64,000 nt of DNA from a candidate division WS6 bacterium OLB20 (GTDB lineage: Bacteria > Patescibacteriota > Dojkabacteria > B142 > OLB20), in assembly GCA_001567355.1 (NCBI GenBank), contig JYNZ01000003.1, positions 402,263-466,262 on the forward strand, read 5' to 3'. Below the pieces are notes generated by a model. The model had not been told where the DNA came from, ran no database searches, and saw nothing but the letters and a program-made list of their open reading frames with translations. The translations under genes were made by a program, and so were the position numbers. Below, one piece after another: positions 1-64,000 of the stretch (positions are counted from its first letter, which is position 1; every line of letters starts with the position of its first letter).

Positions 1-1671
1 GGTCTTCAAAGGTAATCAGATCGCGGTTATCCTTGGCGACTATAATTGCCGCCTCATTAAGCATATTCTCAATGTCCGCTCCTGAGAACCCGACCGTACG
101 CTTGGCAATCTGCTCAAGGTCAACCTTGGGATCAATCGGCTTGTTTTTAGCATGTATCTCAATGATCTGTTTTCTGCCCTCAATATCTGGGACATCCAGA
201 ACGACTCTCCGGTCAAACCTGCCAGGTCGCAGAATTGCGGGGTCAAGAACATCGGGCCTGTTAGTAGCTGCGATCACAATAACATTGGTATTCTTTTCAA
301 ATCCGTCCATCTCAACGAGTATCTGATTGAGTGTCTGCTCGGTTGTGCTTGACTGAACCGTTGTGCCACGCTTTCGCGCTACTGCATCAATCTCGTCAAT
401 AAAGATGATTGATGGTGCCGCACGCTTTGCTTTTTCAAACAGATCGCGTACCCGTGATGCTCCTGCACCGACAAGCATCTCTTCAAATTCTGAACCCGAT
501 GTATGGAAGAATGGAACACCGGCCTCACCAGCGATAGCGCGGGCAAGCAGTGTCTTACCTGTTCCCGGAGGACCGACCATCAGAAGACCCTTTGGAATGC
601 GCGCACCAAGCTTCAAGAAGCGCTTCGGCTCACGCAGAAAGAGAACAACCTCCCGCAGTTCCTCCTTGGCCTCATCAACACCTGCAACATCCTTAAACGT
701 AATATCAGGACGCTTGCCAAAGATCATTCTGGCCTTTGACTGTCCAAACTTCATAAGCGAATTGCCCGATCCCTGAACGCCACGGAACATAAAGAATACA
801 AGCACACCAAGCCCGAAGAGCATTCCCAGCAGAATCAGATCACCCCAGGGCACACGGGGGATGACCGCAGAAGAGAATGTTACTGTTTCGGATTCAAATG
901 ATATACCTTCCGCCTGCAGAAACTCGGGCAGACTCAGACCGTTTATCACCTGCCAGTTCATAAACTGTTCCTGCACAAATTCAGGCTTCAGCTCTGCAAT
1001 TGCAAAGTCCTCAAACACCCATGCATTGCGAAACGTGTCAGCATCTGAAAGTGCAGCAAACTCCTCCGGTGTCCTGTAACCAGCAGAATCCCGCAGGTAG
1101 TAAACCCGGACCGGCAGCTCTACAGCCGAGATGCCTTCACGGTTGAGAAATGCCTCAAACTCGGCTTCACCGGCGTCAGCTACCAGCAGATCCTTTTTAG
1201 CAGGATCAGTCGCACGTGCGAAAATCTGCTCACTGCCGACATATACTGCTGCCACACGGTGGATCTTGTCAGGGGCTGTAATAGAAGAGAATATCTCACG
1301 TATTCCAAGCGGGCGTACAGATTCGTACAGCTGGTCGATCGAGACCGTCTCAAATCCGTCGTTTTCCTGCCGGACAACTCTGTCAGCCTCTTCAAGCTCG
1401 ATTCCGGACTCACCGAGTTCGGTGCCGATCAGTGGCTTTGTGCGTGCTATCGCTCTGCCGTCATCACGGATCTGGACAGTTGCATATTCATTGTTTTTGA
1501 TACTCTGGACAAACTCGCTGACGCTCACCTCAACAGCCTGAAACGGAGCGTTTAACATATTAAAGACAACAGAGACGAGCAACAGAATGATACTGACTGC
1601 AAACAGTGTATTGAAGTTGAAGCCGATCCCTGAAGGACGCTTTACTCTGGGCATACGTTTTATTTTGGAAT
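1..1671 (-). CDS. ftsH: ATP-dependent zinc metalloprotease FtsH. Only the N-terminal ~557 aa lie in the window; the gene runs off the 5' edge.
   Basis: Minus-strand translation gives an N-terminal TM region, Walker [27 protein letters not shown], Walker [11 protein letters not shown] and the SRH region [22 protein letters not shown]. There is no stop codon before position 1. Confidence 0.9.
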
Positions 1672-1785
1672 TATCCGCCATGGATTAATTGTCTTAAGCT
1701 TAAATGCAAGGTTCGGGATATTTTCTGTAAGCAGTATACACGTTTGATTCAGTGTACACCTAATTGCCCGATACAGAAGTATAAA

Positions 1786-1859
1786 TGACGGGAACTGGGA
1801 TCGAACCAGTGACCTGGGGCTTATGAGTCCCCCGCTCTAACCAACTGAGCTATCCCGCC
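1786..1859 (-). tRNA. tRNA with anticodon CAU. It is elongator tRNA-Met or lysidine-type tRNA-Ile2, not initiator, because pair 1-72 is G-C. No CCA is encoded.
   Basis: Reverse complement GGCGGGATAGCTCAGTTGGTTAGAGCGGGGGACTCATAAGCCCCAGGTCACTGGTTCGATCCCAGTTCCCGTCA folds as a cloverleaf: 7-bp acceptor, GCTC/GAGC D-stem, CTCATAA anticodon loop, TTCGATC T-loop. Confidence 0.8.
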
Positions 1860-1981
1860 AGGAAACAGTAAGGATGATTCTACCACATAGATTACCATTT
1901 TTGCCAAGCAACCGACAGCGATTAAGACACATGCACAGGGCATTCGCGCTGTGATCGAATCGTTTTATAAAAAAGCCCTGC

Positions 1982-2713
1982 ATGTGCTATATTGTATATA
2001 GTAGGTATATACAGATGCTCGAATACAATAACAATCCAGGGCGCGTCGACAACCGTCATCCGGACTACGATACAGTTTTTGCGCAGTGGATCGACTCGTT
2101 CACACAACTCCCTGAACGGGATGCTAATCCGCACTATCAGGCCGTTCACGCTGCAGTAGGACCCACACTGCACAGATGGATAGACCATCTGAGCAGACGC
2201 TTTGCAGCGTTTCCGGAGCTTCAGCAGAATATTGAACCCGAAGAGCGTATGGTGCTGCACGAGGCGGTCGCTGAAACCCTTACGATGCTCGGCGTCGAGG
2301 CCCACCAGATCCCGGAGTTTGTCATACTTACCTATGACGAAGAGATCTTCGGTAAAAAGCCAGGAGATGCTGCAATGATGATCGGCGGTGACAGGAACAA
2401 CTGCTCATGGATCATGCAGTGGGAAAAACTTTACAAATACTGTGATGATATCGCGGCAGCGAGAAGCAGCGGTGGCTGGCACAGGTATGTTCTTGCCGTG
2501 CAGCAGCTTTTGACTTCAGTTGGCCATGAGGCCATGCATGTCCACGACACATACTATAATCAGCACCGCATCGAAGGGGCATACATCGCCAATACTCCTG
2601 GCAACCAGTATCATGGAGCATATGGCGAATACGAACCGCAGGCGTTTGGAATGCAGTATGCCTGGCTGAAGGCTGCTGAACTTGCTGACCGGTTCTGCCC
2701 CAGACAGTACTAA
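1982..2713 (+). CDS. Hypothetical protein with an HExxH motif (VGHEAMHVHD). It may be a Zn-metallopeptidase-like protein. The true start may be the Met at 2015.
   Basis: 243-aa ORF in an otherwise gene-free interval. The HEAMH motif was seen directly. No other domain was recognised. Confidence 0.45.
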   Translation: MCYIVYSRYIQMLEYNNNPGRVDNRHPDYDTVFAQWIDSFTQLPERDANPHYQAVHAAVGPTLHRWIDHLSRRFAAFPELQQNIEPEERMVLHEAVAETLTMLGVEAHQIPEFVILTYDEEIFGKKPGDAAMMIGGDRNNCSWIMQWEKLYKYCDDIAAARSSGGWHRYVLAVQQLLTSVGHEAMHVHDTYYNQHRIEGAYIANTPGNQYHGAYGEYEPQAFGMQYAWLKAAELADRFCPRQY

Positions 2714-2880
2714 CCGCTAATACTGTTTAATGGGACGGCTCAGCTGATCTCGACTGATCCCAGCATAGCGACACCCTTTATTGTCAGGCGTTTTCCGGTT
2801 TTATCCGAACGCCTCCGTTTGTCGGATACCTCTCCAAGGACTGCAATCGCCTCATTAACAAGAGTCACATCCTCCGGAAG

Positions 2881-3399
2881 TCACAATTCGACTCCGCCAA
2901 AGACAGCGACAACTTCCAGTTCTGCATCGTCTGCAAACTGTGTATCCCGGAAATCGAGCTCTATACTGCCGAATACTGCAGTCAGACTGCCCTGCTTGAA
3001 GCTGTCAGAATCCACATGGCGCTTTGCACCGCCAAATACAACAACCTCAGACAATGCATCTGCTGATGCTTTATCCTTTGACGATCCCTGTCGGAGGAGG
3101 ATGCTCAGACCGATTGCGACCAGAAACAGCGGCCATAGAGTCCAGAGACTGAATGTGAACAGTCCCAGATTCCCTGCCAGAAGTGCAGCTCCAAAGAACA
3201 TAAACAGAACACCGGCAACCAGTGACCGGCGATGTACCAGAGCAATCCACAAGCCGAATGCAATCAGGAATACAGGCCACCACCGGATAACACTGCCCCA
3301 GACTTCGCCTGGAAGCAGATTATCTGCCAGAAACACTACACCAAGGAAGATGAACAATCCTCCCCAGATAAGGCGTGACGTTAAGTTTTGCATATGCAA
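2881..3399 (-). CDS. Membrane protein with a LiaF-like C-terminal domain and a DUF5668-like N-terminal TM region.
   Basis: Two N-terminal TM helices (WWPVFLIAFGLWIALV..). The C-terminal region has repeated VFGGxE/VFGSIEL strands typical of the LiaF/DUF2154 beta-rich domain. Confidence 0.5.
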   Translation of the reverse strand: MHMQNLTSRLIWGGLFIFLGVVFLADNLLPGEVWGSVIRWWPVFLIAFGLWIALVHRRSLVAGVLFMFFGAALLAGNLGLFTFSLWTLWPLFLVAIGLSILLRQGSSKDKASADALSEVVVFGGAKRHVDSDSFKQGSLTAVFGSIELDFRDTQFADDAELEVVAVFGGVEL

Positions 3400-3474
3400 A
3401 TCAGTAATAATTAATTATCTTCAGTGAACTCTTCAACAAATGAATCCGGGAAATTCTCCCAGAATGACTGCTGA

Positions 3475-3798
3475 TCACTGACTCCTGTTGCTGCAGAAAA
3501 AAAAGATCACGACGAAGACCAGATACCAGAGCAATCCTGTAACGATTTTAGCCGGAATGGAATTACCTGCAATAATGCTGACACCTGCTCCAATCAGAAA
3601 CAGTGGCCACAATCTGAAAAACACCATGAACACTGCTCCCCAGATAGACCATGGAAGCATACCGGTGGTATTCATAAAGAATACCGATCCCAGACTGATC
3701 AGCCACAGCGCGCCAAAAATCCTGTCGGGGAGTTTTTCGCCCTGATCGGTGCCGTCACTGAAGAAAGTAAAATTGCTCACACGTTGCGGCTCTTTCAT
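3475..3798 (-). CDS. Small membrane protein. It is paralogous to the N-terminal TM module of the neighbouring LiaF-like protein.
   Basis: 107-aa ORF. The TM segment LWPLFLIGAGVSIIAG matches WWPVFLIAFGLWIALV of the neighbour. Confidence 0.45.
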   Translation of the reverse strand: MKEPQRVSNFTFFSDGTDQGEKLPDRIFGALWLISLGSVFFMNTTGMLPWSIWGAVFMVFFRLWPLFLIGAGVSIIAGNSIPAKIVTGLLWYLVFVVIFFFCSNRSQ

Positions 3799-4047
3799 GC
3801 AAATGCCCTAAAGACTATTAACCGTATTGTACTCCCGGAAGAATGTAAACGTAACCCCTCTCAGCCTTGCCAGGAACATTTGTGTAAACAGCAATGATTT
3901 CAGAAACATCCTGCTACTGCTCTGCTGGATAAAAAAATTCAGGACTATTTAAAGGGAACTCAGCTACAATCTGATTAGGGGGAACGGGGCGACAGCCCCG
4001 GGGTTAAAGATGCACCTGCACCTCATTAAAACGCATTAAAGCCAAAG

Positions 4048-4119
4048 TTGCGGGGAGAGGATTCGAACCTCTGACCTTCAGGTTATGAGCCTGACGAGCT
4101 GCCACTGCTCCACCCCGCG
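4048..4119 (-). tRNA. Initiator tRNA-fMet, anticodon CAU.
   Basis: Reverse complement CGCGGGGTGGAGCAGTGGCAGCTCGTCAGGCTCATAACCTGAAGGTCAGAGGTTCGAATCCTCTCCCCGCAA is near-identical over acceptor, D and anticodon arms to E. coli tRNA-fMet. It carries the diagnostic C1:A72 mismatch. A 6-bp GC hairpin (GGGGC-GACA-GCCCC, 3998-4011) lies just 3'. Confidence 0.85.
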
Positions 4120-4182
4120 ACTTTGGCTTTAAGTTGTACACGTGCCTGAATAACTGCATTCAGGGTGATTAATACTACACCA

Positions 4183-4614
4183 TCAACCGCCCAAAATCAA
4201 CTTCTGCCACCAGAACACGTTATCCCGCAATATGATCGGATCGTTGTTATCACGGACAAATTCTATCGGCAGTTCGTTGTCACGCTGGACTACATAGAGT
4301 TTTTCTCCAGGCTCAGCCAGATTCCAGCTTTCTCGGGCATACGAGCGCCGGTACTCAACAGATTCGTAGTATTTGACAAGCTCTTCCAGCTCAGATTGCT
4401 CCTCCTCCAATTTTGTGAGGCGGGCTTCTTCTTCTTCAATCCTCGTCAGATTGTCCCGCCCTTTATTAAACGCTGTGTAAATGTTGATGCTGAGCGCGAC
4501 AATTATTACCACCATGACCAGACGCGACACAATATCTCCGTATGTCAGTTCGACAGTTGTAAACCTACGCCGGATGTAGGCGGACACCCGTTTCAGAAGT
4601 TTTGTGATACGCAT
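4183..4614 (-). CDS. Septum-formation initiator FtsB/DivIC-like protein: N-terminal TM followed by a coiled coil.
   Basis: 143 aa. TM VMVVIIVALSINIYTAF is followed by a charged heptad-rich segment RIEEEEARLTKLEEEQSELEELVKYYES. Size and topology fit the FtsB/DivIC family. This is a fold-level call only. Confidence 0.4.
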   Translation of the reverse strand: MRITKLLKRVSAYIRRRFTTVELTYGDIVSRLVMVVIIVALSINIYTAFNKGRDNLTRIEEEEARLTKLEEEQSELEELVKYYESVEYRRSYARESWNLAEPGEKLYVVQRDNELPIEFVRDNNDPIILRDNVFWWQKLILGG

Positions 4615-4722
4615 GTTACGAATACCCTCTAGTTATTGACAGCCTGGAGATCACTGTGCTAAGATCAATCACTTACCCGCCGGATTGCCCCTGGCTCATT
4701 TTAGTATAGCACAGACACACTG

Positions 4723-5604
4723 ATGGCTCTGCACAGACACCGCGAAGAGTTTGTTCAGCACCTTGAAGGCAAGGGACGTTCAAAGTCGACGATAGTGGCA
4801 TACAACAAGGATATTGAACAACTTATCAGCTTTCTTGATGAGCTGCAGCACTCCGGTCTTCCGCAGGACCTTACTACCGGCATACTCGAAGCATATGTCG
4901 ACAAGCTGAAGCAGGAGGGTAACTACACACTCAAAACTGTCTCACGCAAAATCAACAGTCTCAAAACATTCTCAAAATATCTTGCCAATCAGGGTCTTAT
5001 AGTATCAGATGTTGCTGCGCCTATCTCGCACCCGGAGTTTACACCACAACTACCGCGCGTTCTTTCACCCCTGGAGTATCGTGCACTGCGCGACACAGCC
5101 CGGTCAAATGTGCGGCTGTACACTATGGTAGAGCTCCTGTTACAGACAGGGATCCGCATCGGCGAGCTCTCAAGACTTAAGCGGGCACATGTAAAGCTGG
5201 ATAACCCTCACATTTATATAGAGCCGTTCTCCAGCAACCCCGAACGAGTCGTTGATCTAAACGAGCGAGCAGTCGAGTCAATCGCACAGTACTTTGAAGA
5301 GCACCAGCATATCAGGGATGCCGAAAACGATCAGCTCCATATGTTTCAGACCAAGACAGGCAACCCCGTTCTTATCCGGAACATCAGGACGGCAATTAAC
5401 CGTGCCTTCAGGAAAGCAGGAATCAAAGGTGCAACAGTCAACGATATCCGTAACACCTTTATCGTCTATCAGCTTGAAAGCGGTATAGACCTTGAGCGCC
5501 TTGCGCAGATCGTAGGTCATCAGAAGCCGACCACCACAGAAAAATACCTCGAGTTGGTCGAGTCACGCCCGGATAAAACCTCCCACAAAATAGAACCGCT
5601 GTAA
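4723..5604 (+). CDS. Site-specific tyrosine recombinase, XerC/XerD-like.
   Basis: N-terminal SAM-like core-binding domain. Catalytic region TGIRIGELSRLKRAHV (box I Arg) and C-terminal GHQKPTTTEKYLE (HxxR...Y nucleophile region). 293 aa. Confidence 0.85.
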   Translation: MALHRHREEFVQHLEGKGRSKSTIVAYNKDIEQLISFLDELQHSGLPQDLTTGILEAYVDKLKQEGNYTLKTVSRKINSLKTFSKYLANQGLIVSDVAAPISHPEFTPQLPRVLSPLEYRALRDTARSNVRLYTMVELLLQTGIRIGELSRLKRAHVKLDNPHIYIEPFSSNPERVVDLNERAVESIAQYFEEHQHIRDAENDQLHMFQTKTGNPVLIRNIRTAINRAFRKAGIKGATVNDIRNTFIVYQLESGIDLERLAQIVGHQKPTTTEKYLELVESRPDKTSHKIEPL

Positions 5605-5728
5605 CGGTTTCCATACGCTGCATGCGGATGGTAGAATTAGTGCGCAATGGGTCAGTCCCCCTCTCCGTGCGGAGAGCGATGAACATGCGTTTGTCACGGG
5701 TCTGTCCCCTTCTCATCTTTTGAGTCGG

Positions 5729-5801
5729 GGGCCAGTAGCTCAGTGGTTAGAGCGCCGTTCTTATAAAGCGGTGGTCGGTGGTTCAATTCCACTCTGGCCC
5801 A
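5729..5801 (+). tRNA. tRNA with anticodon UAU (tRNA-Ile reading AUA). No CCA is encoded.
   Basis: GGGCCAGTAGCTCAGTGGTTAGAGCGCCGTTCTTATAAAGCGGTGGTCGGTGGTTCAATTCCACTCTGGCCCA. Acceptor 7 bp is perfect; D-stem GCTC/GAGC; anticodon stem CCGTT/AGCGG with loop CTTATAA; T-loop TTCAATT. The only consistent 5+7+5 anticodon arm places TAT at positions 34-36. Confidence 0.7.
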
Positions 5802-5810
5802 TTGATTTCT

Positions 5811-7979
5811 TCAGATAATCAGCTGCAGCAGCATTTCACCTGTACCCGCCAGAATCAGACCAATCAGCACTGCTGTGAGGATCATGAATGTATCTTCGCG
5901 TAGCAGCGATGCGACAAGGTAGCTCCTGTGCTGCGGTCTGCCCACAAGAGGATGCTGATGGTCAGGCTGAACTGCATGATCGTGAATCACAAACGGTGGA
6001 ATAACTGCGGTAAAGTGGTAGCGCCAGAGCGCGAACCAGATCAGAGCAGACAGACTGATCCCGAGGAGGAATGCATATACCAGGCGAACCGTATAACCTG
6101 TCGTATACACACGTGCGTCAGTATCCGCATCAGGGTAACCGGGTATCAGCGTCTCCGCCTTGTTGCGGTCAAAGCGGACCTCGATCTCATCGATTCCGGC
6201 CTGGGCATTCAGACTACCTTCGATAAATGCACGGACATAAAGCGTTCCGCCATCACTGGATAATGTGCTGATACTTCCGGCAACTTCATCAGGGGTGGAA
6301 ACATTGCGATCATTAAGCGCAGGCTGCCACTGTCCATCTTTGACGTAATACCAGATTGAACCGTCACTGCTGAGCTGAAGTGTCATCTGCCCCTTTGCAC
6401 TGAAGCTGTCAAGTTTTTCAAACGGAACACCGAAACGGGTTGTGACTACAGGCCTGTCAGCTGCAAAATGATCCGGACTGATGATTACCTCACTCACTGA
6501 AGCAGAGAGCCCCGCATCGCGTGTGACAAATTTGAGTCTGTACTGAAAGTATCTGCCGCTAAGATCAAGTTGCGGCAGACTGTACCGGCCGGATTCGACA
6601 TGACGGGGACGGTACCACGTGTCGGGGCCGGCGGGTCCACGAAAGGCTCTGTCACTGCAGAGTGTATCATCACATGTCCTTACCTGGACAAAGACATCAT
6701 GTGCGCCACGCCTGAAGATATCGTTCACTTCAATCAGTTGCAGTACGTCATTGAACACAGTAAATTCATCCAGATCGCCTTTAAACGTCTGCACGGGATC
6801 AAACCATCCGCCCAGCTCCTGCTGACGTTCGCCAAGGACAAGAGATCCGTTCTGGCCAAGGATTACACCCTGCTGCAGAAAACCTGAGTATGCAGGAAAC
6901 CCGTCACGGTAAACCTCAATCTTACCGGTATGTGAGTCCCAGGAAACAGCAAGATGATGCCACTGACCGTCATTGAATGCGACACCGGTGCGCAGCTTTT
7001 TACCGCTGATGATCAGCATCAGATCTGACGCGTCATACAGCACAATATCGCTGGTGTCGCTTTCTGAGGCATAGGACATGATTGTCTGAGAGGAGGAAGA
7101 CGTTTTGACCCAGAAAGCGATGGTAAACCTGTCAAGTGCAAGATTTTTATAAGGAAAGATTTTCAGGTAGTCGTTATTGCCGTCAAACTCCGCCCTGTTG
7201 CCTACTACGCCTCCGGGCTTTGCCACAACACCGACCCCTTTGGCAGTATTACCTGTTCCTGAGCTGTCGGCGAAGTACTGATCGGTACCGTCATTTTCGG
7301 GCTCGTCAAAATACAGAAGTGTCGTATTGTACTTCATAGATACCGCTCCTTCATCAAATCCGGCATCTGATCCCTGTTCTGCAGGCAGCCGGATACCAAC
7401 AGGTCTGTTGAGTTTCAGACCAAGGGACTCCCAGCGGGCGCCTGCCGCAGATGCATCCATAAGCCGGGATACAAACGTTCCCTCACCAGCAAGCATACCA
7501 TCGGTGGTTAAGGTGAGGACACCTTCTGCACCTTTATAATCAGTGCCGGTATGGCTGCCGCGGTCAAAATCCTCTGCTCCATCATCAGTATGGATAATCG
7601 GCCGGGTCAGTGCGCGGCCGGACGCGACAATGACACGTTCGTCATCAAATACGTAATTCTCTGCAATCGTAAAGTCCCACAGCTGCCTTGTAACCGGTCT
7701 CGCCTGCAGGCTGAACAGAACATACAGGCTCATAATCGAAAGCAGAAAAGCAAAGCAAACGAACAGTACCATGGCAAGCCGCAAAAGTCTGAACGTTGGG
7801 TGGCCGCTTCGACTGATAATATACGTGTGCTCCCGCCAGACTTGCGATCCTAACCTGCCCTGGCGCCAGTGCCAGCGCAGAAACGTACGGAAGGCATTGC
7901 GCAGACCGCCCTGGGTCAGACTTTCATACAACACTCTCTCGCCGGGTCTGATTGTGTGTTTAAAGCGGGACAGTTTCAT
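5811..7979 (-). CDS. Large membrane-anchored surface protein with a concanavalin-A-like/LamG domain.
   Basis: 722 aa. Basic cytoplasmic N-terminus, TM at ~aa 67-90, extracellular region containing a LamG-like block, and C-terminal hydrophobic segments. Confidence 0.55.
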   Translation of the reverse strand: MKLSRFKHTIRPGERVLYESLTQGGLRNAFRTFLRWHWRQGRLGSQVWREHTYIISRSGHPTFRLLRLAMVLFVCFAFLLSIMSLYVLFSLQARPVTRQLWDFTIAENYVFDDERVIVASGRALTRPIIHTDDGAEDFDRGSHTGTDYKGAEGVLTLTTDGMLAGEGTFVSRLMDASAAGARWESLGLKLNRPVGIRLPAEQGSDAGFDEGAVSMKYNTTLLYFDEPENDGTDQYFADSSGTGNTAKGVGVVAKPGGVVGNRAEFDGNNDYLKIFPYKNLALDRFTIAFWVKTSSSSQTIMSYASESDTSDIVLYDASDLMLIISGKKLRTGVAFNDGQWHHLAVSWDSHTGKIEVYRDGFPAYSGFLQQGVILGQNGSLVLGERQQELGGWFDPVQTFKGDLDEFTVFNDVLQLIEVNDIFRRGAHDVFVQVRTCDDTLCSDRAFRGPAGPDTWYRPRHVESGRYSLPQLDLSGRYFQYRLKFVTRDAGLSASVSEVIISPDHFAADRPVVTTRFGVPFEKLDSFSAKGQMTLQLSSDGSIWYYVKDGQWQPALNDRNVSTPDEVAGSISTLSSDGGTLYVRAFIEGSLNAQAGIDEIEVRFDRNKAETLIPGYPDADTDARVYTTGYTVRLVYAFLLGISLSALIWFALWRYHFTAVIPPFVIHDHAVQPDHQHPLVGRPQHRSYLVASLLREDTFMILTAVLIGLILAGTGEMLLQLII

Positions 7980-7984
7980 AGCTG

Positions 7985-8965
7985 CTATTTATGCTCACGC
8001 CGGTAACGTTCGCGCGCATACTCGTAGTATGCTGATGTTCCGCCGGGAACATGATGTTCGAGTACGTGTTCAAACAGCTGCTTCCAGTGCTTGCGCTGCA
8101 CCCGCAACGCGATAAAATACGGTGCCAGCGTAACAAACGCTTCCCTGTCTTTTTCTACACGGAAATAGTCCGCTGTCTTGAGAAACATTCTATAGCCCAG
8201 AACCTTTGTCCGCAGCGGTACTGTTTTGTCTGAAATCTCATGAAAGCTGTGCGCAAACGATGCTGCAATTGCACACATAAACAGAATATAAAGCGCAACC
8301 ACCGCTGTGCCCGCTGCAATCCAGAACATCTGGACACCTCCGCCTGCAGTCTGATCCAGGATGTAATAGACCAGCAGCCAGCCAAGCCAGATATATCCGA
8401 GCATCAGTGTGCCGACATTTGCCGCGATAAACTGAACAAAACCCGGATTATACGAGATGTATCCTTTTCGCTGCAGATCACCATACACAGCGGTGCTCAG
8501 GTACGCAGAATCATGCGAGAAAAGAGCTTTGTAGTCAACGTTGTAGATCAGGCTGTGCAGGTTTGAAGGATTGTCGACATATGTGCGGATTATCTTCTGT
8601 TCCAGCTCATCAGCAGCAGAAACCTCTCCGGTATGGAGAATGTAATACAGTGCTGTTGCCAGTACATCAACATCGTCAAACTCACCGTCAACCATATACC
8701 CCAGTTCGTAGAACCGCAGGTCTGCAGGCGGACGGTACGTCGGAATCGTAATCTGCTTTATCCGGATTGCCTGTTCAGATCTGCGCTTGAAGGCTGATGC
8801 GGATTTAAGAAACAGACTGAACAGAACAGCGGACAGGACGATCAGACCTGTAATCAGCGCAAGCTGCGCTGCCCCGTTAAAATCAGGATCTGCGAAGTAC
8901 ACAAAAACTAGCAGAAACGGGACACTTATCAGAGCAAGCGACCATAGTGCGACTGGTTTGTTCAT
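7985..8965 (-). CDS. Polytopic membrane protein, DUF2207-like; function unknown.
   Basis: 326 aa. N-terminal TM pair, central soluble region, then 3 C-terminal TM helices. It lies immediately downstream of the conjugative-type ATPase with only a 19-nt gap, so it is probably co-transcribed. Confidence 0.5.
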   Translation of the reverse strand: MNKPVALWSLALISVPFLLVFVYFADPDFNGAAQLALITGLIVLSAVLFSLFLKSASAFKRRSEQAIRIKQITIPTYRPPADLRFYELGYMVDGEFDDVDVLATALYYILHTGEVSAADELEQKIIRTYVDNPSNLHSLIYNVDYKALFSHDSAYLSTAVYGDLQRKGYISYNPGFVQFIAANVGTLMLGYIWLGWLLVYYILDQTAGGGVQMFWIAAGTAVVALYILFMCAIAASFAHSFHEISDKTVPLRTKVLGYRMFLKTADYFRVEKDREAFVTLAPYFIALRVQRKHWKQLFEHVLEHHVPGGTSAYYEYARERYRREHK

Positions 8966-8983
8966 GACTTGGACAGTGTAGTA

Positions 8984-11551
8984 TTAACCGGCACCCTTCG
9001 GTTTGAGCGGAGCATTAAATCCTCCGCCGCCGAACCCTCCTGCCATGCCGCCGGGAACAGGTGCTCCGCCTCCCTGATCTGCAGCTTCCTTTGCCTTGCT
9101 GCCGCTCAGGTCTGAGCGTTCGTTCATCTCTGCTTCAACAAGCCCGCGGTCGCGACCGTAGCGAAGACGTGACAGGTTTTTAACGATCTGGGCAACTTTC
9201 TTATTGCCGTGTTTCGGAAGTGCAAACGGTGCATTCCCGTAGTCCGTACTGATGGAGAATGCAGGCGGCGACTCTCCCTGAGCGATAATCTTCACGTAGG
9301 CATTTCTGTTCTCAAGGTTGGTGAGATCGGTCTGATCAAACATGGGAGTGAAAATGGTTTCAAGAAACTGTGCGTCAGACGTACCGACTTTCATACTGAC
9401 CACAGTACCAACGTTTCCAAACACGGCATCCCGGATCTTCTCATCAATCTGGGCAATGTACTGGTTGGCAACGACAAGGTTGAGACGGTATTTACGCGCT
9501 TCTGACAGGATCTGTGCAAAATCCTGGGTCGAAAAGTTCTGGAACTCGTCAACATACAGATAAAAGTCCTTACGAAGATCCTCCTGAGTATCAGCGCGGC
9601 TCATGGCAGACGACAGTATGCGTGGTACCAGAAGCAATCCCAGGAACTGTGCATTTTCTTCTCCGATCAGACCTTTCGACAGATTGACGATCAGAATCTT
9701 CTGATCATCCATAATCTTGCGCATGTTAAATCCTGATGCCGTCTGACCGAAGATGTTTCGGGTCAGTTTATTAGTGACAAAGCGGTCAAACTTCGAAACG
9801 ATGTATCCCAGAACCTCTGACTTGTGAAAGTCCTGCGTCTTTGCAATTTCGTCAGTCCAGTAACGCCTGACAAGGTCATCTTTAATTTCGGGGATAATGG
9901 TCTTGGCGTAATCCTCATCCGAAAGAATACGCAGCACTTCAACGAGAGTGCTGCCAGGCCGTTCCATAGCAGTAAGCATTGCATTTCGGACAGCACGTTC
10001 AAATCTGGGACCGGTAATACCCTGATTATGAGGGTCAAACATTTTCTGCATCAGACCTACAAACGAGTTTACTGTTCGATGCTTATCCTGCTCATTAAAG
10101 TACTCAATGATATTGAAACCTATCGGCCTGTCAGTGTCGCCCGGATCCCAGTAGATCACGTCTTCAATACGGTGAGGCGGAATGCGTTCAAGCAGCCACT
10201 CGGCAGAGTCACCGTGTGGATCAAGAAAAGCTATGCCCTCGCCGTTGATGATATCCTGATAGGCCATCTGCTGGATAAAGTACGATTTACCGGAGCCGGT
10301 CTTACCGATCACATACATATGACGGCGACGGTCATCGCGGTTGATATAAATATTCTTTTTAACATCACGGTAGACGTTAGTGCCAAGCCACAGGTCACCG
10401 CTGGACGGCACAGTGGATGAAGCAGCTGCACGTTTTGACAGCAGCCAGTTGATGTGCGGAGTATCGACAGTTCTATTGGGATAGTGCATTATCGTTGCCA
10501 GCTCTGCCGTATTCAGTACAAAGCTCTCACGCGGAACCCGGTAGATGAAATCCTTTACAAACTTAATCTTGTCCTTTGCATTGAGTGATACTTTCTTGAA
10601 GTGATTACTGCCCTCCTTGGTAAACTGCGAAAAGGAGCTGATCATACTTTCAAGGGTGATTTCTGCCTGCTGATCACTAGGTGCTACTGCAACCAGCCGT
10701 ATATCAACATTAAACCCGCCCTTTTCGCATTTTTTCTCAATCGCTCCCAGCAGGTCTTCGGCAACATCCATTTTCTTCTTCTCGGGATCTGAATTGTTGG
10801 TGCGTACCTTATCGACAAACTTTTTACCACCGTTACGCCATGATGATCCGGCACCGGTAATGACGACCTGCATCGCAGCCGCCTCACCCATGGTCAGTTT
10901 ACTCATAGTTGTCAGCAGCGATGACAGCGAATCGGTCGAGAGCTCTTCGTATGTACGAACCGGCTTATAGGTGTCGGAATCAAGCTTAAGCGTGCCGAAC
11001 TTGACCTTGCTGCCATCTGCAAAGATATTGTACTCCTGCGCAATAGCGACCTCTGCCGTAGGATATGCACCGTTTACCGCTTTTTCGACCGTATTTGCCA
11101 GATTTCTGCTGGCCACAATATAAAAACGGATATTCTCGGGCATACCTACAATCTCAAAGCTCACAAACGAACGTGCCTTGGTCAGTTTTTCGAAACCCTT
11201 GTAGGTCTCACTGATACCAAGCAACCCTGAGAACATCTGATCCGCGGCCTGGATCTCGACCTCATTATTGCGGGGAACGCGCACCTCAAAAACAACTGCA
11301 TCGAGCGATTTTTTCTCCATTGACGCTTCTCTCACTCCGCCAAAAAAGCGGCGGAAGAGTGAGCGAATGACCAGTATCACAATAATGAAAGAGATAACGA
11401 AGATCAGCAGACCGATCCAGAATCCCGGATTAAGCAGAAATCCGACCGGACTGTTTGACACTCCCGGCACCACAGCAGGAGTGGTCCGCAGTGTTGTCTG
11501 GGACAGAGGCAACGGAATCATGTTGTGCAACAATGCGGGCAAATATGCCAT
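8984..11551 (-). CDS. VirB4/VirD4-superfamily conjugative-type ATPase (TraG/TraD/TrbE-like; FtsK-HerA clade P-loop NTPase).
   Basis: 855 aa. One N-terminal TM. Walker A YVIGKTGSGKSY is followed 22 aa later by FLDPHGD, the DPxGD/E motif found after the P-loop in T4SS VirD4/VirB4 ATPases. Walker B-like LYVDEFQNF. Glycine-rich C-terminal tail GGGAPVPGGMAGGFGGGGF. Confidence 0.7.
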   Translation of the reverse strand: MAYLPALLHNMIPLPLSQTTLRTTPAVVPGVSNSPVGFLLNPGFWIGLLIFVISFIIVILVIRSLFRRFFGGVREASMEKKSLDAVVFEVRVPRNNEVEIQAADQMFSGLLGISETYKGFEKLTKARSFVSFEIVGMPENIRFYIVASRNLANTVEKAVNGAYPTAEVAIAQEYNIFADGSKVKFGTLKLDSDTYKPVRTYEELSTDSLSSLLTTMSKLTMGEAAAMQVVITGAGSSWRNGGKKFVDKVRTNNSDPEKKKMDVAEDLLGAIEKKCEKGGFNVDIRLVAVAPSDQQAEITLESMISSFSQFTKEGSNHFKKVSLNAKDKIKFVKDFIYRVPRESFVLNTAELATIMHYPNRTVDTPHINWLLSKRAAASSTVPSSGDLWLGTNVYRDVKKNIYINRDDRRRHMYVIGKTGSGKSYFIQQMAYQDIINGEGIAFLDPHGDSAEWLLERIPPHRIEDVIYWDPGDTDRPIGFNIIEYFNEQDKHRTVNSFVGLMQKMFDPHNQGITGPRFERAVRNAMLTAMERPGSTLVEVLRILSDEDYAKTIIPEIKDDLVRRYWTDEIAKTQDFHKSEVLGYIVSKFDRFVTNKLTRNIFGQTASGFNMRKIMDDQKILIVNLSKGLIGEENAQFLGLLLVPRILSSAMSRADTQEDLRKDFYLYVDEFQNFSTQDFAQILSEARKYRLNLVVANQYIAQIDEKIRDAVFGNVGTVVSMKVGTSDAQFLETIFTPMFDQTDLTNLENRNAYVKIIAQGESPPAFSISTDYGNAPFALPKHGNKKVAQIVKNLSRLRYGRDRGLVEAEMNERSDLSGSKAKEAADQGGGAPVPGGMAGGFGGGGFNAPLKPKGAG

Positions 11552-11605
11552 TATGCTAGTTCATCATACACCATTGAAAATATACCTTCAAAAGCGAATA
11601 ACGCG

Positions 11606-12142
11606 TTATGAGCTGCGCTGGCTTTGCTTTTTCAGGAGTCGATCGAGGAACATATAGACCCATGTACGCGCTTCTCCGGTATCGCCTCCTTTTTCCTTCT
11701 GCTCCGCAATCAGTTTAGGATTTGTTGCGATCTGCAGAGGGATTTTATATCCGTAAAACGATGGCGGTTCTGGCCCCTTTGGCTGTGCAGGTTTAGGCTG
11801 AGGCTTAGGTGCCTGCGGCTGCTGAGGAGGCTGTGGTCTTTGTTCCTGCTGCTCTGCTGCACGCTCCGGTTGCGGCTGCTGCTCAATACGTCTGATCGCC
11901 TCATTTCCATATTCAATTGAACGTTCGGGGGCTGCATTTGGAGATGACTCAATCCGGACAGGTCCTGTCTCGGGCGAACCGCCAGCAAAACCACCCTGCT
12001 GCACTGGTTGCTGTGCCAGCTGGTTGGGAAGCGGCTGTCCTGAGACCGGGTCAAAGTACTGTCCGGTCTGGGGATCATACTGCGGCGGAAATACCGGCAG
12101 TCCTGTGTTGGGATCAATTGGGGGTTGCTGCTGTCCTGCCAT
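11606..12142 (-). CDS. Pro/Gln-rich low-complexity hypothetical protein.
   Basis: 178 aa, with PQ repeats QPQPERAAEQQEQRPQPPQQPQAPKPQPKPAQPKGPEPP. Positioned between smpB and the T4SS-type ATPase, co-directional. Its stop overlaps the smpB start. Confidence 0.4.
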   Translation of the reverse strand: MAGQQQPPIDPNTGLPVFPPQYDPQTGQYFDPVSGQPLPNQLAQQPVQQGGFAGGSPETGPVRIESSPNAAPERSIEYGNEAIRRIEQQPQPERAAEQQEQRPQPPQQPQAPKPQPKPAQPKGPEPPSFYGYKIPLQIATNPKLIAEQKEKGGDTGEARTWVYMFLDRLLKKQSQRSS

Positions 12143-12597
12143 TATCTTAGGTTAAACTGTTTAATATCACGTTCGATTGTGCGCTTCGTCTCTTTTTCCT
12201 TTAATGCCTGACGTTTATCGTAGAGCTTTTTTCCGCGTGCCAGCGCCAGCTTTAATTTTACAATATTACGTTCAGTATGCATATTTACCGGTACTATTGT
12301 GCTGCCACGCTCGTTTTTACCGCGCATCAGAGCATCAAGCTCACTTCTGTGAAGCAGCAGTTTGCGGTCACGCGTCTCGACACCGGCATCAGGATTGGCC
12401 ATACCCCGCCACTTGGCGATATGAGCACCAACAAGCCATGCTTCTGAGTCACGGATCGTGATATAACTCTCTTTGAGGCTGACATTCCCTGCTTTGACTG
12501 ATTTTACCTCCCAGCCTTCGAGCACAATACCTGCATCATATGTTGCCAGCTGCTCGTAATTGAACAGCGCTTTTTTATTGGTAACCAGCGTTTTCAT
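12142..12597 (-). CDS. smpB: SsrA-binding protein SmpB.
   Basis: 151 aa. Full-length match to the SmpB pattern (KKALFNYEQLATYDAGIVLEGWEVKSVKAGNVSLKESY...LLLHRSELDAL..., basic C-terminal tail). Confidence 0.9.
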   Translation of the reverse strand: MKTLVTNKKALFNYEQLATYDAGIVLEGWEVKSVKAGNVSLKESYITIRDSEAWLVGAHIAKWRGMANPDAGVETRDRKLLLHRSELDALMRGKNERGSTIVPVNMHTERNIVKLKLALARGKKLYDKRQALKEKETKRTIERDIKQFNLR

Positions 12598-12599
12598 GA

Positions 12600-14951
12600 T
12601 CAGAAGTTTTCGAGGCCGGCAAGCGGGAGTTCAAAGACGGCTGTACCGTCAAGAACAAACAATTTTCCGGAAGACCTGTCTGCAATTATCTCTTTGATAT
12701 TGGCAAATGTTCCGTCATCAGGTCCTTTGTATTGATACTGCGCTTTAAGCGGCATCGTTTCCACATCCTTAACAAATACAAGGATTCGCTTGTTGACCGG
12801 ATCGGCAATATACACATAGACCTCATCAACGAACATTGCTGTCGCCTGGTGCAGGTTTTCACCCTGATCAAGTCCAAGCAGTTGGGGAGTATCATTTTCG
12901 TTGTTGAGTGCGCGGTACAGTCCCTGCATAATATCCGCAAGAACGTAGATCTTGAGATCATTGATACTCAGATCCGTGCCGGTCGAAAGCTCTTCCAGCT
13001 CAAAGCGTTTTGACGGTATTCCGTACGCATCGCCCGAGCGCTGCAACATTACTACAGACTTGATGCTCTGGTCAACTCCATACACACGCCCGCCAAAGAT
13101 ATCGACAAATTCTATATCTCGAATGTTTCCAAGTCTAAATTCGGATGTGCCTGCATGGCGCACGATCGAGCCATCTTCTGCACTGATTGTCCCGAGCCTG
13201 CGGTCGCCATCCTCATCAAGCACCACAATATCACCGTTGTTATCTGCAGTGATACTTCGCGGGGATGTCAGACCTGTTGCAAGTTCGGTCAGACTGCCAC
13301 CGGATGCAGGGATCTGATAGACCTTGCCGTACTCGCGGTCAGAGATGTACAGCGTCCCGCCGGAGAGCGTAATGTCGCTCGGAGATGCACCGGGAAACAG
13401 ACCGCCGACATCGACCAGCTGCTTCGGGTCGTCAACACTGATTACTTTATTAAGGAGATCACGCAATTCAGAAATGCGCGCGCTGCGGGTTGAGACCTCG
13501 TCCTGGAATTTCTCGACATCTCCGACTGCTGCAAGTTCCACTTCCGCCTCATCAAGTTTGGCAAGCATCGAATCCCTGCGCTCCGTGTTGTTGGATGCGC
13601 CGGCAATGATCTCTGCGACTTTGTCGACCTCTTCAATCAGCTCGATTGCATTATCAAGACGCAACTGTGCCTCTTCTTCAAGTGCAATTCGTGCATTGTT
13701 TTCATTAATACTGCGAATACTGAAGAACAGAATCGCACCGACAACAATTACGACAAAAGCCACGATCCTCCAGTTACGGCCAGGTCCTCTGCCCTTCAGG
13801 TAAATGCCGTCCTTCTTCATACCCAGGATGCCTTCCCAGATATTCTCCTTTAAAAACATTCCTACCTGTTTGAGGACAGCAGCGACTCTGTCGAGCATCA
13901 CCTTGTATGTGGGCTGATCATAGTTGATCTCTGTGTCGGTAGCGGTGGTTTTTGCCTCAGCTGCCGGAGCGGATTGTGCAGCCGGCGTCGGTCTTCCGCT
14001 GCGTTTTCTGCGCTGCTGATTTACAAAGTTTGTCAGCTTTGTCTTTACCGCAACTGCTCCTTCGCGCAGCCTGTCAACAAGTGCCTGGGCCTCTGTATCA
14101 TCAAATGTGGCCTGCTCATACATCGACTGCTCATCATCGTAAGCCTCGTCATCTGTATACTCCTGATCATTTTCTTCGTCCTGCATTACGTCATCAGCAG
14201 GGGCGACAACAGGCTTATCAGCCTTTGTTTCGCGCATTTTTGCGACAGTCTCCTGGACCGTCGGAGTCGTCTCCTGCAGGATGCGTTCTGCCCTGGCCTC
14301 CTGACGGTCAACACCGAAGCCGATCATGATTGCAGAAACAAGCGGTCCGTTATCAAAACTGCGCTGCTTGAACGCCGTATCATTAAATTCAACCGCGATA
14401 TCGAGCAGCTCATCGCGGGTCATCTCTTTAACCAGGGCAGGCGAACTCAGCATAATCACGTCACCCTGCTTAAGCATGGTGCTGCCGACACGCACATGTC
14501 CGCGGCCTGTAGGGTCTTTAAGCGACGGAGCGATATCAACCATGATTCCGTCACGAAGCATATGTGCATGCCCCTGACCCATGCTGACAAAATAGGCAAT
14601 ACGCTTGTGAATCACGAGGGCAATCAGATCTATGTCGATACCGGTCTCAGCGGCGTCATCGTGTTCAAGCAGCTTCTGCAGATAATTCTGTGTCGAGATA
14701 ACCGCCTTTTCAAGAGCCAGCAGCGGCTTATCCTCGGGGTTTTCAAAGTATGTTTCGTGAAGATGATCCAGAAGCAGATTACCGGCAGTGGATACGTTAA
14801 ACGAGTCAGGACCGGTCATCGAAATGGCCGCAAAAATATCACCCCGTTTTTTTATGAACTCATCGTTCTGAGGTGAATACGTGTAGACACTGGCCCATTT
14901 TCCGGGCCGGGGCGTGCCGATAAAGTATTTTTTCTGGATATCTGTCCTCAT
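12600..14951 (-). CDS. Bitopic membrane protein: N-terminal cytoplasmic PP2C-like (SpoIIE-fold) domain, acidic linker, one TM, extracellular NHL-repeat beta-propeller.
   Basis: 783 aa. PP2C-like blocks FVSMGQGHAHMLRDGIMVD and GDVIMLSSPALVKEM. TM at IVAFVVIVVGAILFFSI. C-terminal repeats SPRSITADNNGDIVVLDEDGDRRLG, GRVYGVDQS, YVYIADPVNKRILVF and KLFVLDGTAVFEL are typical of NHL propellers. Confidence 0.6.
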   Translation of the reverse strand: MRTDIQKKYFIGTPRPGKWASVYTYSPQNDEFIKKRGDIFAAISMTGPDSFNVSTAGNLLLDHLHETYFENPEDKPLLALEKAVISTQNYLQKLLEHDDAAETGIDIDLIALVIHKRIAYFVSMGQGHAHMLRDGIMVDIAPSLKDPTGRGHVRVGSTMLKQGDVIMLSSPALVKEMTRDELLDIAVEFNDTAFKQRSFDNGPLVSAIMIGFGVDRQEARAERILQETTPTVQETVAKMRETKADKPVVAPADDVMQDEENDQEYTDDEAYDDEQSMYEQATFDDTEAQALVDRLREGAVAVKTKLTNFVNQQRRKRSGRPTPAAQSAPAAEAKTTATDTEINYDQPTYKVMLDRVAAVLKQVGMFLKENIWEGILGMKKDGIYLKGRGPGRNWRIVAFVVIVVGAILFFSIRSINENNARIALEEEAQLRLDNAIELIEEVDKVAEIIAGASNNTERRDSMLAKLDEAEVELAAVGDVEKFQDEVSTRSARISELRDLLNKVISVDDPKQLVDVGGLFPGASPSDITLSGGTLYISDREYGKVYQIPASGGSLTELATGLTSPRSITADNNGDIVVLDEDGDRRLGTISAEDGSIVRHAGTSEFRLGNIRDIEFVDIFGGRVYGVDQSIKSVVMLQRSGDAYGIPSKRFELEELSTGTDLSINDLKIYVLADIMQGLYRALNNENDTPQLLGLDQGENLHQATAMFVDEVYVYIADPVNKRILVFVKDVETMPLKAQYQYKGPDDGTFANIKEIIADRSSGKLFVLDGTAVFELPLAGLENF

Positions 14952-15184
14952 GCTGCAGGATTAACTATGACTGTAAGGACCAGTACTAGAAACAACAGTA
15001 TAACATGCAGGAGCGCATAGATCATGATCGGAACCCGCAGTCCTGTCTTGATCAGACGACTGGTAAGGACTGTCTGCCTTACGATTACGAGCATGGTCAG
15101 AAGCAGCAGCACCATATAGACTATAGCAGCTATCTTTCCGACTGCAAGAATAAATACATATTCTGCTCCGTTTAAATCCGTCAT
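14948..15184 (-). CDS. Small hydrophobic membrane protein (78 aa), uncertain.
   Basis: The ORF is fully hydrophobic (two TM helices), overlaps neighbouring genes by 4 nt at both ends, and is co-directional with them. Confidence 0.3.
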   Translation of the reverse strand: MTDLNGAEYVFILAVGKIAAIVYMVLLLLTMLVIVRQTVLTSRLIKTGLRVPIMIYALLHVILLFLVLVLTVIVNPAA

Positions 15185-15837
15185 GGCTCCAGTGCCCTCC
15201 TTGGTTTAGTATGGACAAGCTTATTAAGATCAGTCAGCACATCCCGAAACCAGGTCGGATCAGGTACTGACTCAAAGCGGAATTTTCCGCGCTCAGATGC
15301 TGTTGTAATAATAATGTCGCCGTAGTTAAACAATGCAGGAAACAGTCCGACAACCTGCTGGCTGACATCCTCAATGTTTTTCAGTGGAGCCTCGGAGATA
15401 AACTTACCGGTAAGGATTCTGAACTCGATGTGAACAAACCGCTCACTTGTGACCAGATAAATGTCAAAGTACCAGTCAATAAATCTGGCAAACACGTAAC
15501 TGAAAATATTGACATAGTAGATTGCCGCCATCACAAGCCATGCGCCAGGTGCCAGCAGTTCCCACAAAGTGAAGTCACGGGGAATGAACTGCGGAAAACT
15601 GTCGGCCAGGATTTCTGTGCCAATGATCACAAGCAGTGGCAGCACTGCGAGCAGTGTTGCCCTAAATACCCAGCCGAGGTTAGTGATAACATGCTTGCGA
15701 GCCAGAATGTACACATGCTCGCCACGGTCCTGCGTGGCAAACGATACACCTCTCGGGTAGACACTGAGCTGTCCGAGAAGGCCTGACTTAGGTTTTGGAA
15801 GTATCTCGCGCACCGAGCGCGGATCGGCATCAGCCAT
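15181..15837 (-). CDS. Membrane protein with a bacterial PH domain (bPH_2/YdbT-like).
   Basis: 218 aa. A two-TM hairpin (VFRATLLAVLPLLVIIG ... GAWLVMAAIYYVNIFSYVFA) is followed by a ~90-aa beta-rich domain. This arrangement is typical of DUF304/bPH_2 proteins. Confidence 0.5.
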   Translation of the reverse strand: MADADPRSVREILPKPKSGLLGQLSVYPRGVSFATQDRGEHVYILARKHVITNLGWVFRATLLAVLPLLVIIGTEILADSFPQFIPRDFTLWELLAPGAWLVMAAIYYVNIFSYVFARFIDWYFDIYLVTSERFVHIEFRILTGKFISEAPLKNIEDVSQQVVGLFPALFNYGDIIITTASERGKFRFESVPDPTWFRDVLTDLNKLVHTKPRRALEP

Positions 15838-15894
15838 GGCTTATTGTATCAGGCGGACGGGATATGTTCCACAAGAGAACGTTTTGAGCAGATA

Positions 15895-17664
15895 TCAGCC
15901 GGTCTTGCCGGTCCAGGTAAGACTGTATATATAGTCCTGCTGTCCTGCAGGTTTTGAATAGGCCCAGCTGTTCCAAACGGCCTTGAAGAGCCACCCTGCC
16001 ATCACCTGGCTTCCGGCACTACCGTTAATACGTACCTGTTTTACGCGCTGCGACGGATCCTTGATAAATTCGAGACTCGTTACCGTACCGGTGCCGTTGC
16101 GCACGTTTTTGAGAAAAGTGTTTGCTCCTCCTGAGGTATAGTTGTCTGCTGCCCAGTTTAGGAACGTTGTAACCTCTGCCATGGTGTAGCTGTTGGTCTT
16201 CCATGCCCAGTTTGTGTACGAATAGCTTGCTGCTACTGCTGTGTCATTTGTTGCACGAAGATACGAGTATGGCGTTCCCACACCTGCAAAGTTTGACCAG
16301 ACAGTGTCGTTGTTGGCTGTACCATGACCCTGGCTGTTATCCGACGAATAGAGCGCTCGGATGATCTGACCGTTATGTGTTGCCCCTGTAGAGATGATCA
16401 CCTGATTTCTGGTCTCATCTGCTGCCCACTGCTTTGCATTGCCACCTTTATAGACCTGACATGCGGCAGTAGTGCAGATTGAACCGCCATAACTTGCAGC
16501 GTAGGACCGGGCGGCAATCACCTGAGCCTTGATTGCCTCCTCCGGCCAGCAGTCCCAGATAGTACCTGTATTGTCCACCACGTACTTGGCCGGGTTTGCT
16601 GCCGCCTGCTGTGCATTACCGCAAGCCTTATCCGGCACCTCACCGAGTCCTGCCACATATTCATTAAGATCTATCCAGCGGTTAACATAACCCGCATACG
16701 CAGTATTGCCAGATACAAAGACCGAACCTGTGCGCTCCTGCACCTCTGTCTGAGCATAGTAGAACTTTACAATCCTGACAGCGTCCCATCCGTTTTTTGC
16801 TGCACCGTATGCACCGAACTGCGACATTCCGACACCGTGTCCCTGATATTTGTCACGTCCGGTACCGGCGAGGTATAACTCTCCCGCGACAATATCTGTA
16901 CCTCCCTGATCAGGGTTTGAATTATCAAGAATACGGTCCTCCTCGGCGATAATCCTCTGCTGCTCGGCTGTCAGCTGCTCGATCTTCTGCTGTACGCTGC
17001 TGACCTGGCTGCGCAGTGTGCTGGCACTGTTGTTACTGGCGGCAATTGTGGTATTAATTTCTTTCAGCCGGTTTTCCAGCGTGGACTTTTTCTCCGCCAG
17101 TGCCACTCTGTCAGTTTCAAGTGTACTTATCTGTGAGGCATAGGAGTCGCGGCTGCGGCTGAGAGCATCCAGCTGGGTCGACAGACCGAGGATTTTTTCT
17201 TCGGATTGCTCGGACAGATACTCCTGATAGAGTGTACTCTTTAAAAAGTCCTCACTGCCAAACATCGTCTGGGTAAAATCAGTTGTCTTCCAGAGTACAT
17301 AGGCTTCTGTAACCTCATCGTTCTGCTTCTTTTCTGTCTCTTCCTTTTCCAGCTTTTTGAGATTGATCTCCTCGTTCAACTGTTTTTGCTCGAGCTCGTT
17401 GACTGCAAGCTGCTGTTCGACCTCAGCCAGCTCTGCCTGAACTTTTTCGATATCGTTCTGTGATGAGGCTTTCTTGCTCTGACTTTCTTTCAGCTTGTTC
17501 TGTGCCTCTTCAAGCTGTTTATTAAGTTTATCAAGCTCACCTTTTTTGTCTTCGATCTCTTCACCAACCTCGTCTGCAGTCCGGGCAACTACGACAGCAG
17601 GAGCAGCCAGATAGCTGAATGCGGTAATGAAGATAAGTGCAACAGTTGTCAGGCGCATGTTCAT
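15895..17664 (-). CDS. Secreted SpoIID/LytB-domain protein with an N-terminal coiled coil.
   Basis: Signal peptide, ~230-aa heptad-rich coiled coil, then a C-terminal domain with GHGVGMSQFGAYGAAKNGWDAVRIVKFYY, the SpoIID/LytB signature. Confidence 0.7.
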   Translation of the reverse strand: MNMRLTTVALIFITAFSYLAAPAVVVARTADEVGEEIEDKKGELDKLNKQLEEAQNKLKESQSKKASSQNDIEKVQAELAEVEQQLAVNELEQKQLNEEINLKKLEKEETEKKQNDEVTEAYVLWKTTDFTQTMFGSEDFLKSTLYQEYLSEQSEEKILGLSTQLDALSRSRDSYASQISTLETDRVALAEKKSTLENRLKEINTTIAASNNSASTLRSQVSSVQQKIEQLTAEQQRIIAEEDRILDNSNPDQGGTDIVAGELYLAGTGRDKYQGHGVGMSQFGAYGAAKNGWDAVRIVKFYYAQTEVQERTGSVFVSGNTAYAGYVNRWIDLNEYVAGLGEVPDKACGNAQQAAANPAKYVVDNTGTIWDCWPEEAIKAQVIAARSYAASYGGSICTTAACQVYKGGNAKQWAADETRNQVIISTGATHNGQIIRALYSSDNSQGHGTANNDTVWSNFAGVGTPYSYLRATNDTAVAASYSYTNWAWKTNSYTMAEVTTFLNWAADNYTSGGANTFLKNVRNGTGTVTSLEFIKDPSQRVKQVRINGSAGSQVMAGWLFKAVWNSWAYSKPAGQQDYIYSLTWTGKTG

Positions 17665-17810
17665 ACCCTGTAATAAGGCGTTCTGAGCATATTGTTACAC
17701 ATTTACGCCGTAACGGGCAACCGGCAATGGTATCAACCACGCGCACCCGCTGTGGACAAACAGTAATCACACAACAACTTCAGCCTGGTGATAACGAGTA
17801 CTATTTTTAC

Positions 17811-18578
17811 TCAGAGAGCAATAACATTATCTCCCCAGTCTTCGTACTCAGGATAATGCGTGAAAAAGAGAATCTGATATTCATCCTTGTACTTCTCAAG
17901 AATTGCCCTGATCTGAAGCCTGCGGGGAGCATCACATGTTACGAAAGGATCATCAAGCAAAAGCGGAACGGGATTGTTTCCGGCAATTGTTTTTAAGAAG
18001 GCAAGCCGTGCCAGAAAGTAAATCTGATCAACCGTACCTGCCGATAATGCCTCGGTCGGGACAACCCAGTCATTCTTTTCTGCGCTGAACACTTCGACGG
18101 CAAGATCATCACGCAGCCGTGCCTCTGTATATCTGCCACCTGTGATCGTACCCAGATGCTGCTCAATCGCGGCAGATACAACCTTCTGCGCACTGCTTGC
18201 CGTAGCTTTCACCGCTTTTGCAAGCTCCTGAAGAACAAGCCCGACAACCTGCTCCCTCCTCTTATGATACGCGAGACGCTGCTGCGCAGCCGCCAGCTGC
18301 TCTTCAAGACTCACTATCATCTCACGGTCAACCGGTGCATCCTCCTGCCTGACCTGCGATGCTGTCGTCTTCTGCTCCTCGCGCTTGCGCTCGAGTTTGA
18401 GCATGTCAAGCTCGCGGCGCTTACGCAGATACTCATCAGAGCTAAGTCTGGCGTGTTTTACATCATCTGTAAGCTCAGAATGTTCCAGCTCCTTCTTTGC
18501 ATTCAGCAGTTCAACCTGCTCGGTGCGAAGCTCATCGGCTGACTTGCCGGACAACATCCCCTCAAGACGCGCGTTCAC
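17811..18578 (-). CDS. sbcC: SbcC/Rad50-like ATPase, C-terminal fragment. The signature helix and Walker B/D-loop are present. It is separated from the N-terminal fragment by a frameshift.
   Basis: Ends with LLLDDPFVTCDAPRRLQIRAILEKY (SMC-type Walker B/D-loop). Read upstream, its frame continues without a stop into the 18619..19920 ORF once one base is removed from the A5 run at 18626-18630. Confidence 0.7.
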   Translation of the reverse strand: MNARLEGMLSGKSADELRTEQVELLNAKKELEHSELTDDVKHARLSSDEYLRKRRELDMLKLERKREEQKTTASQVRQEDAPVDREMIVSLEEQLAAAQQRLAYHKRREQVVGLVLQELAKAVKATASSAQKVVSAAIEQHLGTITGGRYTEARLRDDLAVEVFSAEKNDWVVPTEALSAGTVDQIYFLARLAFLKTIAGNNPVPLLLDDPFVTCDAPRRLQIRAILEKYKDEYQILFFTHYPEYEDWGDNVIAL

Positions 18579-18618
18579 TTCTGCAAGCTGCTGTTTTACT
18601 CCTGTGTATTCGGCCTTT

Positions 18619-19920
18619 TTAGCGTAAAAATCCTCTTCCGATCCCGCTCTGAATTTTTTTCAATAGTTCAGAGAGTTCTGTACCGGCGTCATCAAGGGCC
18701 TTCTGTTTATATGCACGCTGCTGCACCAGCTGCTCAAGTGCCTGACGCTGCGCCTCACCTGTTTCCCCCTGAACACGCAACACAATAAACAGCACAACCG
18801 CGATCAGTGATCCGATACCGGCGACAACAGCACTTTCGAGTACGACAGCCATGATCCCGCCCAGCACAAACACGGCAAGAGCAACCAGCATATGCTGATA
18901 TGTCCGCAAAAACGACTGCTGCACCTGAGGTGGCGGTGCCTGGGGTACAGGCATCATCTCAAGTTCGTGACGGATTGACTGACGCTGCTCGCTTAATGCC
19001 GTTATCCTGCGACCTGTTTCTTCAACCCCCTGACTGCCGAACTGAGAATACTGATCGAGCCTGCCTTTAAGCTGTTCCTGCTTCATGCTCAGGTCTGAGC
19101 TTTGCGAAAGAATATTCTGAATCTCATGCAGACGCTTGGTCAGATCCGCAAGCCGGGATTCAGCCTCCTCACGTTTCTTTACATTGGCCAGCAGAAGCTC
19201 CAGTTCTTCAATTGACTGATTGATCTCGTGCAGACGGGATCCCGATTTATCACCTTCGTCACGCGCAGCACTGACCTTTTCCCACTGAGAACGTTTCTGG
19301 GCAAGCTCCTGTTCAAGATGCTCAACCTCATCCTGGGCAGCCTTGATCGGGCCGGGGTTTTTTGCAAGTCTGTCAGTGCCTTTACGCAGATCTTTTAACG
19401 TGTCCTCAAGCGTGGCAAGAATAGTCACGACCCCGCCCTCTCCAGTACTGCTGACAGCATTCTGCAGAGCTGCGGTAAAGTCCTTGTCCGTCCTGATGGA
19501 GGCAATATCACTCTGCCGGATTGCTGCAGTTGCTGTATACATTGTGTCGCTTGAAAACGGCAGCAGGTCCGCAAGCTTTGCCGAGACAGCATCGCTACCT
19601 TCAAATGTCTCCTTTCTGGTCGTATTAACAAGCCTCGCCTCGCCCTTGCCGAAGTCTTTCTCAAGTATCCATTCCTCACCGCTCTGCTCAAACTCAAGTG
19701 CGAGATAGGCATCCGTATCACCCTGCCATGCTGTAATCCGGTTTTTCAGCGCACGCGCTCTGGACGACGGATCCGCAAACAGCACATCCATGATCGCCTG
19801 AGTAATGGTGGACTTACCTGCCTCGTTGTTACCAAGCACGATATTGATGCCGGCAGAAAATCTGAAGCTGCGGTCTCCAAATCTGCGGTAGTTTTTGAGG
19901 GTGAGTTTAGTCAGAATCAT
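18619..19920 (-). CDS. sbcC: SbcC/Rad50-like ATPase, N-terminal fragment (Walker A plus coiled coil).
   Basis: MILTKLTLKNYRRFGDRSFRFSAGINIVLGNNEAGKSTI is an SMC/SbcC N-terminal P-loop. A long coiled coil follows. There is a 14-nt overlap with upstream sbcD. Confidence 0.75.
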   Translation of the reverse strand: MILTKLTLKNYRRFGDRSFRFSAGINIVLGNNEAGKSTITQAIMDVLFADPSSRARALKNRITAWQGDTDAYLALEFEQSGEEWILEKDFGKGEARLVNTTRKETFEGSDAVSAKLADLLPFSSDTMYTATAAIRQSDIASIRTDKDFTAALQNAVSSTGEGGVVTILATLEDTLKDLRKGTDRLAKNPGPIKAAQDEVEHLEQELAQKRSQWEKVSAARDEGDKSGSRLHEINQSIEELELLLANVKKREEAESRLADLTKRLHEIQNILSQSSDLSMKQEQLKGRLDQYSQFGSQGVEETGRRITALSEQRQSIRHELEMMPVPQAPPPQVQQSFLRTYQHMLVALAVFVLGGIMAVVLESAVVAGIGSLIAVVLFIVLRVQGETGEAQRQALEQLVQQRAYKQKALDDAGTELSELLKKIQSGIGRGFLR

Positions 19921-21031
19921 CGGTTTTCAGGAGCAGCGATACTCCCAGCTGAATTGCTTCATCAATTATCGAGTCCTGCTGTGCATCGCCTGTGTGCCTG
20001 GCCTGCAGACTGCGGATAAACCTTCCGGCAATTGTAGTCTCAGGAAACTGTTTCAGTACATCCTCTCCCAGTTCAAGCTTCGTGTCATCCTTAACCTTTA
20101 CATAAAAGAACTGCTCTTCAAGCAGGCGCGTCAGCGAATCAAGATCAAAAACACCTCCGGGCTTTTTTGTACCCTCCACCGTCAGCACCACAAAATCCTG
20201 CTGCTCTGCATGTTTTTTGATTGCCTCAAGCACAGCTGCCGGAAGCACTTGTTCTGCCAGATTCAGACTATGGTTGTACACCTTGCGTTTTCCGGACTGC
20301 AGCTGCCTGACCGAAGCCTTGCCGTCACCTGCTTCAACCTGCAGAACACGTCCGGCCCCCTGCTGCGCAGGCTGCAGCATCTCGGGTGACCCGCTGTACC
20401 AGGCGGTCACATTGCCCGCCGAAACATCAAGTGTACTGTGCCAGTCCCCGAGCGCCACATAATCAAGTCCGCTCTTTGCCAGAACGTCCTTGCTGATTGG
20501 CGCATTCCCATCATCCTTTGTGATATCAAGTGAACCATGAAAGATGCCGATCCTGGTTTTCTGCGAGGACTCAACCTTTAAACCGTCGAGCGGCGAACGC
20601 CTGCTGACCCGCTCTTTTGTTGCGGTACCGTAAACAGTCGTCAACAGCTCGGGAACATCCCATGCCTCGACCTTTTCTCTGAAGATCTTAAGATGCCCCG
20701 AATCCTCAAGCGATTTAAATGCTGTCCCCGCAAATACGGAACCGGTCTCAAGCCGGTCATGATTGCCCGGTGTGACTGCTATTCGGATATCAGCTGCGGC
20801 CAGTCTGCCGAACTGCTCCTGCACGTGATTTACATCAACACCTGCCGGAAACGGAGTATCAAAAAGGTCTCCTGCAATCACAAACAGCTGCACCTTCGCT
20901 GACAATGCCTGATCAATCAGGGATGCAAAGGTAGACCGCAAGAGCGTCCTCTGCTCGTGCGCGCGCGATCCAAGAAACGAAAACTTCGCTCCCAGATGGA
21001 CATCGCTTGTATGCATCAGCTTGAGTGACAT
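19907..21031 (-). CDS. sbcD: Nuclease SbcD/Mre11 (calcineurin-like phosphoesterase).
   Basis: MHTSDVHLG, VIAGDLFD, GNHD and IFHGSL...GDWH phosphoesterase motifs appear in canonical order. Operonic with sbcC. Confidence 0.85.
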   Translation of the reverse strand: MSLKLMHTSDVHLGAKFSFLGSRAHEQRTLLRSTFASLIDQALSAKVQLFVIAGDLFDTPFPAGVDVNHVQEQFGRLAAADIRIAVTPGNHDRLETGSVFAGTAFKSLEDSGHLKIFREKVEAWDVPELLTTVYGTATKERVSRRSPLDGLKVESSQKTRIGIFHGSLDITKDDGNAPISKDVLAKSGLDYVALGDWHSTLDVSAGNVTAWYSGSPEMLQPAQQGAGRVLQVEAGDGKASVRQLQSGKRKVYNHSLNLAEQVLPAAVLEAIKKHAEQQDFVVLTVEGTKKPGGVFDLDSLTRLLEEQFFYVKVKDDTKLELGEDVLKQFPETTIAGRFIRSLQARHTGDAQQDSIIDEAIQLGVSLLLKTDDSD

Positions 21032-21409
21032 AGTTTCAGTCTACAGTTTGAGTGCTTGTTTGAAAAGTATACCCTGCACACCATATCTAATCATGAATTC
21101 AGACTTAAACCGGAGCAACCGCTTGCATGCGACCGTCGCTACACACTATGGGTCAGGTATATACCAGATACACATCCACCAATACTGAAGTCCGTCCGGG
21201 CAAAAGCACTAAGAAGAAAATCATCGAAACATTTATGCCGCATCTGTAGTATTAATATACATAAGTTAACGATAGTTATCCACACAAGAGGGATATTCTG
21301 TTATGACTCAGACGAGGTGAATAGATATTATATATACCAAGGATATATTTACTATAGGGTTGTATATATCTGTGATTCTTGTTAAAATAGCCTTACTTTA
21401 ATATATATC

Positions 21410-23539
21410 GTGGCGACTCAAGAACTACGCACACAATTAAGCGCAACCCACCACTTCCCAGGTACAGCCGAAATTGTGCATTTTGATGAAGATGGTGGTT
21501 ACAGCTCTGAATTTACTCCCGTTAGAACTCTGCCAAGACCGAACGGTATGTCTATTATCAGGATCGCCGACAGTTACGGCGTGAACATGAACAGCATTGT
21601 CGTAGACAGTGCTGGCACACTGATCAGCGGTGAGCAGGAACTTGGAGGCAGGATCAGTGAAACGATGGCCGGACTTAGATCGCACGGAATCAGGCCGACT
21701 CTGACGATAGTAGACTCCAGCTCCCAGCCGGAACTGTTTTCAGAGGAACAACGGCCATACAAATCCCGTGTAATCATTCTGGAAGATGTTAAACAGACAC
21801 TGAGGTCATCCGAGCGCACGACTCTTGGGTTTGTGAGGGTCGACTATGATGAGAACGATGACATCGAGAATGTGTCATACACGATGTCCGTCAACCCCTA
21901 CCCTGTGTCTGCTGATTCTCCCGAGATCTTTAACAGGGTCAATACTGCACTCAGAGATATTACCGCGCGTGAGCTTCACCCGATGTTCCAGCGTGTCATA
22001 GAGGCAAACGCCAATGGCGAAATCCACCTGACTCAGGAAAAGATCACTATGCTGGAACAGTTGAGCACACTGCTGGGAGATGCAGAGACAATAGGTCTTA
22101 GTGCAGAAGAGCAGGATTTCCTCAATGATTTTGAAGGCCAGATTCTAAATGGAGCCTATGACAGAGTATTCCGTCAGGCCGTGACCGATACGCTTGTATC
22201 AGTTGGATTGACACAGGCTGTAGCAATGGCCGGTCCTGCAGCGAGCGTACTGATCGGTGCGATGACCGAACCTGAAATTGGCGCTGCGATTGCTGCTGCC
22301 AGCTATATTGGTGCACCGGTACCCTCATGGTTACGAATGATGTATCAGAGTAAGAAACTGACAGGAAAGTTTAACGACATCAAAACCGTTATCGGCAGCT
22401 TCACAGCAATGAATCTCGTCCCCGTGGTTGGACCGGCTGCTGCATTCCCTCTTAGCGTTAATAATCAGACCGACGGGAAGCTTGGCAGATTCCGGCACCT
22501 CCTTCGTAAACACCCTGCCCTGGCCGCAGAGATTACACGTAAAGAAAAAGTTATGGATCTGCTTCTTTTTGGTAGACCGGAAGGCACAAGAGCTACCGAG
22601 GCTGCGCATATTTATGAAATCGAGGATACTGAGGATTATGATCTTGTCGAACACATCTCTTTCAACGGGAACGCTGTCGGAGTTGATATCGTTACTCCAA
22701 AAAGCGAAAAAGCCAAACATGAGCTCGCGCGTTTTGTAGCTGAACAGCACATCAAACACAAGCTGAGCAAACCCGGCGACGAAAACATTATCAACGTTGG
22801 GACAGATGAAAACCCGATCTACGAAATTGCAGAAGACGAATGCTGTGAAGCAGACTGGGTTGTGGTGAGAGACAGCAAGACCGCCGAGATCGTCGTTGCC
22901 CACAAAATGTACCGCAGAAAAGACGGCAATCTGCTCCCGATGCAGCAGCATGCATCACACGAAGCGATAGAGCCGAATACCAAGATCACAGATATGACGG
23001 CCGAGGAACTGCTGAACTCATTTGACACAGAACTCGGATCGCTGGCATTTAACCTTCGTGCAATACAAAGGACTGGTTCCCAGACCGAATCCGGGTACAG
23101 AATGACACTTGCACTGCTCGCATGGCTGCGAGGCGTTCATCATTACATGACTGAGAATGATGTAAAGGAGTTTGGTGCAATCTTTACCCGCAGAGCTTTC
23201 AGCTATGTAAGCAGACTTGGCAGCCTGGGGATAGAATCCATGACTGAACCCTTCCATTACATGCCAGTGGATGTAGAGACACATACACAATCAGAGGTGA
23301 TCCGGTTAAACCTGAAATACTCTCAGGGTATTATGAAGCTGAAAAACAGAGCGATCCATGATTTTATCTTCAATGGCCTTACTAATCACGAACCGACAAG
23401 AAAGGCTATCTGGAGAGAGGTAATCAACAAAAACTTCCAGCCCAGTTACAGAGAAGGACTCCTTAAGTACGCAGGCAAGTCAATAATGCGTGCATATCTC
23501 AACATTCGTGCAGGAGCTATAGTCTCATTTAAACTGTAG
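21410..23539 (+). CDS. Large (709 aa) hypothetical soluble protein with a central Gly/Ala-rich hydrophobic segment. No recognisable domain.
   Basis: Long ORF with a GTG start, preceded by a 350-bp AT-rich non-coding region. No TM or signal peptide at the N-terminus. Internal segment GLTQAVAMAGPAASVLIGAMTEPEIGAAIAAASYIGAPVP. Confidence 0.5.
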   Translation: MATQELRTQLSATHHFPGTAEIVHFDEDGGYSSEFTPVRTLPRPNGMSIIRIADSYGVNMNSIVVDSAGTLISGEQELGGRISETMAGLRSHGIRPTLTIVDSSSQPELFSEEQRPYKSRVIILEDVKQTLRSSERTTLGFVRVDYDENDDIENVSYTMSVNPYPVSADSPEIFNRVNTALRDITARELHPMFQRVIEANANGEIHLTQEKITMLEQLSTLLGDAETIGLSAEEQDFLNDFEGQILNGAYDRVFRQAVTDTLVSVGLTQAVAMAGPAASVLIGAMTEPEIGAAIAAASYIGAPVPSWLRMMYQSKKLTGKFNDIKTVIGSFTAMNLVPVVGPAAAFPLSVNNQTDGKLGRFRHLLRKHPALAAEITRKEKVMDLLLFGRPEGTRATEAAHIYEIEDTEDYDLVEHISFNGNAVGVDIVTPKSEKAKHELARFVAEQHIKHKLSKPGDENIINVGTDENPIYEIAEDECCEADWVVVRDSKTAEIVVAHKMYRRKDGNLLPMQQHASHEAIEPNTKITDMTAEELLNSFDTELGSLAFNLRAIQRTGSQTESGYRMTLALLAWLRGVHHYMTENDVKEFGAIFTRRAFSYVSRLGSLGIESMTEPFHYMPVDVETHTQSEVIRLNLKYSQGIMKLKNRAIHDFIFNGLTNHEPTRKAIWREVINKNFQPSYREGLLKYAGKSIMRAYLNIRAGAIVSFKL

Positions 23540-23589
23540 CAACGTATCCGGGTGTGGAATAATTTGCATGATCGTTGTATCTTTAGGGT

Positions 23590-25977
23590 ATGGCTCCACT
23601 CACCTTACTGTTCATCGTTGTTATTGTTTTCCAGTTCGGGCTGAACTATCTGATACTTGCAGGCGGCAACTACCGTAAACAGACCAATCTCTGGTTTGCA
23701 GGAATGAACACGTCTTTGATCGTCTGGATCCTTACGATCATTCTTGCGAACATTGACTTCAATTCCGAGTCGCTCAGTCTGTTTATCAGCAGGCTATCGT
23801 TCGCCAGTATCTTCACATTCACATTCTTTCTCTACTTTTTTGCAAAGACATTCTCTGCTGTACCGTTAAGAATACCCCGCGTTTTTCACTGGTACATGAT
23901 TGCATCAACACTGTTCTGGGCTGTTGTAATCTTCATTACTGATCAGGTTGTCCGCGGGGTCATCCGGGTGGAAGATCGCTTTGATGTCGACAGAAGCGGA
24001 GATCTCTATATCCATTTTCTGGTATTCACACTCCTGCATCTTGGTGTATCCATTGTTGTGCTTGGTCTGAAAACGCTGAAAGCAGACGCAAAAGAACGGC
24101 CAAAGCTTAAGATTGTACTGTTCGGACTTGTCCTGATCTCCATTATTGTAGTGATCACCAATGCAATAATTCCGCTTCTGACGGGCACGACCGAGTCTTC
24201 AAGCTATGGTCCGCTGGCAATAATCATCTGGCTGTCAGTGATCTTCTATAACATTCATCAGAACCAGTTCCTGGATACACGGCTTATCCTTGGACGCTTC
24301 TTTTACTATGCAATTCTCGGTGTACTGGCATATGTCTCGTTTTATGTGTTCTCATTTATCACACTGGTACTGTTTGGGAGCATTTACGAACCGGGCAGCT
24401 ATATTATCGGCATTTTTAATGCTGCAGTCTTTGTGCTGGGATTTGATGCAGCACGAAAGTTCTTCCAGGAACAGATTACACTCCGTCTTATTAACCCTGG
24501 ATTCAATCCCCTCGAAATTATTGATCAGTTTAATGGAGAGATCAGCACAACATTGGATTTAAAGGATGTTGCGGATCAGACCATGAGCGTTCTCGCCAAG
24601 ACTATCCGTCCTGACCGACTGGGAGTAATTGTCTCACCAAATGACAGCAATAATAACTGGCGGTCATTTGAACACAAGAGTAAAGAGGCCTCTGTTTTCC
24701 AGGTGCAGGACTTCAAAGTCTTGAATGGTTTCTGGGATGGCACTAATACCAGACCGATAGTGTTTGATGACCTTGAATATGATACACAGGGGCTTTTCAG
24801 AACCATGCCGAACATGATCGAACAGGTACGGACACTTATGCAGAAGTACGAACTCAAGGTCATCTACCCCCTTATTGAGAACGAAGAGGTTTCGGGAATG
24901 CTGCTCCTGGGCAGAAAGGAGGCTGACAGTCCATATTCAACACAGGATCTGAAGTTTCTGGAAAGTCTTGCGAGTATAACCGGCCTTGCCATCAACCGCG
25001 CCCTCCTCTATCAGGAGACCCAGCAGTTCAATATAGAGCTGCAGAAGCAGGTGGAGAAAGCCACTAAAGAGCTTAAAGTTAAAAACAGCTCACTTGAGGA
25101 CGCGCTGACTAAACTGGAAGAGATCCGCCGTCAGGAGCGTGACATGATTGACGTTATGGGTCATGAGCTGCGTACCCCGATATCCATCGTGCGTAATGCC
25201 CTGCTTGTGATGGACAGCAAGTACAAAAAACATGGAGAGATTCCTAAAGAGACGCTTGAGAAGTATCTTGAGATGGCGATCGAATCCGTCAGGCGTGAGT
25301 TGACACTGATCGAGACGCTGCTGTCTGCCACCAAGGTCGAGGGAAACAGGATCCAGCTGCATCTCACAAAGATTGACATGAAGGATGTTATTGACGACTC
25401 CCTCGAAGCACTGAGGCGTGATGCACAGGAAAAAGGACTGACAATCAATTATGATCCTCCACAGCACGAAATTATTGCCTACGCAGACCGTGTCAGGACA
25501 CAGGAGGTCATGGACAATTTCCTCAGCAACGCCATCAAATACACGCCTCGCGGTCAGATTACGATCAGTGTCGGTGAAGACGACGGCTTTGCATGGATCT
25601 CGGTCAAGGATTCCGGAGTCGGGATTTCCAGGGAGGACATCAAGAAGCTTGGTAAGAAGTTCTTCAGAGCTCAGCCGCACTACTCTGCAGAAGATGGCGC
25701 ACGCCCCAGCGGGACCGGTCTGGGTCTGTATGTGACATTTGAGCTGATCGATGTAATGAACGGCAAGCGGGATATTCAGAGCGAGATTGGCAAGGGCTCG
25801 ACATTCAGCTTCTATCTGCCTTCTTATACGGAGCAGGAGGATACACAGATTGACCAGACATTTATGACTAATCCGGCACTGGCAAAGGAAACGATAGACA
25901 ATATTGCGGGTAAGAAAGTGGAACGTTCCGACCGTTATACTGTGGTCAGCATCGAACCCGACCCGGCTCAGAGTTAA
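23590..25977 (+). CDS. Sensor histidine kinase: 7-TM N-terminal sensor, GAF-like domain, HisKA and HATPase_c.
   Basis: ~7 N-terminal TM helices; H-box MGHELRTPISIVRNAL; N/G boxes LSNAIKYT, DSGVGI, GTGLGL. No response regulator is adjacent. Confidence 0.85.
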   Translation: MAPLTLLFIVVIVFQFGLNYLILAGGNYRKQTNLWFAGMNTSLIVWILTIILANIDFNSESLSLFISRLSFASIFTFTFFLYFFAKTFSAVPLRIPRVFHWYMIASTLFWAVVIFITDQVVRGVIRVEDRFDVDRSGDLYIHFLVFTLLHLGVSIVVLGLKTLKADAKERPKLKIVLFGLVLISIIVVITNAIIPLLTGTTESSSYGPLAIIIWLSVIFYNIHQNQFLDTRLILGRFFYYAILGVLAYVSFYVFSFITLVLFGSIYEPGSYIIGIFNAAVFVLGFDAARKFFQEQITLRLINPGFNPLEIIDQFNGEISTTLDLKDVADQTMSVLAKTIRPDRLGVIVSPNDSNNNWRSFEHKSKEASVFQVQDFKVLNGFWDGTNTRPIVFDDLEYDTQGLFRTMPNMIEQVRTLMQKYELKVIYPLIENEEVSGMLLLGRKEADSPYSTQDLKFLESLASITGLAINRALLYQETQQFNIELQKQVEKATKELKVKNSSLEDALTKLEEIRRQERDMIDVMGHELRTPISIVRNALLVMDSKYKKHGEIPKETLEKYLEMAIESVRRELTLIETLLSATKVEGNRIQLHLTKIDMKDVIDDSLEALRRDAQEKGLTINYDPPQHEIIAYADRVRTQEVMDNFLSNAIKYTPRGQITISVGEDDGFAWISVKDSGVGISREDIKKLGKKFFRAQPHYSAEDGARPSGTGLGLYVTFELIDVMNGKRDIQSEIGKGSTFSFYLPSYTEQEDTQIDQTFMTNPALAKETIDNIAGKKVERSDRYTVVSIEPDPAQS

Positions 25978-26283
25978 GTACTCCTGAAGAAAAACCCTGT
26001 ACACTGGACTCCATAGGGGTTTCGGGGAGCCCCTGCCATATTCTGGCTTAATAAATCCCAAATTCCATGCGCCATCAGTCACTGCTCCTCACCCGTCATT
26101 CGTATCTGGAAACAGTGTCAGACCAGCAGGACGGATCCGAATCATGTGTTAGGGAATAATTGATACTACTACTGCTACAATCATTATCAGGGGGATCAGG
26201 GGCTGCCCCAAATGACAGATCCCGACTTACACAGTCCTGAATTTGAACCTGAGGGAACAGTTATTTCCGCGGCAGCAATAAAC

Positions 26284-26736
26284 TCAGCGGCAGTCTGTTA
26301 CTGTAGCCAGCGGCATTCTCACTGCGGCAGTATAGTCACGAATTATCTCAGCTACAGCAGGTCTGATCGGCATGGCAAGGACAGCGGCACCGTCAAGCCA
26401 GACGTTTTCGCTGACGTCCGCATCAGTCTCCGCAGTCTCACCGGTCCCGGTCAGCTCCATCTCGTAAGCTATTCCAAATGCTCCGCCGATAAGATAAAAA
26501 CCGATAATTGAAACCGGTTTTGCCGGGTATCCTGTTTCTTCCAGCATCTCCCGTACCGCAGCATCTTCGGGATGTTCACCCGGGTTGCAGAAACCGGTCG
26601 GGAAACTCAGCATTCCTGCTTTTTTGCCGATCGAGGGATTATCTTCAAGCTCTTTGATAAGGAGAAAGCCTTTTTCGGTCTTTAAGACTGCCGAGATGCC
26701 GAAAACGGTTGGCCGCTGCATATCCCTGATGGCCAT
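26284..26736 (-). CDS. NUDIX hydrolase.
   Basis: Nudix box GFCNPGEHPEDAAVREMLEETGY (GX5EX7REUXEEXGU). Its start overlaps the stop of the upstream polyprenyl synthase gene by 1 nt. Confidence 0.8.
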   Translation of the reverse strand: MAIRDMQRPTVFGISAVLKTEKGFLLIKELEDNPSIGKKAGMLSFPTGFCNPGEHPEDAAVREMLEETGYPAKPVSIIGFYLIGGAFGIAYEMELTGTGETAETDADVSENVWLDGAAVLAMPIRPAVAEIIRDYTAAVRMPLATVTDCR

Positions 26737-27632
26737 CAGAATTCGCGGTTGATCATGTAATCAGCGATTCCGTCCAGAAACGCCCTGCCTTCGCCATTCC
26801 AGTCAGGCATCGTGGCCAGCGCCTCTTTAGCCTTGTATACAAAATCGCGTGCGGTATTTTTGGAGTACTCCAGCGAGCCGGTTTCCGCAATAATCTCCCG
26901 GACTTTATCGGCATCCGCTTGCGTCACGTTGGGGTTGCCAAGTGCCTGCGTAACAGTATGAATTTGAGCCTTAGAGCCGTTTTCAAGCGCCTTGATGATC
27001 AGAAGTGTGTGTTTACCCTCCCGCAGATCAGAAATATTAGGCTTGCCGAGTTTTTCCTCCTGACCGTACATTCCCAGAATGTCATCCTGGATCTGGAACG
27101 CAATTCCGGCAGGGATTGCATATCCGCTCAGAATCTGTACGTCCTCGTCACTTGCGCCTGCAAGCACCGCGCCGATTGAAATTGGCGTTTCGTATGTATA
27201 AACAGCAGTTTTATAGTGATGGACCTTAAAGACATCATCCTGCGTCACCTCTTTTTTTACAGAACTCACAATATCCAGCATCTGTCCAAATCCGACAGTA
27301 ACAATCTGCCGATGCAGCTGCGACAATGCTCTGACCTTCAGCTCGGGTGCAAAATCCGAATCAGTCAGGATCTGGCAGGCATAATGACAGGCGATATCCC
27401 CCAGATTGACAGCCATGCTCTCGCCAAAATGTGCCGGGTCCTGCATTCCATACTTTTTTTTATGAACGTCCTCGTAAATTTTATGGATCGTAGCGCCTCC
27501 CCGTCGTTTGTCATCCTGATCCATGACATCATCATGGATGAGAAGGTATGACTGGATAAGTTCGGTAAACAGCGATGCATGGAGCGCCTCATCGGGGTCA
27601 GTACCCCCCATCATCATGTACGTGTAGTACAT
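26736..27632 (-). CDS. Trans-polyprenyl diphosphate synthase (FPP/GGPP synthase family), C-terminal ~300 aa. Both DDxxD motifs are present.
   Basis: First aspartate-rich motif LLIHDDVMD and second FQIQDDILG. The N-terminal ~60 aa are encoded in the adjacent 27598..27894 ORF, in another frame. Confidence 0.8.
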   Translation of the reverse strand: MYYTYMMMGGTDPDEALHASLFTELIQSYLLIHDDVMDQDDKRRGGATIHKIYEDVHKKKYGMQDPAHFGESMAVNLGDIACHYACQILTDSDFAPELKVRALSQLHRQIVTVGFGQMLDIVSSVKKEVTQDDVFKVHHYKTAVYTYETPISIGAVLAGASDEDVQILSGYAIPAGIAFQIQDDILGMYGQEEKLGKPNISDLREGKHTLLIIKALENGSKAQIHTVTQALGNPNVTQADADKVREIIAETGSLEYSKNTARDFVYKAKEALATMPDWNGEGRAFLDGIADYMINREF

Positions 27633-27894
27633 AAGTGCTGCTCGAAGGCGTTTTTGCTTTGCGCAGGGAATACTCCCGCAGATATTTTACAGCTGCGTAT
27701 GACTCCGGCGAGATGGTTTTTGCATGAGGAGCCACTGTCTCAAAGTACTCTTCCAGCAGAGGTTCTATCTTTGTCCGAAACTCCTCAAGTTTTGTTTTTG
27801 CGTCCATGCAGCCCGAAAAAGCCTTTCTCTTACGGTCAAAAACTACTATGTGTACGATTGTAAACCAGTTTCCTTTGCTATTCAAGCACATCAC
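27598..27894 (-). CDS. N-terminal fragment of the same polyprenyl synthase, displaced by a frameshift at the T5 run 27651-27655.
   Basis: Encodes MDAKTKLEEFRTKIEPLLEEYF...YLREYSLRKAK. Removing one A from the minus-strand A5 run gives ...SLRKAKRLRAALMYYTYMMMGG. That restores the conserved GKRLR motif and runs in frame into the main ORF. Confidence 0.7.
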   Translation of the reverse strand: MMCLNSKGNWFTIVHIVVFDRKRKAFSGCMDAKTKLEEFRTKIEPLLEEYFETVAPHAKTISPESYAAVKYLREYSLRKAKTPSSSTYVLHVHDDGGY

Positions 27895-27987
27895 AATGGC
27901 GCCATGAAACGGCAGAACGTGTTTTCAATCCGGAGTGATTACAAGTAATATGTGGTGTACACGGGTTGAACAACGAGTACTATCGAA

Positions 27988-29427
27988 ATGATGAATATTG
28001 AAAACGAACTGGACGCAGCGAGGAAGAACGCCCTCCGCTACATAATCACCACGCAGAAAAAAGACGGCTCATGGAGCGGTCCTTATAGTTCGCGTCTAAG
28101 AGAGACTGTGCTCGCTAACCTTATAGCAAAAATTGCTGGTTGGAAAGAGATCTCGCAAGCTACAGAGACGTGGATTAATGAGCATCCTGAGCCATTCGGG
28201 GTTTCAGAACTTGAACTGGCTTTAAATACTGCGCTTTTGGATATTCTTCGCCGGAAGTCTCTATTGATACCACATGAGCAATTCATGCAACGTGATCTGG
28301 TAAGGAAGTATTTGATGATTTACGCAATAGGAATCCTGTTAAATATCAACTTCCCTACCGATACACAGCAGCTGGTTGCAAAAATACTTACAAGGATTGA
28401 AGAGGAATTGAAAGCGAATACTACACTTAAGCCATGGGCACGTTCAGAGTTTCTCAGTTTCCTAATAATCTGCTGTGACAGAGACGACTTGATTGAAGAA
28501 CTACTTAAACTTGAGGGAGACAGTGGAAGCTGGTTTAACAACACGGCTACAACTGCGATAGCACTGCTTTCCATATCGAGGCACCAACGTATTCAGTTTA
28601 ACTCGTACTATCAATTCTTTAAAGAAAATATGCAGCAGGACGGCGGTTACTCGTATGCACCTATTGAGAACTGGGATACAGGACTTACCCTTCAAATTCT
28701 TGCCGAACAACCTGATCAGGATGATATTATTTCTAAAGCGATTAGTTATCTGGAACTAAGTCAGAATCCAGATGGCGGATGGGGTTTTACTAAAGCCACA
28801 CCATCAGAATCAGATACAACAAGTATTGTTGTAAGAGCCTTGCAGATCCTTGGTGAAGATAGACTTAAGTCAAAGGCGTTAAATTTCTTGAAGTCAGTTC
28901 AATTTACTACTGGTGAATACAAAGGCTTGTGGCCAGTATGGGATCAAAGCGAAATGCCGAGTATCGAGGTGGTAGCTCATGTAGCAGAAGTATTTAGCCA
29001 CGAGGGATTTGACGTTTCCCATGCAGTATCGTGGCTCACTAATAAAGTTTTAACTGACTCCTGGATGCCAGTCTGGGGTAGAAGTTCTGCTTACGCTGCT
29101 TCGGCAATTCTAGCAACTATTGGAAATAAACGAGCAAGATCGATAATTTGCAAACACATTCTGAGCACACAGCTTAAAGATGGAGGATGGCCCAGTGTAC
29201 ACGGCGAATCAAGCAATGCGAGTGCAACAGGTAATGCCTTAGCCGCTCTTAGACTACTGGACAGCCCCGAACAGAAAATCAAGAGATCTGGTATGGAGTA
29301 CCTGATCAGAAACCAGCTGGAAAACGGAACCTGGCCAGAAGTCAGAGAGGTTGTAGGCCCACGGCCATACTCATACAGCGATCAGATGTCGACACACTAC
29401 TTTGCATTGAATCCCTTACTATTATGA
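27988..29427 (+). CDS. Prenyltransferase/squalene-oxidase (QW) repeat protein; class-II terpene-cyclase-like alpha/alpha barrel.
   Basis: 479 aa with at least 5 QW-type repeats (QKKDGSWSG, QQDGGYSY, QNPDGGWGF, QLKDGGWPS, QLENGTWPE) and a DRDD tetrapeptide. It sits divergent from the polyprenyl synthase. Local GC is lower than the window average. Confidence 0.6.
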   Translation: MMNIENELDAARKNALRYIITTQKKDGSWSGPYSSRLRETVLANLIAKIAGWKEISQATETWINEHPEPFGVSELELALNTALLDILRRKSLLIPHEQFMQRDLVRKYLMIYAIGILLNINFPTDTQQLVAKILTRIEEELKANTTLKPWARSEFLSFLIICCDRDDLIEELLKLEGDSGSWFNNTATTAIALLSISRHQRIQFNSYYQFFKENMQQDGGYSYAPIENWDTGLTLQILAEQPDQDDIISKAISYLELSQNPDGGWGFTKATPSESDTTSIVVRALQILGEDRLKSKALNFLKSVQFTTGEYKGLWPVWDQSEMPSIEVVAHVAEVFSHEGFDVSHAVSWLTNKVLTDSWMPVWGRSSAYAASAILATIGNKRARSIICKHILSTQLKDGGWPSVHGESSNASATGNALAALRLLDSPEQKIKRSGMEYLIRNQLENGTWPEVREVVGPRPYSYSDQMSTHYFALNPLLL

Positions 29428-30152
29428 AATTAGTGCGACTGCTTATAAACTCGGTATTAAAGCATCCATTTGCTGCGTTGAAACTTATTTCTCTCAGACC
29501 ATCCGAAGTATCACTCAAACGCTTCCTGTCTGTTTTTGTTACAGCGTCAATAGCCGCACCCAAAAACAGCTTCTACTCCAAAGATATAGTTAGGCTTTGC
29601 CAACTAACACTAATACCTTTCATCATTGATAGCAAACTCGATGAGTCCAACTATTTTCGATTTGGAGTTGATCTAGCAATTGAAAAACTTCAGAAGGATC
29701 TAGAAGTTCGCATTAATGACTTGAAGCTCAGCCAAGAGGAGACTCAAGTTGTCAACAAAGAGATAAGAAACTTAATCGCACATGACTTTTTAGCTAATGA
29801 ATCAGATACTATATCTTCATATCTAATGCACTCAACTTATACAATCGGATTAATATTTGTTACCAGGTCTTTAACGTCTGTTCATCAAGATGAATACGAT
29901 TTAGGCTTTCTAATCGAGTGTTCTAAACTTATTAGATACCTTAGTGATCGCGCAACTATCGAGAAAGATAAATCTGAGAAGAGGAATAATCTATCCAACT
30001 ACATTAATAAACAAGAAATCAATCATAGAATTTATACTTCTTCGAAAAAAATCGAGCAATACAAGATAACTTCGGTGACAGAGCAATTTCTGTACAACAT
30101 TGCAAAATTGAGCCTCATTTTCTATAAGAACAAAGACTTTGAGTACGTATGA
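29424..30152 (+). CDS. Hypothetical all-alpha protein (242 aa), encoded in AT-rich DNA. Its start overlaps the upstream stop by 4 nt.
   Basis: ORF with an ATGA overlap to the QW-repeat gene. No TM. I could not confirm canonical DDxxD or NSE/DTE terpene synthase motifs. Confidence 0.45.
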   Translation: MKLVRLLINSVLKHPFAALKLISLRPSEVSLKRFLSVFVTASIAAPKNSFYSKDIVRLCQLTLIPFIIDSKLDESNYFRFGVDLAIEKLQKDLEVRINDLKLSQEETQVVNKEIRNLIAHDFLANESDTISSYLMHSTYTIGLIFVTRSLTSVHQDEYDLGFLIECSKLIRYLSDRATIEKDKSEKRNNLSNYINKQEINHRIYTSSKKIEQYKITSVTEQFLYNIAKLSLIFYKNKDFEYV

Positions 30153-32140
30153 TATTTGGAAATAGAAAAAAGAAGCCAGCAGGTACACCTGCCCGTAAAC
30201 TGCTTGATGCTAATCTATTAGCTAGTCAGCTTGATGCTGTTCAGGCCGTCTCAAGTGTTCTTATCAAGCAAACAGACCTTGACGAGACCCTTTCTGTCAT
30301 AGTCAATCAGCTCGGTGAGAAGCTCCACTATATAAACCCTGTTATCTATCTCTTAAATGACTCACGTTCCTCTATCTCGGTTCGGAAGGTGAATGTCCCC
30401 AAAGCTATTGTCGCTCTAACAAATAGAATAGTTGGCAAGTCAGTATATGATGTCAACTTTGATCTAGATTCAAACAATACCCTTGCGAAAGCAATTCGCA
30501 GTAGCGAGATTCAAATATCCGATGACTTCTCAGAGGTTTTTCATCCCTATCTGAATAGTTTTGCTGCAAAGACGATCCAAACAGCATTAAATATAAAACG
30601 AGTTATCATTTCTCCAATTAAGGTCGATGATGTGCCGATCGGATGTCTATCAATCGGATCACGAAGTGATGAGGTTGAATCGTCAGAAATAACCACCTTA
30701 CAAACATTTTCTGCACAAATTAGTATTGCGATATATAATTCTCAACAGTTTGAAAATATAGCCCAACAGAAGAACAACCTCGAATCCCTCTTCAACCTCA
30801 CCAGCTCTATCAGTCAGACACTTGACCCGAACAAGGTTACGCAGACTGCTGTCAACACGATCCCGATGAACGATGAGCTGGTAGGGATAACTGTATCGAC
30901 ATATGATCCGGATACAAAACTTATTGTCCCGCAGGCTACCACCCAGGGCGACCTTGCCAGACGCGCTGAAGAGGTGATCGGTTCATTCAAACAGTATGCA
31001 CTTGATCTGTCCAACCCTGATCACCGCTCCAACATGATAGTGCAGACAATCAAAGACGGCACACCGAAGGAAAGCGACCACCTGTCTTCAGTTGTCAGTC
31101 CTGTCATGCCAAAGGCTCTGGTTGACGGACTCAACCGGCTGCTCAAGATCAACAAGGTCATCGCCTACCCCCTGCAATCCCGTGGCGAGCCTATAGGCGT
31201 CATTGTGTTTTACATGCGGCTCAAGGAAGAGAACGCCTTTACACCTGAAAAACAGCAGCTGTTTGAGACATATGCATCCCAGATCAGCATTGCACTTGAA
31301 AACGCACTTCTGTACACACAATCAGAAGAGATCACACAGAACCTGCGCGAAGCCAGACGTCGCGAACGTGATATGGTCGATGTCATGGGACACGAGCTGC
31401 GAACACCGATTTCTATTGTGCGCAATGCCCTGCTGACCCTCGAAAAAGACTACCAGGAGGATAACAAGGTCGAAGATCAGGAGAAGCTGGGTAAATACCT
31501 ATCCATGGCAATCGAGTCCACCAAACGAGAGGTCCGGCTGATTGAGACCATGCTTTCTGCCACTAAAGTTGAGGGGAACAAGATTCAGCTTGATTTCGGC
31601 AAGGTTGATATGCTGGATGTGATAGATGATGCTATTGAGGCATTAAAGCCACTTGCAGATGATAAGAATCTGCCTATTGTCTACGCCCGGCCACAGGTCG
31701 ACTATTTTGCGTACGCTGATCGAGTGCGTACACAGGAGATCATGGATAATATTCTCAGCAATGGCATCAAGTATACAGCCAGCGGTGAGGTGCGAATAAG
31801 TATCCGCAAAGACAAAGGGAAGATCTGGGTTGATGTTTCCGATACAGGTATAGGATTACACGAGGAAGACAAGGCACAGCTTGGTAAAAAGTTCTTCCGG
31901 GCTAAAGCGATGTTCAGCGATAAACCCGGCGTGGTTCAGCCAAGCGGCACAGGTCTGGGACTGTTTGTCACCTTCAACCTGATAGAGCTTATGAACGGTG
32001 ATAAGACCATTAAGAGCGAACCCGGCAATGGCTCAGTCTTCAGCTTTGGCCTGCCGGAGTTTACCGGTCAGAAGGAGCAGCATCTGCAGGAGGCGATGCT
32101 TGGCAAAACTTCAAAGCCAGCTGACGCCCGATCTGACTGA
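30149..32140 (+). CDS. Cytoplasmic sensor histidine kinase with tandem GAF domains; paralogue of the 23590..25977 kinase core.
   Basis: No TM. Two GAF-like regions. H-box MGHELRTPISIVRNAL. HATPase boxes LSNGIKYT, DTGIGL, GTGLGL. The kinase core is ~65% identical in protein to the other HK. No adjacent response regulator. Confidence 0.85.
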   Translation: MIFGNRKKKPAGTPARKLLDANLLASQLDAVQAVSSVLIKQTDLDETLSVIVNQLGEKLHYINPVIYLLNDSRSSISVRKVNVPKAIVALTNRIVGKSVYDVNFDLDSNNTLAKAIRSSEIQISDDFSEVFHPYLNSFAAKTIQTALNIKRVIISPIKVDDVPIGCLSIGSRSDEVESSEITTLQTFSAQISIAIYNSQQFENIAQQKNNLESLFNLTSSISQTLDPNKVTQTAVNTIPMNDELVGITVSTYDPDTKLIVPQATTQGDLARRAEEVIGSFKQYALDLSNPDHRSNMIVQTIKDGTPKESDHLSSVVSPVMPKALVDGLNRLLKINKVIAYPLQSRGEPIGVIVFYMRLKEENAFTPEKQQLFETYASQISIALENALLYTQSEEITQNLREARRRERDMVDVMGHELRTPISIVRNALLTLEKDYQEDNKVEDQEKLGKYLSMAIESTKREVRLIETMLSATKVEGNKIQLDFGKVDMLDVIDDAIEALKPLADDKNLPIVYARPQVDYFAYADRVRTQEIMDNILSNGIKYTASGEVRISIRKDKGKIWVDVSDTGIGLHEEDKAQLGKKFFRAKAMFSDKPGVVQPSGTGLGLFVTFNLIELMNGDKTIKSEPGNGSVFSFGLPEFTGQKEQHLQEAMLGKTSKPADARSD

Positions 32141-32837
32141 CAAATTCCTCCATCAACGGCATCTCAGCATCAAAGGTTCTTTTCTCTAGATGGGTAAAGT
32201 AAACAGCTCCGTAAACCTTTGCCTCGTATAGAATTGGTAACCCTGCGGAGTAACGCGACTTACTGAATTTCTGCATTAGTTCTGTAAAATTTCTACTCAT
32301 CGCTCCTACAGTGAAATTGTAGTTATAATCCGAATAGTATTTCTTTTTTTCTTTTACAACCCTGACTAAATAGTTATCGGGATGTTCAGTGAGCGACACG
32401 GACAAACTTGTTAGGTTTTTTCCCAACCTTCCGATCGTGATCAATGCCAGATTAGTTCTGCTGAAAGCACTGACTCGTAATCTGTCTCCATCCACAAGCA
32501 GCAATACTACAATAGAAAATCCCAGCACTTTTGCCACCTCATCAACGGCGTATTGTAGTAGCTCATCCGTATTCAGTATTCCTTCCAGATTATTTATTAT
32601 ATTCAACAGCTTTGAGGGCGTATCAAACACAATCCCGAATAGATCACCAAGCTCTAAATCTGACAAGCTGAGATGATCAGCGATTTTGAGTATAGTCTCC
32701 TTCGTAGGATTATTTACACCGTTCTCTATCCGCGACAGACTCCCCGGCGACGCGCCAATCGCCATCTCAAGGTCAAGCTGGCTTACACCCGCACGTTTGC
32801 GGTAGGTCCTGATTTTATCGCCGACTGATTCGCTCAT
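32061..32837 (-). CDS. XRE-family HTH transcription regulator fused to a GAF-like sensor domain.
   Basis: N-terminal YRKRAGVSQLDLEMAIGASPGSLSRIENG is a Cro/C1-type HTH. The C-terminal ~180 aa are GAF-like. The 3' end overlaps the convergent HK 3' end by ~80 nt, so one of the two ends may be shorter. Confidence 0.65.
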   Translation of the reverse strand: MSESVGDKIRTYRKRAGVSQLDLEMAIGASPGSLSRIENGVNNPTKETILKIADHLSLSDLELGDLFGIVFDTPSKLLNIINNLEGILNTDELLQYAVDEVAKVLGFSIVVLLLVDGDRLRVSAFSRTNLALITIGRLGKNLTSLSVSLTEHPDNYLVRVVKEKKKYYSDYNYNFTVGAMSRNFTELMQKFSKSRYSAGLPILYEAKVYGAVYFTHLEKRTFDAEMPLMEEFVSQIGRQLALKFCQASPPADAAPSDR

Positions 32838-33618
32838 GGTTAAGTTTGAATAACTCCTCCTTTGAAAGTAATTTTAGTAATCCCCTGATCATATCTGCGA
32901 TCTGCTTCATCATTTTCTCAAGTGCTCTGGCTTCGTTCTGATTAAACGATGCGAGCGATTCCTTCCGTGCGATAGTGAGTGCCCCATACACAGTATTCTC
33001 ATCAGCAATCGGTAACGCAATAAAGGATTTAAGCCCGATTGTGCTTGCAATCAGTTTGCACTGCATCTTCGTAAGCGGTGGCGAAGCAAAATCTGAAAGT
33101 ACTTCACCAGTAAACATCCTGTTTTCATCAACACATTGTTTGGTATATGTATCAAGGTTATCCAGACTCTGTGGGTTGAACGACAATTGATCCAGAATGT
33201 ATTTAAAAGCAAAATCCACTGCCGGACCGGTCGAGAAGTATCGCAGGTGAAGTGCATTCAGATCCTGATCAAAATAGGAGAATGCTATACCTTTGTATCC
33301 AAGCTTGTTTTGAATCTCAGTCAACTTCTCTCCGAGAGCGTAATCCACGACTTTACCCGAAAGCATTGCCCGTATGCCCTGCAGTGAGTCTTCAAACTGT
33401 TCGATGGAGAGATCTATATCAAAGAGTCCGGCTGTTTCAACCGCGTCAAGCTTCAGTACATCTGCAATATTGAGAAGCGTCTCTTTGGTCGGGTTAACAA
33501 TACCGTTCTCAATCCGCGACAGACTCCCCGGCGACGCGCCAATCGCCATCTCAAGGTCAAGCTGGCTTACACCCGCACGTTTGCGGTAATCACGGATAAT
33601 GCTGCCCAGATCATGCAT
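32815..33618 (-). CDS. XRE-family HTH plus GAF-like regulator; tandem paralogue of the previous gene.
   Basis: The first ~30 codons are identical at the DNA level to the neighbouring paralogue (about 85-bp repeat at 32720-32805 and 33500-33585). The C-terminal sensor domain has diverged. Confidence 0.65.
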   Translation of the reverse strand: MHDLGSIIRDYRKRAGVSQLDLEMAIGASPGSLSRIENGIVNPTKETLLNIADVLKLDAVETAGLFDIDLSIEQFEDSLQGIRAMLSGKVVDYALGEKLTEIQNKLGYKGIAFSYFDQDLNALHLRYFSTGPAVDFAFKYILDQLSFNPQSLDNLDTYTKQCVDENRMFTGEVLSDFASPPLTKMQCKLIASTIGLKSFIALPIADENTVYGALTIARKESLASFNQNEARALEKMMKQIADMIRGLLKLLSKEELFKLNHERISRR

Positions 33619-33694
33619 TTTTAGTATATAACTGGGCGAATTATATCAAAAACACATGCGGAAACATTGTGCTGCAATACAAATCTGCCTGGAG

Positions 33695-34375
33695 TTATTC
33701 TGCTACAGTGTTAACCACCTTCTCAACACATGCTGATGTTCTACAGTCGCATCGTATTGTATAACACTGAGGTTGGCCGGGATCAGGGCGCGTTGCAGGA
33801 CAAACCTGATATTCCTCGATATCGTCCGACGCTCCTGGATTGGAGCAGTTATTAGTACAGACAAATCGATCGTTCTCATTGCACGCGAGTACCTGCCCTA
33901 CATAGGAACCACCTGTACAGACCTGCGGGAAGAAGAACGTAAATCCGGGATCACGAAGGTTTTCATAGCAGCTTGCATCCTCGGCAATCAGCCCTTGCAT
34001 CAATGTTGCTGATATCGGGTATGCAAGAAAGTACAGGAGCAGACCGATAACCCACTGCCCTGCACGCTTTTTAGCGATCTCAACCTTGCTCTGGTCGCCG
34101 GCACTTGTCAGGTAGATTCCACCGATTACAACCAGCAGCACCATAAAGACAATGCCTCCAAACGCCCAGGCGGCATATATTACCCGGGTGACAAGATACT
34201 GCAGTTCACGGATTGTGGGTGGTTCGCAGGGTTCACTGCTCTCGAGGGAGCACGGCTCAGAGACCTGAGCCGATGCCGGCTCTGCTGAGATGAACAACGG
34301 CAGCACAACAACTATCAGTACAAGCAGTACCGGGTATGCACGCTTAATAAGTGTTGCAAACCGTTGCACAGTCAT
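33695..34375 (-). CDS. Pilin-like protein 1: signal peptide, two-helix hydrophobic hairpin (TrbC/VirB2-like topology), Cys-rich C-terminal ectodomain (12 Cys).
   Basis: Signal peptide ends ASAQ. Hairpin VIYAAWAFGGIVFMVLLVVIGGIYL - TSAGDQSKVEIAKKRAG - QWVIGLLLYFLAYPISA. The Cys-rich tail follows. Confidence 0.55.
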   Translation of the reverse strand: MTVQRFATLIKRAYPVLLVLIVVVLPLFISAEPASAQVSEPCSLESSEPCEPPTIRELQYLVTRVIYAAWAFGGIVFMVLLVVIGGIYLTSAGDQSKVEIAKKRAGQWVIGLLLYFLAYPISATLMQGLIAEDASCYENLRDPGFTFFFPQVCTGGSYVGQVLACNENDRFVCTNNCSNPGASDDIEEYQVCPATRPDPGQPQCYTIRCDCRTSACVEKVVNTVAE

Positions 34376-34935
34376 CAGTTTGTGATAGGATCGATGCAGT
34401 CCGGTTCTGTGATGTCATCCGGATCAGTTGCAGCCTGGTACAGCGCCTCACATGAATTACACAGAGCCTGACTGTCATCCACTTCACCGGTGCACGATCT
34501 GCAGCCCTCACTGTTAGGCGCGGACAGACATACCTGGTAAAGTGCCGGATCCGGTCTGTTGGCTCCAAAGAAGACAAAGACAAGAACAATACCGACAATT
34601 GCAATAAGCATCGCACCAATACCAAAAAAGATCGCCTGGATGGCTTTTTGCGCCTCCTCTATCTTACCGGCATCTCCCTGAGACTGGATATACTTAATAG
34701 CAGCCATGATCGCATATACCACAGCGATCAGGACAACTGCTCCAAGAGCAAGCACAAGTCCAAGCTGAATACGGCTGGTAACAAAACCCGAAGCACCGAT
34801 ACCTTCTTCTCCAAGCAGACCAAAGATGTCGCCTATCTGATCAGGCAGAAGACTCTGCGCCTGAACTGGCAGTATCATAGCTGCTCCAAGCAGAATCGAC
34901 AGAGATAAAAACGCTCCCGTTATGTACTTTTTCAT
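34375..34935 (-). CDS. Pilin-like protein 2 (copy A of the tandem triplication).
   Basis: Signal peptide (..VQAQ). Core QLGLVLALGAVVLIAVVYAIMAAIKYIQSQGDAGKIEEAQKAIQAIFFGIGAMLIAIVGIVLVFVFF is identical to copies B and C. Distinct Cys-containing C-terminal tail. Confidence 0.6.
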   Translation of the reverse strand: MKKYITGAFLSLSILLGAAMILPVQAQSLLPDQIGDIFGLLGEEGIGASGFVTSRIQLGLVLALGAVVLIAVVYAIMAAIKYIQSQGDAGKIEEAQKAIQAIFFGIGAMLIAIVGIVLVFVFFGANRPDPALYQVCLSAPNSEGCRSCTGEVDDSQALCNSCEALYQAATDPDDITEPDCIDPITN

Positions 34936-34953
34936 GCGAGATAAAAATAATTA

Positions 34954-35559
34954 TTAATTTTCTGCACAGATGCCACCGGCATAGTTGCGCAACGCTGTTG
35001 TAAGCTGAGAATATGACCAGTTGTCCTGCACCTGTGTCTCAAAAAACTCCTCACACTGACCGCAGGCTGTATTTGTTCGTGCTCCGCGGGTACCTGGATC
35101 TTCTCCTGCAAGGCACGACTCACAGCCTTCACTGTCCGGGGACGTCAGGCACACCTGGTAAAGTGCCGGATCCGGTCTGTTGGCTCCAAAGAAGACAAAG
35201 ACAAGAACAATACCGACAATTGCAATAAGCATCGCACCAATACCAAAAAAGATCGCCTGGATGGCTTTTTGCGCCTCCTCTATCTTACCGGCATCTCCCT
35301 GAGACTGGATATACTTAATAGCAGCCATGATCGCATATACCACAGCGATCAGGACGACCGCCCCAAGAGCAAGGACAAGTCCAAGCTGGATACGGCTGGT
35401 AACAAAACCTGCCGAGCCCGAACCGCCGGGTCCAAGCAGGTTGAAGATATCAGCTATCTGACCGGGCAGCAAGCTCTGAGCCTGAACGGTAGTTACACCT
35501 GTCAGCAGGAGCAGCATTGTGGTGGACAGAAGCAGAAGTTGTTTCGTCCGTCTGATCAT
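34954..35559 (-). CDS. Pilin-like protein 3 (copy B).
   Basis: Same hairpin core. About 200 bp are DNA-identical to copy A (34535-34733 vs 35155-35353). The tail differs (...CESCLAGEDPGTRGARTNTACGQCEEFF...). Confidence 0.6.
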   Translation of the reverse strand: MIRRTKQLLLLSTTMLLLLTGVTTVQAQSLLPGQIADIFNLLGPGGSGSAGFVTSRIQLGLVLALGAVVLIAVVYAIMAAIKYIQSQGDAGKIEEAQKAIQAIFFGIGAMLIAIVGIVLVFVFFGANRPDPALYQVCLTSPDSEGCESCLAGEDPGTRGARTNTACGQCEEFFETQVQDNWSYSQLTTALRNYAGGICAEN

Positions 35560-35564
35560 CGTGT

Positions 35565-36170
35565 TTAAGGCTCGTCACACTCATCTGGAATAGTCGTCCC
35601 GCTTGCCTCTGAGTCACAGTTGCTGCCGTTTCTGGCAAGACAGTCGTATGCAGCCTCACACTGACCGCACAATGTATTGGAATATGTTCCATCCGCATCT
35701 GTTGCAGCATCATTATTTAGACATGATTCACAGCCGGCGCTGTTAGGCGCGGACAGACATACCTGGTATAGAGCTGGATCAGGTCTGTTGGCTCCAAAGA
35801 AGACAAAGACAAGAACAATACCGACAATTGCGATAAGCATCGCACCAATACCAAAAAAGATCGCCTGGATGGCTTTTTGCGCCTCCTCAATCTTACCGGC
35901 ATCACCCTGGGACTGGATATATTTAATGGCAGCCATGATCGCATATACAACAGCGATCAGGACAACTGCTCCAAGAGCAAGCACAAGTCCGAGCTGAACA
36001 CGGCTGGTGACAAAGTTTGCAGACCCGGAACCTTCCGGTCCGAGCAGATTGAAGATGTCTCCTATCTGATCAGGCAGAAGACTTTGTGCAGATACTGCTG
36101 CAGGCATTGTCACAAACAGCACCAGAAAGAAGCTGAGTGCGCTGAAAACAAGAAACGATCGTTTGTTCAT
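35565..36170 (-). CDS. Pilin-like protein 4 (copy C).
   Basis: Same core with a few synonymous or near-synonymous changes. Different tail (...CESCLNNDAATDADGTYSNTLCGQCEAAYDCLARNGSNCDSEASG...). Confidence 0.6.
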   Translation of the reverse strand: MNKRSFLVFSALSFFLVLFVTMPAAVSAQSLLPDQIGDIFNLLGPEGSGSANFVTSRVQLGLVLALGAVVLIAVVYAIMAAIKYIQSQGDAGKIEEAQKAIQAIFFGIGAMLIAIVGIVLVFVFFGANRPDPALYQVCLSAPNSAGCESCLNNDAATDADGTYSNTLCGQCEAAYDCLARNGSNCDSEASGTTIPDECDEP

Positions 36171-36234
36171 GGCGTATGTAAAAAATGTTTAAACTCAGTC
36201 TAGTCTATTTGGCAGCTAATGTTAAGGTTTGCGC

Positions 36235-36789
36235 TTAAAGAAAAGTGTAGCTTAGGTTTTCGCAGCGGTCCTCAAATCTGAAAAACTCATTGAGCGGAAC
36301 ATCACTGACATCCAGATGGTCCCACTCCTGATCAGAACCCAGTCCGCCAGTTCTGCAGCACGCTATGGCATACTCTCTGCGCTCATCATCTGCGATCTCA
36401 GGTTGCATCTCCAGCTCAATGTAACGGAACTTGAACTCCGAATCAGCCCCTCCGCACTGTGCAAGATTGCTGCTCCATGAATAGATATCCCCCACTCCGG
36501 TAAACACTCCAATCAGCGACAGTACAATCAGAAACCCGAGAAACATGGCGATCCCGATCCAGATATTCTTGATCACTGTCATTCCACCCTGGATACCGTC
36601 CGGATTACCGGCGCTGGTGATAATTTTGATTCCTGCGTAGATGCTGAAGACAACCCAGACAACAAGCATCACCGAAAACAGAAGCGAGATAAACAGAGCG
36701 ATCACTGACAGGACGCCTCCGTTAAGCAGCCCCCCGACATTAGGGAGAAATAACGAGATACCGCCAATATCAACCTGACCAGTCAGCAT
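36235..36789 (-). CDS. Pilin-like protein 5. Hairpin core diverged. C-terminal Cys-containing acidic domain.
   Basis: 184 aa. Hairpin LSVIALFISLLFSVMLVVWVVFSIYAGIKIITSAGNPDGIQGGMTVIKNIWIGIAMFLGFLIVLSLIGVF. No clear cleavable signal peptide. Confidence 0.5.
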   Translation of the reverse strand: MLTGQVDIGGISLFLPNVGGLLNGGVLSVIALFISLLFSVMLVVWVVFSIYAGIKIITSAGNPDGIQGGMTVIKNIWIGIAMFLGFLIVLSLIGVFTGVGDIYSWSSNLAQCGGADSEFKFRYIELEMQPEIADDERREYAIACCRTGGLGSDQEWDHLDVSDVPLNEFFRFEDRCENLSYTFL

Positions 36790-36805
36790 AGTCGTTTTTT
36801 AAAAG

Positions 36806-37525
36806 TTAATCCCTGTATGGCTCCCAGCTGCCACCGCGGCAGATGTAATTACGAACCCCATCTACAGACGGGTCAGCATCGACATAACCGAATGATCCGT
36901 CGCCGCATGCCTCAGTCAGCTCTGCAGAAGTCAGTTCGAGCGGTACAAGATTAAAGTCAAACAGGTTCTGTGCCACGCCGAGCAGCATGGCGATTATCTG
37001 GATGATGAGTATCCCCATGGTTGAAACAACAACACCGATGATCGCGTTCTGGAATATTTTTGCAGATTCCTCCACCTTGTCCGGACTCTCACCCGCGGTT
37101 GTCCGCACCACCATACCGTATATCCCCATCACGATTGCGGCAACCGATATCACACCCATGACTGCGTAGAGGAACATCCTTATCAGACTCGGTATCGCAC
37201 GCTCAGGCGGACCGAAGTTGATACCGGCAAAATTGACATTGTCTTCAACCTCCGCAATTGCCTGCTCAACCTCTTTGCACTTGGAAGGATCTTCTTTTTC
37301 ACACCCCTCACCTGCCTCGATACATTTATACTGACACAGCAGACTGCACTCAGCCTGAGGATCAGTAAAGAGAAGCGCGGAACAGTTAGGATCGACAACC
37401 AGATCAGTGGGCTCGTTTGCGCTGTTGACATCAGTCGGCCTGTCAATAATTGTGCAGCCCACAGCAAACAGCAGCAGTGCTGCAGCAATACCAATTAGTT
37501 TGAAGTTAACCTTCATATCAGCCAC
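36806..37525 (-). CDS. Pilin-like lipoprotein 6: Cys-rich N-terminal domain, hairpin, then a C-terminal domain.
   Basis: Lipobox LLLFAVGC. Cys-rich block CSALLFTDPQAECSLLCQYKCIEAGEGCEKEDPSKC. Hairpin MFLYAVMGVISVAAIVMGIYGMVV...ESAKIFQNAIIGVVVSTMGILIIQIIAML. Confidence 0.5.
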   Translation of the reverse strand: MADMKVNFKLIGIAAALLLFAVGCTIIDRPTDVNSANEPTDLVVDPNCSALLFTDPQAECSLLCQYKCIEAGEGCEKEDPSKCKEVEQAIAEVEDNVNFAGINFGPPERAIPSLIRMFLYAVMGVISVAAIVMGIYGMVVRTTAGESPDKVEESAKIFQNAIIGVVVSTMGILIIQIIAMLLGVAQNLFDFNLVPLELTSAELTEACGDGSFGYVDADPSVDGVRNYICRGGSWEPYRD

Positions 37526-37898
37526 CGATCAGCTGCACACCAAACAGTGCGGAAATAATACCGACAACAACAGGTGCAACAAGAATGATAATAAATCCGA
37601 TTACGGCGAACGTGAGGATCTTTTTTGCCTGCGCCACTTTTTCGTCAGACCCGGCGGCAGTAAGGTATGTAAAACCGCCGTAGATAATCATTGCCAGAAA
37701 CGCAAGTGTCGCCACGGGTATGATAAATGCGCTCAGTGTCGAGAAAATTGACCCGATATCGCTGAACAGCGAGTTTAGCGGGTTCTGAATCGTATTCGGT
37801 CCGTCTGTAGCAGGTGTCGGAGAGGCCGCATTAACAGCACTTACACCAGCAGCAGCAAACAGTAAGATAGCGGCAAGAATGTTTGTGAGTACTTTCAT
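37518..37898 (-). CDS. Pilin-like protein 7 (minimal form). Start taken at MKVLTNIL; the ORF is open to 38024.
   Basis: Signal peptide MKVLTNILAAILLFAAAGVSAVNAA. Hairpin FIIPVATLAFLAMIIYGGFTYLTAAGSDEKVAQAKKILTFAVIGFIIILVAPVVVGII. No ectodomain. Confidence 0.5.
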   Translation of the reverse strand: MKVLTNILAAILLFAAAGVSAVNAASPTPATDGPNTIQNPLNSLFSDIGSIFSTLSAFIIPVATLAFLAMIIYGGFTYLTAAGSDEKVAQAKKILTFAVIGFIIILVAPVVVGIISALFGVQLIGG

Positions 37899-37941
37899 AC
37901 TACCTAGAGTAGCAGACAGAAACGGTGGCAGCAATACTCTG

Positions 37942-39135
37942 CTATTGCAGGAAGTCCAACGGCAGAATGCCGAGAACATTAATACCCAGAAACCGCAGGA
38001 TGACAACAGCGCCAAGTAGTACAATCAGGGCAATAATTGCTGAACTGACAATCTCTTTTGCCTCACGGATCTGCTCGGGATTATCAGTTTGCATCATAAT
38101 GGCTGCCTGGATAAAGCGCAGGATCATGACACCGCCGATTATACCGATACCGATTTGAAACAGCCTGGTTACTATCCCGTTGAGTGATACATCCCAGCAG
38201 CCAAGAGCGTTCCACACAAAGAAACCCTCATCCGCCTCATCGAGATTGCGGGCCACACAGGCGCGACACTGTGTACGCTCCTCCGCATTTTCTTCCGGAA
38301 TATTATCACACCCTTTACTCAACTCACCGGCATCAGGATCTATCGGAGCCGACGCATCTACCAGATTGCCATCTACGCATCTTCTCGTTGCATCGTTCGG
38401 GTCAAGCTCATTGTTGTTGATACAGTAGGCTCCGTTTGCCTCACACGCTGATTCTGATTCAAACGTCTCGGCGGGGTTCATGCGGTCACCATTGAGTACT
38501 CGGCAGTTTCCTCCGCCACCGCACCACCAGAGGGTTTCTGTTTCAATTAAATGGTTTGACCCTTCAAGCCCCCAGATGCTGCTGAGGTCACGATCCTGCT
38601 CTGCGGGTACTGAACTGTTATCTGGACGATAACACTTTCCATCACTATCACTGACGATGCTGTCGTTCGGATCCGGACAGCACAAAAGATCATACGTCAG
38701 GTGAATACCCTGGGGCTGAAGAATGAGATTCGGATGAGACTCGGGACAACACCTGGCTGCACCTCCATACGCCAGGAGCCCGGATGGACTCTTGTCAGCT
38801 ACATATCCATCAAAACATACGTTAAATACCCAGCCGCCCGCATGACTCCAGACCGAATTTACTTCTGTGATATTGCTCAATGCGCAGTGTCTGTTGCCTT
38901 CCACAATGATATTCCGTTCTTCAGAGGAGTTTAAATCATCTGCAAAAAGGTTATTCTCAAGAAAATAATCACCCAGAGGACCAAGCGTTGATGACGGACA
39001 CATGTTCTCGTCACTCACACAACCTGCAGCCAGCGCCTGTGATGATGTAAGGACTGCGACAACGAACACGACTGAAGATACGATAAGGAGCTTCAACGCA
39101 ATCCCTTGAAGGGAGAGTTTATGACCTGACAACAT
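37942..39135 (-). CDS. Pilin-like protein 8: large Cys-rich extracellular domain (~300 aa, ~30 Cys) fused to a C-terminal hairpin module.
   Basis: Signal peptide ..SSQALAAG. Many CxxC/CC pairs. C-terminal LFQIGIGIIGGVMILRFIQAAIMMQTDNPEQIREAKEIVSSAIIALIVLLGAVVILRFL. The ORF is open to 39171, overlapping the 3' end of the Clp-like gene. Confidence 0.55.
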   Translation of the reverse strand: MLSGHKLSLQGIALKLLIVSSVVFVVAVLTSSQALAAGCVSDENMCPSSTLGPLGDYFLENNLFADDLNSSEERNIIVEGNRHCALSNITEVNSVWSHAGGWVFNVCFDGYVADKSPSGLLAYGGAARCCPESHPNLILQPQGIHLTYDLLCCPDPNDSIVSDSDGKCYRPDNSSVPAEQDRDLSSIWGLEGSNHLIETETLWWCGGGGNCRVLNGDRMNPAETFESESACEANGAYCINNNELDPNDATRRCVDGNLVDASAPIDPDAGELSKGCDNIPEENAEERTQCRACVARNLDEADEGFFVWNALGCWDVSLNGIVTRLFQIGIGIIGGVMILRFIQAAIMMQTDNPEQIREAKEIVSSAIIALIVLLGAVVILRFLGINVLGILPLDFLQ

Positions 39136-41449
39136 CAATTTTCTCCAGCGAAGTAATATGCAGTCTGTCACCGTAATCCAGATTGCCGGCGACGATCAGT
39201 TTAGCGATCTTGTTTTCGACCTCGTCCTGAATCACACGTCGAAGTTCGCGAGCGCCGTAGACCGGGTTGTAACCTTTTCGGGCAAGTTCTTCGAGCAGCT
39301 GCGGCGTGTAGGTCAGAGTTATACCTTTCTCTTCCAGTGTTTTAGCCTGCTTCTGCATCATTATCTCAGCGACTTTTTGCACCTCAAGCGGTACAAGCGG
39401 TCTGAATAGAATCACTTTATCAAATCTGTTGAGGAATTCAACGCGCAGGTACTTTGCCAGGATCGGCTGCACCTGTTTTCTGATCTGCTCGTATGGTGTT
39501 CCCCTGGTGGTCAGTTCTGATATCTCGCGGGTACCAACGTTTGAGGTGGCAATAATTATGGTATTGGTAAAATCAACCTTTCTGCCCAGGCCGTCGGTCA
39601 TGCTTCCCTCGTCCAGCACCTGCAGAAACAGGTCCAGTACGCGGGGATTAGCCTTCTCGATCTCGTCAAGCAGCAGGAGCGAGTACGGACGGTTGCGCAC
39701 AGCCTCGGTCAGATAGCCTCCTTCAAACCGGCCGTCGACAGACTTGCCGATCAGGCGGTCAAGATTTGTCTCCTCCTGATACTCAGACATATCGAGCCGG
39801 ATCATCAGTTTTTCGTCTCCGTAGTAAACCGCGGTCAGTGCCTTTGAAAGCTCTGTTTTACCGACACCGGTAGGACCAAAAAACAGAAACGTGGCGATCG
39901 GACGCTTGCCGCTGACAAGTCCAGCCCTGGATCTGCGCATTGCATCAGCAACAGCCTGGACTGCCTCTGTCTGACCGATCAGCCGCTGGTGCAGTTTTTC
40001 CTCCAGATTAACAAGCAGCTCGGACTCGCGGCTGTCGATCGCACCAACTTTGACACCCACCTTGGCAGAGATCACCTCTTCAATCAGCTGCTCGTTAGCA
40101 AACTCAAGTCCTCTACTGCGAGCACTGACCATAACCTCTTCGAGCAGATCGATTCCTTTGTCGGGCAGCACTTTTTCAAAGGCAAACGTATGCGAGAGTT
40201 TTACCAGCCGCACAAGCGCATCAAAACTGACACGAACACCGTAGCGCAGCTCCATCGCGGGCAGCACATCCATCAGAATCTGAACTGCTACAGGGTCTGA
40301 TGGCTCTTTAACCTCAACCAGTTTAAATGATGATGCCAGACCACGTTCTGTCTTGATCTTCTGGTTGTAGCCTTCGGGAGTTGAGACGGCAATCACGCGC
40401 AGATGATAACGGTCCATTGCGCTGACGATAAGATTGACGACTTCGGATGCGATCTCTCTGCGGATGTTAAGCACCTGGTCAAAATCATCAAGGACCAGAA
40501 TGATATTGCCTGCCGACGCTGTCTCCTCAAGTACATTCTGTACACGGGACTTGAACACCTCAACGGTCGGCGCCAGTGAAAACGCCCGGTTAAAATCAAA
40601 TGCCACAAGACGCTTGTCACGAAGTATCGGTGGAACGTCCTCTACCACCATGCGTGTCGCGAGACTGTTCACAAGCGTTGTACGGCCGACTCCGGGCTGA
40701 CCCACTAGCAGTACAGCGCTGGCATCACCCTCCTCAAGATAACTGATCACCTGGTTCAGCTCACCCTCGCGTGCAATCGAGTATGTAAAGTCACCCTTAA
40801 CTGTTTCGGCAGTGAAATCGCGCTGAAACTGAACGAGCACCGGTGAGTATCGTGATGTAAACGCCCTGTTGACTGTAGAAACGGGCTTCAGTGCACGTTT
40901 GGCGTAGAACTCGTCCTTATAGCGTCTGATATCACTTTTATTTTTAAGCCACATACCAAGCGCCTCAACCTCATCCGGCAGAACATTTACACTCTTAAGC
41001 TCCTGCGCAAGGGGCTTCTGCATCAGAAAGAGGAAAAACGCCATCTCATCCACACTGTTAAGGCGCAGATCGTATGACAGCTGAAACGTACTGATCAGCA
41101 CCTGAACAAGCCATGAGTCGATGTGAGTATCGCTTGCCAGGTTGTGCTTTGCCGCCAGTTCAAGCAGCGACCGCTTTTCGAGGCCAAGACGGGCAGCCGC
41201 TTTCTGCACATTGGCATAGCGCAGCACCTCGTGTATCAGCAGTGTCAGAAAGTCCTGCTCACCTGTCCCGGCCAGATCATCAAGAACATTAAGCAGATCA
41301 TGATCTATATACTCCGTTATTTCGATCTCTTCGGGAAGATTACCCTGATTGATCTGTTCTCTAAGTCCCGAAAGCTTTTTCAGTCGCAGAGTATCGACAA
41401 ACAGTGCACGGTTGCGTCTGAGAAACATTGCATACAGATACAGCAGCAC
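39119..41449 (-). CDS. ClpC/ClpB-family Hsp100 AAA+ ATPase with two nucleotide-binding domains and a non-canonical ~230-aa N-terminal region.
   Basis: D1 LLVGQPGVGRTTLVNSLA with IILVLDDFD. D2 FLFFGPTGVGKTELSKAL, LLLLDEIEKANPRVLDLFLQVLDEGSMTD, sensor-2 GARELRRVI. The N-terminus lacks recognisable Clp_N repeats. The annotated start is GTG, immediately after the C6 run at 41451-41456. Confidence 0.85.
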   Translation of the reverse strand: MLLYLYAMFLRRNRALFVDTLRLKKLSGLREQINQGNLPEEIEITEYIDHDLLNVLDDLAGTGEQDFLTLLIHEVLRYANVQKAAARLGLEKRSLLELAAKHNLASDTHIDSWLVQVLISTFQLSYDLRLNSVDEMAFFLFLMQKPLAQELKSVNVLPDEVEALGMWLKNKSDIRRYKDEFYAKRALKPVSTVNRAFTSRYSPVLVQFQRDFTAETVKGDFTYSIAREGELNQVISYLEEGDASAVLLVGQPGVGRTTLVNSLATRMVVEDVPPILRDKRLVAFDFNRAFSLAPTVEVFKSRVQNVLEETASAGNIILVLDDFDQVLNIRREIASEVVNLIVSAMDRYHLRVIAVSTPEGYNQKIKTERGLASSFKLVEVKEPSDPVAVQILMDVLPAMELRYGVRVSFDALVRLVKLSHTFAFEKVLPDKGIDLLEEVMVSARSRGLEFANEQLIEEVISAKVGVKVGAIDSRESELLVNLEEKLHQRLIGQTEAVQAVADAMRRSRAGLVSGKRPIATFLFFGPTGVGKTELSKALTAVYYGDEKLMIRLDMSEYQEETNLDRLIGKSVDGRFEGGYLTEAVRNRPYSLLLLDEIEKANPRVLDLFLQVLDEGSMTDGLGRKVDFTNTIIIATSNVGTREISELTTRGTPYEQIRKQVQPILAKYLRVEFLNRFDKVILFRPLVPLEVQKVAEIMMQKQAKTLEEKGITLTYTPQLLEELARKGYNPVYGARELRRVIQDEVENKIAKLIVAGNLDYGDRLHITSLEKIDVVRS

Positions 41450-41706
41450 TCCCCCCAGAAAACCGCATCAGCAATTCGATCCGGATTGAGCACCTCAAAC
41501 GGCAGAAACCTCCCCTGAAGAAAATCGTACGCCAGCAGCGATCCCAGGGTCAGCAGAAGAACCGCCATCAACAGACGTGACAGTGCTTTCTCCGCTGTTT
41601 CTGTCTCACGTCTGAGGCCATGCTCCTTAAACAGATAGTCCCAGTTCAGGGTTAGCGGCACCCCCTTAAACATTCCTACTGTTTCCTTGCCCTTACGTAA
41701 TCGCAT
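41380..41706 (-). CDS. Small ORF. It may be the 5' extension of the Clp-like gene (a TM-containing N-terminus) if one G is missing from the G6 run; otherwise a small membrane protein.
   Basis: 108 aa with TM LLMAVLLLTLGSLLAY. Inserting one G into the G6 run fuses it in frame to the Clp ORF (AVFWGGVLLYLYAMFLRRNR...). Confidence 0.3.
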   Translation of the reverse strand: MRLRKGKETVGMFKGVPLTLNWDYLFKEHGLRRETETAEKALSRLLMAVLLLTLGSLLAYDFLQGRFLPFEVLNPDRIADAVFWGECCCICMQCFSDATVHCLSILCD

Positions 41707-42025
41707 TTGACAGATAGCGTAACAGCTGAAAAACAGGGATTAGCGGCAGAACAAGGTACATAAGAAAGAGTAATAGCAAGGGGACGGTAACAAACAGCTG
41801 CATGATGCTTCCGACTGTGATCCATATCAGGCGGATCGGAAAGCTGATCGCGTAGCCTATTGCTGAGTAGTCCTGATACAGCGGTACAAAGAGGTTACGC
41901 GCCATCGGCACGACATTAAAGTAGCCTAGCGTGAAGCTCCACATGTTGATCAGATTGCGTGCCACCTGACCGGCCTCAATCACGTACCACCAGAGCCAGA
42001 AATTTATGAAATACTTCTTCATCAA
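41693..42025 (-). CDS. Small polytopic membrane protein, hypothetical.
   Basis: 110 aa, 3 predicted TM helices. Head of the minus-strand run that continues into the Clp-like gene and pilin-like cassette. The convergent GT-C gene starts 40 nt away. Confidence 0.4.
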   Translation of the reverse strand: MMKKYFINFWLWWYVIEAGQVARNLINMWSFTLGYFNVVPMARNLFVPLYQDYSAIGYAISFPIRLIWITVGSIMQLFVTVPLLLLFLMYLVLPLIPVFQLLRYLSNAIT

Positions 42026-42064
42026 CAGGTTTACGACAGTTAGGTCAGTGTAGCACAGCTATCT

Positions 42065-43834
42065 GTGGCAGTCATGCATATTCATGGGTACAGTGGTATA
42101 ATCAGCTGCCAAGTAAAACGCGCCATGAAGAACCTGAAACGCAACCTGCACAAGTATGCAACCGAGATTTATTTTCTTGCGCTGTCGCTGATCATCTTTG
42201 TTCCCCTGCTTCGGCCCGGGTACGTTCTTACGCTGGATCTGATCTTTACACCCCGGATGCATTACCAGTACACCAATTCGCACGGTCTCTACAGCGAGAC
42301 TGCTCGTGATGCCGTTCTTAATCTGCTTGCGAGGATCGTCGATGCCAGTGTGATAGAAAAGCTTCTTCTGATGCTGCTGTTTTTCTGTATCGGTTACTTT
42401 ATGTACCGGTTTCTGCTGCAGCTGCGCAAACGCAACCGCAGTTATGCGATTGTTGCCGCAACGCTGTATATGTGGAATCCGTTCACTTACTCGCGTCTTC
42501 TTGCCGGTCACTGGGCATTTTTATGCGGCTACGCGCTGCTGCCTGTCTTTATGTGGGGACTGCATCACTTCTACCGCCAGAAAAAAATCTCCAACAGACT
42601 GCTGATCGCCTGCTCGGTATCATGGTTTGTGGCAAGCCTTGTCAGTGTTCATTTTCTGCTGCTGTTTGCAGTACCGTTTGCTGTATATACAGTACTGCAC
42701 ATGTTCACCTATGTGCGCTGGGACCGGACTGCAGCCCGTGCCGTAGCTCTGCTGGCATTTATCACGCTGTTTTCACTCAGCTGGATTGTACCCTCGCTTC
42801 TGATAAGCGATGTATCACGCCTGGGTCCGCTGCATCTGATCTTTTTCGCTCCCACTCCCGACCTTCAGTACGGTCTTACCTTTAATCTGCTCAGCATGTA
42901 CGGTTTCTGGGCCGAGAGCACCATCGGCACCATGCCAAAGGAGCTGATCACCGTCTGGCCCCTTCTGACACTGGTTCTGTTAATCATTGTTGCGGCTCCG
43001 CTGATCCGTGCAGGCGGTGATCTGCTTGCCATCAAGAAAAACAAATCCTACAGCAGGACACAGCGTCTGCTGATCGGATCCCTGTTTATCACCGGACTGC
43101 TTGGACTCGTTCTTGCGCATGGCTCTACAGGGTTTATGCAGCCTGTCTGGGATTACCTCTACAATACCGTTCCGGTTCTGCAGCCGTTCCGTGAAGTACA
43201 GAAGTTTCTGCTGCTGTACGTGTTTGCAGCAACCGTTCTGTTCTATTATGGCCTTGACGCTGTTGCCGACCTGATCAGGGAGGGGGTACGTTCTGTCCGG
43301 TCGCGCTTTACAATTGATGCAGAACGGATCACCGCCTTTTCGGGTCTGATACTCGTAATCCTGATTACACCATTGCTTGGTTTTGCCGCTGCAGGGCAAC
43401 TGCAGACAACACAGTATCCCCGGTCCTGGTACCAGCTTGAGGAGGAGCTTACAGAGCGCGCGACCGAGGGGCGTATTCTGGTACTGCCGTGGCGCGCCTA
43501 TGCCGAGTTTCCGTTCAGCAGCAGACAGATTGCTGACCCGTCACGGTCATTTTTCAGCGGTTATGTAATCAGTGAACGTGTTCCGGCCTATCTGCGCTCA
43601 ACCATCGAATGCGAAATTGAATTTACAGAAATTCACCGCAACGAAGTGATCCGCCTCTGCCTCGGCAGTGACTCTGACAAGCAGGACTGGATCAGCCAGG
43701 TCAAACTTAACAGCATCGATTATGTCGTCTTCAACAAAGTTCAGGCCTTCAAGGTTAATGACTTCTTTAATGATGAGGAACACTTTCAACTCATCTATTC
43801 GGATAACTATGCGGATATCTACCGGGTGTTATAA
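42065..43834 (+). CDS. Polytopic integral membrane protein, GT-C-type glycosyltransferase-like (YfhO/PMT-like topology). The true start is probably the Met at 42125.
   Basis: At least 11 TM helices. First extracytoplasmic loop has acidic residues (TLDLIF...SETARDAV). Blocks TLDLI, LYMWNPFTYSRLLAGHWAFLCGYALLPVFMWGL align to the N-terminal domain of the 49001..52660 paralogue. Confidence 0.55.
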   Translation: MAVMHIHGYSGIISCQVKRAMKNLKRNLHKYATEIYFLALSLIIFVPLLRPGYVLTLDLIFTPRMHYQYTNSHGLYSETARDAVLNLLARIVDASVIEKLLLMLLFFCIGYFMYRFLLQLRKRNRSYAIVAATLYMWNPFTYSRLLAGHWAFLCGYALLPVFMWGLHHFYRQKKISNRLLIACSVSWFVASLVSVHFLLLFAVPFAVYTVLHMFTYVRWDRTAARAVALLAFITLFSLSWIVPSLLISDVSRLGPLHLIFFAPTPDLQYGLTFNLLSMYGFWAESTIGTMPKELITVWPLLTLVLLIIVAAPLIRAGGDLLAIKKNKSYSRTQRLLIGSLFITGLLGLVLAHGSTGFMQPVWDYLYNTVPVLQPFREVQKFLLLYVFAATVLFYYGLDAVADLIREGVRSVRSRFTIDAERITAFSGLILVILITPLLGFAAAGQLQTTQYPRSWYQLEEELTERATEGRILVLPWRAYAEFPFSSRQIADPSRSFFSGYVISERVPAYLRSTIECEIEFTEIHRNEVIRLCLGSDSDKQDWISQVKLNSIDYVVFNKVQAFKVNDFFNDEEHFQLIYSDNYADIYRVL

Positions 43835-43853
43835 TTGCTGAAACACTGGAGCC

Positions 43854-44132
43854 GTGAGCGAACAACTTGCGACATACCATATCGGCAGACTTCTTGCGCA
43901 GGAGGCGTTTTCAGAACGCAACTCCACATATCCGGGTACGATCATGGCAATTACACCACTTGAGGTAAGCGCCAGAAAGCTTGCCGGAGAAGCCTCCGAG
44001 TGGGGAGTCAGTCTTGAGCACTACAGCGGATTTATCCCTTACATTGATGTAGAGTTCCGGGTCGCTGCAGCATACTATCTTGCAATTATGTTGCGGGACA
44101 GATACGGGGACACTTCTCCGCACTCATTCTGA
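43854..44132 (+). CDS. Small hypothetical protein (92 aa).
   Basis: ORF only. It fills the gap between the GT-C-like gene and the TP-rich protein gene on the same strand. Confidence 0.3.
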   Translation: MSEQLATYHIGRLLAQEAFSERNSTYPGTIMAITPLEVSARKLAGEASEWGVSLEHYSGFIPYIDVEFRVAAAYYLAIMLRDRYGDTSPHSF

Positions 44133-44232
44133 TACATATCTGTAACATATCTTAATCTTGACCGTAATGCCAGCTATAGGATATAATTCTGACGTTTCAC
44201 TGCCTCGAAACTAACTTTTCAGTAGAACCACT

Positions 44233-46116
44233 GTGAGTGATCTTGACCCAATTCGACGTGACGATGAAGATCTGTTCCGTAGCGATGCAGGTACCGGCGA
44301 CATGTTTGACGAACTGAGACCCACTGAGGGACTTACACCCGAAGAACGCGCGCGCCGCAACCGCATGATCCTTGCAGGCGTTTTGATCATGGCAGCAGCA
44401 ACGATCGTAATTATCGCAGGCATTCTGTATCTGCAGTACGAGGACGGCAGACTGGAACGTATCGGAGAAGCCGGCACCCAGACTGCTGTATATAATGCGA
44501 CAGGAACACAGCACCAGATCTTTATTCGAGATGAAACTGCGACTGCGGAGGCATTTGTCCTGCCGACCAATACTCCAACACCATCTGATACACCGACACC
44601 AACGCTGACTCCAACACCTACACTGACGCCTTCACTGACTCCGACAAGCACACATACACCTACGATAACACCATCGCCCACCTGGACACCCGACATGATC
44701 GGTACCGGCACTGCTGAGGCATACGCAGCTGCCACTGCTACAGAGATCTATAATGACAGTGTCGACTTCGGTCGCAACCTGATCTTCGAGCCTGACAGCC
44801 GGACATGGTTTTCTATCGAGACCGGCTTTATCAATCCTCCCCTGCCCGAAAACCCGACACCGGATCAGATACAGAGATGGATGGACTTTGAAGCCCAGCA
44901 GGCAGAGGTTGTAAGAGCATATGCATATGCACGGTACACAGGCGAAACGTTTGACTCAACTCAGCTTGACAGTGTTATAGCTGCACAGCGGGCATTGTTT
45001 GCAGATTACGGACTTGATCTGTCAGTTGTTGCCGAAACTGCCGCCGCAAGCACTATCGGAGATGGTGATGACGGTAATGATGTACCTGACGGCAATGCGT
45101 TTCTGTACGGCCAGCTTGCTGGTGAATTTGAGTCACTTGTTGAACAGCTGCAGGGCAACGATGGTGATTATGGCAATAACGACGGACGTGCAAACGGTCT
45201 GACACAGCGTACAATGAGACTTCTGACCTTACGCGCAGGAGCACTGGGATCCATGGCCTCCGGTGAAACAGGTATGGATGCGACAATACTTGCTGTAGTA
45301 AACGCGATCCCTGATGTTGACGGATCACCGGCAGCACCGCTAACAGATTTTGATGTTACCGTCTCTGTTGTACCATCGGATCTGATTGCTGGTGGACGCG
45401 GAATAGTAAACCCTGACTTTATTGTCTGGGATTCTGACGTTGACCCTGATTACAGCGGTGGCACTGCTGTACCGGAGACACCGGCGGTGGTCAGAACCGG
45501 AGCGATTTTCTCTCTGCCTCCGGGTCCGGAGGGCACTTTTATGCTGCTTGCCCCCAATGGGGATGTTGACCGGATCGGTGCAACTGCATGTGAGGTAACA
45601 ACCGGTATCAGAACAGGAGACACATTCTCTGATGACGATGGCACTGTGTGCGTTACAGCAGGCCCGGTACTTGGTGTCACTATTTACATGGCTGGTGAGA
45701 CTGATTATGACGAGACAACAATTTACGGCCAGCGGACTGCATTCAGACCGGTGAGCCCGCAAGGGGTACCGGCTGCTACAGCCACATCCGAGGTCCCAGG
45801 CGCACAGCCGACCGACGGTGCCGGCGAGGAGACACCGGTGATCATTCCAACAAGCCAAGGGACACCTGATATAACGTTAATACCACCGACGTTGCAGCCG
45901 ACTCAGCCGGGAGTAACATTTGTTCCTCCTACATCACAACCGACACCTGACAATCCACCTGTGATTCCGACATCACAACCGACACCGGATAGTCCACCTG
46001 CGATTCCGACAGCCCAAAACACACCTGTCGAGCAGCAGGTCATACCGACAGCGCAGAATACACAAGTACCGCAATTTGAGATCCCGACAGCCCAGCCAAC
46101 GCAGGACGGGAACTAA
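44233..46116 (+). CDS. Membrane-anchored surface protein with Thr/Pro-rich linkers.
   Basis: Cytoplasmic N-terminus, one TM (MILAGVLIMAAATIVIIAGILYL). Repeat tract TPTPSDTPTPTLTPTPTLTPSLTPTSTHTPTITPSPTWTP. C-terminal PT/Q-rich repeats IPTSQPTPD..IPTAQNT... Confidence 0.6.
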   Translation: MSDLDPIRRDDEDLFRSDAGTGDMFDELRPTEGLTPEERARRNRMILAGVLIMAAATIVIIAGILYLQYEDGRLERIGEAGTQTAVYNATGTQHQIFIRDETATAEAFVLPTNTPTPSDTPTPTLTPTPTLTPSLTPTSTHTPTITPSPTWTPDMIGTGTAEAYAAATATEIYNDSVDFGRNLIFEPDSRTWFSIETGFINPPLPENPTPDQIQRWMDFEAQQAEVVRAYAYARYTGETFDSTQLDSVIAAQRALFADYGLDLSVVAETAAASTIGDGDDGNDVPDGNAFLYGQLAGEFESLVEQLQGNDGDYGNNDGRANGLTQRTMRLLTLRAGALGSMASGETGMDATILAVVNAIPDVDGSPAAPLTDFDVTVSVVPSDLIAGGRGIVNPDFIVWDSDVDPDYSGGTAVPETPAVVRTGAIFSLPPGPEGTFMLLAPNGDVDRIGATACEVTTGIRTGDTFSDDDGTVCVTAGPVLGVTIYMAGETDYDETTIYGQRTAFRPVSPQGVPAATATSEVPGAQPTDGAGEETPVIIPTSQGTPDITLIPPTLQPTQPGVTFVPPTSQPTPDNPPVIPTSQPTPDSPPAIPTAQNTPVEQQVIPTAQNTQVPQFEIPTAQPTQDGN

Positions 46117-46134
46117 TTATTTATTTATTAATTT

Positions 46135-48954
46135 GTGAGTAACAGCATGAGAAAACTCAAAGCACTGGTAACCGGAGTTCTCCTCACCACGCTGGCCTTC
46201 AGTATGCTGCCTGTGCAGTCAGCACGAGCAGACTTTACAGAATGTGCCATCGGCACTGTTTGTGTGTTCAAGGACGTGTTCAATGATGCCCAGGCAGCAT
46301 GGAACAACAACACAACAAATGGCGTACCCGGTGAATACCATGAGTTCAATATCGGTGTCTGGAATACAACAGCAGGCACCATTAATAATGTCACATTCAG
46401 GGACACCCTTCCTGCAGGACTGACCTTTACAACAGGGTCAATCCAGTTTGCCGGATGGAGCGGTTCCTACAATGAGGCCGACCTTTTCAACGGCACAGGA
46501 ATCAATGTGGGATCTCTGACCAGCGGTCAGTCAGTACAGCTGGCAATCAGAGTTTCCATTGATCCGCTTCCTGCCGGTGTTCACAACCTGACAAACTCGG
46601 CAACAGTAAGCTGGACAGGCGGCAGCAAGAGCAATTCTGCACAGATTGTTGTCACATCCACAGGTCTGCCTGCAGAAGAAGGCGACCTGCTGATCAACGA
46701 GATCAACCACAATCCCCAGGCTGACTGGAGTGGCGGCTCAAGCTACGCTCTCAGCAACCGCACAGCAATCGACGCTGATGACGAGTGGATTGAGGTATAT
46801 GTCACAGAGGCAGGCCTTGACCTGACAGACAGCAACTGGACACTAACCATCGCCAACAATGGCGGTGCATCAAGCACTACACAGCTGCTTGCAACAGGCA
46901 CAGGCTATGAATACTTCGGATCAGGATCAGTCAGCAACACAGCCGCAGGTGCATACCTGCTGATCAATAACCCACTGCTTGACCTGAACGATACAGCAAG
47001 CATCGGCATCGACTTTGACAGCAGCGCCATCGACAGCATGAGCTACAGCGGCACACCGTCAGGTCTTCTGGACGAGACTGTCGGCCGCAATGCATCAAGC
47101 ACCGATACTGGCAGCAACAGCGACTTTTCACGCAATCATGCCACACCAGGCATGGTTAACGATGTTCGCAGCGCAACCCGCTATGAGGCAGAGATCTATA
47201 TGGCATCCGGAGCAGGTAACGAGCATGGTGAGGATGAGCGGATTGCGGCAGCAAGCCGCGGACTCGCAGTAAAACTGGATTCCAGCGTGGACCTTGCCGG
47301 TGACACGTTCAGTGTTATCAGCAATGCGCACCAGAGCGCCGGAGCATACCGCGCAGACCTGCGCATCCGCACCAATGATGCCATCCTTAACGACTTTGAC
47401 AGCAAATTTGCTGACTTTGTGGTCGCCTATCCTAACGGCAGCGGCGGATACAAAGAGACAGGATTCGCAATCGTCGGACGCGACTTCAGCAGCAATGGAA
47501 CATTCCAGACACTTTCAATCGAGTTTGTTAAACCTGCGACAAGCGGAAACAACATCTACCAGATGAACTTCTTCCCTGCTGCAGGCGTTAACGTAGTTGT
47601 TGACTACATCGAAGTAACACAGATCAGCCCGAGCAATGCTCTACCCCAGGTTTTCCAGGCAGAAGATATGCACAAGAAGGCAGGCAGCGTGTTTAACGAT
47701 GGCGGAACAACAGTAGTTCTCGGCAATGCGTCCGAGATCAGCGGTATTCCGGTACATGTAGCATACGGACCGTACACCGCTAAATTCCACACCGGTCTTA
47801 ACAGTCAACAGCTTGAGGCATCATTCCGCCTTAAGTTTGCCAACGTAACCGGTACAGGCAACGATGTCATCGCCCGTATCGAAGTGACAAACCCGACCCA
47901 GGGTCTCAACCGTGAGACATTCCTGAGGGCAAGCGATGTAAGCGGCAGCTATGCCGACTACAAACTGCAGTTTCCGACTGCATCGGAAGGATCATTCCAG
48001 TTCCGTGTGATGAACTTCGGCAATGCAGACATCTTTTTTGACAGTGTGACTGTCAACAGTCTGAGCGGTCTGCCTGTATGGGTATACGAGACCGAGAACG
48101 ACTTTGACCTTACAAACAACGGTGTTATCCAGGATAACGCCGCAGCCTCCGGCGGACAGGAAGTTGTAACGACTGTTGCCGCTAACGATCCGGGTCACAT
48201 CCAGATGGGACCGTTTACACTGGACCAGACCGGTACAGGAGAGTTTTACAAGGCGACCTACCGTGTCCGCACAACCGGTACACCGTCATCATCTGATATT
48301 GCAGCGCTGATGATCGTGCGCGAATTTGATACAGCACGCATCATCGCCAACGGATATATCTATGCCAATACTCTCAACAGCGACTATCGCGAGTTTGAGG
48401 TCATCTTCCAGTCATTCAGCTCAGGACGCAATACTTACGAGCTGTACTTCAATGATGTCGTTGATGTTATCTCAGACAGCGTTACTGTCGAGCAGCTGGC
48501 AGCAAATCCTGACCCGCGTGAGATCCAGGCAGAATCACTTTACCGTGAAGGCCTGAACGGTGATATTACTGAAGACGCACTGGCAACCAACGCAATCGGG
48601 CATACAACCGGTCTTGCAGTGATTGCACAGGACGGCGTTGATGACGGTAAAATCATCGTCTACTCCAACAGCCAGGAGATGTTTGCAGCCGGCAACTACG
48701 AAGCTGCATTCAGCCTGCGCAAGACAGGTCCGGGCAGCTCATCTGCTCCGGTCATGTACGTTGAGGTGTTTACACCGTTCAACCAGATCGGCTATGTGGA
48801 GGTAAGCGAAGCGGACCTGAGTACAGGCGGCTACACAGACATTGTTGTACCGTTTAACCTGGGCAGCAGCGAGCGAATCTACTATAAGATCTACTTTGTG
48901 GGCGGTACCGGGAACAACATCCTGGTGGACAAAATCACGCTGGATAAGGTATAA
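46135..48954 (+). CDS. Secreted large surface protein with a DUF11-like N-terminal domain and a lamin-tail domain (LTD), followed by beta-rich repeats.
   Basis: Signal peptide ..LPVQSARA. LTD-like block DLLINEINHNPQADWSGGSSYALSNRTAIDADDEWIEVYVTEAG. 939 aa. Confidence 0.6.
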   Translation: MSNSMRKLKALVTGVLLTTLAFSMLPVQSARADFTECAIGTVCVFKDVFNDAQAAWNNNTTNGVPGEYHEFNIGVWNTTAGTINNVTFRDTLPAGLTFTTGSIQFAGWSGSYNEADLFNGTGINVGSLTSGQSVQLAIRVSIDPLPAGVHNLTNSATVSWTGGSKSNSAQIVVTSTGLPAEEGDLLINEINHNPQADWSGGSSYALSNRTAIDADDEWIEVYVTEAGLDLTDSNWTLTIANNGGASSTTQLLATGTGYEYFGSGSVSNTAAGAYLLINNPLLDLNDTASIGIDFDSSAIDSMSYSGTPSGLLDETVGRNASSTDTGSNSDFSRNHATPGMVNDVRSATRYEAEIYMASGAGNEHGEDERIAAASRGLAVKLDSSVDLAGDTFSVISNAHQSAGAYRADLRIRTNDAILNDFDSKFADFVVAYPNGSGGYKETGFAIVGRDFSSNGTFQTLSIEFVKPATSGNNIYQMNFFPAAGVNVVVDYIEVTQISPSNALPQVFQAEDMHKKAGSVFNDGGTTVVLGNASEISGIPVHVAYGPYTAKFHTGLNSQQLEASFRLKFANVTGTGNDVIARIEVTNPTQGLNRETFLRASDVSGSYADYKLQFPTASEGSFQFRVMNFGNADIFFDSVTVNSLSGLPVWVYETENDFDLTNNGVIQDNAAASGGQEVVTTVAANDPGHIQMGPFTLDQTGTGEFYKATYRVRTTGTPSSSDIAALMIVREFDTARIIANGYIYANTLNSDYREFEVIFQSFSSGRNTYELYFNDVVDVISDSVTVEQLAANPDPREIQAESLYREGLNGDITEDALATNAIGHTTGLAVIAQDGVDDGKIIVYSNSQEMFAAGNYEAAFSLRKTGPGSSSAPVMYVEVFTPFNQIGYVEVSEADLSTGGYTDIVVPFNLGSSERIYYKIYFVGGTGNNILVDKITLDKV

Positions 48955-49000
48955 TAGACCTATAGTCTGAGTTCTCAGACATAATTATAGGACTTGTACC

Positions 49001-52000
49001 TTGTTTAAACGACTGCTTGAAACAATAACAAGGAGGCCATCGATACTCATACTGTTTACGATGGCCTCTTTTGTGTTAATCTTTGCGCTGCAATGGATCA
49101 GTCCGCTACCGCAATACGGCGGCGACTGGCACTACGTCTACCCTGCAGAGCTTGAATCCTCTGTGCGCCTGCCGCAGACCTGGACTACCGGTGAAAACTT
49201 CGGCCAGAGTAACGCTGCACGCGTTACTCTCGATATTCTCAGGGCGGGCCAGGGTATTCTTTACACCGGCACAGGAGCTGATTTTGCTGTCAGTGAGGTA
49301 GTTATCTGGTTTATACCCTTTGTGGTCGGCGGATTTGCCGGGATGTACCTGTTCGCCCGCAAACTGTTTAAATCCGGAACGGCTGCGCTGGTGGCCGGAC
49401 TGTTTTACGTCCTCAACACGTACACGCTTGTTCTTTTTTCCGAGGCGGGACACATCAATACGCTTACAGCATATGCGTTTGTGCCGTTTGTAATGATCCT
49501 GTTTCTGGACATTCTCAGGCGTACCCAGATAACGCCGGTGTTTGGATATGTTCTTGTCTTCACCCTGGTATTCATTTTTGATATCCGCATCGCCTTTGTA
49601 TCACTGATTATCCAGCTGGTTTTTCTGATTTACTGGTTTACACATAACCACACGAGGCGCGAAATCAGGCGGATTGTGCCCCGATTTGTACTTGCTGGTG
49701 CACTTCTTCTGCTCACAAATCTGTTCTGGATCTATGCCCTGTTCGGCATCCGGGGTGAAGTGCTGTTTGACAAGGGGCAAAATGACCCTGCATGGGTCGA
49801 ACGGCTCAGTTTTCAGGAGGTCAGCCACGGTCTGACCGGACAGCACCCGTTCTGGGGATACGACGGTGTCTCATACTTCACCAGCAATGATGTTTCACCG
49901 GTATTCTTCGTGTTTTTTGCACTTATCCTCGCAGGAATGATCCTTGCACGCAACAAGCGATTGCGCAGCAGCATGATCGTTCTGTTCGCAGTCTGGCTTA
50001 CAGGAGTGTTTCTGATCAAGGGCGCAAACGAACCCTTTACCGGTGTCTACGAATGGCTCTTTACGAATGTGCCGGGCTTTGTCATGTTCCGCGAACCGCA
50101 GAAGTTTTACATTCTTGTCATGTTTGCCATGAGCCTGCTGACAGGTATATCCGTTGAGATCATCCTCAGACGACTTGTCCAGGCAAATCCCGCCAGAGCA
50201 GCCCAGCTGAAGCTGCTGTTTGCGCTCCTGTTTGTGATTGTGTTCGTGATCGCTCTACTTCCTGCATATTCGCTGTCCCTCGACGGAGTCGCAAGGGATC
50301 GTGAGCTGCCGGAGTACGCACAGTTTACTGCAGATCTGGTCAGCCGCGACAGTACATTCTACAGGACACTCTGGGTACCTCAGCTCACCGCCGCAGCATA
50401 CTGGGATGCAATGCACCCGCGTGTTGATGCGTCGATCGCGCTGACGGACTACTTTGGTGTTGATGAGAAGGATGCGGAACGCGTATTTGCCTATATGCGC
50501 AGCCGCGAGTTTGACCGCTTTGCCGACAGCTCAGCTGTGAAGTATATAGTCTTTCCGCAGGATGAGGACAGCCTGCGCTGGTTTACATTTGACTTTGAGT
50601 CTCTGATCAGACTGTTTACCTCGCGCGAAGGGTACACACTTGTGAGCAGTCCCGATGACAGCTTTGCAGTATTCCGTAATGACAGCTTTGACAGCCTGGC
50701 TACGGCTGATACCCGCAGTGTACTGACCTCGTATGACCCGCGCATTGAAACAGCTCCACAGGGTACTGTCATCCGTTTTGATGCCAATAACTACGATGTC
50801 GATCCGAAACTCTACGAATCTTCGTTGATCCACTACTCTATCAGCAACTATGATGCGGTTTCCGATGTTCAGACAGGTTCAGTCGTCAGTGATCTGACCC
50901 TGCTCGAAAATGACATGTTTCGCCTGCACGATACAGATGCCAATCGGTATTTCCGTGCAGGATTTGTACGTTCGGGAGAACGGTTTCAGCTGCAGCTTAC
51001 GTCACTGGATGAATCGGTGGTTTTTGGAGATACGACAGTACCGACAGGATCAACAAAGCTGCTGACACAGGAACGTTTCTTTCTGCAGCGGCAGAACAGC
51101 TATGTTGTATTAATCGGAAGCTCGTACATCCTGTTCAGCGGAGACGAGGTGTATGACGGTATCGCAAAAGGACTTGCATACCTGCCTTCACCGCTGGATG
51201 CCGAGATCACCGTATACGAGTCCAACCCAGAGCTTTACCTGCGCGAAGAGTTTGAGCCGGGCAGCACTCCGGACATCGGAGACTGTAACAATTTTGACAA
51301 CAGAACTCTTGAACAGGCCGGTATCAGCTATACGATCTCGGATGATGCTGCGCAGCGGGACGGCTCACTGCTACTGCACGCGGACTCACATTCAGCATGC
51401 TATACCAAGGCAATGTTCCCGAATCCGGATGATGCTGTCGCAGTGCTGACGCTGGCTTACAAAAACCTTGCAGGCAGTGCACCGGAGATCTGCGTCTACA
51501 ACAATACAGCTCAGACATGTGATCTGCGCCGTACACTTGCCGATGCAAAAACAGACGACTGGACATACGCGGCCATACCATTTGAACTTGCAGATGAAGT
51601 AAAGACATACAATCTCTACCTTTACTCGGATGCACTTGAACAGCGCTCTACCAACAAATATGACGATGTGAGCATCCGGGCCTACAGCCCGCTGGTGCGT
51701 TCCGGACTGGCTGTTGAGAGTCAGAGCGAGACATCCGACCGCGAACTATTTCTGCGCGCCCTGAACCCGGGCATCGTATACAACTCGACAGTAATCACAC
51801 CGCACCGCTTTCAGAACGGCTCATTTGAACAACCAAGCAACTACCAGCTGGGCGTCAAAAACTGCAATAACACAGACCAGACAGATCTGACATTCAACCG
51901 CATCATGGCACAGCAGGTTGAGGACGCAACCGACCGCAGGTTTTCGCTGGCACTGAGCGGCGAACGGCATGCTGCCTGTTACAACCTGCAGCTCGGTGAG

Positions 52001-52660
52001 CTCTCCCAGGAGTACGGGTATGTAATCAGTTTTGACTACAAGACCGGTGGGGAGTCGGATGCGCGTATCTGTCTGCTTCGCAGCAGCGACGGTACCTGCA
52101 GTGTTGACACAGTACTTGAACATGCTGGAGAGTGGTCACGTCATACGGAATACTTTAGTCCACAAAATCGCAGCGACTACGAGCTGTTCTTTTACGCGTA
52201 CAAAGAAAACGCGAGTGACCGCGAATACTACGAGGCACATTTTGATAATCTGAAGATTTTCCGGATTCCGCGCAACTACGCGGGCCGCTTTGCTATTACC
52301 AGTGCCGCTGCAGCTGATGCAAAAGCCCCGGAGGTATCTGTAACGTCCGTGTCACCGACAAGAATTACACTTTTAGCAACCAAAGCAGAGCAACCCTACC
52401 TTCTGCGTCTGAGTATGCAATACTCTCCAAACTGGAAACTGAACGGGGCTGAGGTTATCTCGCAGACAACCGGCACAGGGACAGATACCATCTGGTACCT
52501 GTCACCGCATGATTCGACTGAGATTGAACTTGTCTATGCCCCGCAGCGCTCGTTTGAGCCGGTAATTGTGGTATCGGCTGTAAGTGCCTTTGCCACCCTT
52601 ATGCTGTGGCCGGCATTCAGACTTTATTATGCAATTAAACGCAATGGCACCGGTAACTGA
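49001..52660 (+). CDS. Giant (1219 aa) membrane protein: N-terminal GT-C-like polytopic domain paralogous to 42065..43834, about 750-aa extracytoplasmic domain, C-terminal TM.
   Basis: ~12 TM helices in the first 450 aa with blocks VTLDIL, LFYVLNTYTLVLFSEAGHINTLTAYAFVPFVMILF. Long soluble domain. Final TM VIVVSAVSAFATLMLWPAF. The architecture recalls YfhO-type GT-C enzymes. Confidence 0.6.
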   Translation: MFKRLLETITRRPSILILFTMASFVLIFALQWISPLPQYGGDWHYVYPAELESSVRLPQTWTTGENFGQSNAARVTLDILRAGQGILYTGTGADFAVSEVVIWFIPFVVGGFAGMYLFARKLFKSGTAALVAGLFYVLNTYTLVLFSEAGHINTLTAYAFVPFVMILFLDILRRTQITPVFGYVLVFTLVFIFDIRIAFVSLIIQLVFLIYWFTHNHTRREIRRIVPRFVLAGALLLLTNLFWIYALFGIRGEVLFDKGQNDPAWVERLSFQEVSHGLTGQHPFWGYDGVSYFTSNDVSPVFFVFFALILAGMILARNKRLRSSMIVLFAVWLTGVFLIKGANEPFTGVYEWLFTNVPGFVMFREPQKFYILVMFAMSLLTGISVEIILRRLVQANPARAAQLKLLFALLFVIVFVIALLPAYSLSLDGVARDRELPEYAQFTADLVSRDSTFYRTLWVPQLTAAAYWDAMHPRVDASIALTDYFGVDEKDAERVFAYMRSREFDRFADSSAVKYIVFPQDEDSLRWFTFDFESLIRLFTSREGYTLVSSPDDSFAVFRNDSFDSLATADTRSVLTSYDPRIETAPQGTVIRFDANNYDVDPKLYESSLIHYSISNYDAVSDVQTGSVVSDLTLLENDMFRLHDTDANRYFRAGFVRSGERFQLQLTSLDESVVFGDTTVPTGSTKLLTQERFFLQRQNSYVVLIGSSYILFSGDEVYDGIAKGLAYLPSPLDAEITVYESNPELYLREEFEPGSTPDIGDCNNFDNRTLEQAGISYTISDDAAQRDGSLLLHADSHSACYTKAMFPNPDDAVAVLTLAYKNLAGSAPEICVYNNTAQTCDLRRTLADAKTDDWTYAAIPFELADEVKTYNLYLYSDALEQRSTNKYDDVSIRAYSPLVRSGLAVESQSETSDRELFLRALNPGIVYNSTVITPHRFQNGSFEQPSNYQLGVKNCNNTDQTDLTFNRIMAQQVEDATDRRFSLALSGERHAACYNLQLGELSQEYGYVISFDYKTGGESDARICLLRSSDGTCSVDTVLEHAGEWSRHTEYFSPQNRSDYELFFYAYKENASDREYYEAHFDNLKIFRIPRNYAGRFAITSAAAADAKAPEVSVTSVSPTRITLLATKAEQPYLLRLSMQYSPNWKLNGAEVISQTTGTGTDTIWYLSPHDSTEIELVYAPQRSFEPVIVVSAVSAFATLMLWPAFRLYYAIKRNGTGN

Positions 52661-52997
52661 GCGGATAAAATCAGGAGTACGTACTGTACTGTCTAACAGC
52701 CAGTACACAGCGCTTGTTATTTACACGGTCGCCCTCTTTCTGCTGGGTGGCTTCAGTCTGCCGGTAAAGATCATTCTGGCTCTGGGGGCCGCATCGCTCA
52801 TCTATGCGATTCCTGTTACAGCCATTCTTGTCTTTACCCTGCTGTACACTGCACTGCTTCTGATCACAGGCCGCTTCTCACAGACAGAACAGATAACCGA
52901 GCTGTATTTTGCAGTTTGCGTGTATGTTGTGGTTGAGATGGCACATATTGCTGTGCGCTACTTTGTAAAGCGCACACAGAAGCTACTTGAGCCCTGA
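52629..52997 (+). CDS. GtrA-like small 4-TM membrane protein (possible polyprenyl-phosphate-sugar translocase partner). The ORF is open from 52584.
   Basis: ~120 aa, 4 hydrophobic helices. It overlaps the 3' end of the GT-C gene, suggesting translational coupling. Size and topology match the GtrA family. No motif-level confirmation. Confidence 0.35.
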   Translation: MQLNAMAPVTERIKSGVRTVLSNSQYTALVIYTVALFLLGGFSLPVKIILALGAASLIYAIPVTAILVFTLLYTALLLITGRFSQTEQITELYFAVCVYVVVEMAHIAVRYFVKRTQKLLEP

Positions 52998-53792
52998 TCT
53001 GGTTCGTGCAGCAGTGTAAACGACCATCTCCAGCAGCTTCATGGTAAAGAGTCCCCATGTCAGATGCGGACGTGTTATCAGCCGGAATGGTTTACGCATG
53101 AAGACAAAAAGACGTCTTAGCGGGTTAAACTGAACTGCGGCATCATCCGCACTCTGCCGGTAGGTACCGATGTTGCGGCTGTAATAGTACTTCTTTTTGA
53201 GATGTTTCCAGAGCGTAAGACCTGTTTCGTCATGCCTGATCCGGGCTGCAATCCTGCCGGTCCTGCCAGATGCCGCTGCACGCTTTGCCAGATCCCAGTC
53301 CTCACCACTGATCATATCTTCATTGTACCCTCCCGTCTTTTCAAAGACCTGCCTTGGAAAAGCTCTGGCAGCCTCGATCCAGGATACGCCTTCATAAAAG
53401 CCCCGTTCAAACCTGCGCACCGCCGGCCAGAATCCCCTGCCGACAGTCTCTTCAGGGATAACCACAGCCGCAAGCCCGGGATCTTCAGAAAAGGCTTCTG
53501 CAACCTGTGTGACGACATCTCGGTCGAGAACCATATCACTGTCAATAAAGATGAGTATGTCGCCTGCAGCCCGTCTGGCGGCCTGATTACGCTGTGCCGA
53601 TCGTTCCGGACCGGCAATAAATGCTGTCCCATACTGCCGCGCGATATCACGGGTTGCATCAGACGAGTTGTTATCTGCAACAATCAGTTCGACGGGGTTC
53701 CACGTCTGTGCCTGAATACTGCGCAGGCAGGCTTCAAGCGTTGCTGCGCTGTTGTAAGTCGGAACAATAACTGTGATTTTAGGCTTTGCCAT
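52983..53792 (-). CDS. Family 2 glycosyltransferase. Start taken at MAKPKITVIV; the ORF is open to 53975.
   Basis: ITVIVPTYNSAATLEACLRSI, DNNSSDAT, FIDSDMVL (DxD), GGYNEDMISGEDWDLAKR. Confidence 0.8.
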   Translation of the reverse strand: MAKPKITVIVPTYNSAATLEACLRSIQAQTWNPVELIVADNNSSDATRDIARQYGTAFIAGPERSAQRNQAARRAAGDILIFIDSDMVLDRDVVTQVAEAFSEDPGLAAVVIPEETVGRGFWPAVRRFERGFYEGVSWIEAARAFPRQVFEKTGGYNEDMISGEDWDLAKRAAASGRTGRIAARIRHDETGLTLWKHLKKKYYYSRNIGTYRQSADDAAVQFNPLRRLFVFMRKPFRLITRPHLTWGLFTMKLLEMVVYTAARTRSGLK

Positions 53793-54879
53793 CAGAAAGA
53801 ACTGCGTCTTTAAAAGCATGATAGCTTTTTTCCCAGGTGAGCGCATTTGCAGCTTTGCGTGCACTGGCGGACAGTTCCTGTCTGAAGTCATCTTCACTGA
53901 AGAGTTTGCGTGCAGCCTGCGCGAGTTTGTCAGGGCTTTCGGCAATCGTGTGCAGTCCGGTTTCCATATGTTCAACGGCTTCGGTATTACCCGGTGTCGG
54001 ATAAACTATGGCCGGGGTACCAAGTGCTGCAGCCTCTGCGACTGCCAGACCCCACCCTTCCTTTACCGATGTGCCAAAGGTCACCCAGGCTGAAGCGACT
54101 ATCCTGTCACGCTCATCCTGCGGGACAAACCCTGTAAATTCGACCCTGTCGTCCAGCTTCAGCTGGCTGACGATTTTTTTCAGTTTACGGGCATACGCAC
54201 TGCTGTCATTACCGAGAATGTACATTTTCAGGTAGGGATACTCTTTTTTAAGCAGCGAGACCGCCACCAGCTGATGCTCGACCCGCTTAAGCGGTCGCAG
54301 ACCGCCAAAGTAGACAATAGACGGACGCTCTGTTTTATCTGCCTCTACCATACTCACCGATACACCTTCGGGAATCACAGTTATCATATCTGACGGGATC
54401 CCGCATGACACAAGCTCATCCCGCCCGGCTTTACTGACTGTCAGGACAGGTTGTGTGCGGTAGAACAGACGCAAAAGGAGCCGCTCAACGACTCTGCCGA
54501 TCAGAGCAACCGGTAACGGTGTCATGTAACTCCAGATCACGCCTGCGACTTCATGTATCAGAAGAACCCGCTTTTCAGCGGGGACATAGAGAGGTGTCAT
54601 AAATGGCAGCGCATGCATCTCATCAATCACGAGGTCATAGCCGTCTTCTTTCCGGAAGTGTCGCCAGGCATGCATAATTACGCTCAGCCGGTTGCCGCGC
54701 CTCATTATCCTGACACCATCAACAGTCTCTTCTGATACGCTGTCCCGAAACGATGATGCAAACCATGTCACGCTGTGACCGTCGGCGACGAACCGTTTCA
54801 TATTTTCCAGCGAAAAGCGTTCTGCCCCGCCTGCTCTGGGATGGGCAGGGTCATATCTGTTCAGGAGGAGTATGTTCAT
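53779..54879 (-). CDS. Family 4 (GT-B) glycosyltransferase.
   Basis: MNILLLNRYDPAHPRAGGAERF N-terminus. C-terminal EGWGLAVAEAAALGTPAIVYPTPGNTE (EX7E region). Confidence 0.8.
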   Translation of the reverse strand: MNILLLNRYDPAHPRAGGAERFSLENMKRFVADGHSVTWFASSFRDSVSEETVDGVRIMRRGNRLSVIMHAWRHFRKEDGYDLVIDEMHALPFMTPLYVPAEKRVLLIHEVAGVIWSYMTPLPVALIGRVVERLLLRLFYRTQPVLTVSKAGRDELVSCGIPSDMITVIPEGVSVSMVEADKTERPSIVYFGGLRPLKRVEHQLVAVSLLKKEYPYLKMYILGNDSSAYARKLKKIVSQLKLDDRVEFTGFVPQDERDRIVASAWVTFGTSVKEGWGLAVAEAAALGTPAIVYPTPGNTEAVEHMETGLHTIAESPDKLAQAARKLFSEDDFRQELSASARKAANALTWEKSYHAFKDAVLSDGKA

Positions 54880-55688
54880 CAGTCCAGAAGACGCAGGGTT
54901 GAAAGTTCCTGCTTAAGCTGTAAAAAGTAACCTGCATCAGCGCCCCGGTAGTAGCGCAGCAGTCGTAACCGGTAGAAAACGGCTGCGGTATCCCAGAACG
55001 ACCTGATCCCTTCAAGTAGTGTCACGGTGCTTCCCTCGATATCTTCCTTAAGTGTAACAGGTACCTCTTCAAATCGTTTAAACCCGAGACTCCACGCGAC
55101 TGACAGAAACTCGACTTCAAATGCAAAGCGCTTTACCAGCAGTCGCGGGATCACCGCATGGACAAGTTCGCGCCTGTAGAGTTTGACGCCGACCTGTGTA
55201 TCACGGACGGGAATACCAAGAAGGATGCGCGAGAATGCGTTGTAGAGCTTGCTGAACAGACGCCTGCGTCCCGAATAGTGCAACAGTGTGTCCGGATGCC
55301 ATTTGGACGGGATAACAGCATCTGCGTGCGTTTTCTGCATGGTTGTAATCAGACGGGTGAGATTACCGGGCAGAATATCCGCACCCGCGTCAACATATCC
55401 GATGTATGCTCCACGTGCGCGGGCCATTCCAAATTTGACCGCAAAACCCTTTCCGCGGTTTTTCTCGTAGTGGTAATAACGGACATTGGGATGTGCAAGC
55501 TTTTTGAGGGCCTCGGCTGTCTCAACTGAGCGTCCGTCAATCACAACAATGATCTCATATGGTACATGCAGGCTTTCCAGCTCCACAAGACGGGATTTAA
55601 CCGTTTCTAGGATAAACCGGCCCGCCCGGTAGGCAGGGATTACAATTGAGACCAGAATTTTATCGGACTGGTTTGTGGTGCGGTTCAT
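54879..55688 (-). CDS. GT2 polyprenyl-phosphate sugar synthase-like (DPM1/GtrB/CsbB-like). The ORF is open to 55739.
   Basis: ILVSIVIPAYRAG, IIVVIDGRSVET (DxD-like), NRGKGFAVKFG, YVDAGAD. Size is ~270 aa. Confidence 0.75.
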   Translation of the reverse strand: MNRTTNQSDKILVSIVIPAYRAGRFILETVKSRLVELESLHVPYEIIVVIDGRSVETAEALKKLAHPNVRYYHYEKNRGKGFAVKFGMARARGAYIGYVDAGADILPGNLTRLITTMQKTHADAVIPSKWHPDTLLHYSGRRRLFSKLYNAFSRILLGIPVRDTQVGVKLYRRELVHAVIPRLLVKRFAFEVEFLSVAWSLGFKRFEEVPVTLKEDIEGSTVTLLEGIRSFWDTAAVFYRLRLLRYYRGADAGYFLQLKQELSTLRLLD

Positions 55689-56889
55689 AGAACAGCATCT
55701 GATATCCCAGGTAAACGAGTGACAGTGCGAGCATTCCACCCATGAAGACCGTCTGCACTGTCAGTATAGCTTCGATCGAGTTGCCCCAGAAGAGTAACGC
55801 ACCGGTCTGTATCACCAGCGCGATCCCCAGCAGCGGAACGTATGAATCACGGTCCTTGCCGATCAGGTATGCAGAGATCTGATTGACACAGACAAACATG
55901 GTCATGATCACAGCCTCCAGAGGCAGATATGCAGGTACAAGTGCAAATTCCGACCCGAACACAAATTGGGTAATCGGGGCTCCGAGCAGTACAAAACCGA
56001 TAAAACTGCCGATGCCGATAAACATACTCATGGCCAACCCCTCTACAAGCAGCGACAGTTTTGCCCCCTTCTCTGAACTGATAGGGAACAGTGCCAGCGT
56101 TATCGAGTTAGCGAGATAAAAAATCAGCTTGCCGAAGGTGATCACGGCGCCGTAGATACCTGCGTCAGCTTCTGTCAGAGTGTTTCTGGCAATGATGGAA
56201 TCCGCAGTCAGCATAAGGTTGAGCACAATAAACCCTATCGAGACTGACGCCAGCAGACGCCGGCTGAAGATCTTTTTCAGATCTGTATCATAGTCCTTTT
56301 TATCTTCAATCCGTTCAGCCATGCGCCTGGCGAGCAGAAGTGTAATAAACGAGCTTACTGCCAGACCAAACATCACGCCCGAAACCCCGAGTCCCAGAAG
56401 AACAGCAGCAAATGCCGTTACCAGTTTGAGTACTGCCTCTAATATCTGGGTTGATGCCATGTCGCCAAAGCGTTTGTAGCCACGCAGTATTCCTCTGTAC
56501 AAGGCCAGATCCAGTCCTGTCAGTGCCAGAAGCGCAAGCATGATGAAGGGAATGATATTGTCCAGCCGCAGGAACTCACGCAGGAACAGCCAGCCCGCTG
56601 CGATAATGAAGACTGCAACCACAAGCTGCGCCTTAAACAGAACAGGACGCAGATTTGAGGTAAGGCCGGTGTCTCCGGCTTTACCGCCCGCGATGACCTT
56701 GGTGACCAGGTTGGACACCACCGTCTGCAGGATCGTAATAATAAAGGAAAGCGAAACCAGTGCGACCAGTTTGCCGAACTCCTCAGGACCGATAATCTTA
56801 CCGATCGTGTAAAAGACGAAGTTGAGGGCAGCTGAGACTATCGCAGCAACCGAAAATATCGCCGTGCCTTTCAGTAGCTGTTTAGACAT
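55660..56889 (-). CDS. MOP-superfamily polysaccharide/oligosaccharide flippase (Wzx-like).
   Basis: 409 aa, ~12 TM helices. N-terminal MSKQLLKGTAIFSVAAIVSAALNFVFYTIGKIIGPEEFG is typical of polysaccharide biosynthesis protein / Wzx N-termini. Confidence 0.7.
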   Translation of the reverse strand: MSKQLLKGTAIFSVAAIVSAALNFVFYTIGKIIGPEEFGKLVALVSLSFIITILQTVVSNLVTKVIAGGKAGDTGLTSNLRPVLFKAQLVVAVFIIAAGWLFLREFLRLDNIIPFIMLALLALTGLDLALYRGILRGYKRFGDMASTQILEAVLKLVTAFAAVLLGLGVSGVMFGLAVSSFITLLLARRMAERIEDKKDYDTDLKKIFSRRLLASVSIGFIVLNLMLTADSIIARNTLTEADAGIYGAVITFGKLIFYLANSITLALFPISSEKGAKLSLLVEGLAMSMFIGIGSFIGFVLLGAPITQFVFGSEFALVPAYLPLEAVIMTMFVCVNQISAYLIGKDRDSYVPLLGIALVIQTGALLFWGNSIEAILTVQTVFMGGMLALSLVYLGYQMLFYEPHHKPVR

Positions 56890-56919
56890 GAGTTGTGATT
56901 AAAGAGTTCCCGGTTTAGC

Positions 56920-57579
56920 TTACGCGTTACCTCTGCGTCGTGCTGCAAGCGCGAATGCAAGCAGGATAAGCAGAAGCAGGGATACGATACAGCATAGCAG
57001 GATTACGCCTGCGTTGATAGAGCTCAAAAAGCTCTCGCTGCGCTGGCCTACTGCCCAGTAAGGGAAGTTACCCGCCTCTGAATCATAGAAGAAGTAGATT
57101 GAACTTTCTGTCTTCTGTGCCGTGTTTTCGCGTGACCAGGTGTTGTCATCCTCATTAAAGGTGAACAGTGCAATATCGTCCTCACTGAGGTTATTGTCCT
57201 CGATCCAGCTCTTGCGGACCTTAAGCTCTACCTCTGTTGACTGGATATCATCTGCATCAATGCCGTCAAACTCAAGCTCACAGTATTCGAAAACGTTGTC
57301 GATCTCACCCGCATCAGGCTTGGGGTTTTCGTCAAGCTTGCGCAGAATGATCTCTCCCTTGATTGCGTTTTTAGCCTCAATAGTTACCTTGTCAATTGAT
57401 TCGCAACCGGTCGGAAAGAACGATACTCTGTCCGAAGCGGCAATATCGATGCCGTATACTTCACCGTCTTCACGGTATACAGGTGTAATCTGCTCTGTGT
57501 CGTACTGAGCTGATACTGGAGAAGCTACGAGAAAGCTGAAAACGATCCCGAGCAGAAGTGCTTTGGCACTGTTTTTCAT
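56920..57579 (-). CDS. Secreted protein with a C-terminal TM anchor plus basic tail. The central domain resembles the archaeal/CPR pre-PGF (S-layer-associated) beta domain.
   Basis: Signal peptide ..PVSAQ. Segment VELKVRKSWIEDNNLSEDDIALFTFNEDDNTWSRENTAQKTESSIYFFYDSEAGNFPYWAVG resembles, from memory, the pre-PGF consensus (..sWl..n.....v.lyRy.dg.W..L.T......FsA.tpgfS.fAv). C-terminus ILLCCIVSLLLLILLAFALAARRRGNA. Confidence 0.45.
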   Translation of the reverse strand: MKNSAKALLLGIVFSFLVASPVSAQYDTEQITPVYREDGEVYGIDIAASDRVSFFPTGCESIDKVTIEAKNAIKGEIILRKLDENPKPDAGEIDNVFEYCELEFDGIDADDIQSTEVELKVRKSWIEDNNLSEDDIALFTFNEDDNTWSRENTAQKTESSIYFFYDSEAGNFPYWAVGQRSESFLSSINAGVILLCCIVSLLLLILLAFALAARRRGNA

Positions 57580-57685
57580 TGGTATTCGCTGAACATGTAA
57601 AAAAACGGCAGCAGTTAATTATATCAAAAGTATAGCGATTCTCATAACAATTATAGGATATTTGAGACGCTGCACCCGCATACAG

Positions 57686-57716
57686 AAAAAGCCCCGTTCG
57701 CAAAGCGAGCGGGGCT
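57686..57716 (-). terminator. Rho-independent terminator downstream of groEL. It is bidirectional in form.
   Basis: Plus strand reads AAAAAGCCCCGTTCGCAAAGCGAGCGGGGCTTTT. A GC-rich stem GCCCCG/CGGGGC with an inner imperfect stem, flanked by an A-run and a T-run. Confidence 0.7.
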
Positions 57717-57740
57717 TTTAAACACTCTGTAAGCGGATAC

Positions 57741-59387
<1,647 letters not shown>

Positions 59388-59687
59388 TTAGTTAATAATC
59401 GCGAGAATAGCATCCTCACTCATGATGAGGTACTCCTCGCCGTCAACCTCTACCTCTTCATTGGAATATTTCTTGAAGAGAACGGTATCACCTACTTTGA
59501 CATTAAACGGAATTGTTTTGCCTTCCGGTGTTACACGACCTGATCCGAGAGCGATGATCTCGCCTCTTTGTGATCGTTCTTTGTCAACCGTGTCAGGAAG
59601 AACAATACCTGACTCTGAAACAGCCTCCTCAGTAACAGGTTTTACGAGGATATTGCCTCCCAGAGGCGTAAGTTTGGCTTGTGCCAT
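59388..59687 (-). CDS. groES: Co-chaperonin GroES (Cpn10).
   Basis: 99 aa. LTPLGGNILVKPVTEEAVSESGIVLPDT...GEIIALGSGR. Located immediately upstream of groEL. Confidence 0.95.
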   Translation of the reverse strand: MAQAKLTPLGGNILVKPVTEEAVSESGIVLPDTVDKERSQRGEIIALGSGRVTPEGKTIPFNVKVGDTVLFKKYSNEEVEVDGEEYLIMSEDAILAIIN

Positions 59688-59851
59688 TGAGGAAACAGTA
59701 ATAAATATAATATACGCTTCTTTGCAATAGACTGAACCCTTACCAGGGTAGAACGTAAGTCCTCAGCGTGTGATAGTTGGCAGCTAAGCAAAGAAACTGC
59801 TAAAAATACTACCTTCTGAACCGTCTTACTGTCAAGAGCGTATCGGGGATT

Positions 59852-60904
59852 TTATTCTTCTGCAGTAGTTTCAAAGGATTTTTCCACGGTAATCTTGCCG
59901 TGGTCAGAAGGGATCCGCTGCAGAAAGAACGGAATGTAGATAGGACTGTACCTGACAGAGAAATCATCAAGTCCGTCAATGCTATCCAGGTATTCGCGCG
60001 CCTCAGCCACACTTACACCAGCAATCGTTTCCTTAAGCTGCGCCTCGTCCAGATCTGCAGTTACACCCGCCTTTGAGCTGAGAGAAAATGTTGCCTGTCT
60101 GCCGTCATCACTGATCGAGATATCCCGGACGATGGGGTCAGTGACACTGATCGAAGCGCCTTCCGAGCTGTCATTGCGCTTAACAACCTCTTCGGCAACA
60201 GTCGAAAGGTCGGATTTCAGCACCGTCAGGGCACTGAGAGTCATTTTGATATCAACAGTAAATTTGTCAGCCTCCTTGCCTGCCTCAACAGAGCTCTTAA
60301 ACTCATCCTCTTTATAGGTCTGACTGCCCTCAAGCAGAATATCCTCCTCCGAGATCAGTCCGTTGACACTGTCCAGCAGCTGACGCTTCAGCTCTTCGAT
60401 AGCAGTGGCCTTGACAGCATCAATATCCTCCTGCGATACGACAACCACGTCCTCGGTGGTACCGCCTTCAATATCGCGGAAGCTGCGGGCAATCATCTGA
60501 GACGTGTTGTAGCCGGCGACAACGTAGTCAGCACTGTTATCAACGATATTGTAGTTTTGTCCGAACGATGACGCCTCCATGGGTACATCCTCGACACGGT
60601 CACCGGCGGGTATAGTAACCTCACGAGTGATCACGTACTTGAGGTCTGTGGAGATATTTGTCAGTGTCGTACCATTTGCAAGCGTGATCCCGTCATCCGA
60701 ATTATTGTAGATATCGACCAGACCGCGTGCCTTTTCGCCGCTCTGACCTGTTCCTGTCGCGTCTCCCTCTTTCTGGATCGAGCTTGTCTTACTGAGCAGG
60801 TTTGCCGGGATCTTAAGTTCGTCTGTATCAATCGTCTCCAGACCGGTTACAGCGCTGACCGTCTCGTTAACCCGCACCTCGTTTTCTGCAAACACAAGCG
60901 ACAC
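59852..60904 (-). CDS. Hypothetical extracytoplasmic domain (350 aa). It is probably the C-terminal part of one bitopic protein split by a homopolymer indel.
   Basis: Read upstream without stops, this frame encodes a TM helix (KKLLQAFAIGLLLFFLISYLFFPSV) directly before the annotated Met. It joins the 60934..61824 ORF if the minus-strand T5 run (plus-strand A5 at 60998-61002) becomes T6. Confidence 0.5.
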   Translation of the reverse strand: MSLVFAENEVRVNETVSAVTGLETIDTDELKIPANLLSKTSSIQKEGDATGTGQSGEKARGLVDIYNNSDDGITLANGTTLTNISTDLKYVITREVTIPAGDRVEDVPMEASSFGQNYNIVDNSADYVVAGYNTSQMIARSFRDIEGGTTEDVVVVSQEDIDAVKATAIEELKRQLLDSVNGLISEEDILLEGSQTYKEDEFKSSVEAGKEADKFTVDIKMTLSALTVLKSDLSTVAEEVVKRNDSSEGASISVTDPIVRDISISDDGRQATFSLSSKAGVTADLDEAQLKETIAGVSVAEAREYLDSIDGLDDFSVRYSPIYIPFFLQRIPSDHGKITVEKSFETTAEE

Positions 60905-60933
60905 TGTGACTGACGGGAAGAACAGATACGAGA

Positions 60934-61824
60934 TCAGAAAGAACAGGAGAAGACCGATAGCAAATGCCTGCAGCAGCTTTTTATTACCGCCACCGGCAAA
61001 AATCTACCCGCTGCAGCTTTCACCTTTTCTATCACCGGCGGGACTGCCGCAGCCTGGCGCTTTGTACGTTGTGTGCGTTTAGGTTCTTTTGGTGCCATCA
61101 TTGCTGTCAGATCACGTCCGATCAGTGCCTTTTTAGGCTGAGCCGGTGTGTCCTGTTTTGCATTATCCGCTTTGCGCTTCAGGTCTGCAAGGTTTTTACC
61201 CTGCCCCTTGAATGTCGCCTGCTCAACCTGGGGTTCGACAGGATCGATGCCTGAAATGTCGGGCTCTTCTTCAAGCCGTAAACGTTCGTTTTCCATCAGC
61301 TCGGGATTATCGGTGATATCTCCACCCGCAAACAGCAGTATTCCCTCAAGATCAACAGCTTTTACATCGACACGGGTCTCGGGCGCGACAGCTGTCTGAT
61401 CTTCCTCTTCAAGTACAGCCTTGACAGGCTCAGGTGCTATCTCGGGCTCGTCAGTTACTTTTTCCTCTTTGCGGGCACCCACCAGCTCATCCCGGACACG
61501 TTCCTTTTCGGACTGCTGCATCTGTTTTATCTCTTTAGCGCGTACCCAGACATCCTTTGTAACTTCGCTGATCTTACCGACCGCAACCAGTGCCGCCTTT
61601 TCAGCCAGGCGCCTGCCGATCTCGTCCTCTGTAACAAGCACTGCCAGCTTGGTGGTTCTGAGCATCTGCTTGGTCAGCAGTTTAAGCGAAACCGCACTGC
61701 TGACGAGTGCCGCATTTTTGGGCACAACCAGGATGGCGCGGCTCTCGGCTGCCTGAACGATCTTTTCAATCGTAAATACGATCTCCTCGTCAGGCTCTAC
61801 AAAGATTTTGTGTACGTTCGCCAT
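60934..61824 (-). CDS. Hypothetical cytoplasmic region (296 aa), probably the N-terminal part of the same split gene. It lies immediately downstream of the ftsA-like gene.
   Basis: Start MANVHKIFVEPDEEIVFTIEKIV... with charged E/K-rich middle. The ORF ends 6 codons after the homopolymer run, where the alternative frame continues into the downstream ORF. Confidence 0.5.
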   Translation of the reverse strand: MANVHKIFVEPDEEIVFTIEKIVQAAESRAILVVPKNAALVSSAVSLKLLTKQMLRTTKLAVLVTEDEIGRRLAEKAALVAVGKISEVTKDVWVRAKEIKQMQQSEKERVRDELVGARKEEKVTDEPEIAPEPVKAVLEEEDQTAVAPETRVDVKAVDLEGILLFAGGDITDNPELMENERLRLEEEPDISGIDPVEPQVEQATFKGQGKNLADLKRKADNAKQDTPAQPKKALIGRDLTAMMAPKEPKRTQRTKRQAAAVPPVIEKVKAAAGRFLPVAVIKSCCRHLLSVFSCSF

Positions 61825-61826
61825 TG

Positions 61827-63083
61827 CTATACCAGTTCAAGAATCATGCGGGCCAGTGCGAGCGGTGTCACATCGGCCGGATCAATAATACTGTCAGTCG
61901 CATCAATAATGTCTTCAAGCTGACCGGGAAACAGCATGCTGGTTTTCGGATACTTCCGAAACGGCAACACCTGCAGCCAGGGATGTTCCATCAGCACCTC
62001 GCGGATCTCGGGTAATGCCGATCCCCCTCCGCACAGGTAGAACTGTGTCGGGTAGCGTTCAAGATCATCAAGCTCTTCCAGTGACAGCTCGATACCTTCC
62101 GCCCAGATGGTGATGTCTTTTTTAAGTGCGTCCCGGACGCGCAGTTCCTGCTCTTTTGGCAGTTTGCCGTCAGAGTAGTCAATCTTCATCTGCTCAGCTT
62201 CGTGAAGCTCAAGGTCCAGATCCTTCTGGATACGTCGTGAGAACACTCTGCCGCCAAAGGCAAACATCTTGGTACCGATGATGCCTCCCTGATCAACAAC
62301 GGCAACATCGGTTGTGCCGCCACCCACATCAATGATAACAGCACTGAAATCCTTGCTGCGGCTGCCCTTGATCGCGCGCGAAATCACATACGGCTGCACT
62401 TCGATACTTAACACCTCGAGTCCAAGGCTGGCTGCGATCTCTTTAAGCGAATTGACATGCAGTGATGGTGCAAACGTCGAAAACACACGATAGGTCACTT
62501 CTGTGCCGGTAAACCCGAGCGGGTTGTCAACCTTGACCCCATCTATGTATGTCGCGTTGATCTTGCTGTTAAGTTCCTGAAGTGCGGCGACAGGGACACC
62601 GATATCCTCAGCAATATCCTCAACGGCATCAGCAAACGCCTGTTCCTTGACGTGCGCAATCACCTCGTTCATCTCTTCTTCGTCGATCTTGCTGTCGGGA
62701 TCCTCGCGCGTATAGTCGGCCATGATGGTTATACCCTGCACAAGCTCGCCCGCGATACCCATGATAGTGCGGGTCGGAATCGGAGTGCTTACCGGCTCCT
62801 CATCCTGACCTCTGCCCTTGTTGGCAACACGGTCGGCATGATGTAGAGCCTCACCGATAGCACGGTCACAGGCGCTTATCACCTGTTCGAGGTTGACAAT
62901 CATAGCACCCTGCATCGCACTTGAGTGCTGACGCACCTTGGAGTAGCCTCTGACGGTGATAGTCAGGTCAGAAAAATCCACCGAAAAAATGGCGGCCTTG
63001 ATAAACTCGGTACCTATGTCGAGTGCCAGGAATACATCATCCTGCGTCGTATTTTGTTTTTTACTTCGGAAGAACGGTAACAT
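61827..63083 (-). CDS. ftsA: Actin-like ATPase of the FtsA/PilM family (FtsA favoured).
   Basis: Phosphate-1 ALDIGTEFIKAAIF, phosphate-2/adenosine IIDVGGGTTDVAVV, C-terminal LCGGGSALPEI. 418 aa. Confidence 0.55.
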   Translation of the reverse strand: MLPFFRSKKQNTTQDDVFLALDIGTEFIKAAIFSVDFSDLTITVRGYSKVRQHSSAMQGAMIVNLEQVISACDRAIGEALHHADRVANKGRGQDEEPVSTPIPTRTIMGIAGELVQGITIMADYTREDPDSKIDEEEMNEVIAHVKEQAFADAVEDIAEDIGVPVAALQELNSKINATYIDGVKVDNPLGFTGTEVTYRVFSTFAPSLHVNSLKEIAASLGLEVLSIEVQPYVISRAIKGSRSKDFSAVIIDVGGGTTDVAVVDQGGIIGTKMFAFGGRVFSRRIQKDLDLELHEAEQMKIDYSDGKLPKEQELRVRDALKKDITIWAEGIELSLEELDDLERYPTQFYLCGGGSALPEIREVLMEHPWLQVLPFRKYPKTSMLFPGQLEDIIDATDSIIDPADVTPLALARMILELV

Positions 63084-63185
63084 TCAGTACTACATGAATT
63101 GCAGTACTTCACATAATACAGCATAGACATGATTATGTCTTGAAGATTGCTGACCTCTCTGTGGAAATATAAAGACGCGGGTGAA

Positions 63186-64000
63186 CTAGTTGGTATGAAC
63201 CACCGCGCCATTGGTCGGCATTGGCATAACCTGCAGAACAACACCTTCGTACTGGATATTGAACTGGATATCCTGGATGTAGCGTTCACTGGCGTCCCAG
63301 ATTGGTCTGACTATACTGTCAGCACTGATCCCGCCGGGGAACATTACTGCATAGCTGTCGAGAATGCTGGCAAAAAATTCCTTGCGGGCATGCTTCTCAT
63401 CAGTGTATCCCTTGACCCTCATCCAGATGCCCTTGTAGCGGTCAAATATATCCCCGATTGTCCTGGTGCCGTATTGTGAATCAGCAGAATCCGTAAGCGT
63501 GAATGTCTTCAGCTTGATAAAGCTTTTACCCTCCGGCTGGTCAAGGTTGATCCTGTCCAGATTTTCCTCGATTGTCTCAGGCTGAATGTAATGCAGCTGC
63601 TTTTCGTCACCTGTTGCAATCCTCAGAACATTTTCAAAGAAATGAAGCCCTTCCGGATCTCCGGTGCTGAGAATATCAGTAAAGATCGACCCGCGCGGCA
63701 GTACATCCAGAAGGTGCTGATAAAGCTCCATCTGGGCTGTGGTAAAGCCGCTGTCTTCAACAGGAAAAGCACGTATTCCGTCGCGGGCGCCGTTCTGGAA
63801 GTACTGTGTCACAGCACGCTGCACATAGAACACAGGGACATCCGGATCCAGATCCAATGCGTCAGAGCCCATGTCAAGCAGATTCAGGTGTCTGTACTCG
63901 ATACCGTGATTGCGTGAACGGCCGACTTCAAGCTTGTCCTCATCAACATCGACAACCATTGGTCGTGACGAGACGGCAAACTCGTATCCGGATCCGACGA
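63186..64000 (-). CDS. Hypothetical protein, 5' partial. The ORF continues beyond the window end.
   Basis: Open minus-strand frame with no stop between 63186 and 64000. No motif recognised. Confidence 0.45.
   Translation of the reverse strand, partial: VGSGYEFAVSSRPMVVDVDEDKLEVGRSRNHGIEYRHLNLLDMGSDALDLDPDVPVFYVQRAVTQYFQNGARDGIRAFPVEDSGFTTAQMELYQHLLDVLPRGSIFTDILSTGDPEGLHFFENVLRIATGDEKQLHYIQPETIEENLDRINLDQPEGKSFIKLKTFTLTDSADSQYGTRTIGDIFDRYKGIWMRVKGYTDEKHARKEFFASILDSYAVMFPGGISADSIVRPIWDASERYIQDIQFNIQYEGVVLQVMPMPTNGAVVHTN

Follow-up and report, generated by a model that had tools for sequence, protein, structure and literature searches.

Our study placed the 855-aa protein encoded here in a very large family of Patescibacterial gene pairs, chromosomal and vertically inherited, each of which consists of an ATPase and a small partner protein; the version found here is of the Dojkabacteria type. 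This ATPase combines parts of both ATPase types of conjugation-type secretion machines (VirB4 and VirD4), and it may supply the second motor, or the equivalent of a coupling protein, that is missing from the chromosomal, relaxase-less Patescibacterial T4SS with a VirB2-like pilus, the leading candidate among the roles considered but one that we regard as possible rather than probable. The DUF8128 ATPase is a core motor of ultra-small CPR bacteria, inherited chromosomally with its small partner, and its counterpart was scored essential in the one CPR species tested. The window, which is the whole 64 kb stretch of DNA analysed, from a Dojkabacteria-like Patescibacterium (CPR), contains the following features:

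4047-4119: tRNA-Met
4183-4614, minus: DivIC/FtsB-like septum-formation protein gene (Pfam DivIC 26.5 bits, cut-off 28.9), divergent from Xer
4723-5604, plus: XerC/D-type tyrosine recombinase gene (Pfam Phage_integrase and Phage_int_SAM_1), convergent with the ATPase gene
5729-5801: tRNA-Ile(TAT)
5811-7979, minus: LamG/pentaxin-fold surface protein gene, 722 aa, membrane-anchored (Pfam Laminin_G_3 and Pentaxin)
7985-8965, minus: adjacent polytopic membrane protein gene, 326 aa, outside the conserved module
8984-11551, minus: ATPase gene, 855 aa, membrane-anchored P-loop ATPase of the DUF8128 plus T4CP-like family
8987-9106, minus: disordered Gly-rich C-terminal tail (residues 816-855; pLDDT < 50)
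9107-10399, minus: T4CP-type nucleotide-binding domain (residues ~385-815)
10436-11302, minus: DUF8128 domain with a VirB4 N-terminal-domain-like fold (residues ~84-372)
11354-11428, minus: single N-terminal TM helix (residues ~42-66, from the sequence, plus a model helix at 42-83)
11606-12142, minus: small partner gene, 178 aa
12142-17664, minus: conserved block upstream of the small partner gene (Pfam/NCBIfam), made up of the next five genes
12142-12597, minus: SmpB gene
12600-14951, minus: NHL-propeller membrane protein gene
14948-15184, minus: 78-aa two-TM protein gene
15181-15837, minus: bPH_2 membrane protein gene
15895-17664, minus: SpoIID-domain protein gene
33695-39171, minus: VirB2-like T4SS pilin array, seven paralogs

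Three same-strand ORFs of 178, 855 and 326 aa span positions 7985-12142 on the minus strand, at the coordinates originally predicted. They had been read as an operon, and they do share one direction and are closely spaced (gaps of 54, 18 and 5 nt around the ATPase gene), but the trio is neither a delimited operon nor a conserved unit. The region forms part of a closely spaced, co-directional string of ~12 genes between 21031 and 5811; scans for consensus promoters and terminators revealed no enrichment compared to shuffles. Profile searches found no relaxase, VirB4, VirB6/8/9/10/11 or integrase in or beside the trio, nor across the annotated 64 kb window; for relaxase, VirB6/8/9/10/11 and integrase, the absence from the trio had been noted from the sequence.

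The architecture of the ATPase comprises one TM helix, a VirB4-N-like DUF8128 domain, a TrwB/VirD4-type nucleotide-binding domain with a helical insert and a disordered tail. A basic stretch (RSLFRRFF..K) follows the TM helix, which by the positive-inside rule suggests that the remainder of the protein is cytoplasmic. The full-length AlphaFold model reached a pLDDT of 83.5, and the DUF8128 domain was modelled with a pLDDT of 87.2 and a pTM of 0.87. In a Foldseek search of the PDB, TrwK/VirB4 of R388 accounted for each of the best 14 matches to this domain (E 1.3e-8 to 5.6e-5, probability 1.0, TMq 0.46-0.51), and the matches thereafter were unrelated folds with E > 4e-4. The nucleotide-binding domain carries Walker A (GKTGSGKS, residues 416-423) followed by the predicted DPxGD motif (DPHGD, residues 444-448), an all-helical insert (residues ~487-615) and Walker B (VDEFQ, starting at residue 667, with D668-E669), and the catalytic residues were invariant among 46 homologs. 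Foldseek aligned the nucleotide-binding domain to TrwB (1e9s/1gl7; TMt 0.61-0.67 over ~420-440 columns) and to Cagbeta (8dol), and a PDB sequence search returned TrwB and DotL as best matches. Pfam T4SS-DNA_transf (26.6 bits), TraG-D_C (25.1) and DUF87 (26.4) all exceeded their gathering scores. The VirB4/VirD4-family assignment of the original prediction was correct. The Gly-rich tail was also as described, with Gly making up 35 % of the final 40 residues.

Homologs of the ATPase carry PF26449 (DUF8128), with 54-81 % identity to the window protein among the 120 matches listed; the closest relative stands at 81 %. The family comprises 5300 cluster representatives at 50 % identity (E<=1e-30). 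In species-representative genomes it occupies >598 loci, spread over Dojkabacteria, Microgenomates, WWE3 and Saccharibacteria. Its identity drops in parallel with taxonomic distance, and it is conserved above SmpB at each distance compared; the ATPase gene is not on a mobile element. The idea of a T4SS remnant is misleading, as the gene ranks among the best conserved in this region and its Saccharibacterial ortholog was scored essential. TPR proteins of 1400-1500 aa have C-termini that share ~48-50 % identity with the ATPase domain; one or more clusters of these proteins bear the label Anaerolineae, a group to our knowledge not known as epibionts. We found no mention of DUF8128 in the literature, and none of the PF26449 members has a published function. 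VirD4-like genes standing alone, distant from virB4, are already known in Patescibacteria, where just 148 of 5713 T4CP homologs lie near virB4 (PMC12102498). Genomes with T4CP homologs (2918) outnumber those with VirB4 (2417) among 3035 (PMC12102498), a count that may include FtsK-like matches and that hints at T4CP homologs kept without a T4SS.

The constant companion of the ATPase is the small upstream gene. Of 78 related loci, at least 62 had a small same-strand ORF immediately upstream, with a median length of 145 aa and a median gap of 6 nt. The window protein is PQ-rich, as predicted (Pro+Gln 33 % overall, 41 % over residues 1-125), and joins a disordered Pro/Gln-rich N-terminal part to a conserved C-terminal amphipathic helix (TWVYMFLDRLLKK). 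A profile of the C-terminal ~50 residues found the partner in 10 close loci, and C-terminal helices of the type W-L-x-x-W/F-x-x-R-x-x-K were seen by eye to recur in the Microgenomates small ORFs. By comparison, the 326-aa protein had no tblastn match in any of 85 related loci, the closest relative included. It had been called DUF2207-like; it is a membrane protein, but that label is weak because the DUF2207_C match is below threshold (E 0.0044, 17.2 bits, cut-off 33). In the closest relative a LamG protein directly follows the ATPase, and the 722-aa LamG protein, found only in the two closest loci, is variable cargo between ATPase and Xer.

The neighbours of the ATPase are all housekeeping genes, and DNA-metabolism genes (SbcCD, RmuC, a UvrD-like helicase, Xer and gyrase) recur nearby. 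Among 57 loci whose flank was long enough, 31 have Xer within 5 kb downstream of the ATPase, encoded in 30 cases on the opposite strand, and this placement was seen across Dojkabacteria and many Microgenomates; a DivIC-like family comes next after Xer in 25 of the 57. The recombinase and the two tRNA genes do lie 3-7 kb away, as noted earlier, but Xer is no element integrase: it is a chromosomal gene conserved as a neighbour of the ATPase, and it is paired with a DivIC-like gene. The SpoIID-bPH-78 aa-NHL-SmpB order of the window was the same in Dojkabacteria-type loci, whereas in four Microgenomates-type loci (L035, L049, L011 and L015) the SpoIID-bPH(-78 aa-NHL) genes are found on the downstream side of the ATPase. 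In Saccharibacteria the pair adjoins gyrB/gyrA.

SEML1_0141 and SEML1_0142 of Southlakia epibionticum were identified as the ortholog pair of the small protein and the ATPase, on the basis of synteny, size and domain content. They match locus L085 exactly in gene order, sizes and strands (small ORF, PF26449-bearing ATPase, reverse 194 aa, reverse DUF11, GyrB). In published Tn-seq of this sole CPR species tested, SEML1_0142 (ES/ES/ES) and SEML1_0141 (GD/ES/ES) were both scored essential, whereas the other T4CP-like paralog, SEML1_0293, is non-essential; SEML1_0142 also carries core-family and Patescibacteria-enriched flags. S. epibionticum has an essential T4SS cluster in which no coupling protein can be recognised (PMC10633639).

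A role as second T4SS motor is proposed because the nearest solved relatives of both folded domains are T4SS ATPases (VirB4; TrwB, Cagbeta and DotL), because the Pfam T4CP models pass their thresholds, because the family is large, vertically inherited, more conserved than SmpB and set among housekeeping genes, and because an essential T4SS without a recognisable coupling protein coexists with an essential SEML1_0142/0141 and a dispensable SEML1_0293. This essentiality fits a T4SS role and any other vital role alike. The pilins are a further reason. The seven paralogs share a two-TM core with variable Cys-rich tails, and three match T4SS_pilin (PF18895) at 24.8-25.9 bits (cut-off 26.6). The array, displaced to 22 kb from the ATPase in the window, lies 6-10 kb upstream and within the co-directional string of the ATPase in 7/7 distinct Dojkabacteria-type loci with full upstream flank (L002, L003, L009, L010, L043, L055 and L057), where it does not adjoin a VirB4 gene; this strengthens the link to pilin-like genes first raised from the sequence. 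Like its relatives, the ATPase probably forms a hexameric ring on the cytoplasmic face of the membrane and spends ATP on threading a polymer (protein or DNA) or on pilin handling. In the T4SS role, the VirB4-like N-terminal domain would dock it onto the inner-membrane platform, and the small partner might act as adaptor, regulator or membrane tether. Against it, virB4, virB3, virB6 or virB8 lay beside the ATPase gene in 0 of 85 loci, and the synteny with pilin genes occurs in Dojkabacteria alone and is broken by SmpB and DNA-repair genes. We know of no T4CP with a VirB4-like N-terminal domain, and the scarcity of T4CP homologs near virB4, their excess over VirB4 by genome and the Anaerolineae-labelled relatives also count against a T4SS role.

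In the main rival reading, which we consider somewhat unlikely, the pair is a T4SS-independent core translocase co-opted for essential membrane housekeeping (DNA handling, division or envelope remodelling); it might, for example, move DNA or protein at the septum with Xer, DivIC and the SpoIID-type wall enzyme. The convergent Xer, the DivIC-like gene, the SpoIID block that adjoins the ATPase even where its order is inverted, the Saccharibacterial gyrase genes, the absence of adjoining virB4 and the Anaerolineae-labelled domains all agree with this. So does SEML1_0142 being essential from the first time point when most T4SS genes score GD/ES/ES, although many housekeeping genes too score GD at T0. 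However, S. epibionticum has an essential canonical FtsK with alpha and gamma domains (SEML1_0096), and FtsK is therefore not replaced by the DUF8128 ATPase; TM7x likewise has an annotated ftsK. The ATPase lacks a gamma-like DNA-binding domain, Xer is convergent without co-transcription, and neither a dif-like motif beside Xer nor a GC-skew switch there was found in the window. A lifestyle-specific machine would also account more readily for a CPR-enriched family than universal housekeeping would. T4CPs (TrwB/VirD4) are DNA-dependent ATPases by ancestry, and a pump for DNA import or export, serving uptake or nucleotide scavenging as in archaeal VirB4/HerA-like import motors or T4SS-based competence, would match the recurrent DNA-metabolism genes, weak NCBIfam matches to CedD and CedB and the inability of CPR bacteria to make nucleotides de novo (PMC10633639). 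We judge such a pump improbable: the Ced matches are limited to the P-loop region and far under cut-off (24.8 vs 600 bits), and neither a DNA-binding accessory protein nor a relaxase lies nearby. Furthermore, competence in S. epibionticum needs ComEC and type IV pili, and comEC loss is not lethal, as summarised in PMC12857230, so DNA uptake is non-essential, unlike SEML1_0142.

Two readings that had been named as possible refutations fared poorly. The tRNA genes and tyrosine recombinase within 3-7 kb, and the ATPase-Xer stretch that differs among relatives, could suggest an integrated conjugative element, or what decay has left of one, that is bounded by the tRNA genes, has the Xer-like recombinase as integrase and uses the ATPase as its coupling protein. 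This is highly improbable and already contradicted at the locus and in its relatives: the tRNA-Ile and tRNA-Met 3' ends proposed as bounding repeats are repeated nowhere in the 64 kb window, relaxase and mating-pair genes are absent, and GC content is even over 1-22 kb. The order FtsH ... Xer ... ATPase-small-SmpB is kept where relatives' ATPases are just 47-67 % identical, Xer-DivIC pairing recurs in 25 loci, and ATPase identity tracks taxonomy. It is scarcely credible that a housekeeping helicase or translocase of the HerA or FtsK/SpoIIIE type was misread as a T4SS ATPase. DUF87, the HerA central domain, scores above threshold over 48 residues of the P-loop region and HerA-NurA appears at rank 48 in the fold search, but FtsK_SpoIIIE (17 bits, cut-off 24) and HerA_Thermprot (17.8, cut-off 800) do not pass, and all such matches are confined to the Walker A region. 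The protein has no HAS-barrel, NurA partner, FtsK alpha or gamma domain or 4TM region, and VirB4 and TrwB match better by several orders of magnitude in E-value, covering both domains.

Compared with known systems, the ATPase resembles T4CPs (TrwB of R388, VirD4, TraD, DotL and Cagbeta) in its nucleotide-binding domain with helical insert, which superposes on TrwB (TMt ~0.65 over ~425 columns), in the T4SS-DNA_transf and TraG-D_C matches, in its N-terminal anchor and disordered tail, and in a small dedicated partner encoded alongside (cf. TraD-TraM, Cagbeta-CagZ and DotL-DotM/N). Unlike them, it has one TM helix rather than two, a ~290-residue VirB4-like domain between anchor and ATPase, scores under every curated NCBIfam T4CP cut-off and a chromosomal, vertically inherited, very strongly conserved gene without relaxase or mating-pair linkage. 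VirB4 (TrwK of R388; the Patescibacterial clade of PMC12102498) shares the ~800-residue layout of N-terminal domain and C-terminal RecA-like ATPase; the N-terminal fold matches TrwK specifically, TrwK gives the best full-length Foldseek E-values, and the TM helix is reminiscent of VirB3-VirB4 fusions. However, AAA_10 reaches 16.5 of 27.5 bits, CagE_TrbE_VirB4 does not match, the ATPase half is nearer T4CPs, and the gene never adjoins VirB3/TrsD/VirB6/VirB8 and is not near dnaA/dnaN, unlike most Patescibacterial virB4. Dojkabacteria genomes appear to hold a separate canonical VirB4. FtsK/SpoIIIE with XerCD has the same ATPase superfamily, a membrane anchor, recurrent Xer and DivIC-like neighbours and a Pro/Gln-rich disordered segment, here on the partner protein, but differs by its alpha, gamma and 4TM domains, by the sub-threshold Pfam FtsK score and by coexisting in S. 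epibionticum as the canonical essential protein. SEML1_0142 differs from the window ATPase in length (~1000 vs 855 aa), in its other flanking genes and in the ~200-residue Pro/Ala/Gln-rich tail typical of Saccharibacteria, compared to 40 Gly-rich residues; the two PF26449 proteins nevertheless share family, architecture and small upstream ORF (SEML1_0141), with orthology indicated by five-gene synteny.

Our analysis placed the 855-aa ATPase (minus-strand product of 8984-11551) between a 178-aa ORF directly upstream (11606-12142) and a 326-aa ORF downstream (7985-8965), all on the minus strand, as originally predicted for the interval 7985-12142. The small upstream protein is, as described, rich in proline and glutamine, which make up 33 % of it. 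The 326-aa protein had been called DUF2207-like and does match DUF2207_C, although at 17.2 bits against a cut-off of 33. The three genes do not, however, form an isolated operon as had been supposed, but sit within a longer co-directional string running from 21031 to 5811. Promoter and terminator scans of 5.6-21.5 kb of the window found no enrichment compared to shuffles.

Features of the window around the ATPase gene and the pilin array, from left to right
Left window edge: FtsH gene, incomplete, crossing the edge
1785-1860, minus: tRNA called Met, CAT anticodon
Between the two tRNA-Met genes: LiaF-like genes
4047-4119, minus: tRNA called Met, CAT anticodon
4183-4614, minus: DivIC-like gene (DivIC, 26.5 bits)
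Next to the DivIC-like gene, plus: Xer-type recombinase
5729-5801, plus: tRNA-Ile, TAT anticodon
21031 to 5811, minus: string of SbcD, frameshifted SbcC, SpoIID-domain protein, bPH_2 membrane protein, 78-aa membrane protein, NHL-propeller membrane protein, SmpB, small partner, ATPase, 326-aa protein and LamG-fold surface protein
21410-33618, mainly plus: block of a 709-aa protein without family match, two GAF histidine kinases, squalene-cyclase/prenyltransferase-like protein, polyprenyl synthetase, NUDIX protein and HTH-GAF regulator
33695-39171, minus: array of seven VirB2-like pilin paralogs with a two-TM core and variable Cys-rich tails
39119-41449, next upstream of the array: ClpB/ClpC-like AAA+ gene

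A tRNA-Ile with a TAT anticodon is uncommon among bacteria, and of the two CAT-anticodon tRNAs one might serve as initiator or be an Ile tRNA modified with lysidine. The SbcC gene is broken into two minus-strand ORFs in different frames (17811-19920), an N-terminal one of 433 aa (18619-19920) and a C-terminal one of 255 aa (17811-18578), and is one intact 689-aa ORF in the related locus L003; the break reflects a frameshift, a decayed gene or a fault in the assembly.

The motifs behind the VirB4/VirD4-family call were all located: a Walker A sequence (GKTGSGKS at 416), the DPxGD motif (DPHGD at 444), a Walker B sequence (VDEFQ at 667) and a final 40 residues that are 35 % glycine. A profile search bore out the call, as the Pfam models of type IV coupling proteins (T4CPs) passed and assignments to HerA and FtsK were unsupported. 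T4SS-DNA_transf matched residues 400-705 at 26.6 bits (cut-off 20.1), TraG-D_C scored 25.1 (cut-off 22) and DUF87 scored 26.4 (cut-off 23.2), and PF10412 (TrwB_AAD_bind) was present in many homologs. None of the NCBIfam T4CP models reached its cut-off, the best sub-threshold matches being TraD and VirD4-like models. When a profile of 46 homologs was compared to the PDB, the best solved relatives were TrwB and DotL. In the AlphaFold model (pLDDT 83.5), TrwB, a chain of ~420 residues, superposed on the C-terminal half over 418-440 columns (Foldseek TMt 0.61-0.67), as did Cagbeta. The nucleotide-binding domain carries an all-alpha insert of eight helices (residues 487-615) between core strands, as expected of a T4CP. 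The membrane anchor departs from the T4CP plan of two helices leading directly into the ATPase: a single TM helix (~42-66) is followed by a 290-residue VirB4-like domain. The modelled C-terminal end consists of two helices and a disordered tail.

The best full-length Foldseek E-values were to TrwK/VirB4 of R388 (4.7e-17), and the N-terminal region was therefore modelled separately (residues 76-372; pLDDT 87.2, pTM 0.87). Its top 14 fold matches in the PDB were all TrwK/VirB4 (E 1.3e-8 to 5.6e-5, TMq ~0.5), the comparison being with the one VirB4 family that has a full-length structure, and the same search returned nothing comparable outside TrwK/VirB4. VirB4 sequence models did not recognize the ATPase: AAA_10 scored 16.5 bits against 27.5, CagE_TrbE_VirB4 gave no match, and the NCBIfam models VirB4_plasma, TraC-F-type and Bac_Flav_CT_G covered the P-loop only, far below their cut-offs. 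Precomputed annotation places PF26449 in 120 of 120 homologs among the matches listed (54-81 % identity, 72-100 % of the query covered) and in 120 of 120 Saccharibacterial relatives among those listed; through these homologs, the window ATPase can be assigned to the Pfam family DUF8128. As modelled, the predicted architecture is one TM helix, a VirB4-N-terminal-like DUF8128 domain, a T4CP-type nucleotide-binding domain with a helical insert, and a disordered tail.

Judging by the names of its homologs, the window belongs to Candidatus Dojkabacteria (WS6), within the Patescibacteria/CPR. The family is large. An exhaustive search matched 21254 cluster representatives at E<=1e-3, of which 5300 remained at E<=1e-30, and a scan of one genome per species yielded >598 loci, 80 of which were kept. 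Among these 80, ATPase identity was 55-70 % in Dojkabacteria, 44-50 % in many Microgenomates lineages, 43-45 % in WWE3 and 37-40 % in Saccharibacteria. Loci titled 'Gammaproteobacteria' and 'Bathyarchaeia' are probably mislabelled bins, since their neighbour genes match the CPR type of the other loci. Across 46 homologs, the residues of Walker A, Walker B and numerous other positions were invariant, and the ATPase was more conserved than SmpB at each of three distances (81 vs 68 %, 66 vs 54 % and 47 vs 38 % identity). The ATPase domain was also 47-51 % identical to the C-termini of TPR-repeat proteins of 900-1500 aa (P0196, P0217 and P0205), which carry N-terminal TPR repeats without DUF8128 and include at least one cluster labelled Anaerolineae. 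These fusions are a different architecture around the same motor, outside the CPR. One unclassified MAG locus (L082) held two DUF8128 ATPases head to tail, of 819 and 858 aa (1164-3527 and the ORF just upstream).

Clustering of ORFs across 85 related loci and the window revealed which neighbours are constant. A small same-strand ORF lay directly upstream of the ATPase in at least 62 of 78 loci, with a median length of 145 aa and a median gap of 6 nt. A profile of its C-terminal motif was statistically detectable in close relatives only (10 loci), and the more distant small partners of Microgenomates and Saccharibacteria carry a Trp-containing amphipathic helix that is alike by eye, without a statistical match. 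The 326-aa gene is accessory cargo, as no homolog was found across related loci and, in the closest relative (81 % identical ATPase), LamG follows the ATPase directly. What lies between the ATPase and Xer varies from locus to locus: the window has the 326-aa membrane protein and LamG there (5811-8965, minus strand), its closest relative has only LamG, L002 has unrelated proteins of 192 and 259 aa, and in L003 the slot is filled by an SLH-domain protein.

Further out, 31 of 57 loci had an Xer recombinase no more than 5 kb downstream of the ATPase, in all but one case on the opposite strand (30 loci), and a DivIC/FtsB-like gene came after Xer in 25. The divergent Xer and DivIC/FtsB-like pair (4183-5604 in the window) is conserved over Dojkabacteria and Microgenomates. 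In Dojkabacteria, a block of SpoIID, bPH, ~80-aa, NHL and SmpB genes precedes the ATPase pair (12142-17664, minus strand, in the window). Four Microgenomates-type loci (L035, L049, L011 and L015; some titled Levybacteria) instead had SpoIID-bPH on the downstream side of the ATPase, and two of the four continued with the 78-aa and NHL genes. The SpoIID block stays by the ATPase pair despite inverted order, and SmpB seems an odd passenger. All remaining neighbours were housekeeping genes (class II ribonucleotide reductase, NrdR, TrpRS, PBP1A and NUDIX).

The original prediction also raised a possible link between the ATPase and the pilin-like genes. In Dojkabacteria relatives, the two lie in a single string: of the distinct Dojkabacteria-type loci whose upstream flank spanned the full 10 kb, 7/7 had pilin genes 6-10 kb upstream of the ATPase and co-directional with it, and in 3/7 these abutted the SpoIID gene directly. 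In the window, however, SbcCD and the 12 kb block at 21410-33618 come between the ATPase and the pilins, and an iterated profile detected no pilins near the ATPase beyond Dojkabacteria, which is weak evidence of absence as pilins diverge quickly. The relatives lack any such 12 kb block between SbcD and the pilin array, and it may be an acquired island because GC is lower at 28-34 kb (0.42-0.45, vs ~0.50 elsewhere in the window). Three of the seven pilin paralogs scored 24.8-25.9 bits against T4SS_pilin (cut-off 26.6). The three middle pilins (34375-36170) have nearly identical two-TM cores and differing Cys-rich C-terminal tails, and the last (37942-39171, 409 aa) has a long Cys-rich N-terminal extension. 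Neither VirB4 nor VirB6 was found beside the window array, and the gene before the array in Dojkabacteria-type relatives was a helicase-nuclease or MetRS, not VirB4. Patescibacterial VirB2-like arrays of 2-11 genes have already been described (PMC12102498); what is new is their position relative to the ATPase.

A functional lead came from published data on the Saccharibacterium Southlakia epibionticum. SEML1_0142 is a 1019-aa 'TraM recognition domain-containing protein' flagged as core-family and Patescibacteria-enriched and scored ES/ES/ES over the Tn-seq time points, and the 139-aa SEML1_0141 immediately upstream was scored GD/ES/ES with zero insertions recovered (PMC10633639 tables). SEML1_0142 is absent from the main text of that Cell paper (PMC10633639). 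The gene order there (SEML1_0141, SEML1_0142, a reverse 193-aa gene, a reverse 535-aa DUF11 gene, gyrB, gyrA) is matched gene for gene by the related locus L085 (146-aa ORF, 1027-aa ATPase, a reverse 194-aa gene, a reverse 578-aa DUF11 gene, GyrB), whose ATPase is 37 % identical to the window protein and carries PF26449. From this synteny, together with size and domain content, we infer that the window protein and SEML1_0142 are orthologs. A second T4CP-like protein with PF10412, the 921-aa SEML1_0293, was scored non-essential (PMC10633639 tables), so that the two T4CP-like paralogs of S. epibionticum received opposite Tn-seq calls. A non-essential S. epibionticum t4cp has been cited (PMC12102498), which appears to refer to SEML1_0293 alone. 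The ATPase is a membrane-anchored VirB4/T4CP-type protein with intact catalytic motifs and a fixed small partner, encoded on the chromosome under strong constraint, and its inferred ortholog was scored essential.

From family knowledge, the ATPase would form a hexameric ring at the cytoplasmic face of the membrane, where ATP hydrolysis would drive polymer movement. We tentatively favour a role in the chromosomal Patescibacterial T4SS/VirB2 pilus, as its second motor or as the equivalent of a coupling protein, a reading that is plausible while falling somewhat short of probable. It is favoured because both ATPase domains come from T4SS ATPases, because the family is CPR-enriched, as are the T4SS and the pilins, because Dojkabacteria hold the ATPase gene and pilin array in one string, and because the S. 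epibionticum T4SS is essential and has no assigned T4CP; Wang et al. 2023 reported this T4SS as lacking a recognizable coupling protein (PMC10633639). The main rival, which we consider somewhat less likely, is an essential translocase that works without any T4SS in the handling of DNA or the septum. Speaking for it are the neighbourhoods with Xer/DivIC, SpoIID and gyrase, the lack of virB4 linkage everywhere examined and the Anaerolineae-labelled relatives of the motor. The Xer/DivIC synteny also suggested that the ATPase might replace FtsK, but a canonical FtsK with a gamma domain is encoded and scored essential in S. epibionticum (SEML1_0096; PMC10633639 tables), and this version of the rival was rejected; the ATPase itself has no gamma domain, and neither a dif-like site nor a skew switch was present near Xer. 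Searching with a relaxed canonical dif pattern produced 14 scattered matches at positions inconsistent among loci, and the 12-mers enriched in the Xer flanks of 39 loci amounted to no more than a -10-like promoter motif and coding-sequence ends. A tblastn search with FtsK/SpoIIIE motor segments found no match in 1.46 Mb of loci, which is uninformative as all of them sample the ATPase neighbourhood.

The other identities considered are less likely, as is a role in DNA uptake. Against FtsK itself stands an FtsK_SpoIIIE score of 17 bits vs 24 confined to the P-loop, with no match to the alpha, gamma or 4TM models, and against HerA a HerA_Thermprot score of 17.8 vs 800 bits, an N-terminal domain that fits VirB4 and the lack of a NurA-like neighbour. 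An origin of the locus as an ICE remnant would draw on the nearby Xer-like recombinase and tRNAs. The recombinase is indeed present, but as an element integrase it is contradicted by its pairing with DivIC in conserved synteny, and the suggested tRNA-bounded element was not recovered, the 3' ends of tRNA-Ile and tRNA-Met each occurring once in the window at up to 3 mismatches. The predicted lack of conjugation genes nearby held for the annotated 64 kb (no relaxase, VirB4, VirB6, VirB8 or VirB11), and no relaxase or T4SS channel gene lay within +/-10 kb of the ATPase in 85 loci. GC content is flat across 1-22 kb of the window, and the order from FtsH through Xer, ATPase, small partner, SmpB and NHL to SpoIID recurs where the ATPase is only 47-67 % identical. 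An integrative conjugative element was accordingly rejected.

The bare observation of a stand-alone T4SS-type ATPase is not new, as stand-alone VirD4-like Patescibacterial genes are published, along with VirB2 arrays and relaxase-less chromosomal T4SSs (PMC12102498; PMC10633639; PMC12857230), and the N-terminal domain is a Pfam DUF. A literature search found no paper on DUF8128, and the searchable literature held no report of a VirB4-like DUF8128 fold joined to a T4CP-type motor, of an obligatory small partner, or of synteny with Xer/DivIC, the SpoIID block and pilin arrays; nor did it identify the essential SEML1_0141/0142 pair as family members. A large part of bacterial diversity belongs to the Patescibacteria, and theirs is, to our knowledge, the first T4SS shown to be essential for the bacterium carrying it. 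By our reading, the sole T4CP homolog discussed so far for this system is the dispensable SEML1_0293. The SEML1_0141/0142-type pair, much better conserved than that homolog, is a testable candidate for the missing T4SS motor or an essential translocase in a genetically tractable CPR organism.

In summary, the small protein and the DUF8128 ATPase might constitute an unrecognised, CPR-wide essential machine that combines a VirB4-type docking domain with a coupling-protein engine, as a T4SS power unit or a T4SS-independent translocase, and that stands as a third lineage beside VirB4 and T4CPs; we put this forward as a speculative and on balance doubtful proposal. If true in its T4SS form, the hybrid motor would be the power and coupling unit of the essential, relaxase-less Patescibacterial T4SS/pilus behind epibiotic life; in its T4SS-independent form, it would represent a novel type of membrane translocase connected with the handling of chromosome and septum. 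In both forms, the ATPase would be a third lineage with its own obligatory partner, and the fusion of a VirB4 N-terminal domain to a T4CP motor may bear on the divergence of VirB4 and coupling proteins. Compared to the T4CPs (VirD4/TrwB/TraD), the ATPase has matching sequence models, a TrwB-like fold and the all-alpha insert, yet differs in its one TM helix, interposed VirB4-like domain and lack of linkage to relaxase or T4SS channel genes. With VirB4, it has the fold of the N-terminal domain in common, whereas the sequence models and gene neighbourhood are not shared: no VirB3, TrsD, VirB6 or VirB8 neighbours were found in the window or 85 loci, and the published context of Patescibacterial virB4 (dnaA, dnaN, rnpA) differs from that of the ATPase gene.

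Follow-up and report, generated by a model that had tools for sequence, protein, structure and literature searches.

The stretch of DNA analysed here (the window) consists of 64,000 nt of contig JYNZ01000003.1 from candidate division WS6 bacterium OLB20 (Dojkabacteria, CPR). It encodes, in this order and on one strand, a 479-aa class II terpene cyclase homolog, a 242-aa protein with the fold of class I terpene synthases (the mini-synthase), and a soluble sensor histidine kinase, with an isoprenyl diphosphate synthase and a NUDIX hydrolase on the divergent side (Table 1). The module extends beyond positions 26284-30152, to about 33.6 kb, where it is flanked by two one-component regulators.

Table 1. 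Features of the terpene cyclase module and its surroundings (window positions)
Feature	Position	Strand	Remarks
NUDIX hydrolase, 150 aa	26284..26736	-	Pfam NUDIX 1.5e-14
Canonical Nudix box	26530-26595	-	residues 48-69
Short-chain trans-isoprenyl diphosphate synthase, 356 aa after frame repair	26736..27807	-	Pfam polyprenyl_synt 1.7e-50
SARM-like DDILG of the synthase	27072-27086	-	second Asp-rich motif
FARM DDVMD of the synthase	27519-27533	-	first Asp-rich motif
Homopolymer breaking the synthase frame	27651..27655	-	A5 on coding strand, T5 on + strand
Lowest-GC tract of the window	about 27900..31000		GC 0.414
Class II (protonation-type) terpene cyclase homolog, 479 aa	27988..29427	+	beta-gamma didomain
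DRDD tetrapeptide, residues 164-167	28477..28488	+	non-conserved, off catalytic position
E274-S-D276-T-T278	28807..28821	+	place of DxDD/DxDTT general-acid motif
Mini-synthase (class I terpene-synthase fold), 242 aa	29424..30152	+	all-alpha
D69-S-K-L-D73	29628..29642	+	in place of DDxxD metal-binding motif; C-terminal end of helix 52-73
S174-D-R-A-T-I-E-K-D182-K-S-E185	29943..29978	+	NSE/DTE-like second metal-binding motif; end of helix 160-184
GAF-GAF-HisKA-HATPase sensor histidine kinase	30149..32140	+	soluble; Pfam
Tandem pair of one-component regulators (XRE-type HTH + GAF), 258 and 267 aa	32061..33618	-	Pfam HTH_3 + GAF

The 479-aa protein had been described in an earlier note as class II terpene cyclase-like, with at least five QW repeats, and both points were borne out: six QxxDG(x)W-type repeats were counted, and the profile search which that note proposed gave scores above Pfam gathering for SQHop_cyclase_N, SQHop_cyclase_C and Prenyltrans. 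The AF2 model (pLDDT 89.3, pTM 0.88) finds its best Foldseek matches in the PDB among the bacterial beta-gamma class II cyclases SsDMS (1.4e-15), SHC, Rv3377c and PtmT2, with Tpn2 also matched; these best matches are class II cyclases acting on prenyl diphosphates, and the nearest structures belong to di- and sesquiterpene cyclases. The place of the general acid is taken by ESDTT, which aligns with the DVDD of SsDMS (phmmer against the PDB) and with the DxDD of SHC-like proteins. In the eight relatives read at this position the motif is SE[SAT]DT[TS], with an invariant central Asp. By alignment, ESDTT corresponds to the known DxDTT motif with Glu in place of the first Asp; DxDTT is itself an accepted functional variant, in which the middle Asp is essential (PMC9128629). 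The change of the first Asp to Glu and of the last to Thr was counted against a terpenoid function. The DRDD previously likened to DxDD proved to be a chance tetrapeptide, unaligned with the catalytic motif and replaced by DSTE and DVSQ in the closest homologs.

Among solved beta-gamma proteins, the best match in both sequence and structure is SsDMS, the drimenyl diphosphate synthase of Streptomyces showdoensis (7xq4 etc.; phmmer 1.6e-11 over residues 179-471), whose catalytic Asp aligns with D276, even though identity is about 20% and its motif reads DVDD. Another relative is Rv3377c, the halimadienyl/tuberculosinyl diphosphate synthase of Mycobacterium tuberculosis, likewise a class II diterpene cyclase with beta-gamma architecture and about 500 aa, which uses DxDTT rather than DxDD (PMC5024094), whereas the window protein has ExDTT. 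Its structure (6vpt) is matched with E 1e-9 and TM 0.61, at an identity of only about 15%, and in both systems a second, diphosphate-removing enzyme would follow, which for Rv3377c is its operon partner Rv3378c. Rv3378c has a cis-prenyltransferase-like fold, whereas the partner in the window shows the class I alpha fold. The HAD-like drimenol synthases AsDMS and AstC also carry DxDTT with an essential middle Asp (PMC9128629), and the beta domain of AsDMS is among the fold matches; however, these proteins fuse a dephosphorylating HAD domain to a single beta domain, whereas the window encodes a beta-gamma protein and a separate alpha-fold protein.

This separate protein is all-alpha, and its gene overlaps the cyclase gene by 4 nt (ATGA), both as the earlier note had it. 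Structure prediction also agreed with the class I fold proposed for it: the top Foldseek matches of the AF2 model (pLDDT 86, pTM 0.85) are the class I pimarane-type diterpene synthases 7e4o and 7e4m and the ent-kaurene synthase BjKS, all of them enzymes taking class II products. The match is modest (E 1.8e-3, TM 0.65), which was counted against the assignment. The family, of 239-256 aa, is limited to 11 clusters in a set of 1.84 billion representatives, and it reaches the threshold of no Pfam or NCBIfam model; 8 of the 11 members weakly match Pfam terpene-synthase models (best E 1.5e-6), and the window member matches no model in either collection. D69 and D73 are nevertheless invariant across the 11 members, as are R171, D175, K181, D182 and E185, and hhalign places the first motif on DDLVD, and residues 174-185 on NDLRSYRKELAEG, of a terpene synthase from a more distant locus (L003). 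Also counted against a terpenoid function were the missing second Asp of DDxxD, the Ser that replaces Asn at the first NSE position in most members, the lack of Arg at the usual diphosphate-sensor position, and a divergence much faster than that of its neighbours (32% identity to the L084 protein, against 74% for the kinase N-terminus).

Locus L003 is the closest non-CPR relative, and represents an ordinary class II/class I/P450 biosynthetic cluster: its cyclase homolog (P0004) has the motif DNDTT, its gene is coupled by a 4-nt overlap to that of a canonical 331-aa terpene synthase (1.4e-26) in the position homologous to that of the mini-synthase, and a P450 gene is adjacent. Known bacterial class II/class I pairs, such as ent-CPP synthase with BjKS, or CPP synthases with the pimaradiene synthases Sat1646/Stt4548, resemble the window in that a GGPP-type synthase, a class II cyclase and a class I synthase are encoded side by side. 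Unlike these pairs, the window operon runs on into the gene of a GAF histidine kinase, and its class I family lies under every curated model threshold, is smaller than the 263-289 resolved residues of BjKS and the pimarane-type enzymes or the 331 aa of the L003 synthase, and shows DxxxD and (S/N)Dxx(T/S)xxKD instead of DDxxD and NDxxSxxxE.

The kinase, which has no hydrophobic segment, is the conserved third gene of the operon. Its gene overlaps that of the mini-synthase by 4 nt, in 8 of 8 loci an ortholog comes after the synthase, the two genes overlapping by 1 or 4 nt, and a search seeded with it returned only loci carrying the cyclase pair. Eleven loci of relatives were fetched, two of them identical, and in the resulting ten (L001, L002, L084-L088, L090-L092) the order cyclase, mini-synthase, kinase is the same as in the window, with stop/start overlaps between adjacent module genes in 8/8. 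An isoprenyl diphosphate synthase adjoins the module in six loci (window, L001, L002, L085, L087 and L090), although none was found within 6.5 kb upstream in L088, and XRE-GAF-like genes adjoin it in L001, L085 and L088.

On the divergent side, a polyprenyl synthase with two DDxxD motifs had been claimed; the family and the first motif (DDVMD) hold, whereas the second reads DDILG, where the Corynebacterium GGPP synthase 3lk5, its best PDB match, has DDLLG. GGPP synthases (3lk5, 5jfq, 1wy0) are its nearest relatives in the PDB, and its best NCBIfam matches are short-chain families, every one below cut-off. The gene is present, but not as a single intact reading frame: the first ~58 codons sit in a different frame from the remainder, and removing one A from the A5 run gives a protein with a gapless alignment, at 60% identity, to the L001 ortholog. 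The coupled NUDIX hydrolase was confirmed by its Pfam match, its Nudix box and a start sharing one base with the synthase stop codon. It reaches no specific NCBIfam family and has no counterpart next to the synthase of L001 or L085; by this comparison it is not a conserved member of the isoprenoid module in which it had been included.

The AT-rich tract noticed earlier was confirmed: positions 27901-31000 have a GC of 0.414, against 0.502 +/- 0.014 in non-overlapping 3.1-kb windows (z = -6.2), and the largest tetranucleotide deviation of the window. GC is 0.351 in the mini-synthase gene and 0.438 in the cyclase gene, against 0.47-0.53 in flanking genes. The horizontal acquisition proposed on this basis is unproven: relatives show the same arrangement of genes, orthologs of the kinase and the regulators included, neither a tRNA nor an integrase nor a flanking repeat was found around the module, and no near-identical donor was found.

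What this module does can be read in several ways. GenBank/UniRef name the cyclase 'Squalene--hopene cyclase', and SQHop_cyclase_N and SQHop_cyclase_C are matched; hopanoid production is nonetheless the least credible reading, since the protein scores 45.6 bits against a cut-off of 431 (TIGR01507) and 73.5 against 322.7 (TIGR01787), has 479 aa instead of the about 630 of SHC chains, carries ExDTT rather than DxDD, and is structurally closest to di- and sesquiterpene cyclases, while no squalene synthase was found among the ORFs examined and CPR are reported to lack SHC (PMC7306690). Hardly more plausible is a protein-prenyltransferase-like heterodimer of an alpha/alpha-barrel beta subunit and a helical alpha subunit, which the Prenyltrans score (6e-14), the farnesyltransferase beta chains among the fold matches and the all-helical small partner would favour. 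Those beta chains match far more weakly (TM 0.38-0.40, E ~1e-4) than class II cyclases (E 1e-15), the 479-aa protein has two barrels, and the small protein resembles class I terpene synthases in fold, none of the 50 matches listed for it being a prenyltransferase alpha subunit.

Two further readings deserve more weight, even though both are unlikely. The module could be a decaying, non-functional remnant in OLB20, as the identical synthase frameshift is found in a separate run of later date (Logan assembly L089, SRR29904086; 100% identical over 6897 bp), the cyclase and mini-synthase genes have the lowest GC and GC3 of the window, and the cyclase stands furthest apart in its group, sharing 34-42% identity with the others, which share 41-49% with one another. 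However, both these ORFs are full length with every family-invariant residue intact, both halves of the polyprenyl synthase gene are otherwise lesion-free and still 60% identical to an ortholog that is intact, and the source genome comes from IonTorrent sequencing (PMC4821891), which is prone to homopolymer indels. Slightly less improbable is that the folds are kept without terpenoid synthesis, the pair binding or modifying a host or environmental isoprenoid lipid and feeding the GAF kinase and XRE-GAF signalling. The universal, tight coupling to kinase and regulators, the degenerate acid and metal-binding motifs, the frameshifted or (within 6.5 kb upstream of the L088 module) missing isoprenyl diphosphate synthase, and the presumed dependence of CPR on other organisms, with limited biosynthesis (PMC4821891), would fit. 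Against it stand the invariance of the residues that catalysis requires (the central Asp, the two Asp of DxxxD, and D..T..KD..E), the synthase adjoining the module in six loci, and the biosynthetic character of L003.

We consider it probable that class II cyclase, mini-synthase and prenyl synthase together would make a cyclic terpenoid, because of the class II fold, the ESDTT with its invariant Asp, the class I fold, the family-invariant metal motifs, the canonical L003 relative, the conserved synteny, and the mevalonate-pathway genes reported in Dojkabacteria (PMC6107057), which were counted for precursor supply. In the route that we infer, as to activities, chain length and product alike, the short-chain synthase would provide a linear prenyl diphosphate, probably GGPP (C20) and possibly FPP, although supply from this gene may be impaired by the frameshift, present in OLB20 and in the later run. 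The cyclase would protonate the terminal double bond with Asp276 as the acid, giving a bicyclic prenyl diphosphate, which the mini-synthase, binding Mg2+ through D69/D73 and S174-D175...T178...D182...E185, would ionise to the end product, a cyclic terpene or terpene alcohol.

The predicted terpenoid operon is conserved, with fair probability as the property of a few uncultivated bacteria of low GC, to which the Dojkabacterium of the window belongs. Since the operon runs into a GAF-GAF kinase and is flanked by XRE-GAF regulators, we infer that production may be wired to a dedicated signalling system. For OLB20, homology and structural models point to a rare, conserved operon in a tiny-genome CPR bacterium that most likely leads to a cyclic terpenoid.

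What is new in this module with respect to known pairs of class II and class I terpene cyclases is a Glu-substituted DxDTT motif, a miniature class I partner with degenerate motifs, and an invariant operonic kinase. The genes concerned and their neighbours are collected in the table below. The 479-aa protein matches KXK26778 of candidate division WS6 bacterium OLB20 (Candidatus Dojkabacteria, CPR) at 100% identity and bears the GenBank name 'Squalene--hopene cyclase'; the neighbouring genes are named NudE, 298-aa farnesyl diphosphate synthase, hypothetical protein, and PhoR. An anammox reactor is the source of the OLB genomes, which measure 0.9-1.4 Mb and were sequenced by IonTorrent (PMC4821891).

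Features of the module and its neighbours, with positions in the window
Feature	Coordinates	Strand	Basis
NUDIX	26284-26736	-	Pfam 1.5e-14
Polyprenyl synthase, two frames	26736-27807	-	Pfam 1.7e-50
QW-repeat protein, 479 aa	27988-29427	+	Pfam
242-aa protein	29424-30152	+	no Pfam match
GAF-GAF-HisKA-HATPase kinase, 663 aa	30149-32140	+	Pfam
XRE-HTH + GAF protein	32061-32837	-	Pfam
XRE-HTH + GAF protein	32815-33618	-	Pfam

The 479-aa protein exceeds the Pfam cut-offs of SQHop_cyclase_C (57.1 bits, cut-off 26.1), Prenyltrans (52.6 bits, 26.5), and SQHop_cyclase_N (52.3 bits, 26.2), and contains six QxxDG(x)W repeats, where the earlier note had counted at least five. Its AlphaFold2 (AF2) model (pLDDT 89.3, pTM 0.88) recovers only class II cyclases among the top Foldseek matches, with the drimenyl diphosphate synthase SsDMS as the best one (E 1.4e-15), and SHC, Rv3377c, the ent-CPP synthase PtmT2, and Tpn2 among the further ones; these beta-gamma class II cyclases stand far ahead of protein farnesyltransferase beta and of other proteins with alpha/alpha barrels. 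The protein is thus predicted to adopt the beta-gamma double alpha/alpha-barrel fold with QW repeats of class II terpene cyclases (SHC/OSC/CPS), and Pfam scores, model, and structural matches agree with the initial class II cyclase reading.

By its database name, the 479-aa protein would be a squalene-hopene cyclase. It scores 45.6 bits against a TIGR01507 cut-off of 431.1 and stays far below the threshold of every SHC/OSC model in NCBIfam, it has 479 aa where about 630 would be expected, and its motif is ESDTT instead of DxDD. It is not an SHC, an enzyme that one survey did not find in CPR bacteria (PMC7306690). In the phmmer alignment, the DVDD of SsDMS lies opposite E274-S-D276-T, which multiple alignments that include relatives with DxDD place in the same catalytic column. 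The clade shares the motif SE[SAT]DT[TS], in which the central Asp (D276 in the window) is invariant and followed by TT as in DxDTT, and the first Asp of DxDTT is a Glu in all close relatives, making ExDTT a putative acid motif. More distant homologs carry DNDTT (P0004, the cyclase of the distant locus L003) or DTDTT (L007). Rv3377c, AstC, and AsDMS have DxDTT, which is recognised as a functional variant of DxDD (PMC9128629; PMC5024094), and the exchange D333N at the middle Asp of AsDMS abolishes cyclisation (PMC9128629). The tetrapeptide DRDD, which the earlier note had likened to DxDD, lies instead in the N-terminal half (residues 164-167), where the alignment rules out a catalytic position and the nearest homologs have DSTE or DVSQ; it is a chance tetrapeptide.

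A scan of GTDB representative genomes with the cyclase trio yielded no close relative, the best matches being 24-26% identical. Among distant homologs, loci from Thermodesulfobacteriota and other MAGs (L004, 4657-7500; L005, 4702-7500; L006, 4651-7509; also L008) encode a fusion of a class II HMG-CoA reductase with a 480-aa cyclase homolog. The cyclase part is 25-26% identical to that of the window, and its motif is D-N-E-S-T, with the central Asp replaced by Glu. The fusion is followed by a UbiA prenyltransferase, in L004, and by a gene whose start resembles, by eye, that of a type-2 IPP isomerase.

On its own, the 242-aa protein gave nothing significant in Pfam, NCBIfam, or PDB sequences by single-sequence or profile searches, a word-index homolog search returned only the protein itself, and a four-member alignment of the family found no match in JGI metagenomes. 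Exhaustive phmmer across 1.84 billion representatives recovered 11 clusters, with proteins of 239-256 aa plus one 121-aa fragment; this is a very rare, unmodelled family. The AF2 model, built from four sequences, is confident (pLDDT 86, pTM 0.85) and has the class I pimarane-type diterpene synthases 7e4o and 7e4m as its best Foldseek matches in the PDB (E 2e-3 to 5e-3, TMq 0.65), followed by the ent-kaurene synthase BjKS (4w4r), class I sesquiterpene synthases, and polyprenyl synthases (TMq <=0.66). The class I alpha-helical terpene synthase fold, which the earlier note had proposed to look for, is therefore the one predicted for this mini-synthase. Eight of the 11 family members weakly match Terpene_syn_C_2 or Terpene_synth_C at E <= 1 (best E 1.5e-6). 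The curated family threshold is reached neither by the window protein, which has no match, nor by the members from L001 and L002, which stay below the gathering score.

For the metal-binding motifs, the family was compared with the canonical 331-aa synthase of L003. Where helix 52-73 ends, D69 and D73 are invariant and face the DDLVD of that enzyme in both MAFFT and hhalign alignments, with S, N, H, Y, K, or R in place of the second Asp of DDxxD. Further invariant residues, R171, D175, K181, D182, and E185, lie where helix 160-184 ends, and the family motif (S/N)Dxx(T/S)xxKDxxE aligns with NDLRSYRKELAE of the canonical synthase, the NSE/DTE-like columns facing NDLRSYRKELAEG by both methods. 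The window protein has Ser at the first position of this motif and Asp, not Glu, at the last. From these invariant aligned columns, the mini-synthase seems to retain DxxxD and (S/N)Dxx(T/S)xxKDxxE forms of the class I metal-binding motifs. The family has neither the second Asp, the usual diphosphate-sensor Arg, nor the RY pair: opposite the Arg of 'LRSIAG' in the L003 synthase, the family alignment (A1) shows Tyr, Ser, or comparable residues, and the C-terminus reads FYK..KDFE. Compared with the canonical homolog, its proteins are shorter by about 85 residues.

Context look-ups and a kinase-seeded search provided eleven further metagenome loci (L001, L002, L084-L088, L090-L092; GC 0.31-0.43), ten of which are distinct because L090 and L091 are the same in sequence. 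Each of them has the gene order cyclase (480-506 aa where complete), mini-synthase, GAF kinase ortholog. In all eight loci examined, the stop codon of the synthase gene overlaps the start of the kinase gene by 1 or 4 nt, and the three JGI metagenome matches seeded with the kinase all carry the cyclase pair. The isoprenyl diphosphate synthase gene adjoins the module in the window, L001, L002, L085, L087, and L090, and the XRE-GAF regulators do so in the window, L001, L085, and L088. The nearest ordinary version of the system is L003 (GC 0.68), where a DNDTT cyclase is coupled to the canonical terpene synthase with a P450 alongside. Between window and orthologs, identity amounts to 45-60% for the isoprenyl diphosphate synthase, 43-47% for the kinase, 34-42% for the cyclase, and 28-32% for the mini-synthase. 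In the comparison with L084 (window 29424-30640), identity is as low as 32% for the mini-synthase but reaches 74% for the kinase N-terminus and 60% for the cyclase C-terminus, so the small synthase evolves unusually fast, faster than its neighbours. Between the cyclase and the intact synthase of 245 aa, L090/L091 contain pieces of a further mini-synthase copy that has degraded (2566-3001), which suggests a tandem duplication followed by decay.

Polyprenyl synthase and NUDIX hydrolase, whose genes share one base, were correctly recognised at the outset. The synthase domain stands, but not as a single ORF: one extra A splits the gene into a 58-aa and a 298-aa part, the N-terminal 58 codons (MDAKTKLEEF...) lying in the other frame. 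Removing one A from the A5 run at 27651-27655 (- strand) restores a 356-aa protein that aligns without gaps to the L001 ortholog at 60% identity. A pure IonTorrent artefact would be one explanation for the frameshift, which is weakened by the identical sequence in the Logan assembly of the much later run SRR29904086 (L089), where the A5 run is present within 6,897 bp of 100% identity; the assembly of SRR29904083 also gives the same 298-aa product. The frameshift is therefore probably real and not a sequencing error. As for the two DDxxD motifs originally reported, the first one is there (FARM, DDVMD), whereas the second aspartate-rich motif (SARM) reads DDILG; the best PDB relative, the GGPP synthase of C. 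glutamicum, has the form DDLLG. The FARM DDVMDQDDKRRG is of the archaeal type, without the bacterial two-residue insertion and with a Tyr five residues upstream, and chain-length rules together with the best matches to GGPP synthases make C20 or C15 the most likely product. The NUDIX protein was considered as a member of the isoprenoid pathway or a type-1 IPP isomerase, and these readings were rejected: it matches no IDI family and carries a canonical hydrolase Nudix box; it is not conserved beside the synthase in related loci, the window being the only one among those compared where it adjoins the module.

The suspected low-GC island is real: GC is 0.414 between 27901 and 31000, compared with 0.502 +/- 0.014 elsewhere (z = -6.2), which is the lowest value and the largest tetranucleotide deviation of the window, and the 242-aa gene itself is at 0.351. 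As for the horizontal acquisition that had been proposed from this composition, no near-identical donor was found among the orthologs compared, no tRNA, integrase, or flanking repeat surrounds the AT-rich tract, and the gene order, regulators included, is common to the relatives. Since the sampled relatives are all low-GC, the composition fits import from such a lineage as well as an old, unameliorated resident block. A recent gene conversion between two histidine kinases was considered as the cause of the GC step at 31.3 kb and rejected, as their DNA identity is only 64.5%. An Rfam scan returned three distant tRNAs only, and a promoter and terminator scan gave signals not above shuffled expectation. 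The window holds a tRNA-Ile with TAT anticodon (5729-5801) and two tRNA-Met (CAT) genes (1785-1860 and 4047-4119).

Two GAF histidine kinases flank the module, one with a multi-pass membrane N-terminus (23590-25977) and the soluble operonic one (30149-32140), which has no hydrophobic segment; the C-terminal half of the former is 47% identical to the latter, and L001, too, has a HisKA_7TM kinase close to the module. A 709-aa ORF without Pfam match (21410-23539) lies upstream of the membrane kinase. The HTH-coding 5' ends of the tandem XRE-GAF genes (32676-32804 and 33460-33588) share 88% DNA identity over 129 nt, and these genes are recent paralogs or products of gene conversion. A 226-aa ORF at 33695-34375 (-) has weak, sub-threshold matches to T4SS pilin and TrbC/VirB2 pilin families.

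In the mechanism we propose, the terminal double bond would receive a proton from D276 of the class II enzyme and a bicyclic diphosphate would be released, which the class I protein would then ionise to complete the skeleton. Mevalonate-pathway genes have been reported in Dojkabacteria (PMC6107057), so the supply of precursors is plausible. The conserved read-through into the soluble double-GAF kinase points to a link between production and sensing, and a terpenoid as the GAF ligand is speculation. The operon could be read as a self-contained unit for terpenoid signalling in ultra-small CPR bacteria, in which the pair would make a cyclic (di)terpenoid, the GAF domains in the co-translated soluble kinase and in the neighbouring XRE-GAF regulators would have it as their cognate ligand, and the fast-diverging mini-synthase would lead to a lineage-specific signal; we consider this reading rather improbable.

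CPR bacteria, or Patescibacteria, are viewed as metabolically minimal. Literature searches yielded no terpene synthase or cyclase described from CPR, Patescibacteria, or Dojkabacteria; for Patescibacteria, there may be 'terpene BGC' counts made in bulk. An active pair would bring terpenoid specialised metabolism to this radiation and add an undescribed family of very small class I synthases (about 245 aa; 11 clusters among the 1.84 billion representatives), of use as a minimal scaffold, and the ExDTT acid motif would join the class II repertoire. The invariant operonic GAF kinase offers a concrete, testable case linking a terpenoid to bacterial signal transduction.

Follow-up and report, generated by a model that had tools for sequence, protein, structure and literature searches.

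A Dojkabacteria array of six ordered classes of candidate VirB2-like pilins with cysteine-rich outer domains, linked to an Hsp100-like ATPase

The pilins of F- and T-pili have a long signal peptide and two hydrophobic helices joined by a short charged loop that faces the cytoplasm or lumen, and their termini are exposed. In Anaplasma and Bartonella, arrays of virB2 genes lie in or beside a full virB locus and are read as a source of antigenic or host-range variation. ClpV (TssH) of type VI secretion provides a precedent for a ClpP-independent Clp-family ATPase that is dedicated to a secretion apparatus. Coupling-protein-like genes are abundant in Patescibacteria and seldom linked to virB4; in the sole species tested, such a gene is reportedly non-essential. 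VirB2-like arrays of 2-11 genes have been surveyed in 383 Patescibacteria assemblies (Quinonero-Coronel et al. 2025, PMC12102498), and the six-pilin series in the ML1 T4SS cluster of Southlakia epibionticum is essential (Wang et al. 2023, PMC10633639; PMC12857230). The VirB2-like protein PrgF of a Gram-positive plasmid was reported to be essential for conjugation, and its assembly into a pilus is a confident model prediction, backed by mutagenesis and labelling (ter Beek et al. 2025 preprint, bioRxiv 10.64898/2025.12.18.695078).

We analysed a 64-kb stretch of DNA (the window) from candidate division WS6 (Ca. Dojkabacteria, Patescibacteria) bacterium OLB20. Positions 33695-39171 hold eight consecutive ORFs, all on the minus strand and spaced by -17 to +64 nt (small gaps or overlaps), and all eight encode two long hydrophobic segments with a short K/E-rich loop between them (Table 1), as the initial annotation of this DNA had described. 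Its observation of the array is partly confirmed, and its interpretation as a tandem set of TrbC/VirB2-type pilins partly supported, by the results given below. We consider it reasonably probable that the cassette as a whole represents, in the form that it takes in Dojkabacteria, the VirB2-like (PF18895) pilin array for type IV secretion known from Patescibacteria. The core of the earlier interpretation is right yet not new, because such arrays have already been published for Patescibacteria (PMC12102498, PMC10633639, PMC12857230), and the family is thus not the uncharacterised one that it was taken to be.

Table 1. Features of the array and its surroundings, in window coordinates
Feature	Position	Strand	Remarks
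VirD4/TraG/TraD-type coupling-protein-like ATPase, 855 aa	8984..11551	-	T4SS-DNA_transf, TraG-D_C (Pfam)
Two tandem HTH(XRE)-GAF regulators	32061..33618	-	HTH_3, GAF_2 (Pfam); directly downstream of array
Gene 1 (class g1, 226 aa)	33695..34375	-	PF18895 24.8 bits; PF04956 17.2 bits
Gene 2 (class g2-4, 186 aa)	34375..34935	-	Core of genes 3/4; own signal peptide and 6-Cys tail
Gene 3 (class g2-4, 201 aa)	34954..35559	-	Core of genes 2/4; own signal peptide, own 6-Cys tail
Gene 4 (class g2-4, 201 aa)	35565..36170	-	100% identical to TR69_WS6001000807
300-nt direct repeat, three copies (hairpin core of genes 2-4)	34492-34791, 35113-35412, 35721-36020	.	91-93% DNA identity
Gene 5 (class g5, 184 aa)	36235..36789	-	hhalign 96.4% to g7, 98.3% to g2-4
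Gene 6 (class g6, 236-239 aa)	36806..37525	-	PF18895 25.9 bits; hhalign to g7 97.4%
Gene 7 (class g7, 126 aa), short Cys-free canonical T4SS_pilin	37518..37898	-	PF18895, NF045849
Gene 8 (class g8, 397 aa)	37942..39135	-	100% identical to TR69_WS6001000811
ATPase main ORF, two-ring Hsp100/Clp-like AAA+, 776 aa	39119..41449	-	AAA_2, AAA, AAA_lid_9, ClpB_D2-small (Pfam)
ATPase N-terminal piece	41458..41706	-	Basic N-terminus, first membrane segment, linker; tblastn frame -2

Gene 7 matches PF18895 (T4SS_pilin) at 39.1 bits, above the curated cut-off of 26.6, and genes 1, 6 and 8 score slightly below it (24.8, 25.9 and 25.7 bits; the match in gene 8 spans residues 331-395). Individually the Pfam scores of genes 2-5 are at noise level, gene 5 giving no Pfam match, and the membership of these genes comes from profile comparison: by hhalign, the g7 class matches the classes of genes 5, 6, 1 and 2-4 with 94-98% probability, at positions that coincide exactly with the hairpin, and the gene 8 class with 65% probability. 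In the gene 2-4 family, PF18895 matches 61 of 106 members, more than any other family does. NF045849 (pilin-like conjugal transfer protein) was the top NCBIfam match in 7/7 hairpin proteins scanned (genes 1, 2 and 4-8, with each class represented); gene 7 scores 35.2 bits (E = 7e-9), and the scores stay below the curated cut-off of 40 bits. One NF045849 member is encoded 4 kb from a VirB4-like ATPase on a Pontibacillus plasmid. A loop motif, [ST]xxG[DN]xxK…AK, is common to the classes. PDB sequence searches gave no significant match, nor did PF04956 (TrbC/VirB2), for which the best score in the array is 17.2 bits (gene 1) against a cut-off of 27.9. Sequence comparison supports placing the hairpin module in the T4SS pilin superfamily, via PF18895 and not by the narrower TrbC/VirB2 identity first proposed, and on these comparisons the hairpins of the array are homologous, not a chance resemblance.

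The array shares its hairpin topology with TrbC/VirB2/TraA (PF04956) of diderms; besides the want of a significant profile match, however, OLB20 has no evidence of cyclisation or accessory genes, and large terminal domains are not typical of that family. PrgF (pCF10) and the NF045849 Mbov_0395 family are likewise small signal-peptide and hairpin proteins of hosts without an outer membrane, but those systems are single-copy, belong to conjugative elements and have no ectodomain fusions, whereas OLB20 has a chromosomal array.

The eight genes fall into six paralogue classes, g8, g7, g6, g5, g2-4 and g1, of which one is short and Cys-free and five are Cys-rich. The cassette, which the initial annotation had proposed to look for in related genomes, is conserved in the 12 related loci that we compared (the named organisms are mostly Dojkabacteria, two are Saccharibacteria by automated assignment, and several loci are metagenome contigs). 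The class order is found again in all related loci long enough to show it, except that L003 is rearranged and L005 is without the g8 class; the flanking genes vary. The six classes are ancient paralogues in a fixed order, not random duplicates.

Gene 8, for which the annotated start is 39135, encodes a signal peptide, a ~290-aa N-terminal ectodomain with 18 Cys and a C-terminal pilin hairpin; 13 Cys are invariant across eight homologues, and positional orthologues are present in 11/12 loci. Gene 7, whose Cys-free orthologues (103-138 aa) are found in 10/12 loci, almost certainly starts at the ATG at 37898, which gives a protein matching those orthologues, and is the candidate major subunit. 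In gene 6 a lipobox-like signal (…AVGC) precedes an N-terminal ectodomain with 6 Cys, and the hairpin that comes next is followed by a short C-terminal tail with 2 Cys. In gene 5 the hairpin is followed by a C-terminal tail with 4 Cys; it has no signal peptide in OLB20, and its orthologues in L003 and L005 possess one. A signal peptide or lipobox, previously ascribed to every gene, is present in 7/8 because gene 5 lacks it. Gene 4 combines a signal peptide, the hairpin and a compact C-terminal knob with 8 Cys, the tail motif C..CxxC…CxxC..C being kept in 106 homologues. Its AlphaFold2 model (mean pLDDT 79.7) has helices at 50-86 and 94-126, and the tail blocks at 141-180 (pLDDT 87-93) indicate a compact, confidently modelled tail domain beside the hairpin. 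Gene 1 has a signal peptide, 2 Cys, the hairpin, a conserved CY…GFxFFF…VC segment and a variable C-terminal domain, with 10 Cys after the hairpin; among its orthologues, the one in L004 (160 aa) has no tail at all, and the longest tail, in L003 (502 aa), measures ~340 aa and holds 30 Cys.

The mature Cys counts of genes 1 to 8 are 12, 6, 6, 8, 4, 8, 0 and 18. A Cys-rich extension, claimed for almost every copy, is thus carried by seven genes (4-18 Cys) and missing from gene 7, and the ~30 Cys given as the upper end of the range are reached by the L003 orthologue, the window maximum being 18 in ~290 aa. The ectodomains are indeed divergent but not hypervariable in a free-form way: their Cys scaffolds are conserved among orthologues. 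The Cys count is even in 63/66 Cys-containing array proteins (p = 6.5e-16), and K/R residues cluster in the inter-helix loop. The Cys-rich parts are all predicted to lie outside the cell and not in the cytoplasm, a placement supported by the even counts. Patescibacteria are enriched in genes for an MdbA-like oxidoreductase and VKOR (PMC6744442).

Genes 2-4 share the direct repeat listed in Table 1. The protein core of gene 3 is 99-100% identical to those of genes 2 and 4, and its tail just 33-39%; the 82 core codons of the three genes differ by 6-17 synonymous and 0-1 non-synonymous changes, and the flanking DNA for signal peptides and tails is 33-57% identical. This class has been amplified independently in three genomes, with intragenomic cores 96-100% identical and tails 33-64%, and cores are ~60% identical between genomes. 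At the level of sequence, these figures show a homogenised core under concerted evolution. The analogy drawn earlier with Rickettsiales virB2 paralogues fits this amplified class, since the gene 2-4 triplet and the arrays of Anaplasma and Bartonella have in common tandem pilin amplification and variation of the exposed part. It does not extend to most OLB20 copies, which belong to old orthologous classes that keep their order and their Cys scaffolds; nor is the OLB20 organism known to meet an immune system.

Like the surveyed Patescibacteria arrays, the OLB20 array is a chromosomal PF18895 series of tandem, sequence-divergent hairpin pilins in a monoderm ultra-small host, with no relaxase nearby, and its six classes parallel the six pilins of S. 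epibionticum. It differs in not being adjacent to virB4 and in being strictly tied to a membrane-anchored Hsp100-like ATPase. Moreover, five of the six classes bear disulfide-rich ectodomains of 60-300 aa, whereas the survey (PMC12102498) treats pilins as small and leaves such fusions unmentioned; genes 2-5, half of the array, fall below its detection criteria and would count as non-pilin spacers; and the OLB20 one-class paralogues are 67-83% identical overall (core ~100%), compared with a within-array maximum of 54% in the survey. We found no account in the literature of an ordered six-class array with Cys-rich outer domains, of the separate amplification of one class with its core kept and its tails diversified, or of array linkage to a lineage-restricted Hsp100-like AAA+ ATPase. 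Pilin arrays themselves being known, it is these features, the six ordered classes, the Cys-rich ectodomains, the diversified g2-4 tails and the ATPase linkage, that appear to be new here.

If the cassette is a pilin array, each gene would yield a Sec-exported pro-pilin that forms a helical hairpin in the membrane, with both ends outward and the K/E-rich loop cytoplasmic. Class g7 would be the likely bulk subunit, and g8, g6, g5, g2-4 and g1 would carry disulfide-bonded domains on an outward N- or C-terminus. Because ectodomains of 60-300 aa may fit poorly in a VirB2-type helical lattice, we propose that these subunits are most likely minor, tip or decorating parts of a filament or contact structure on the cell surface, in which they would present binding modules to a host cell. 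The three OLB20 copies of g2-4, with a constant packing core and divergent tails, would then allow a single scaffold several specificities at the surface. The size of the ectodomains on five of the six classes would nevertheless suit tethered surface proteins better than a tight pilus lattice, and an unlikely though substantial alternative is that the hairpins are membrane anchors of pilin descent that form no filament and tether disulfide-rich adhesins, receptors or envelope-organising proteins, with g7 as a membrane channel component instead of a pilus subunit. T4SS machine genes are not adjacent, and no Patescibacterium has ever been seen to carry a pilus, reviews mentioning only a 'potential' for pilus formation (PMC12857230). 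However, the 96-100% identical cores of the amplified copies argue for a shared subunit packing interface, which an anchor would not need; the fixed six-class stoichiometric set is like the major and minor subunit sets of filaments; and PrgF is reported as essential, with a modelled pilus (bioRxiv 10.64898/2025.12.18.695078).

The gene immediately upstream of the array had been called an atypical Clp-like AAA+ gene, and Pfam, NCBIfam models, tblastn and motifs agree that it is both real and atypical. It is split by a frameshift in OLB20, the frames changing at a G6 run near 41450: tblastn with 855-862-aa orthologues aligns at 41706-41458 in frame -2 and at 41452-39137 in frame -1, and the repaired protein has ~860 aa. 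The main ORF begins with the second membrane segment (LLYLYAMFL) and overlaps the start of gene 8; the hydrophobic segments recur in the orthologues and, with few exceptions, in the full-length representatives of the family. NBD1 is degenerate (Walker B) and NBD2 canonical, and the pore loops are non-canonical, with the GYVG loop missing. The two-ring Hsp100 plan is that of ClpV, ClpB and ClpA, and the ATPase likewise has no long M-domain and, on inspection by eye, no ClpP-binding loop; yet it scores far below all curated Clp models (ClpB, 483 bits where the cut-off is 1232; the ClpA model aligns in one stretch), and in place of Clp_N it has ~85 aa that include two membrane segments and a further ~220 aa of unknown fold. 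This N-domain has 36 relatives among 1.84 billion representatives.

The ATPase lies upstream of the array in 12/12 loci, usually abutting it, with its stop and the array start overlapping or 4 nt apart. The two would be co-transcribed and are probably translationally coupled, and the ATPase, membrane-anchored and ClpP-independent, would most likely grip the cytoplasmic hairpin loops, either extracting subunits and feeding them into assembly or clearing those left unassembled. This strict linkage with overlapping or abutting ORFs, the small, membrane-anchored ATPase family (36 representatives) and the lack of a VirB4 close by also agree with a self-contained, T4SS-independent module in which the Hsp100-like ATPase replaces VirB4 as pilin dislocase, a reading that we regard as improbable. 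The linkage could instead be synteny inherited in one lineage, because the named loci are mostly Dojkabacteria and gene order is shared, and the ATPase could be the lineage's housekeeping disaggregase, held by synteny within one bacterial class; GroES/GroEL adjoin it in two relatives. Its gene is frameshifted in OLB20 itself and its pore loops depart from the canon, and both Dojkabacteria assemblies in the rows retrieved from the survey's genome table are VirB4-positive (PMC12102498).

It is highly improbable that these are unrelated small hairpins (holins, bacteriocin immunity proteins, proteolipids or DUF4190-type proteins) mimicking pilins by hydrophobic composition, for although TgpA_N, Holin-X and MpPF26 reach E-values similar to those of genes 2-5 and homologues are labelled 'fumarate reductase subunit D' or 'DUF4190' in database sources, the matches to pilin families consistently rank first and are the commonest, gene 7 passes the PF18895 cut-off, the loop motif recurs across classes and the high profile-profile probabilities are located exactly at the hairpin.

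VirB4, VirB6, VirB3 and VirB8 were found neither in the 64-kb window nor, in the five relatives with precomputed Pfam hits in their gene tables (L001-L005), at less than 10 kb from the array, and the expected placement of the same cassette beside virB4, virB6 or virB11 was not seen in these regions. The link between array and T4SS machine therefore rests on homology and literature, and the pilin-array reading would have a VirB4 machine encoded elsewhere. The VirB4/VirD4-family ATPase placed ~22 kb away by the initial annotation proves to be of the VirD4/TraG type, with weak NCBIfam matches to TraD and VirD4-like CD1115. The orthologous block SpoIID…SmpB…T4CP starts immediately past the array in L005, and a tie between this ATPase and the array is uncertain. 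The HTH-GAF regulators may be mere neighbours of the array: L001, L003, L004 and L005 have no such gene after it, and L002 has one.

The eight consecutive minus-strand genes proposed in the initial annotation (33695-39171) were borne out by ORF listing and translation; we number them 1 to 8 by increasing coordinate, gene 8 being nearest the upstream ATPase. Neighbouring genes overlap by up to 17 nt or are separated by up to 64 nt. Hydropathy and sequence inspection confirm two hydrophobic helices separated by a short charged loop in all eight products, with a common loop motif of roughly [ST]xxG[DN]xxK…AK; an AlphaFold2 model of gene 4 places the helices at residues 50-86 and 94-126. A signal peptide or lipobox, claimed for each gene, is present in seven of the eight (ends …VQA/QS, …ASA/QV, …VNA/AS and …ALA/AG, and one lipobox-like …AVGC) but not in gene 5, although the gene 5 orthologues in two related loci, L003 and L005, carry a signal peptide. 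Mature cysteine counts for genes 1 to 8 are 12, 6, 6, 8, 4, 8, 0 and 18; the extension with about 30 cysteines is therefore not found in this window, where gene 8 has the highest count. The true start of gene 7 is almost certainly the ATG at 37898, since the resulting 126 aa fits orthologue sizes (103-138 aa). Promoter and terminator consensus scans gave counts at or below shuffle expectation, so that operon boundaries are not callable, and no Shine-Dalgarno-like motifs were seen 5' of most starts. The protein identities listed below (gene 4, 100% to TR69_WS6001000807) assign the window to candidate division WS6 bacterium OLB20, a member of Ca. Dojkabacteria in the Patescibacteria (CPR). The original observation in OLB20 is real, with minor numerical corrections.

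Features of the window discussed in the text, with strand where assigned
Feature	Position	Strand	Remarks
Two tRNA-Met(CAT)	1785-1860 and 4047-4119		
Tyrosine recombinase/integrase	4723-5604		between tRNA genes
tRNA-Ile	5729-5801	+	anticodon TAT
Predicted surface protein	5811-7979	-	722 aa; pentaxin/LamG lectin-like domain; adjoins coupling-protein-like ATPase
Coupling-protein-like ATPase	8984-11551	-	Pfam T4SS-DNA_transf, TraG-D_C
GAF-domain regulators	23590-25977, 30149-32140	+	
GAF-domain regulators	32061-32837, 32815-33618	-	
Gene 2	34375-34935	-	TR69_WS6001000805
Gene 3	34954-35559	-	TR69_WS6001000806
Gene 4	35565-36170	-	100% identical to TR69_WS6001000807
Gene 7	from 37898 (predicted ATG)	-	126 aa
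Gene 8	37942-39135	-	TR69_WS6001000811; 397 aa as annotated, start 39135
Hsp100-like ATPase, main ORF	39119-41449	-	776 aa; Pfam AAA, AAA_lid_9, AAA_2, ClpB_D2-small
Envelope glycan gene cluster	42065-43834, 49001-52660	+	between GroEL and Clp-like gene
Envelope glycan gene cluster	52983-56889	-	between GroEL and Clp-like gene
Predicted surface protein	46135-48954	+	939 aa; DUF11/CLIPPER-repeat; divergent from Clp-like gene
GroEL	57741-59363		
PilM/FtsA-like actin-fold ATPase	61827-63083	-	perhaps belonging to a type IV pilus locus

Gene 7 passes the gathering cut-off of the Pfam family PF18895 (T4SS_pilin; 39.1 against 26.6 bits), genes 1, 6 and 8 fall slightly below it (24.8-25.9 bits), genes 2-4 score at most 10 bits, and gene 5 had no match to this family in the Pfam scan. 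PF18895 is nevertheless the commonest family among 106 homologues of genes 2-4 (61 of 106 at E <= 0.1, best E-value 6.8e-7), of which six weakly match PF04956 (TrbC/VirB2; best E-value 8.8e-4). Gene 1 scores best on PF04956, at 17.2 bits (E 0.006) against a gathering value of 27.9; the proposed TrbC/VirB2-type hairpin stands at the level of the T4SS-pilin superfamily but not as membership of PF04956. When seven proteins representing every paralogue class were scanned against NCBIfam, the best match of all seven was NF045849 (Mbov_0395 family pilin-like conjugal transfer protein), with scores below the curated cut-off of 40 (gene 7, 35.2 bits, E 7e-9; others, 15-19 bits). Class profiles built from the window and five related loci were compared by hhalign: the gene 7 profile (g7) aligned with those of gene 5 (g5, 96.4%), gene 6 (g6, 97.4%), gene 1 (g1, 96.6%) and genes 2-4 (g2-4, 94.4%), the alignments being confined to the hairpin, and g5 aligned with g2-4 at 98.3% probability. 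The gene 8 profile (g8) gave weaker values of 65-75% (65% against g7). The weak members, genes 2-5, are tied in by the PF18895 homologue counts, the class-profile alignments and the NF045849 top matches.

The sole plasmid match of gene 7 by tblastn is weak (E 0.5) and falls on a Pontibacillus gene annotated as NF045849 family; genes for a VirB4-like CD1110-family ATPase and a peptidoglycan hydrolase follow 4 kb downstream of it. Taken together, the Pfam, class-profile, NCBIfam and Pontibacillus results place the array hairpins, at the level of sequence, as divergent members of the T4SS-pilin superfamily that resemble the monoderm type more closely than diderm TrbC/VirB2. Searches of PDB sequences with the gene 2-4 profile and gene 7 returned nothing significant, and Foldseek returned no PDB match to the gene 4 model. 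Holin, immunity-protein, proteolipid and DUF4190 identities were rejected, as pilin families were consistently top-scoring; some homologues are labelled 'fumarate reductase subunit D' or 'DUF4190' in databases, which the Pfam scans do not support.

T4SS-type pilins with exposed variable parts are therefore a supported reading of the array, and both the family and the array phenomenon have been described previously. Quinonero-Coronel et al. (2025; PMC12102498) screened 3,035 Patescibacteria genomes using PF18895, PF04956 and the pilin profiles of CONJScan (i-Evalue < 0.001 and >50% profile coverage). In 383 assemblies they counted 441 VirB2 arrays, each of 2-11 genes; within-array identity averaged 25% (maximum 54%), and the authors likened these arrays to the virB2 arrays of Bartonella and Anaplasma. 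Wang et al. (2023; PMC10633639) found a predicted pilin series in the T4SS cluster of Southlakia epibionticum to be essential for epibiotic growth; the number of VirB2-like pilins in this species is put at six in a 2025 review, and a pilus has so far been shown in no Patescibacterium (PMC12857230). In a Gram-positive bacterium, the VirB2-like PrgF of pCF10 is reported to be essential for conjugation (2025 preprint, bioRxiv 10.64898/2025.12.18.695078). The suggestion of tandem T4SS pilin paralogues for host contact was thus right, but had been published earlier for this phylum (PMC12102498, PMC10633639). Our literature search found no paper on Dojkabacteria arrays specifically, on cysteine-rich pilin fusions or on a Clp-type partner. 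Few gene sets have been shown to be required for epibiotic life in Patescibacteria, and such arrays are one of them; the features worth following in OLB20 are the ectodomain fusions, the order of six classes, the amplification of a concerted core with variable tails, and the membrane-anchored Hsp100-like partner.

Related loci were found through contigs encoding homologues and through genome and metagenome scans with the N-domain of the upstream ATPase. Twelve distinct loci, the window included, had sufficient sequence, and the cassette is kept in relatives. Genes assigned by class HMMs recur in the order g8, g7, g6, g5, g2-4, g1 with few exceptions: g8 is missing from L005 and present in two copies in L009, while in L003 four g2-4 copies come first and a UvrD-type helicase is inserted after the ATPase. 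The genes flanking the array vary by locus (GroES/GroEL, PA14 or DUF11 surface proteins, histidine kinases, CysRS, RmuC, SpoIID). The class assignments thus indicate that the OLB20 array is made up of six old classes that are not interchangeable, with one local triplication, and not of eight hypervariable copies. Such a fixed six-class set is reminiscent of other filaments, which have major and minor subunits. Under the pilin criteria of the 2025 survey only genes 1, 6, 7 and 8 would count; half of the array genes escape PF18895 at standard cut-offs, and surveys based on profile thresholds under-count such arrays.

Length and mature cysteine content of the six paralogue classes across loci
Class	Length (aa)	Cysteines in mature part
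g8	319-615	15-26
g7	103-166	0 in 10 of 12
g6	113-300	mostly 6-10
g5	164-242	mostly 4
g2-4	162-238	mostly 6
g1	160-502	2-30

The triplicated genes 2-4 have in common a 300-nt segment with 91-93% DNA identity, outside which identity drops to 33-44% in the signal peptide and 49-57% in the tail. Their proteins are 99-100% identical in the core and 33-49% identical in the tails, and across 82 core codons we counted 6-17 synonymous against 0-1 non-synonymous differences. The same holds elsewhere: within the OLB20, L003 and L004 genomes the core is 96-100% identical between copies, against ~60% between genomes, and the tails of these copies are 33-64% identical. This pattern implies that the core is homogenised and under strong purifying selection while the predicted exposed tail diverges, which would be expected if the core is a common packing interface and the tail a displayed specificity module. 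Arrays of the Anaplasma/Bartonella type consist of recent paralogues that differ mainly in exposed segments. The likeness to hypervariable Rickettsiales virB2 paralogues therefore applies to genes 2-4, but not to the other five genes, which belong to old orthologous classes with conserved cysteine scaffolds.

The cysteine-rich segments are N-terminal in g8 and g6 and C-terminal in g1, g2-4 and g5. The N-terminus is predicted to be outside because the signal peptide is cleaved, and the C-terminus because the K/R-rich loop is inside; all of these segments thus fall on the outer side, in agreement with the extracellular location first suggested, and none is placed in the cytoplasm. Among 78 array proteins, 66 contain cysteines, and 63 of these have an even count beyond residue 28 (binomial p = 6.5e-16). 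Topology and cysteine parity thus identify the ectodomains as extracytoplasmic and disulfide-bonded by prediction. The scaffolds are conserved within classes: g8 has 13 invariant cysteines in eight homologues, the g2-4 pattern C-x8-C-x2-C…C-x2-C…C is conserved in 106 homologues, and g6, g5 and g1 each have cysteine columns common to orthologues. MdbA-like oxidoreductase and VKOR genes are enriched in CPR genomes (PMC6744442). In the gene 4 model the tail forms a compact helix-rich domain (pLDDT 87-93 at residues 141-180); for gene 8, AlphaFold2 with eight homologues gave a mean pLDDT of 47, and the ectodomain fold was not predicted confidently. The gene 4 tail (35565-35760, minus strand) carries a conserved CxxC…CxxC on two predicted helices, like disulfide-stapled helical hairpins; it may instead bind zinc. 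Vicilin hairpin peptides are the only PDB sequence hints for this tail and, being non-significant (E 2.6-9), are a loose lead. Outward disulfide-rich domains on most classes would be natural candidates for host recognition.

An atypical Clp-like AAA+ gene does lie directly upstream of the array. Overall it has a two-ring Hsp100 architecture, but it scores below the curated equivalog cut-offs for ClpB (483 of 1232 bits), ClpA (401 of 993) and ClpV (390 of 885), with no Pfam match to Clp_N; the ClpA model aligns in one stretch, and the protein therefore has no long M-domain. In NBD1 the Walker B motif is degenerate (DD, DN or EQ, not DE), the Walker A lysine is replaced by arginine in the window and L001, and motif comparison found no aromatic pore loop; GYVG is absent from both NBD1 and NBD2. 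The Walker A and B motifs of NBD2 are canonical, and visual inspection showed no IGF/IGL ClpP-docking loop. Orthologues of 855-862 aa have ~85 additional N-terminal residues with two hydrophobic segments, followed by a region of ~220 aa without a Pfam match. Among 1.84 billion representative proteins this N-domain region has 36 relatives (E <= 1e-3), and nearly all full-length relatives are 822-868 aa long with N-terminal hydrophobic segments. In OLB20 the first 83 codons (41706-41458, frame -2) encode the first hydrophobic segment, and the second opens the main ORF. The reading frame shifts between the two parts where six G residues stand in a row near 41450 (41440-41470, minus strand; remainder in frame -1). 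This may reflect misassembly, a pseudogene or a tract prone to slippage.

The ATPase gene ends within or directly before the first pilin gene in the window, L001, L004 and L005. Linkage of the two is strict, holding in all 12 loci even where the Clp N-domains are as little as 25% identical. The presence beside the array of a membrane-anchored Clp-type ATPase that looks dedicated to it suggests an energy source or quality control for the hairpin subunits. All of the linked loci have the same gene order, and a single bacterial class is probably their source; GroES/GroEL lie just upstream of the ATPase in L004 and L005, with one or two small ORFs between, and the ATPase may be a housekeeping chaperone held in place by synteny.

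We found no VirB4, VirB6, VirB3 or VirB8 domain in any sizeable ORF of the 64-kb window, nor within 10 kb of the array in L001-L005; at that range, the virB4/virB6/virB11 neighbours that the initial annotation suggested looking for in related genomes are not seen in these five. The VirB4/VirD4-family ATPase is indeed ~22 kb away, but is only coupling-protein-like and not a VirB4. Coupling-protein genes of this kind are common but seldom found close to virB4, and they are dispensable in S. epibionticum (PMC12102498), which weakens this gene as evidence for a T4SS. In the same survey a pilin gene lies near virB4 in only 1135 of 1948 assemblies, and two Dojkabacteria assemblies listed in part of its genome table are both scored VirB4-positive (PMC12102498).

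In L005 a block running from SpoIID through SmpB to the coupling-protein gene directly follows the array, and the same block is ~16 kb further off in the window (12142-17664; L005 11496-20516). It comprises genes for a SpoIID-like protein, a bPH-like protein, a ~800-aa protein, SmpB, a ~180-aa protein and the coupling-protein-like ATPase. In the window GAF histidine kinases and isoprenoid genes stand between it and the array; the separation looks like an insertion of GAF kinases, a polyprenyl synthase, a prenyltransferase/squalene-hopene-cyclase-like protein and NUDIX.

From these data we infer filament formation, host binding and the mechanism of the ATPase. An improbable reading is that the ATPase and the ordered set of six pilin classes make up a filament or display machine that is complete in itself, in which a Clp-type unfoldase replaces VirB4. 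The unfoldase would pull VirB2-like hairpins from the membrane and drive their assembly into a surface structure, on which disulfide-rich binding domains would be displayed interchangeably. If true, such a module would be an unrecognised way of building a pilin polymer in a bacterium that lacks an outer membrane.

GAF regulators are unusually concentrated beside the array: a tandem pair of HTH(XRE)-GAF proteins and two histidine kinases with GAF domains. In L002 a single HTH-GAF gene comes after the array, and both L001 and L002 have GAF kinases in that position. The 939-aa DUF11/CLIPPER-repeat protein keeps its position in L001 and L002. Members of the glycan cluster include GT-C/AftD-like and Wzy_C-like polytopic proteins, GT2 and GT4 glycosyltransferases and a flippase, and a PilM-like gene is also found upstream of GroES/GroEL in L005.
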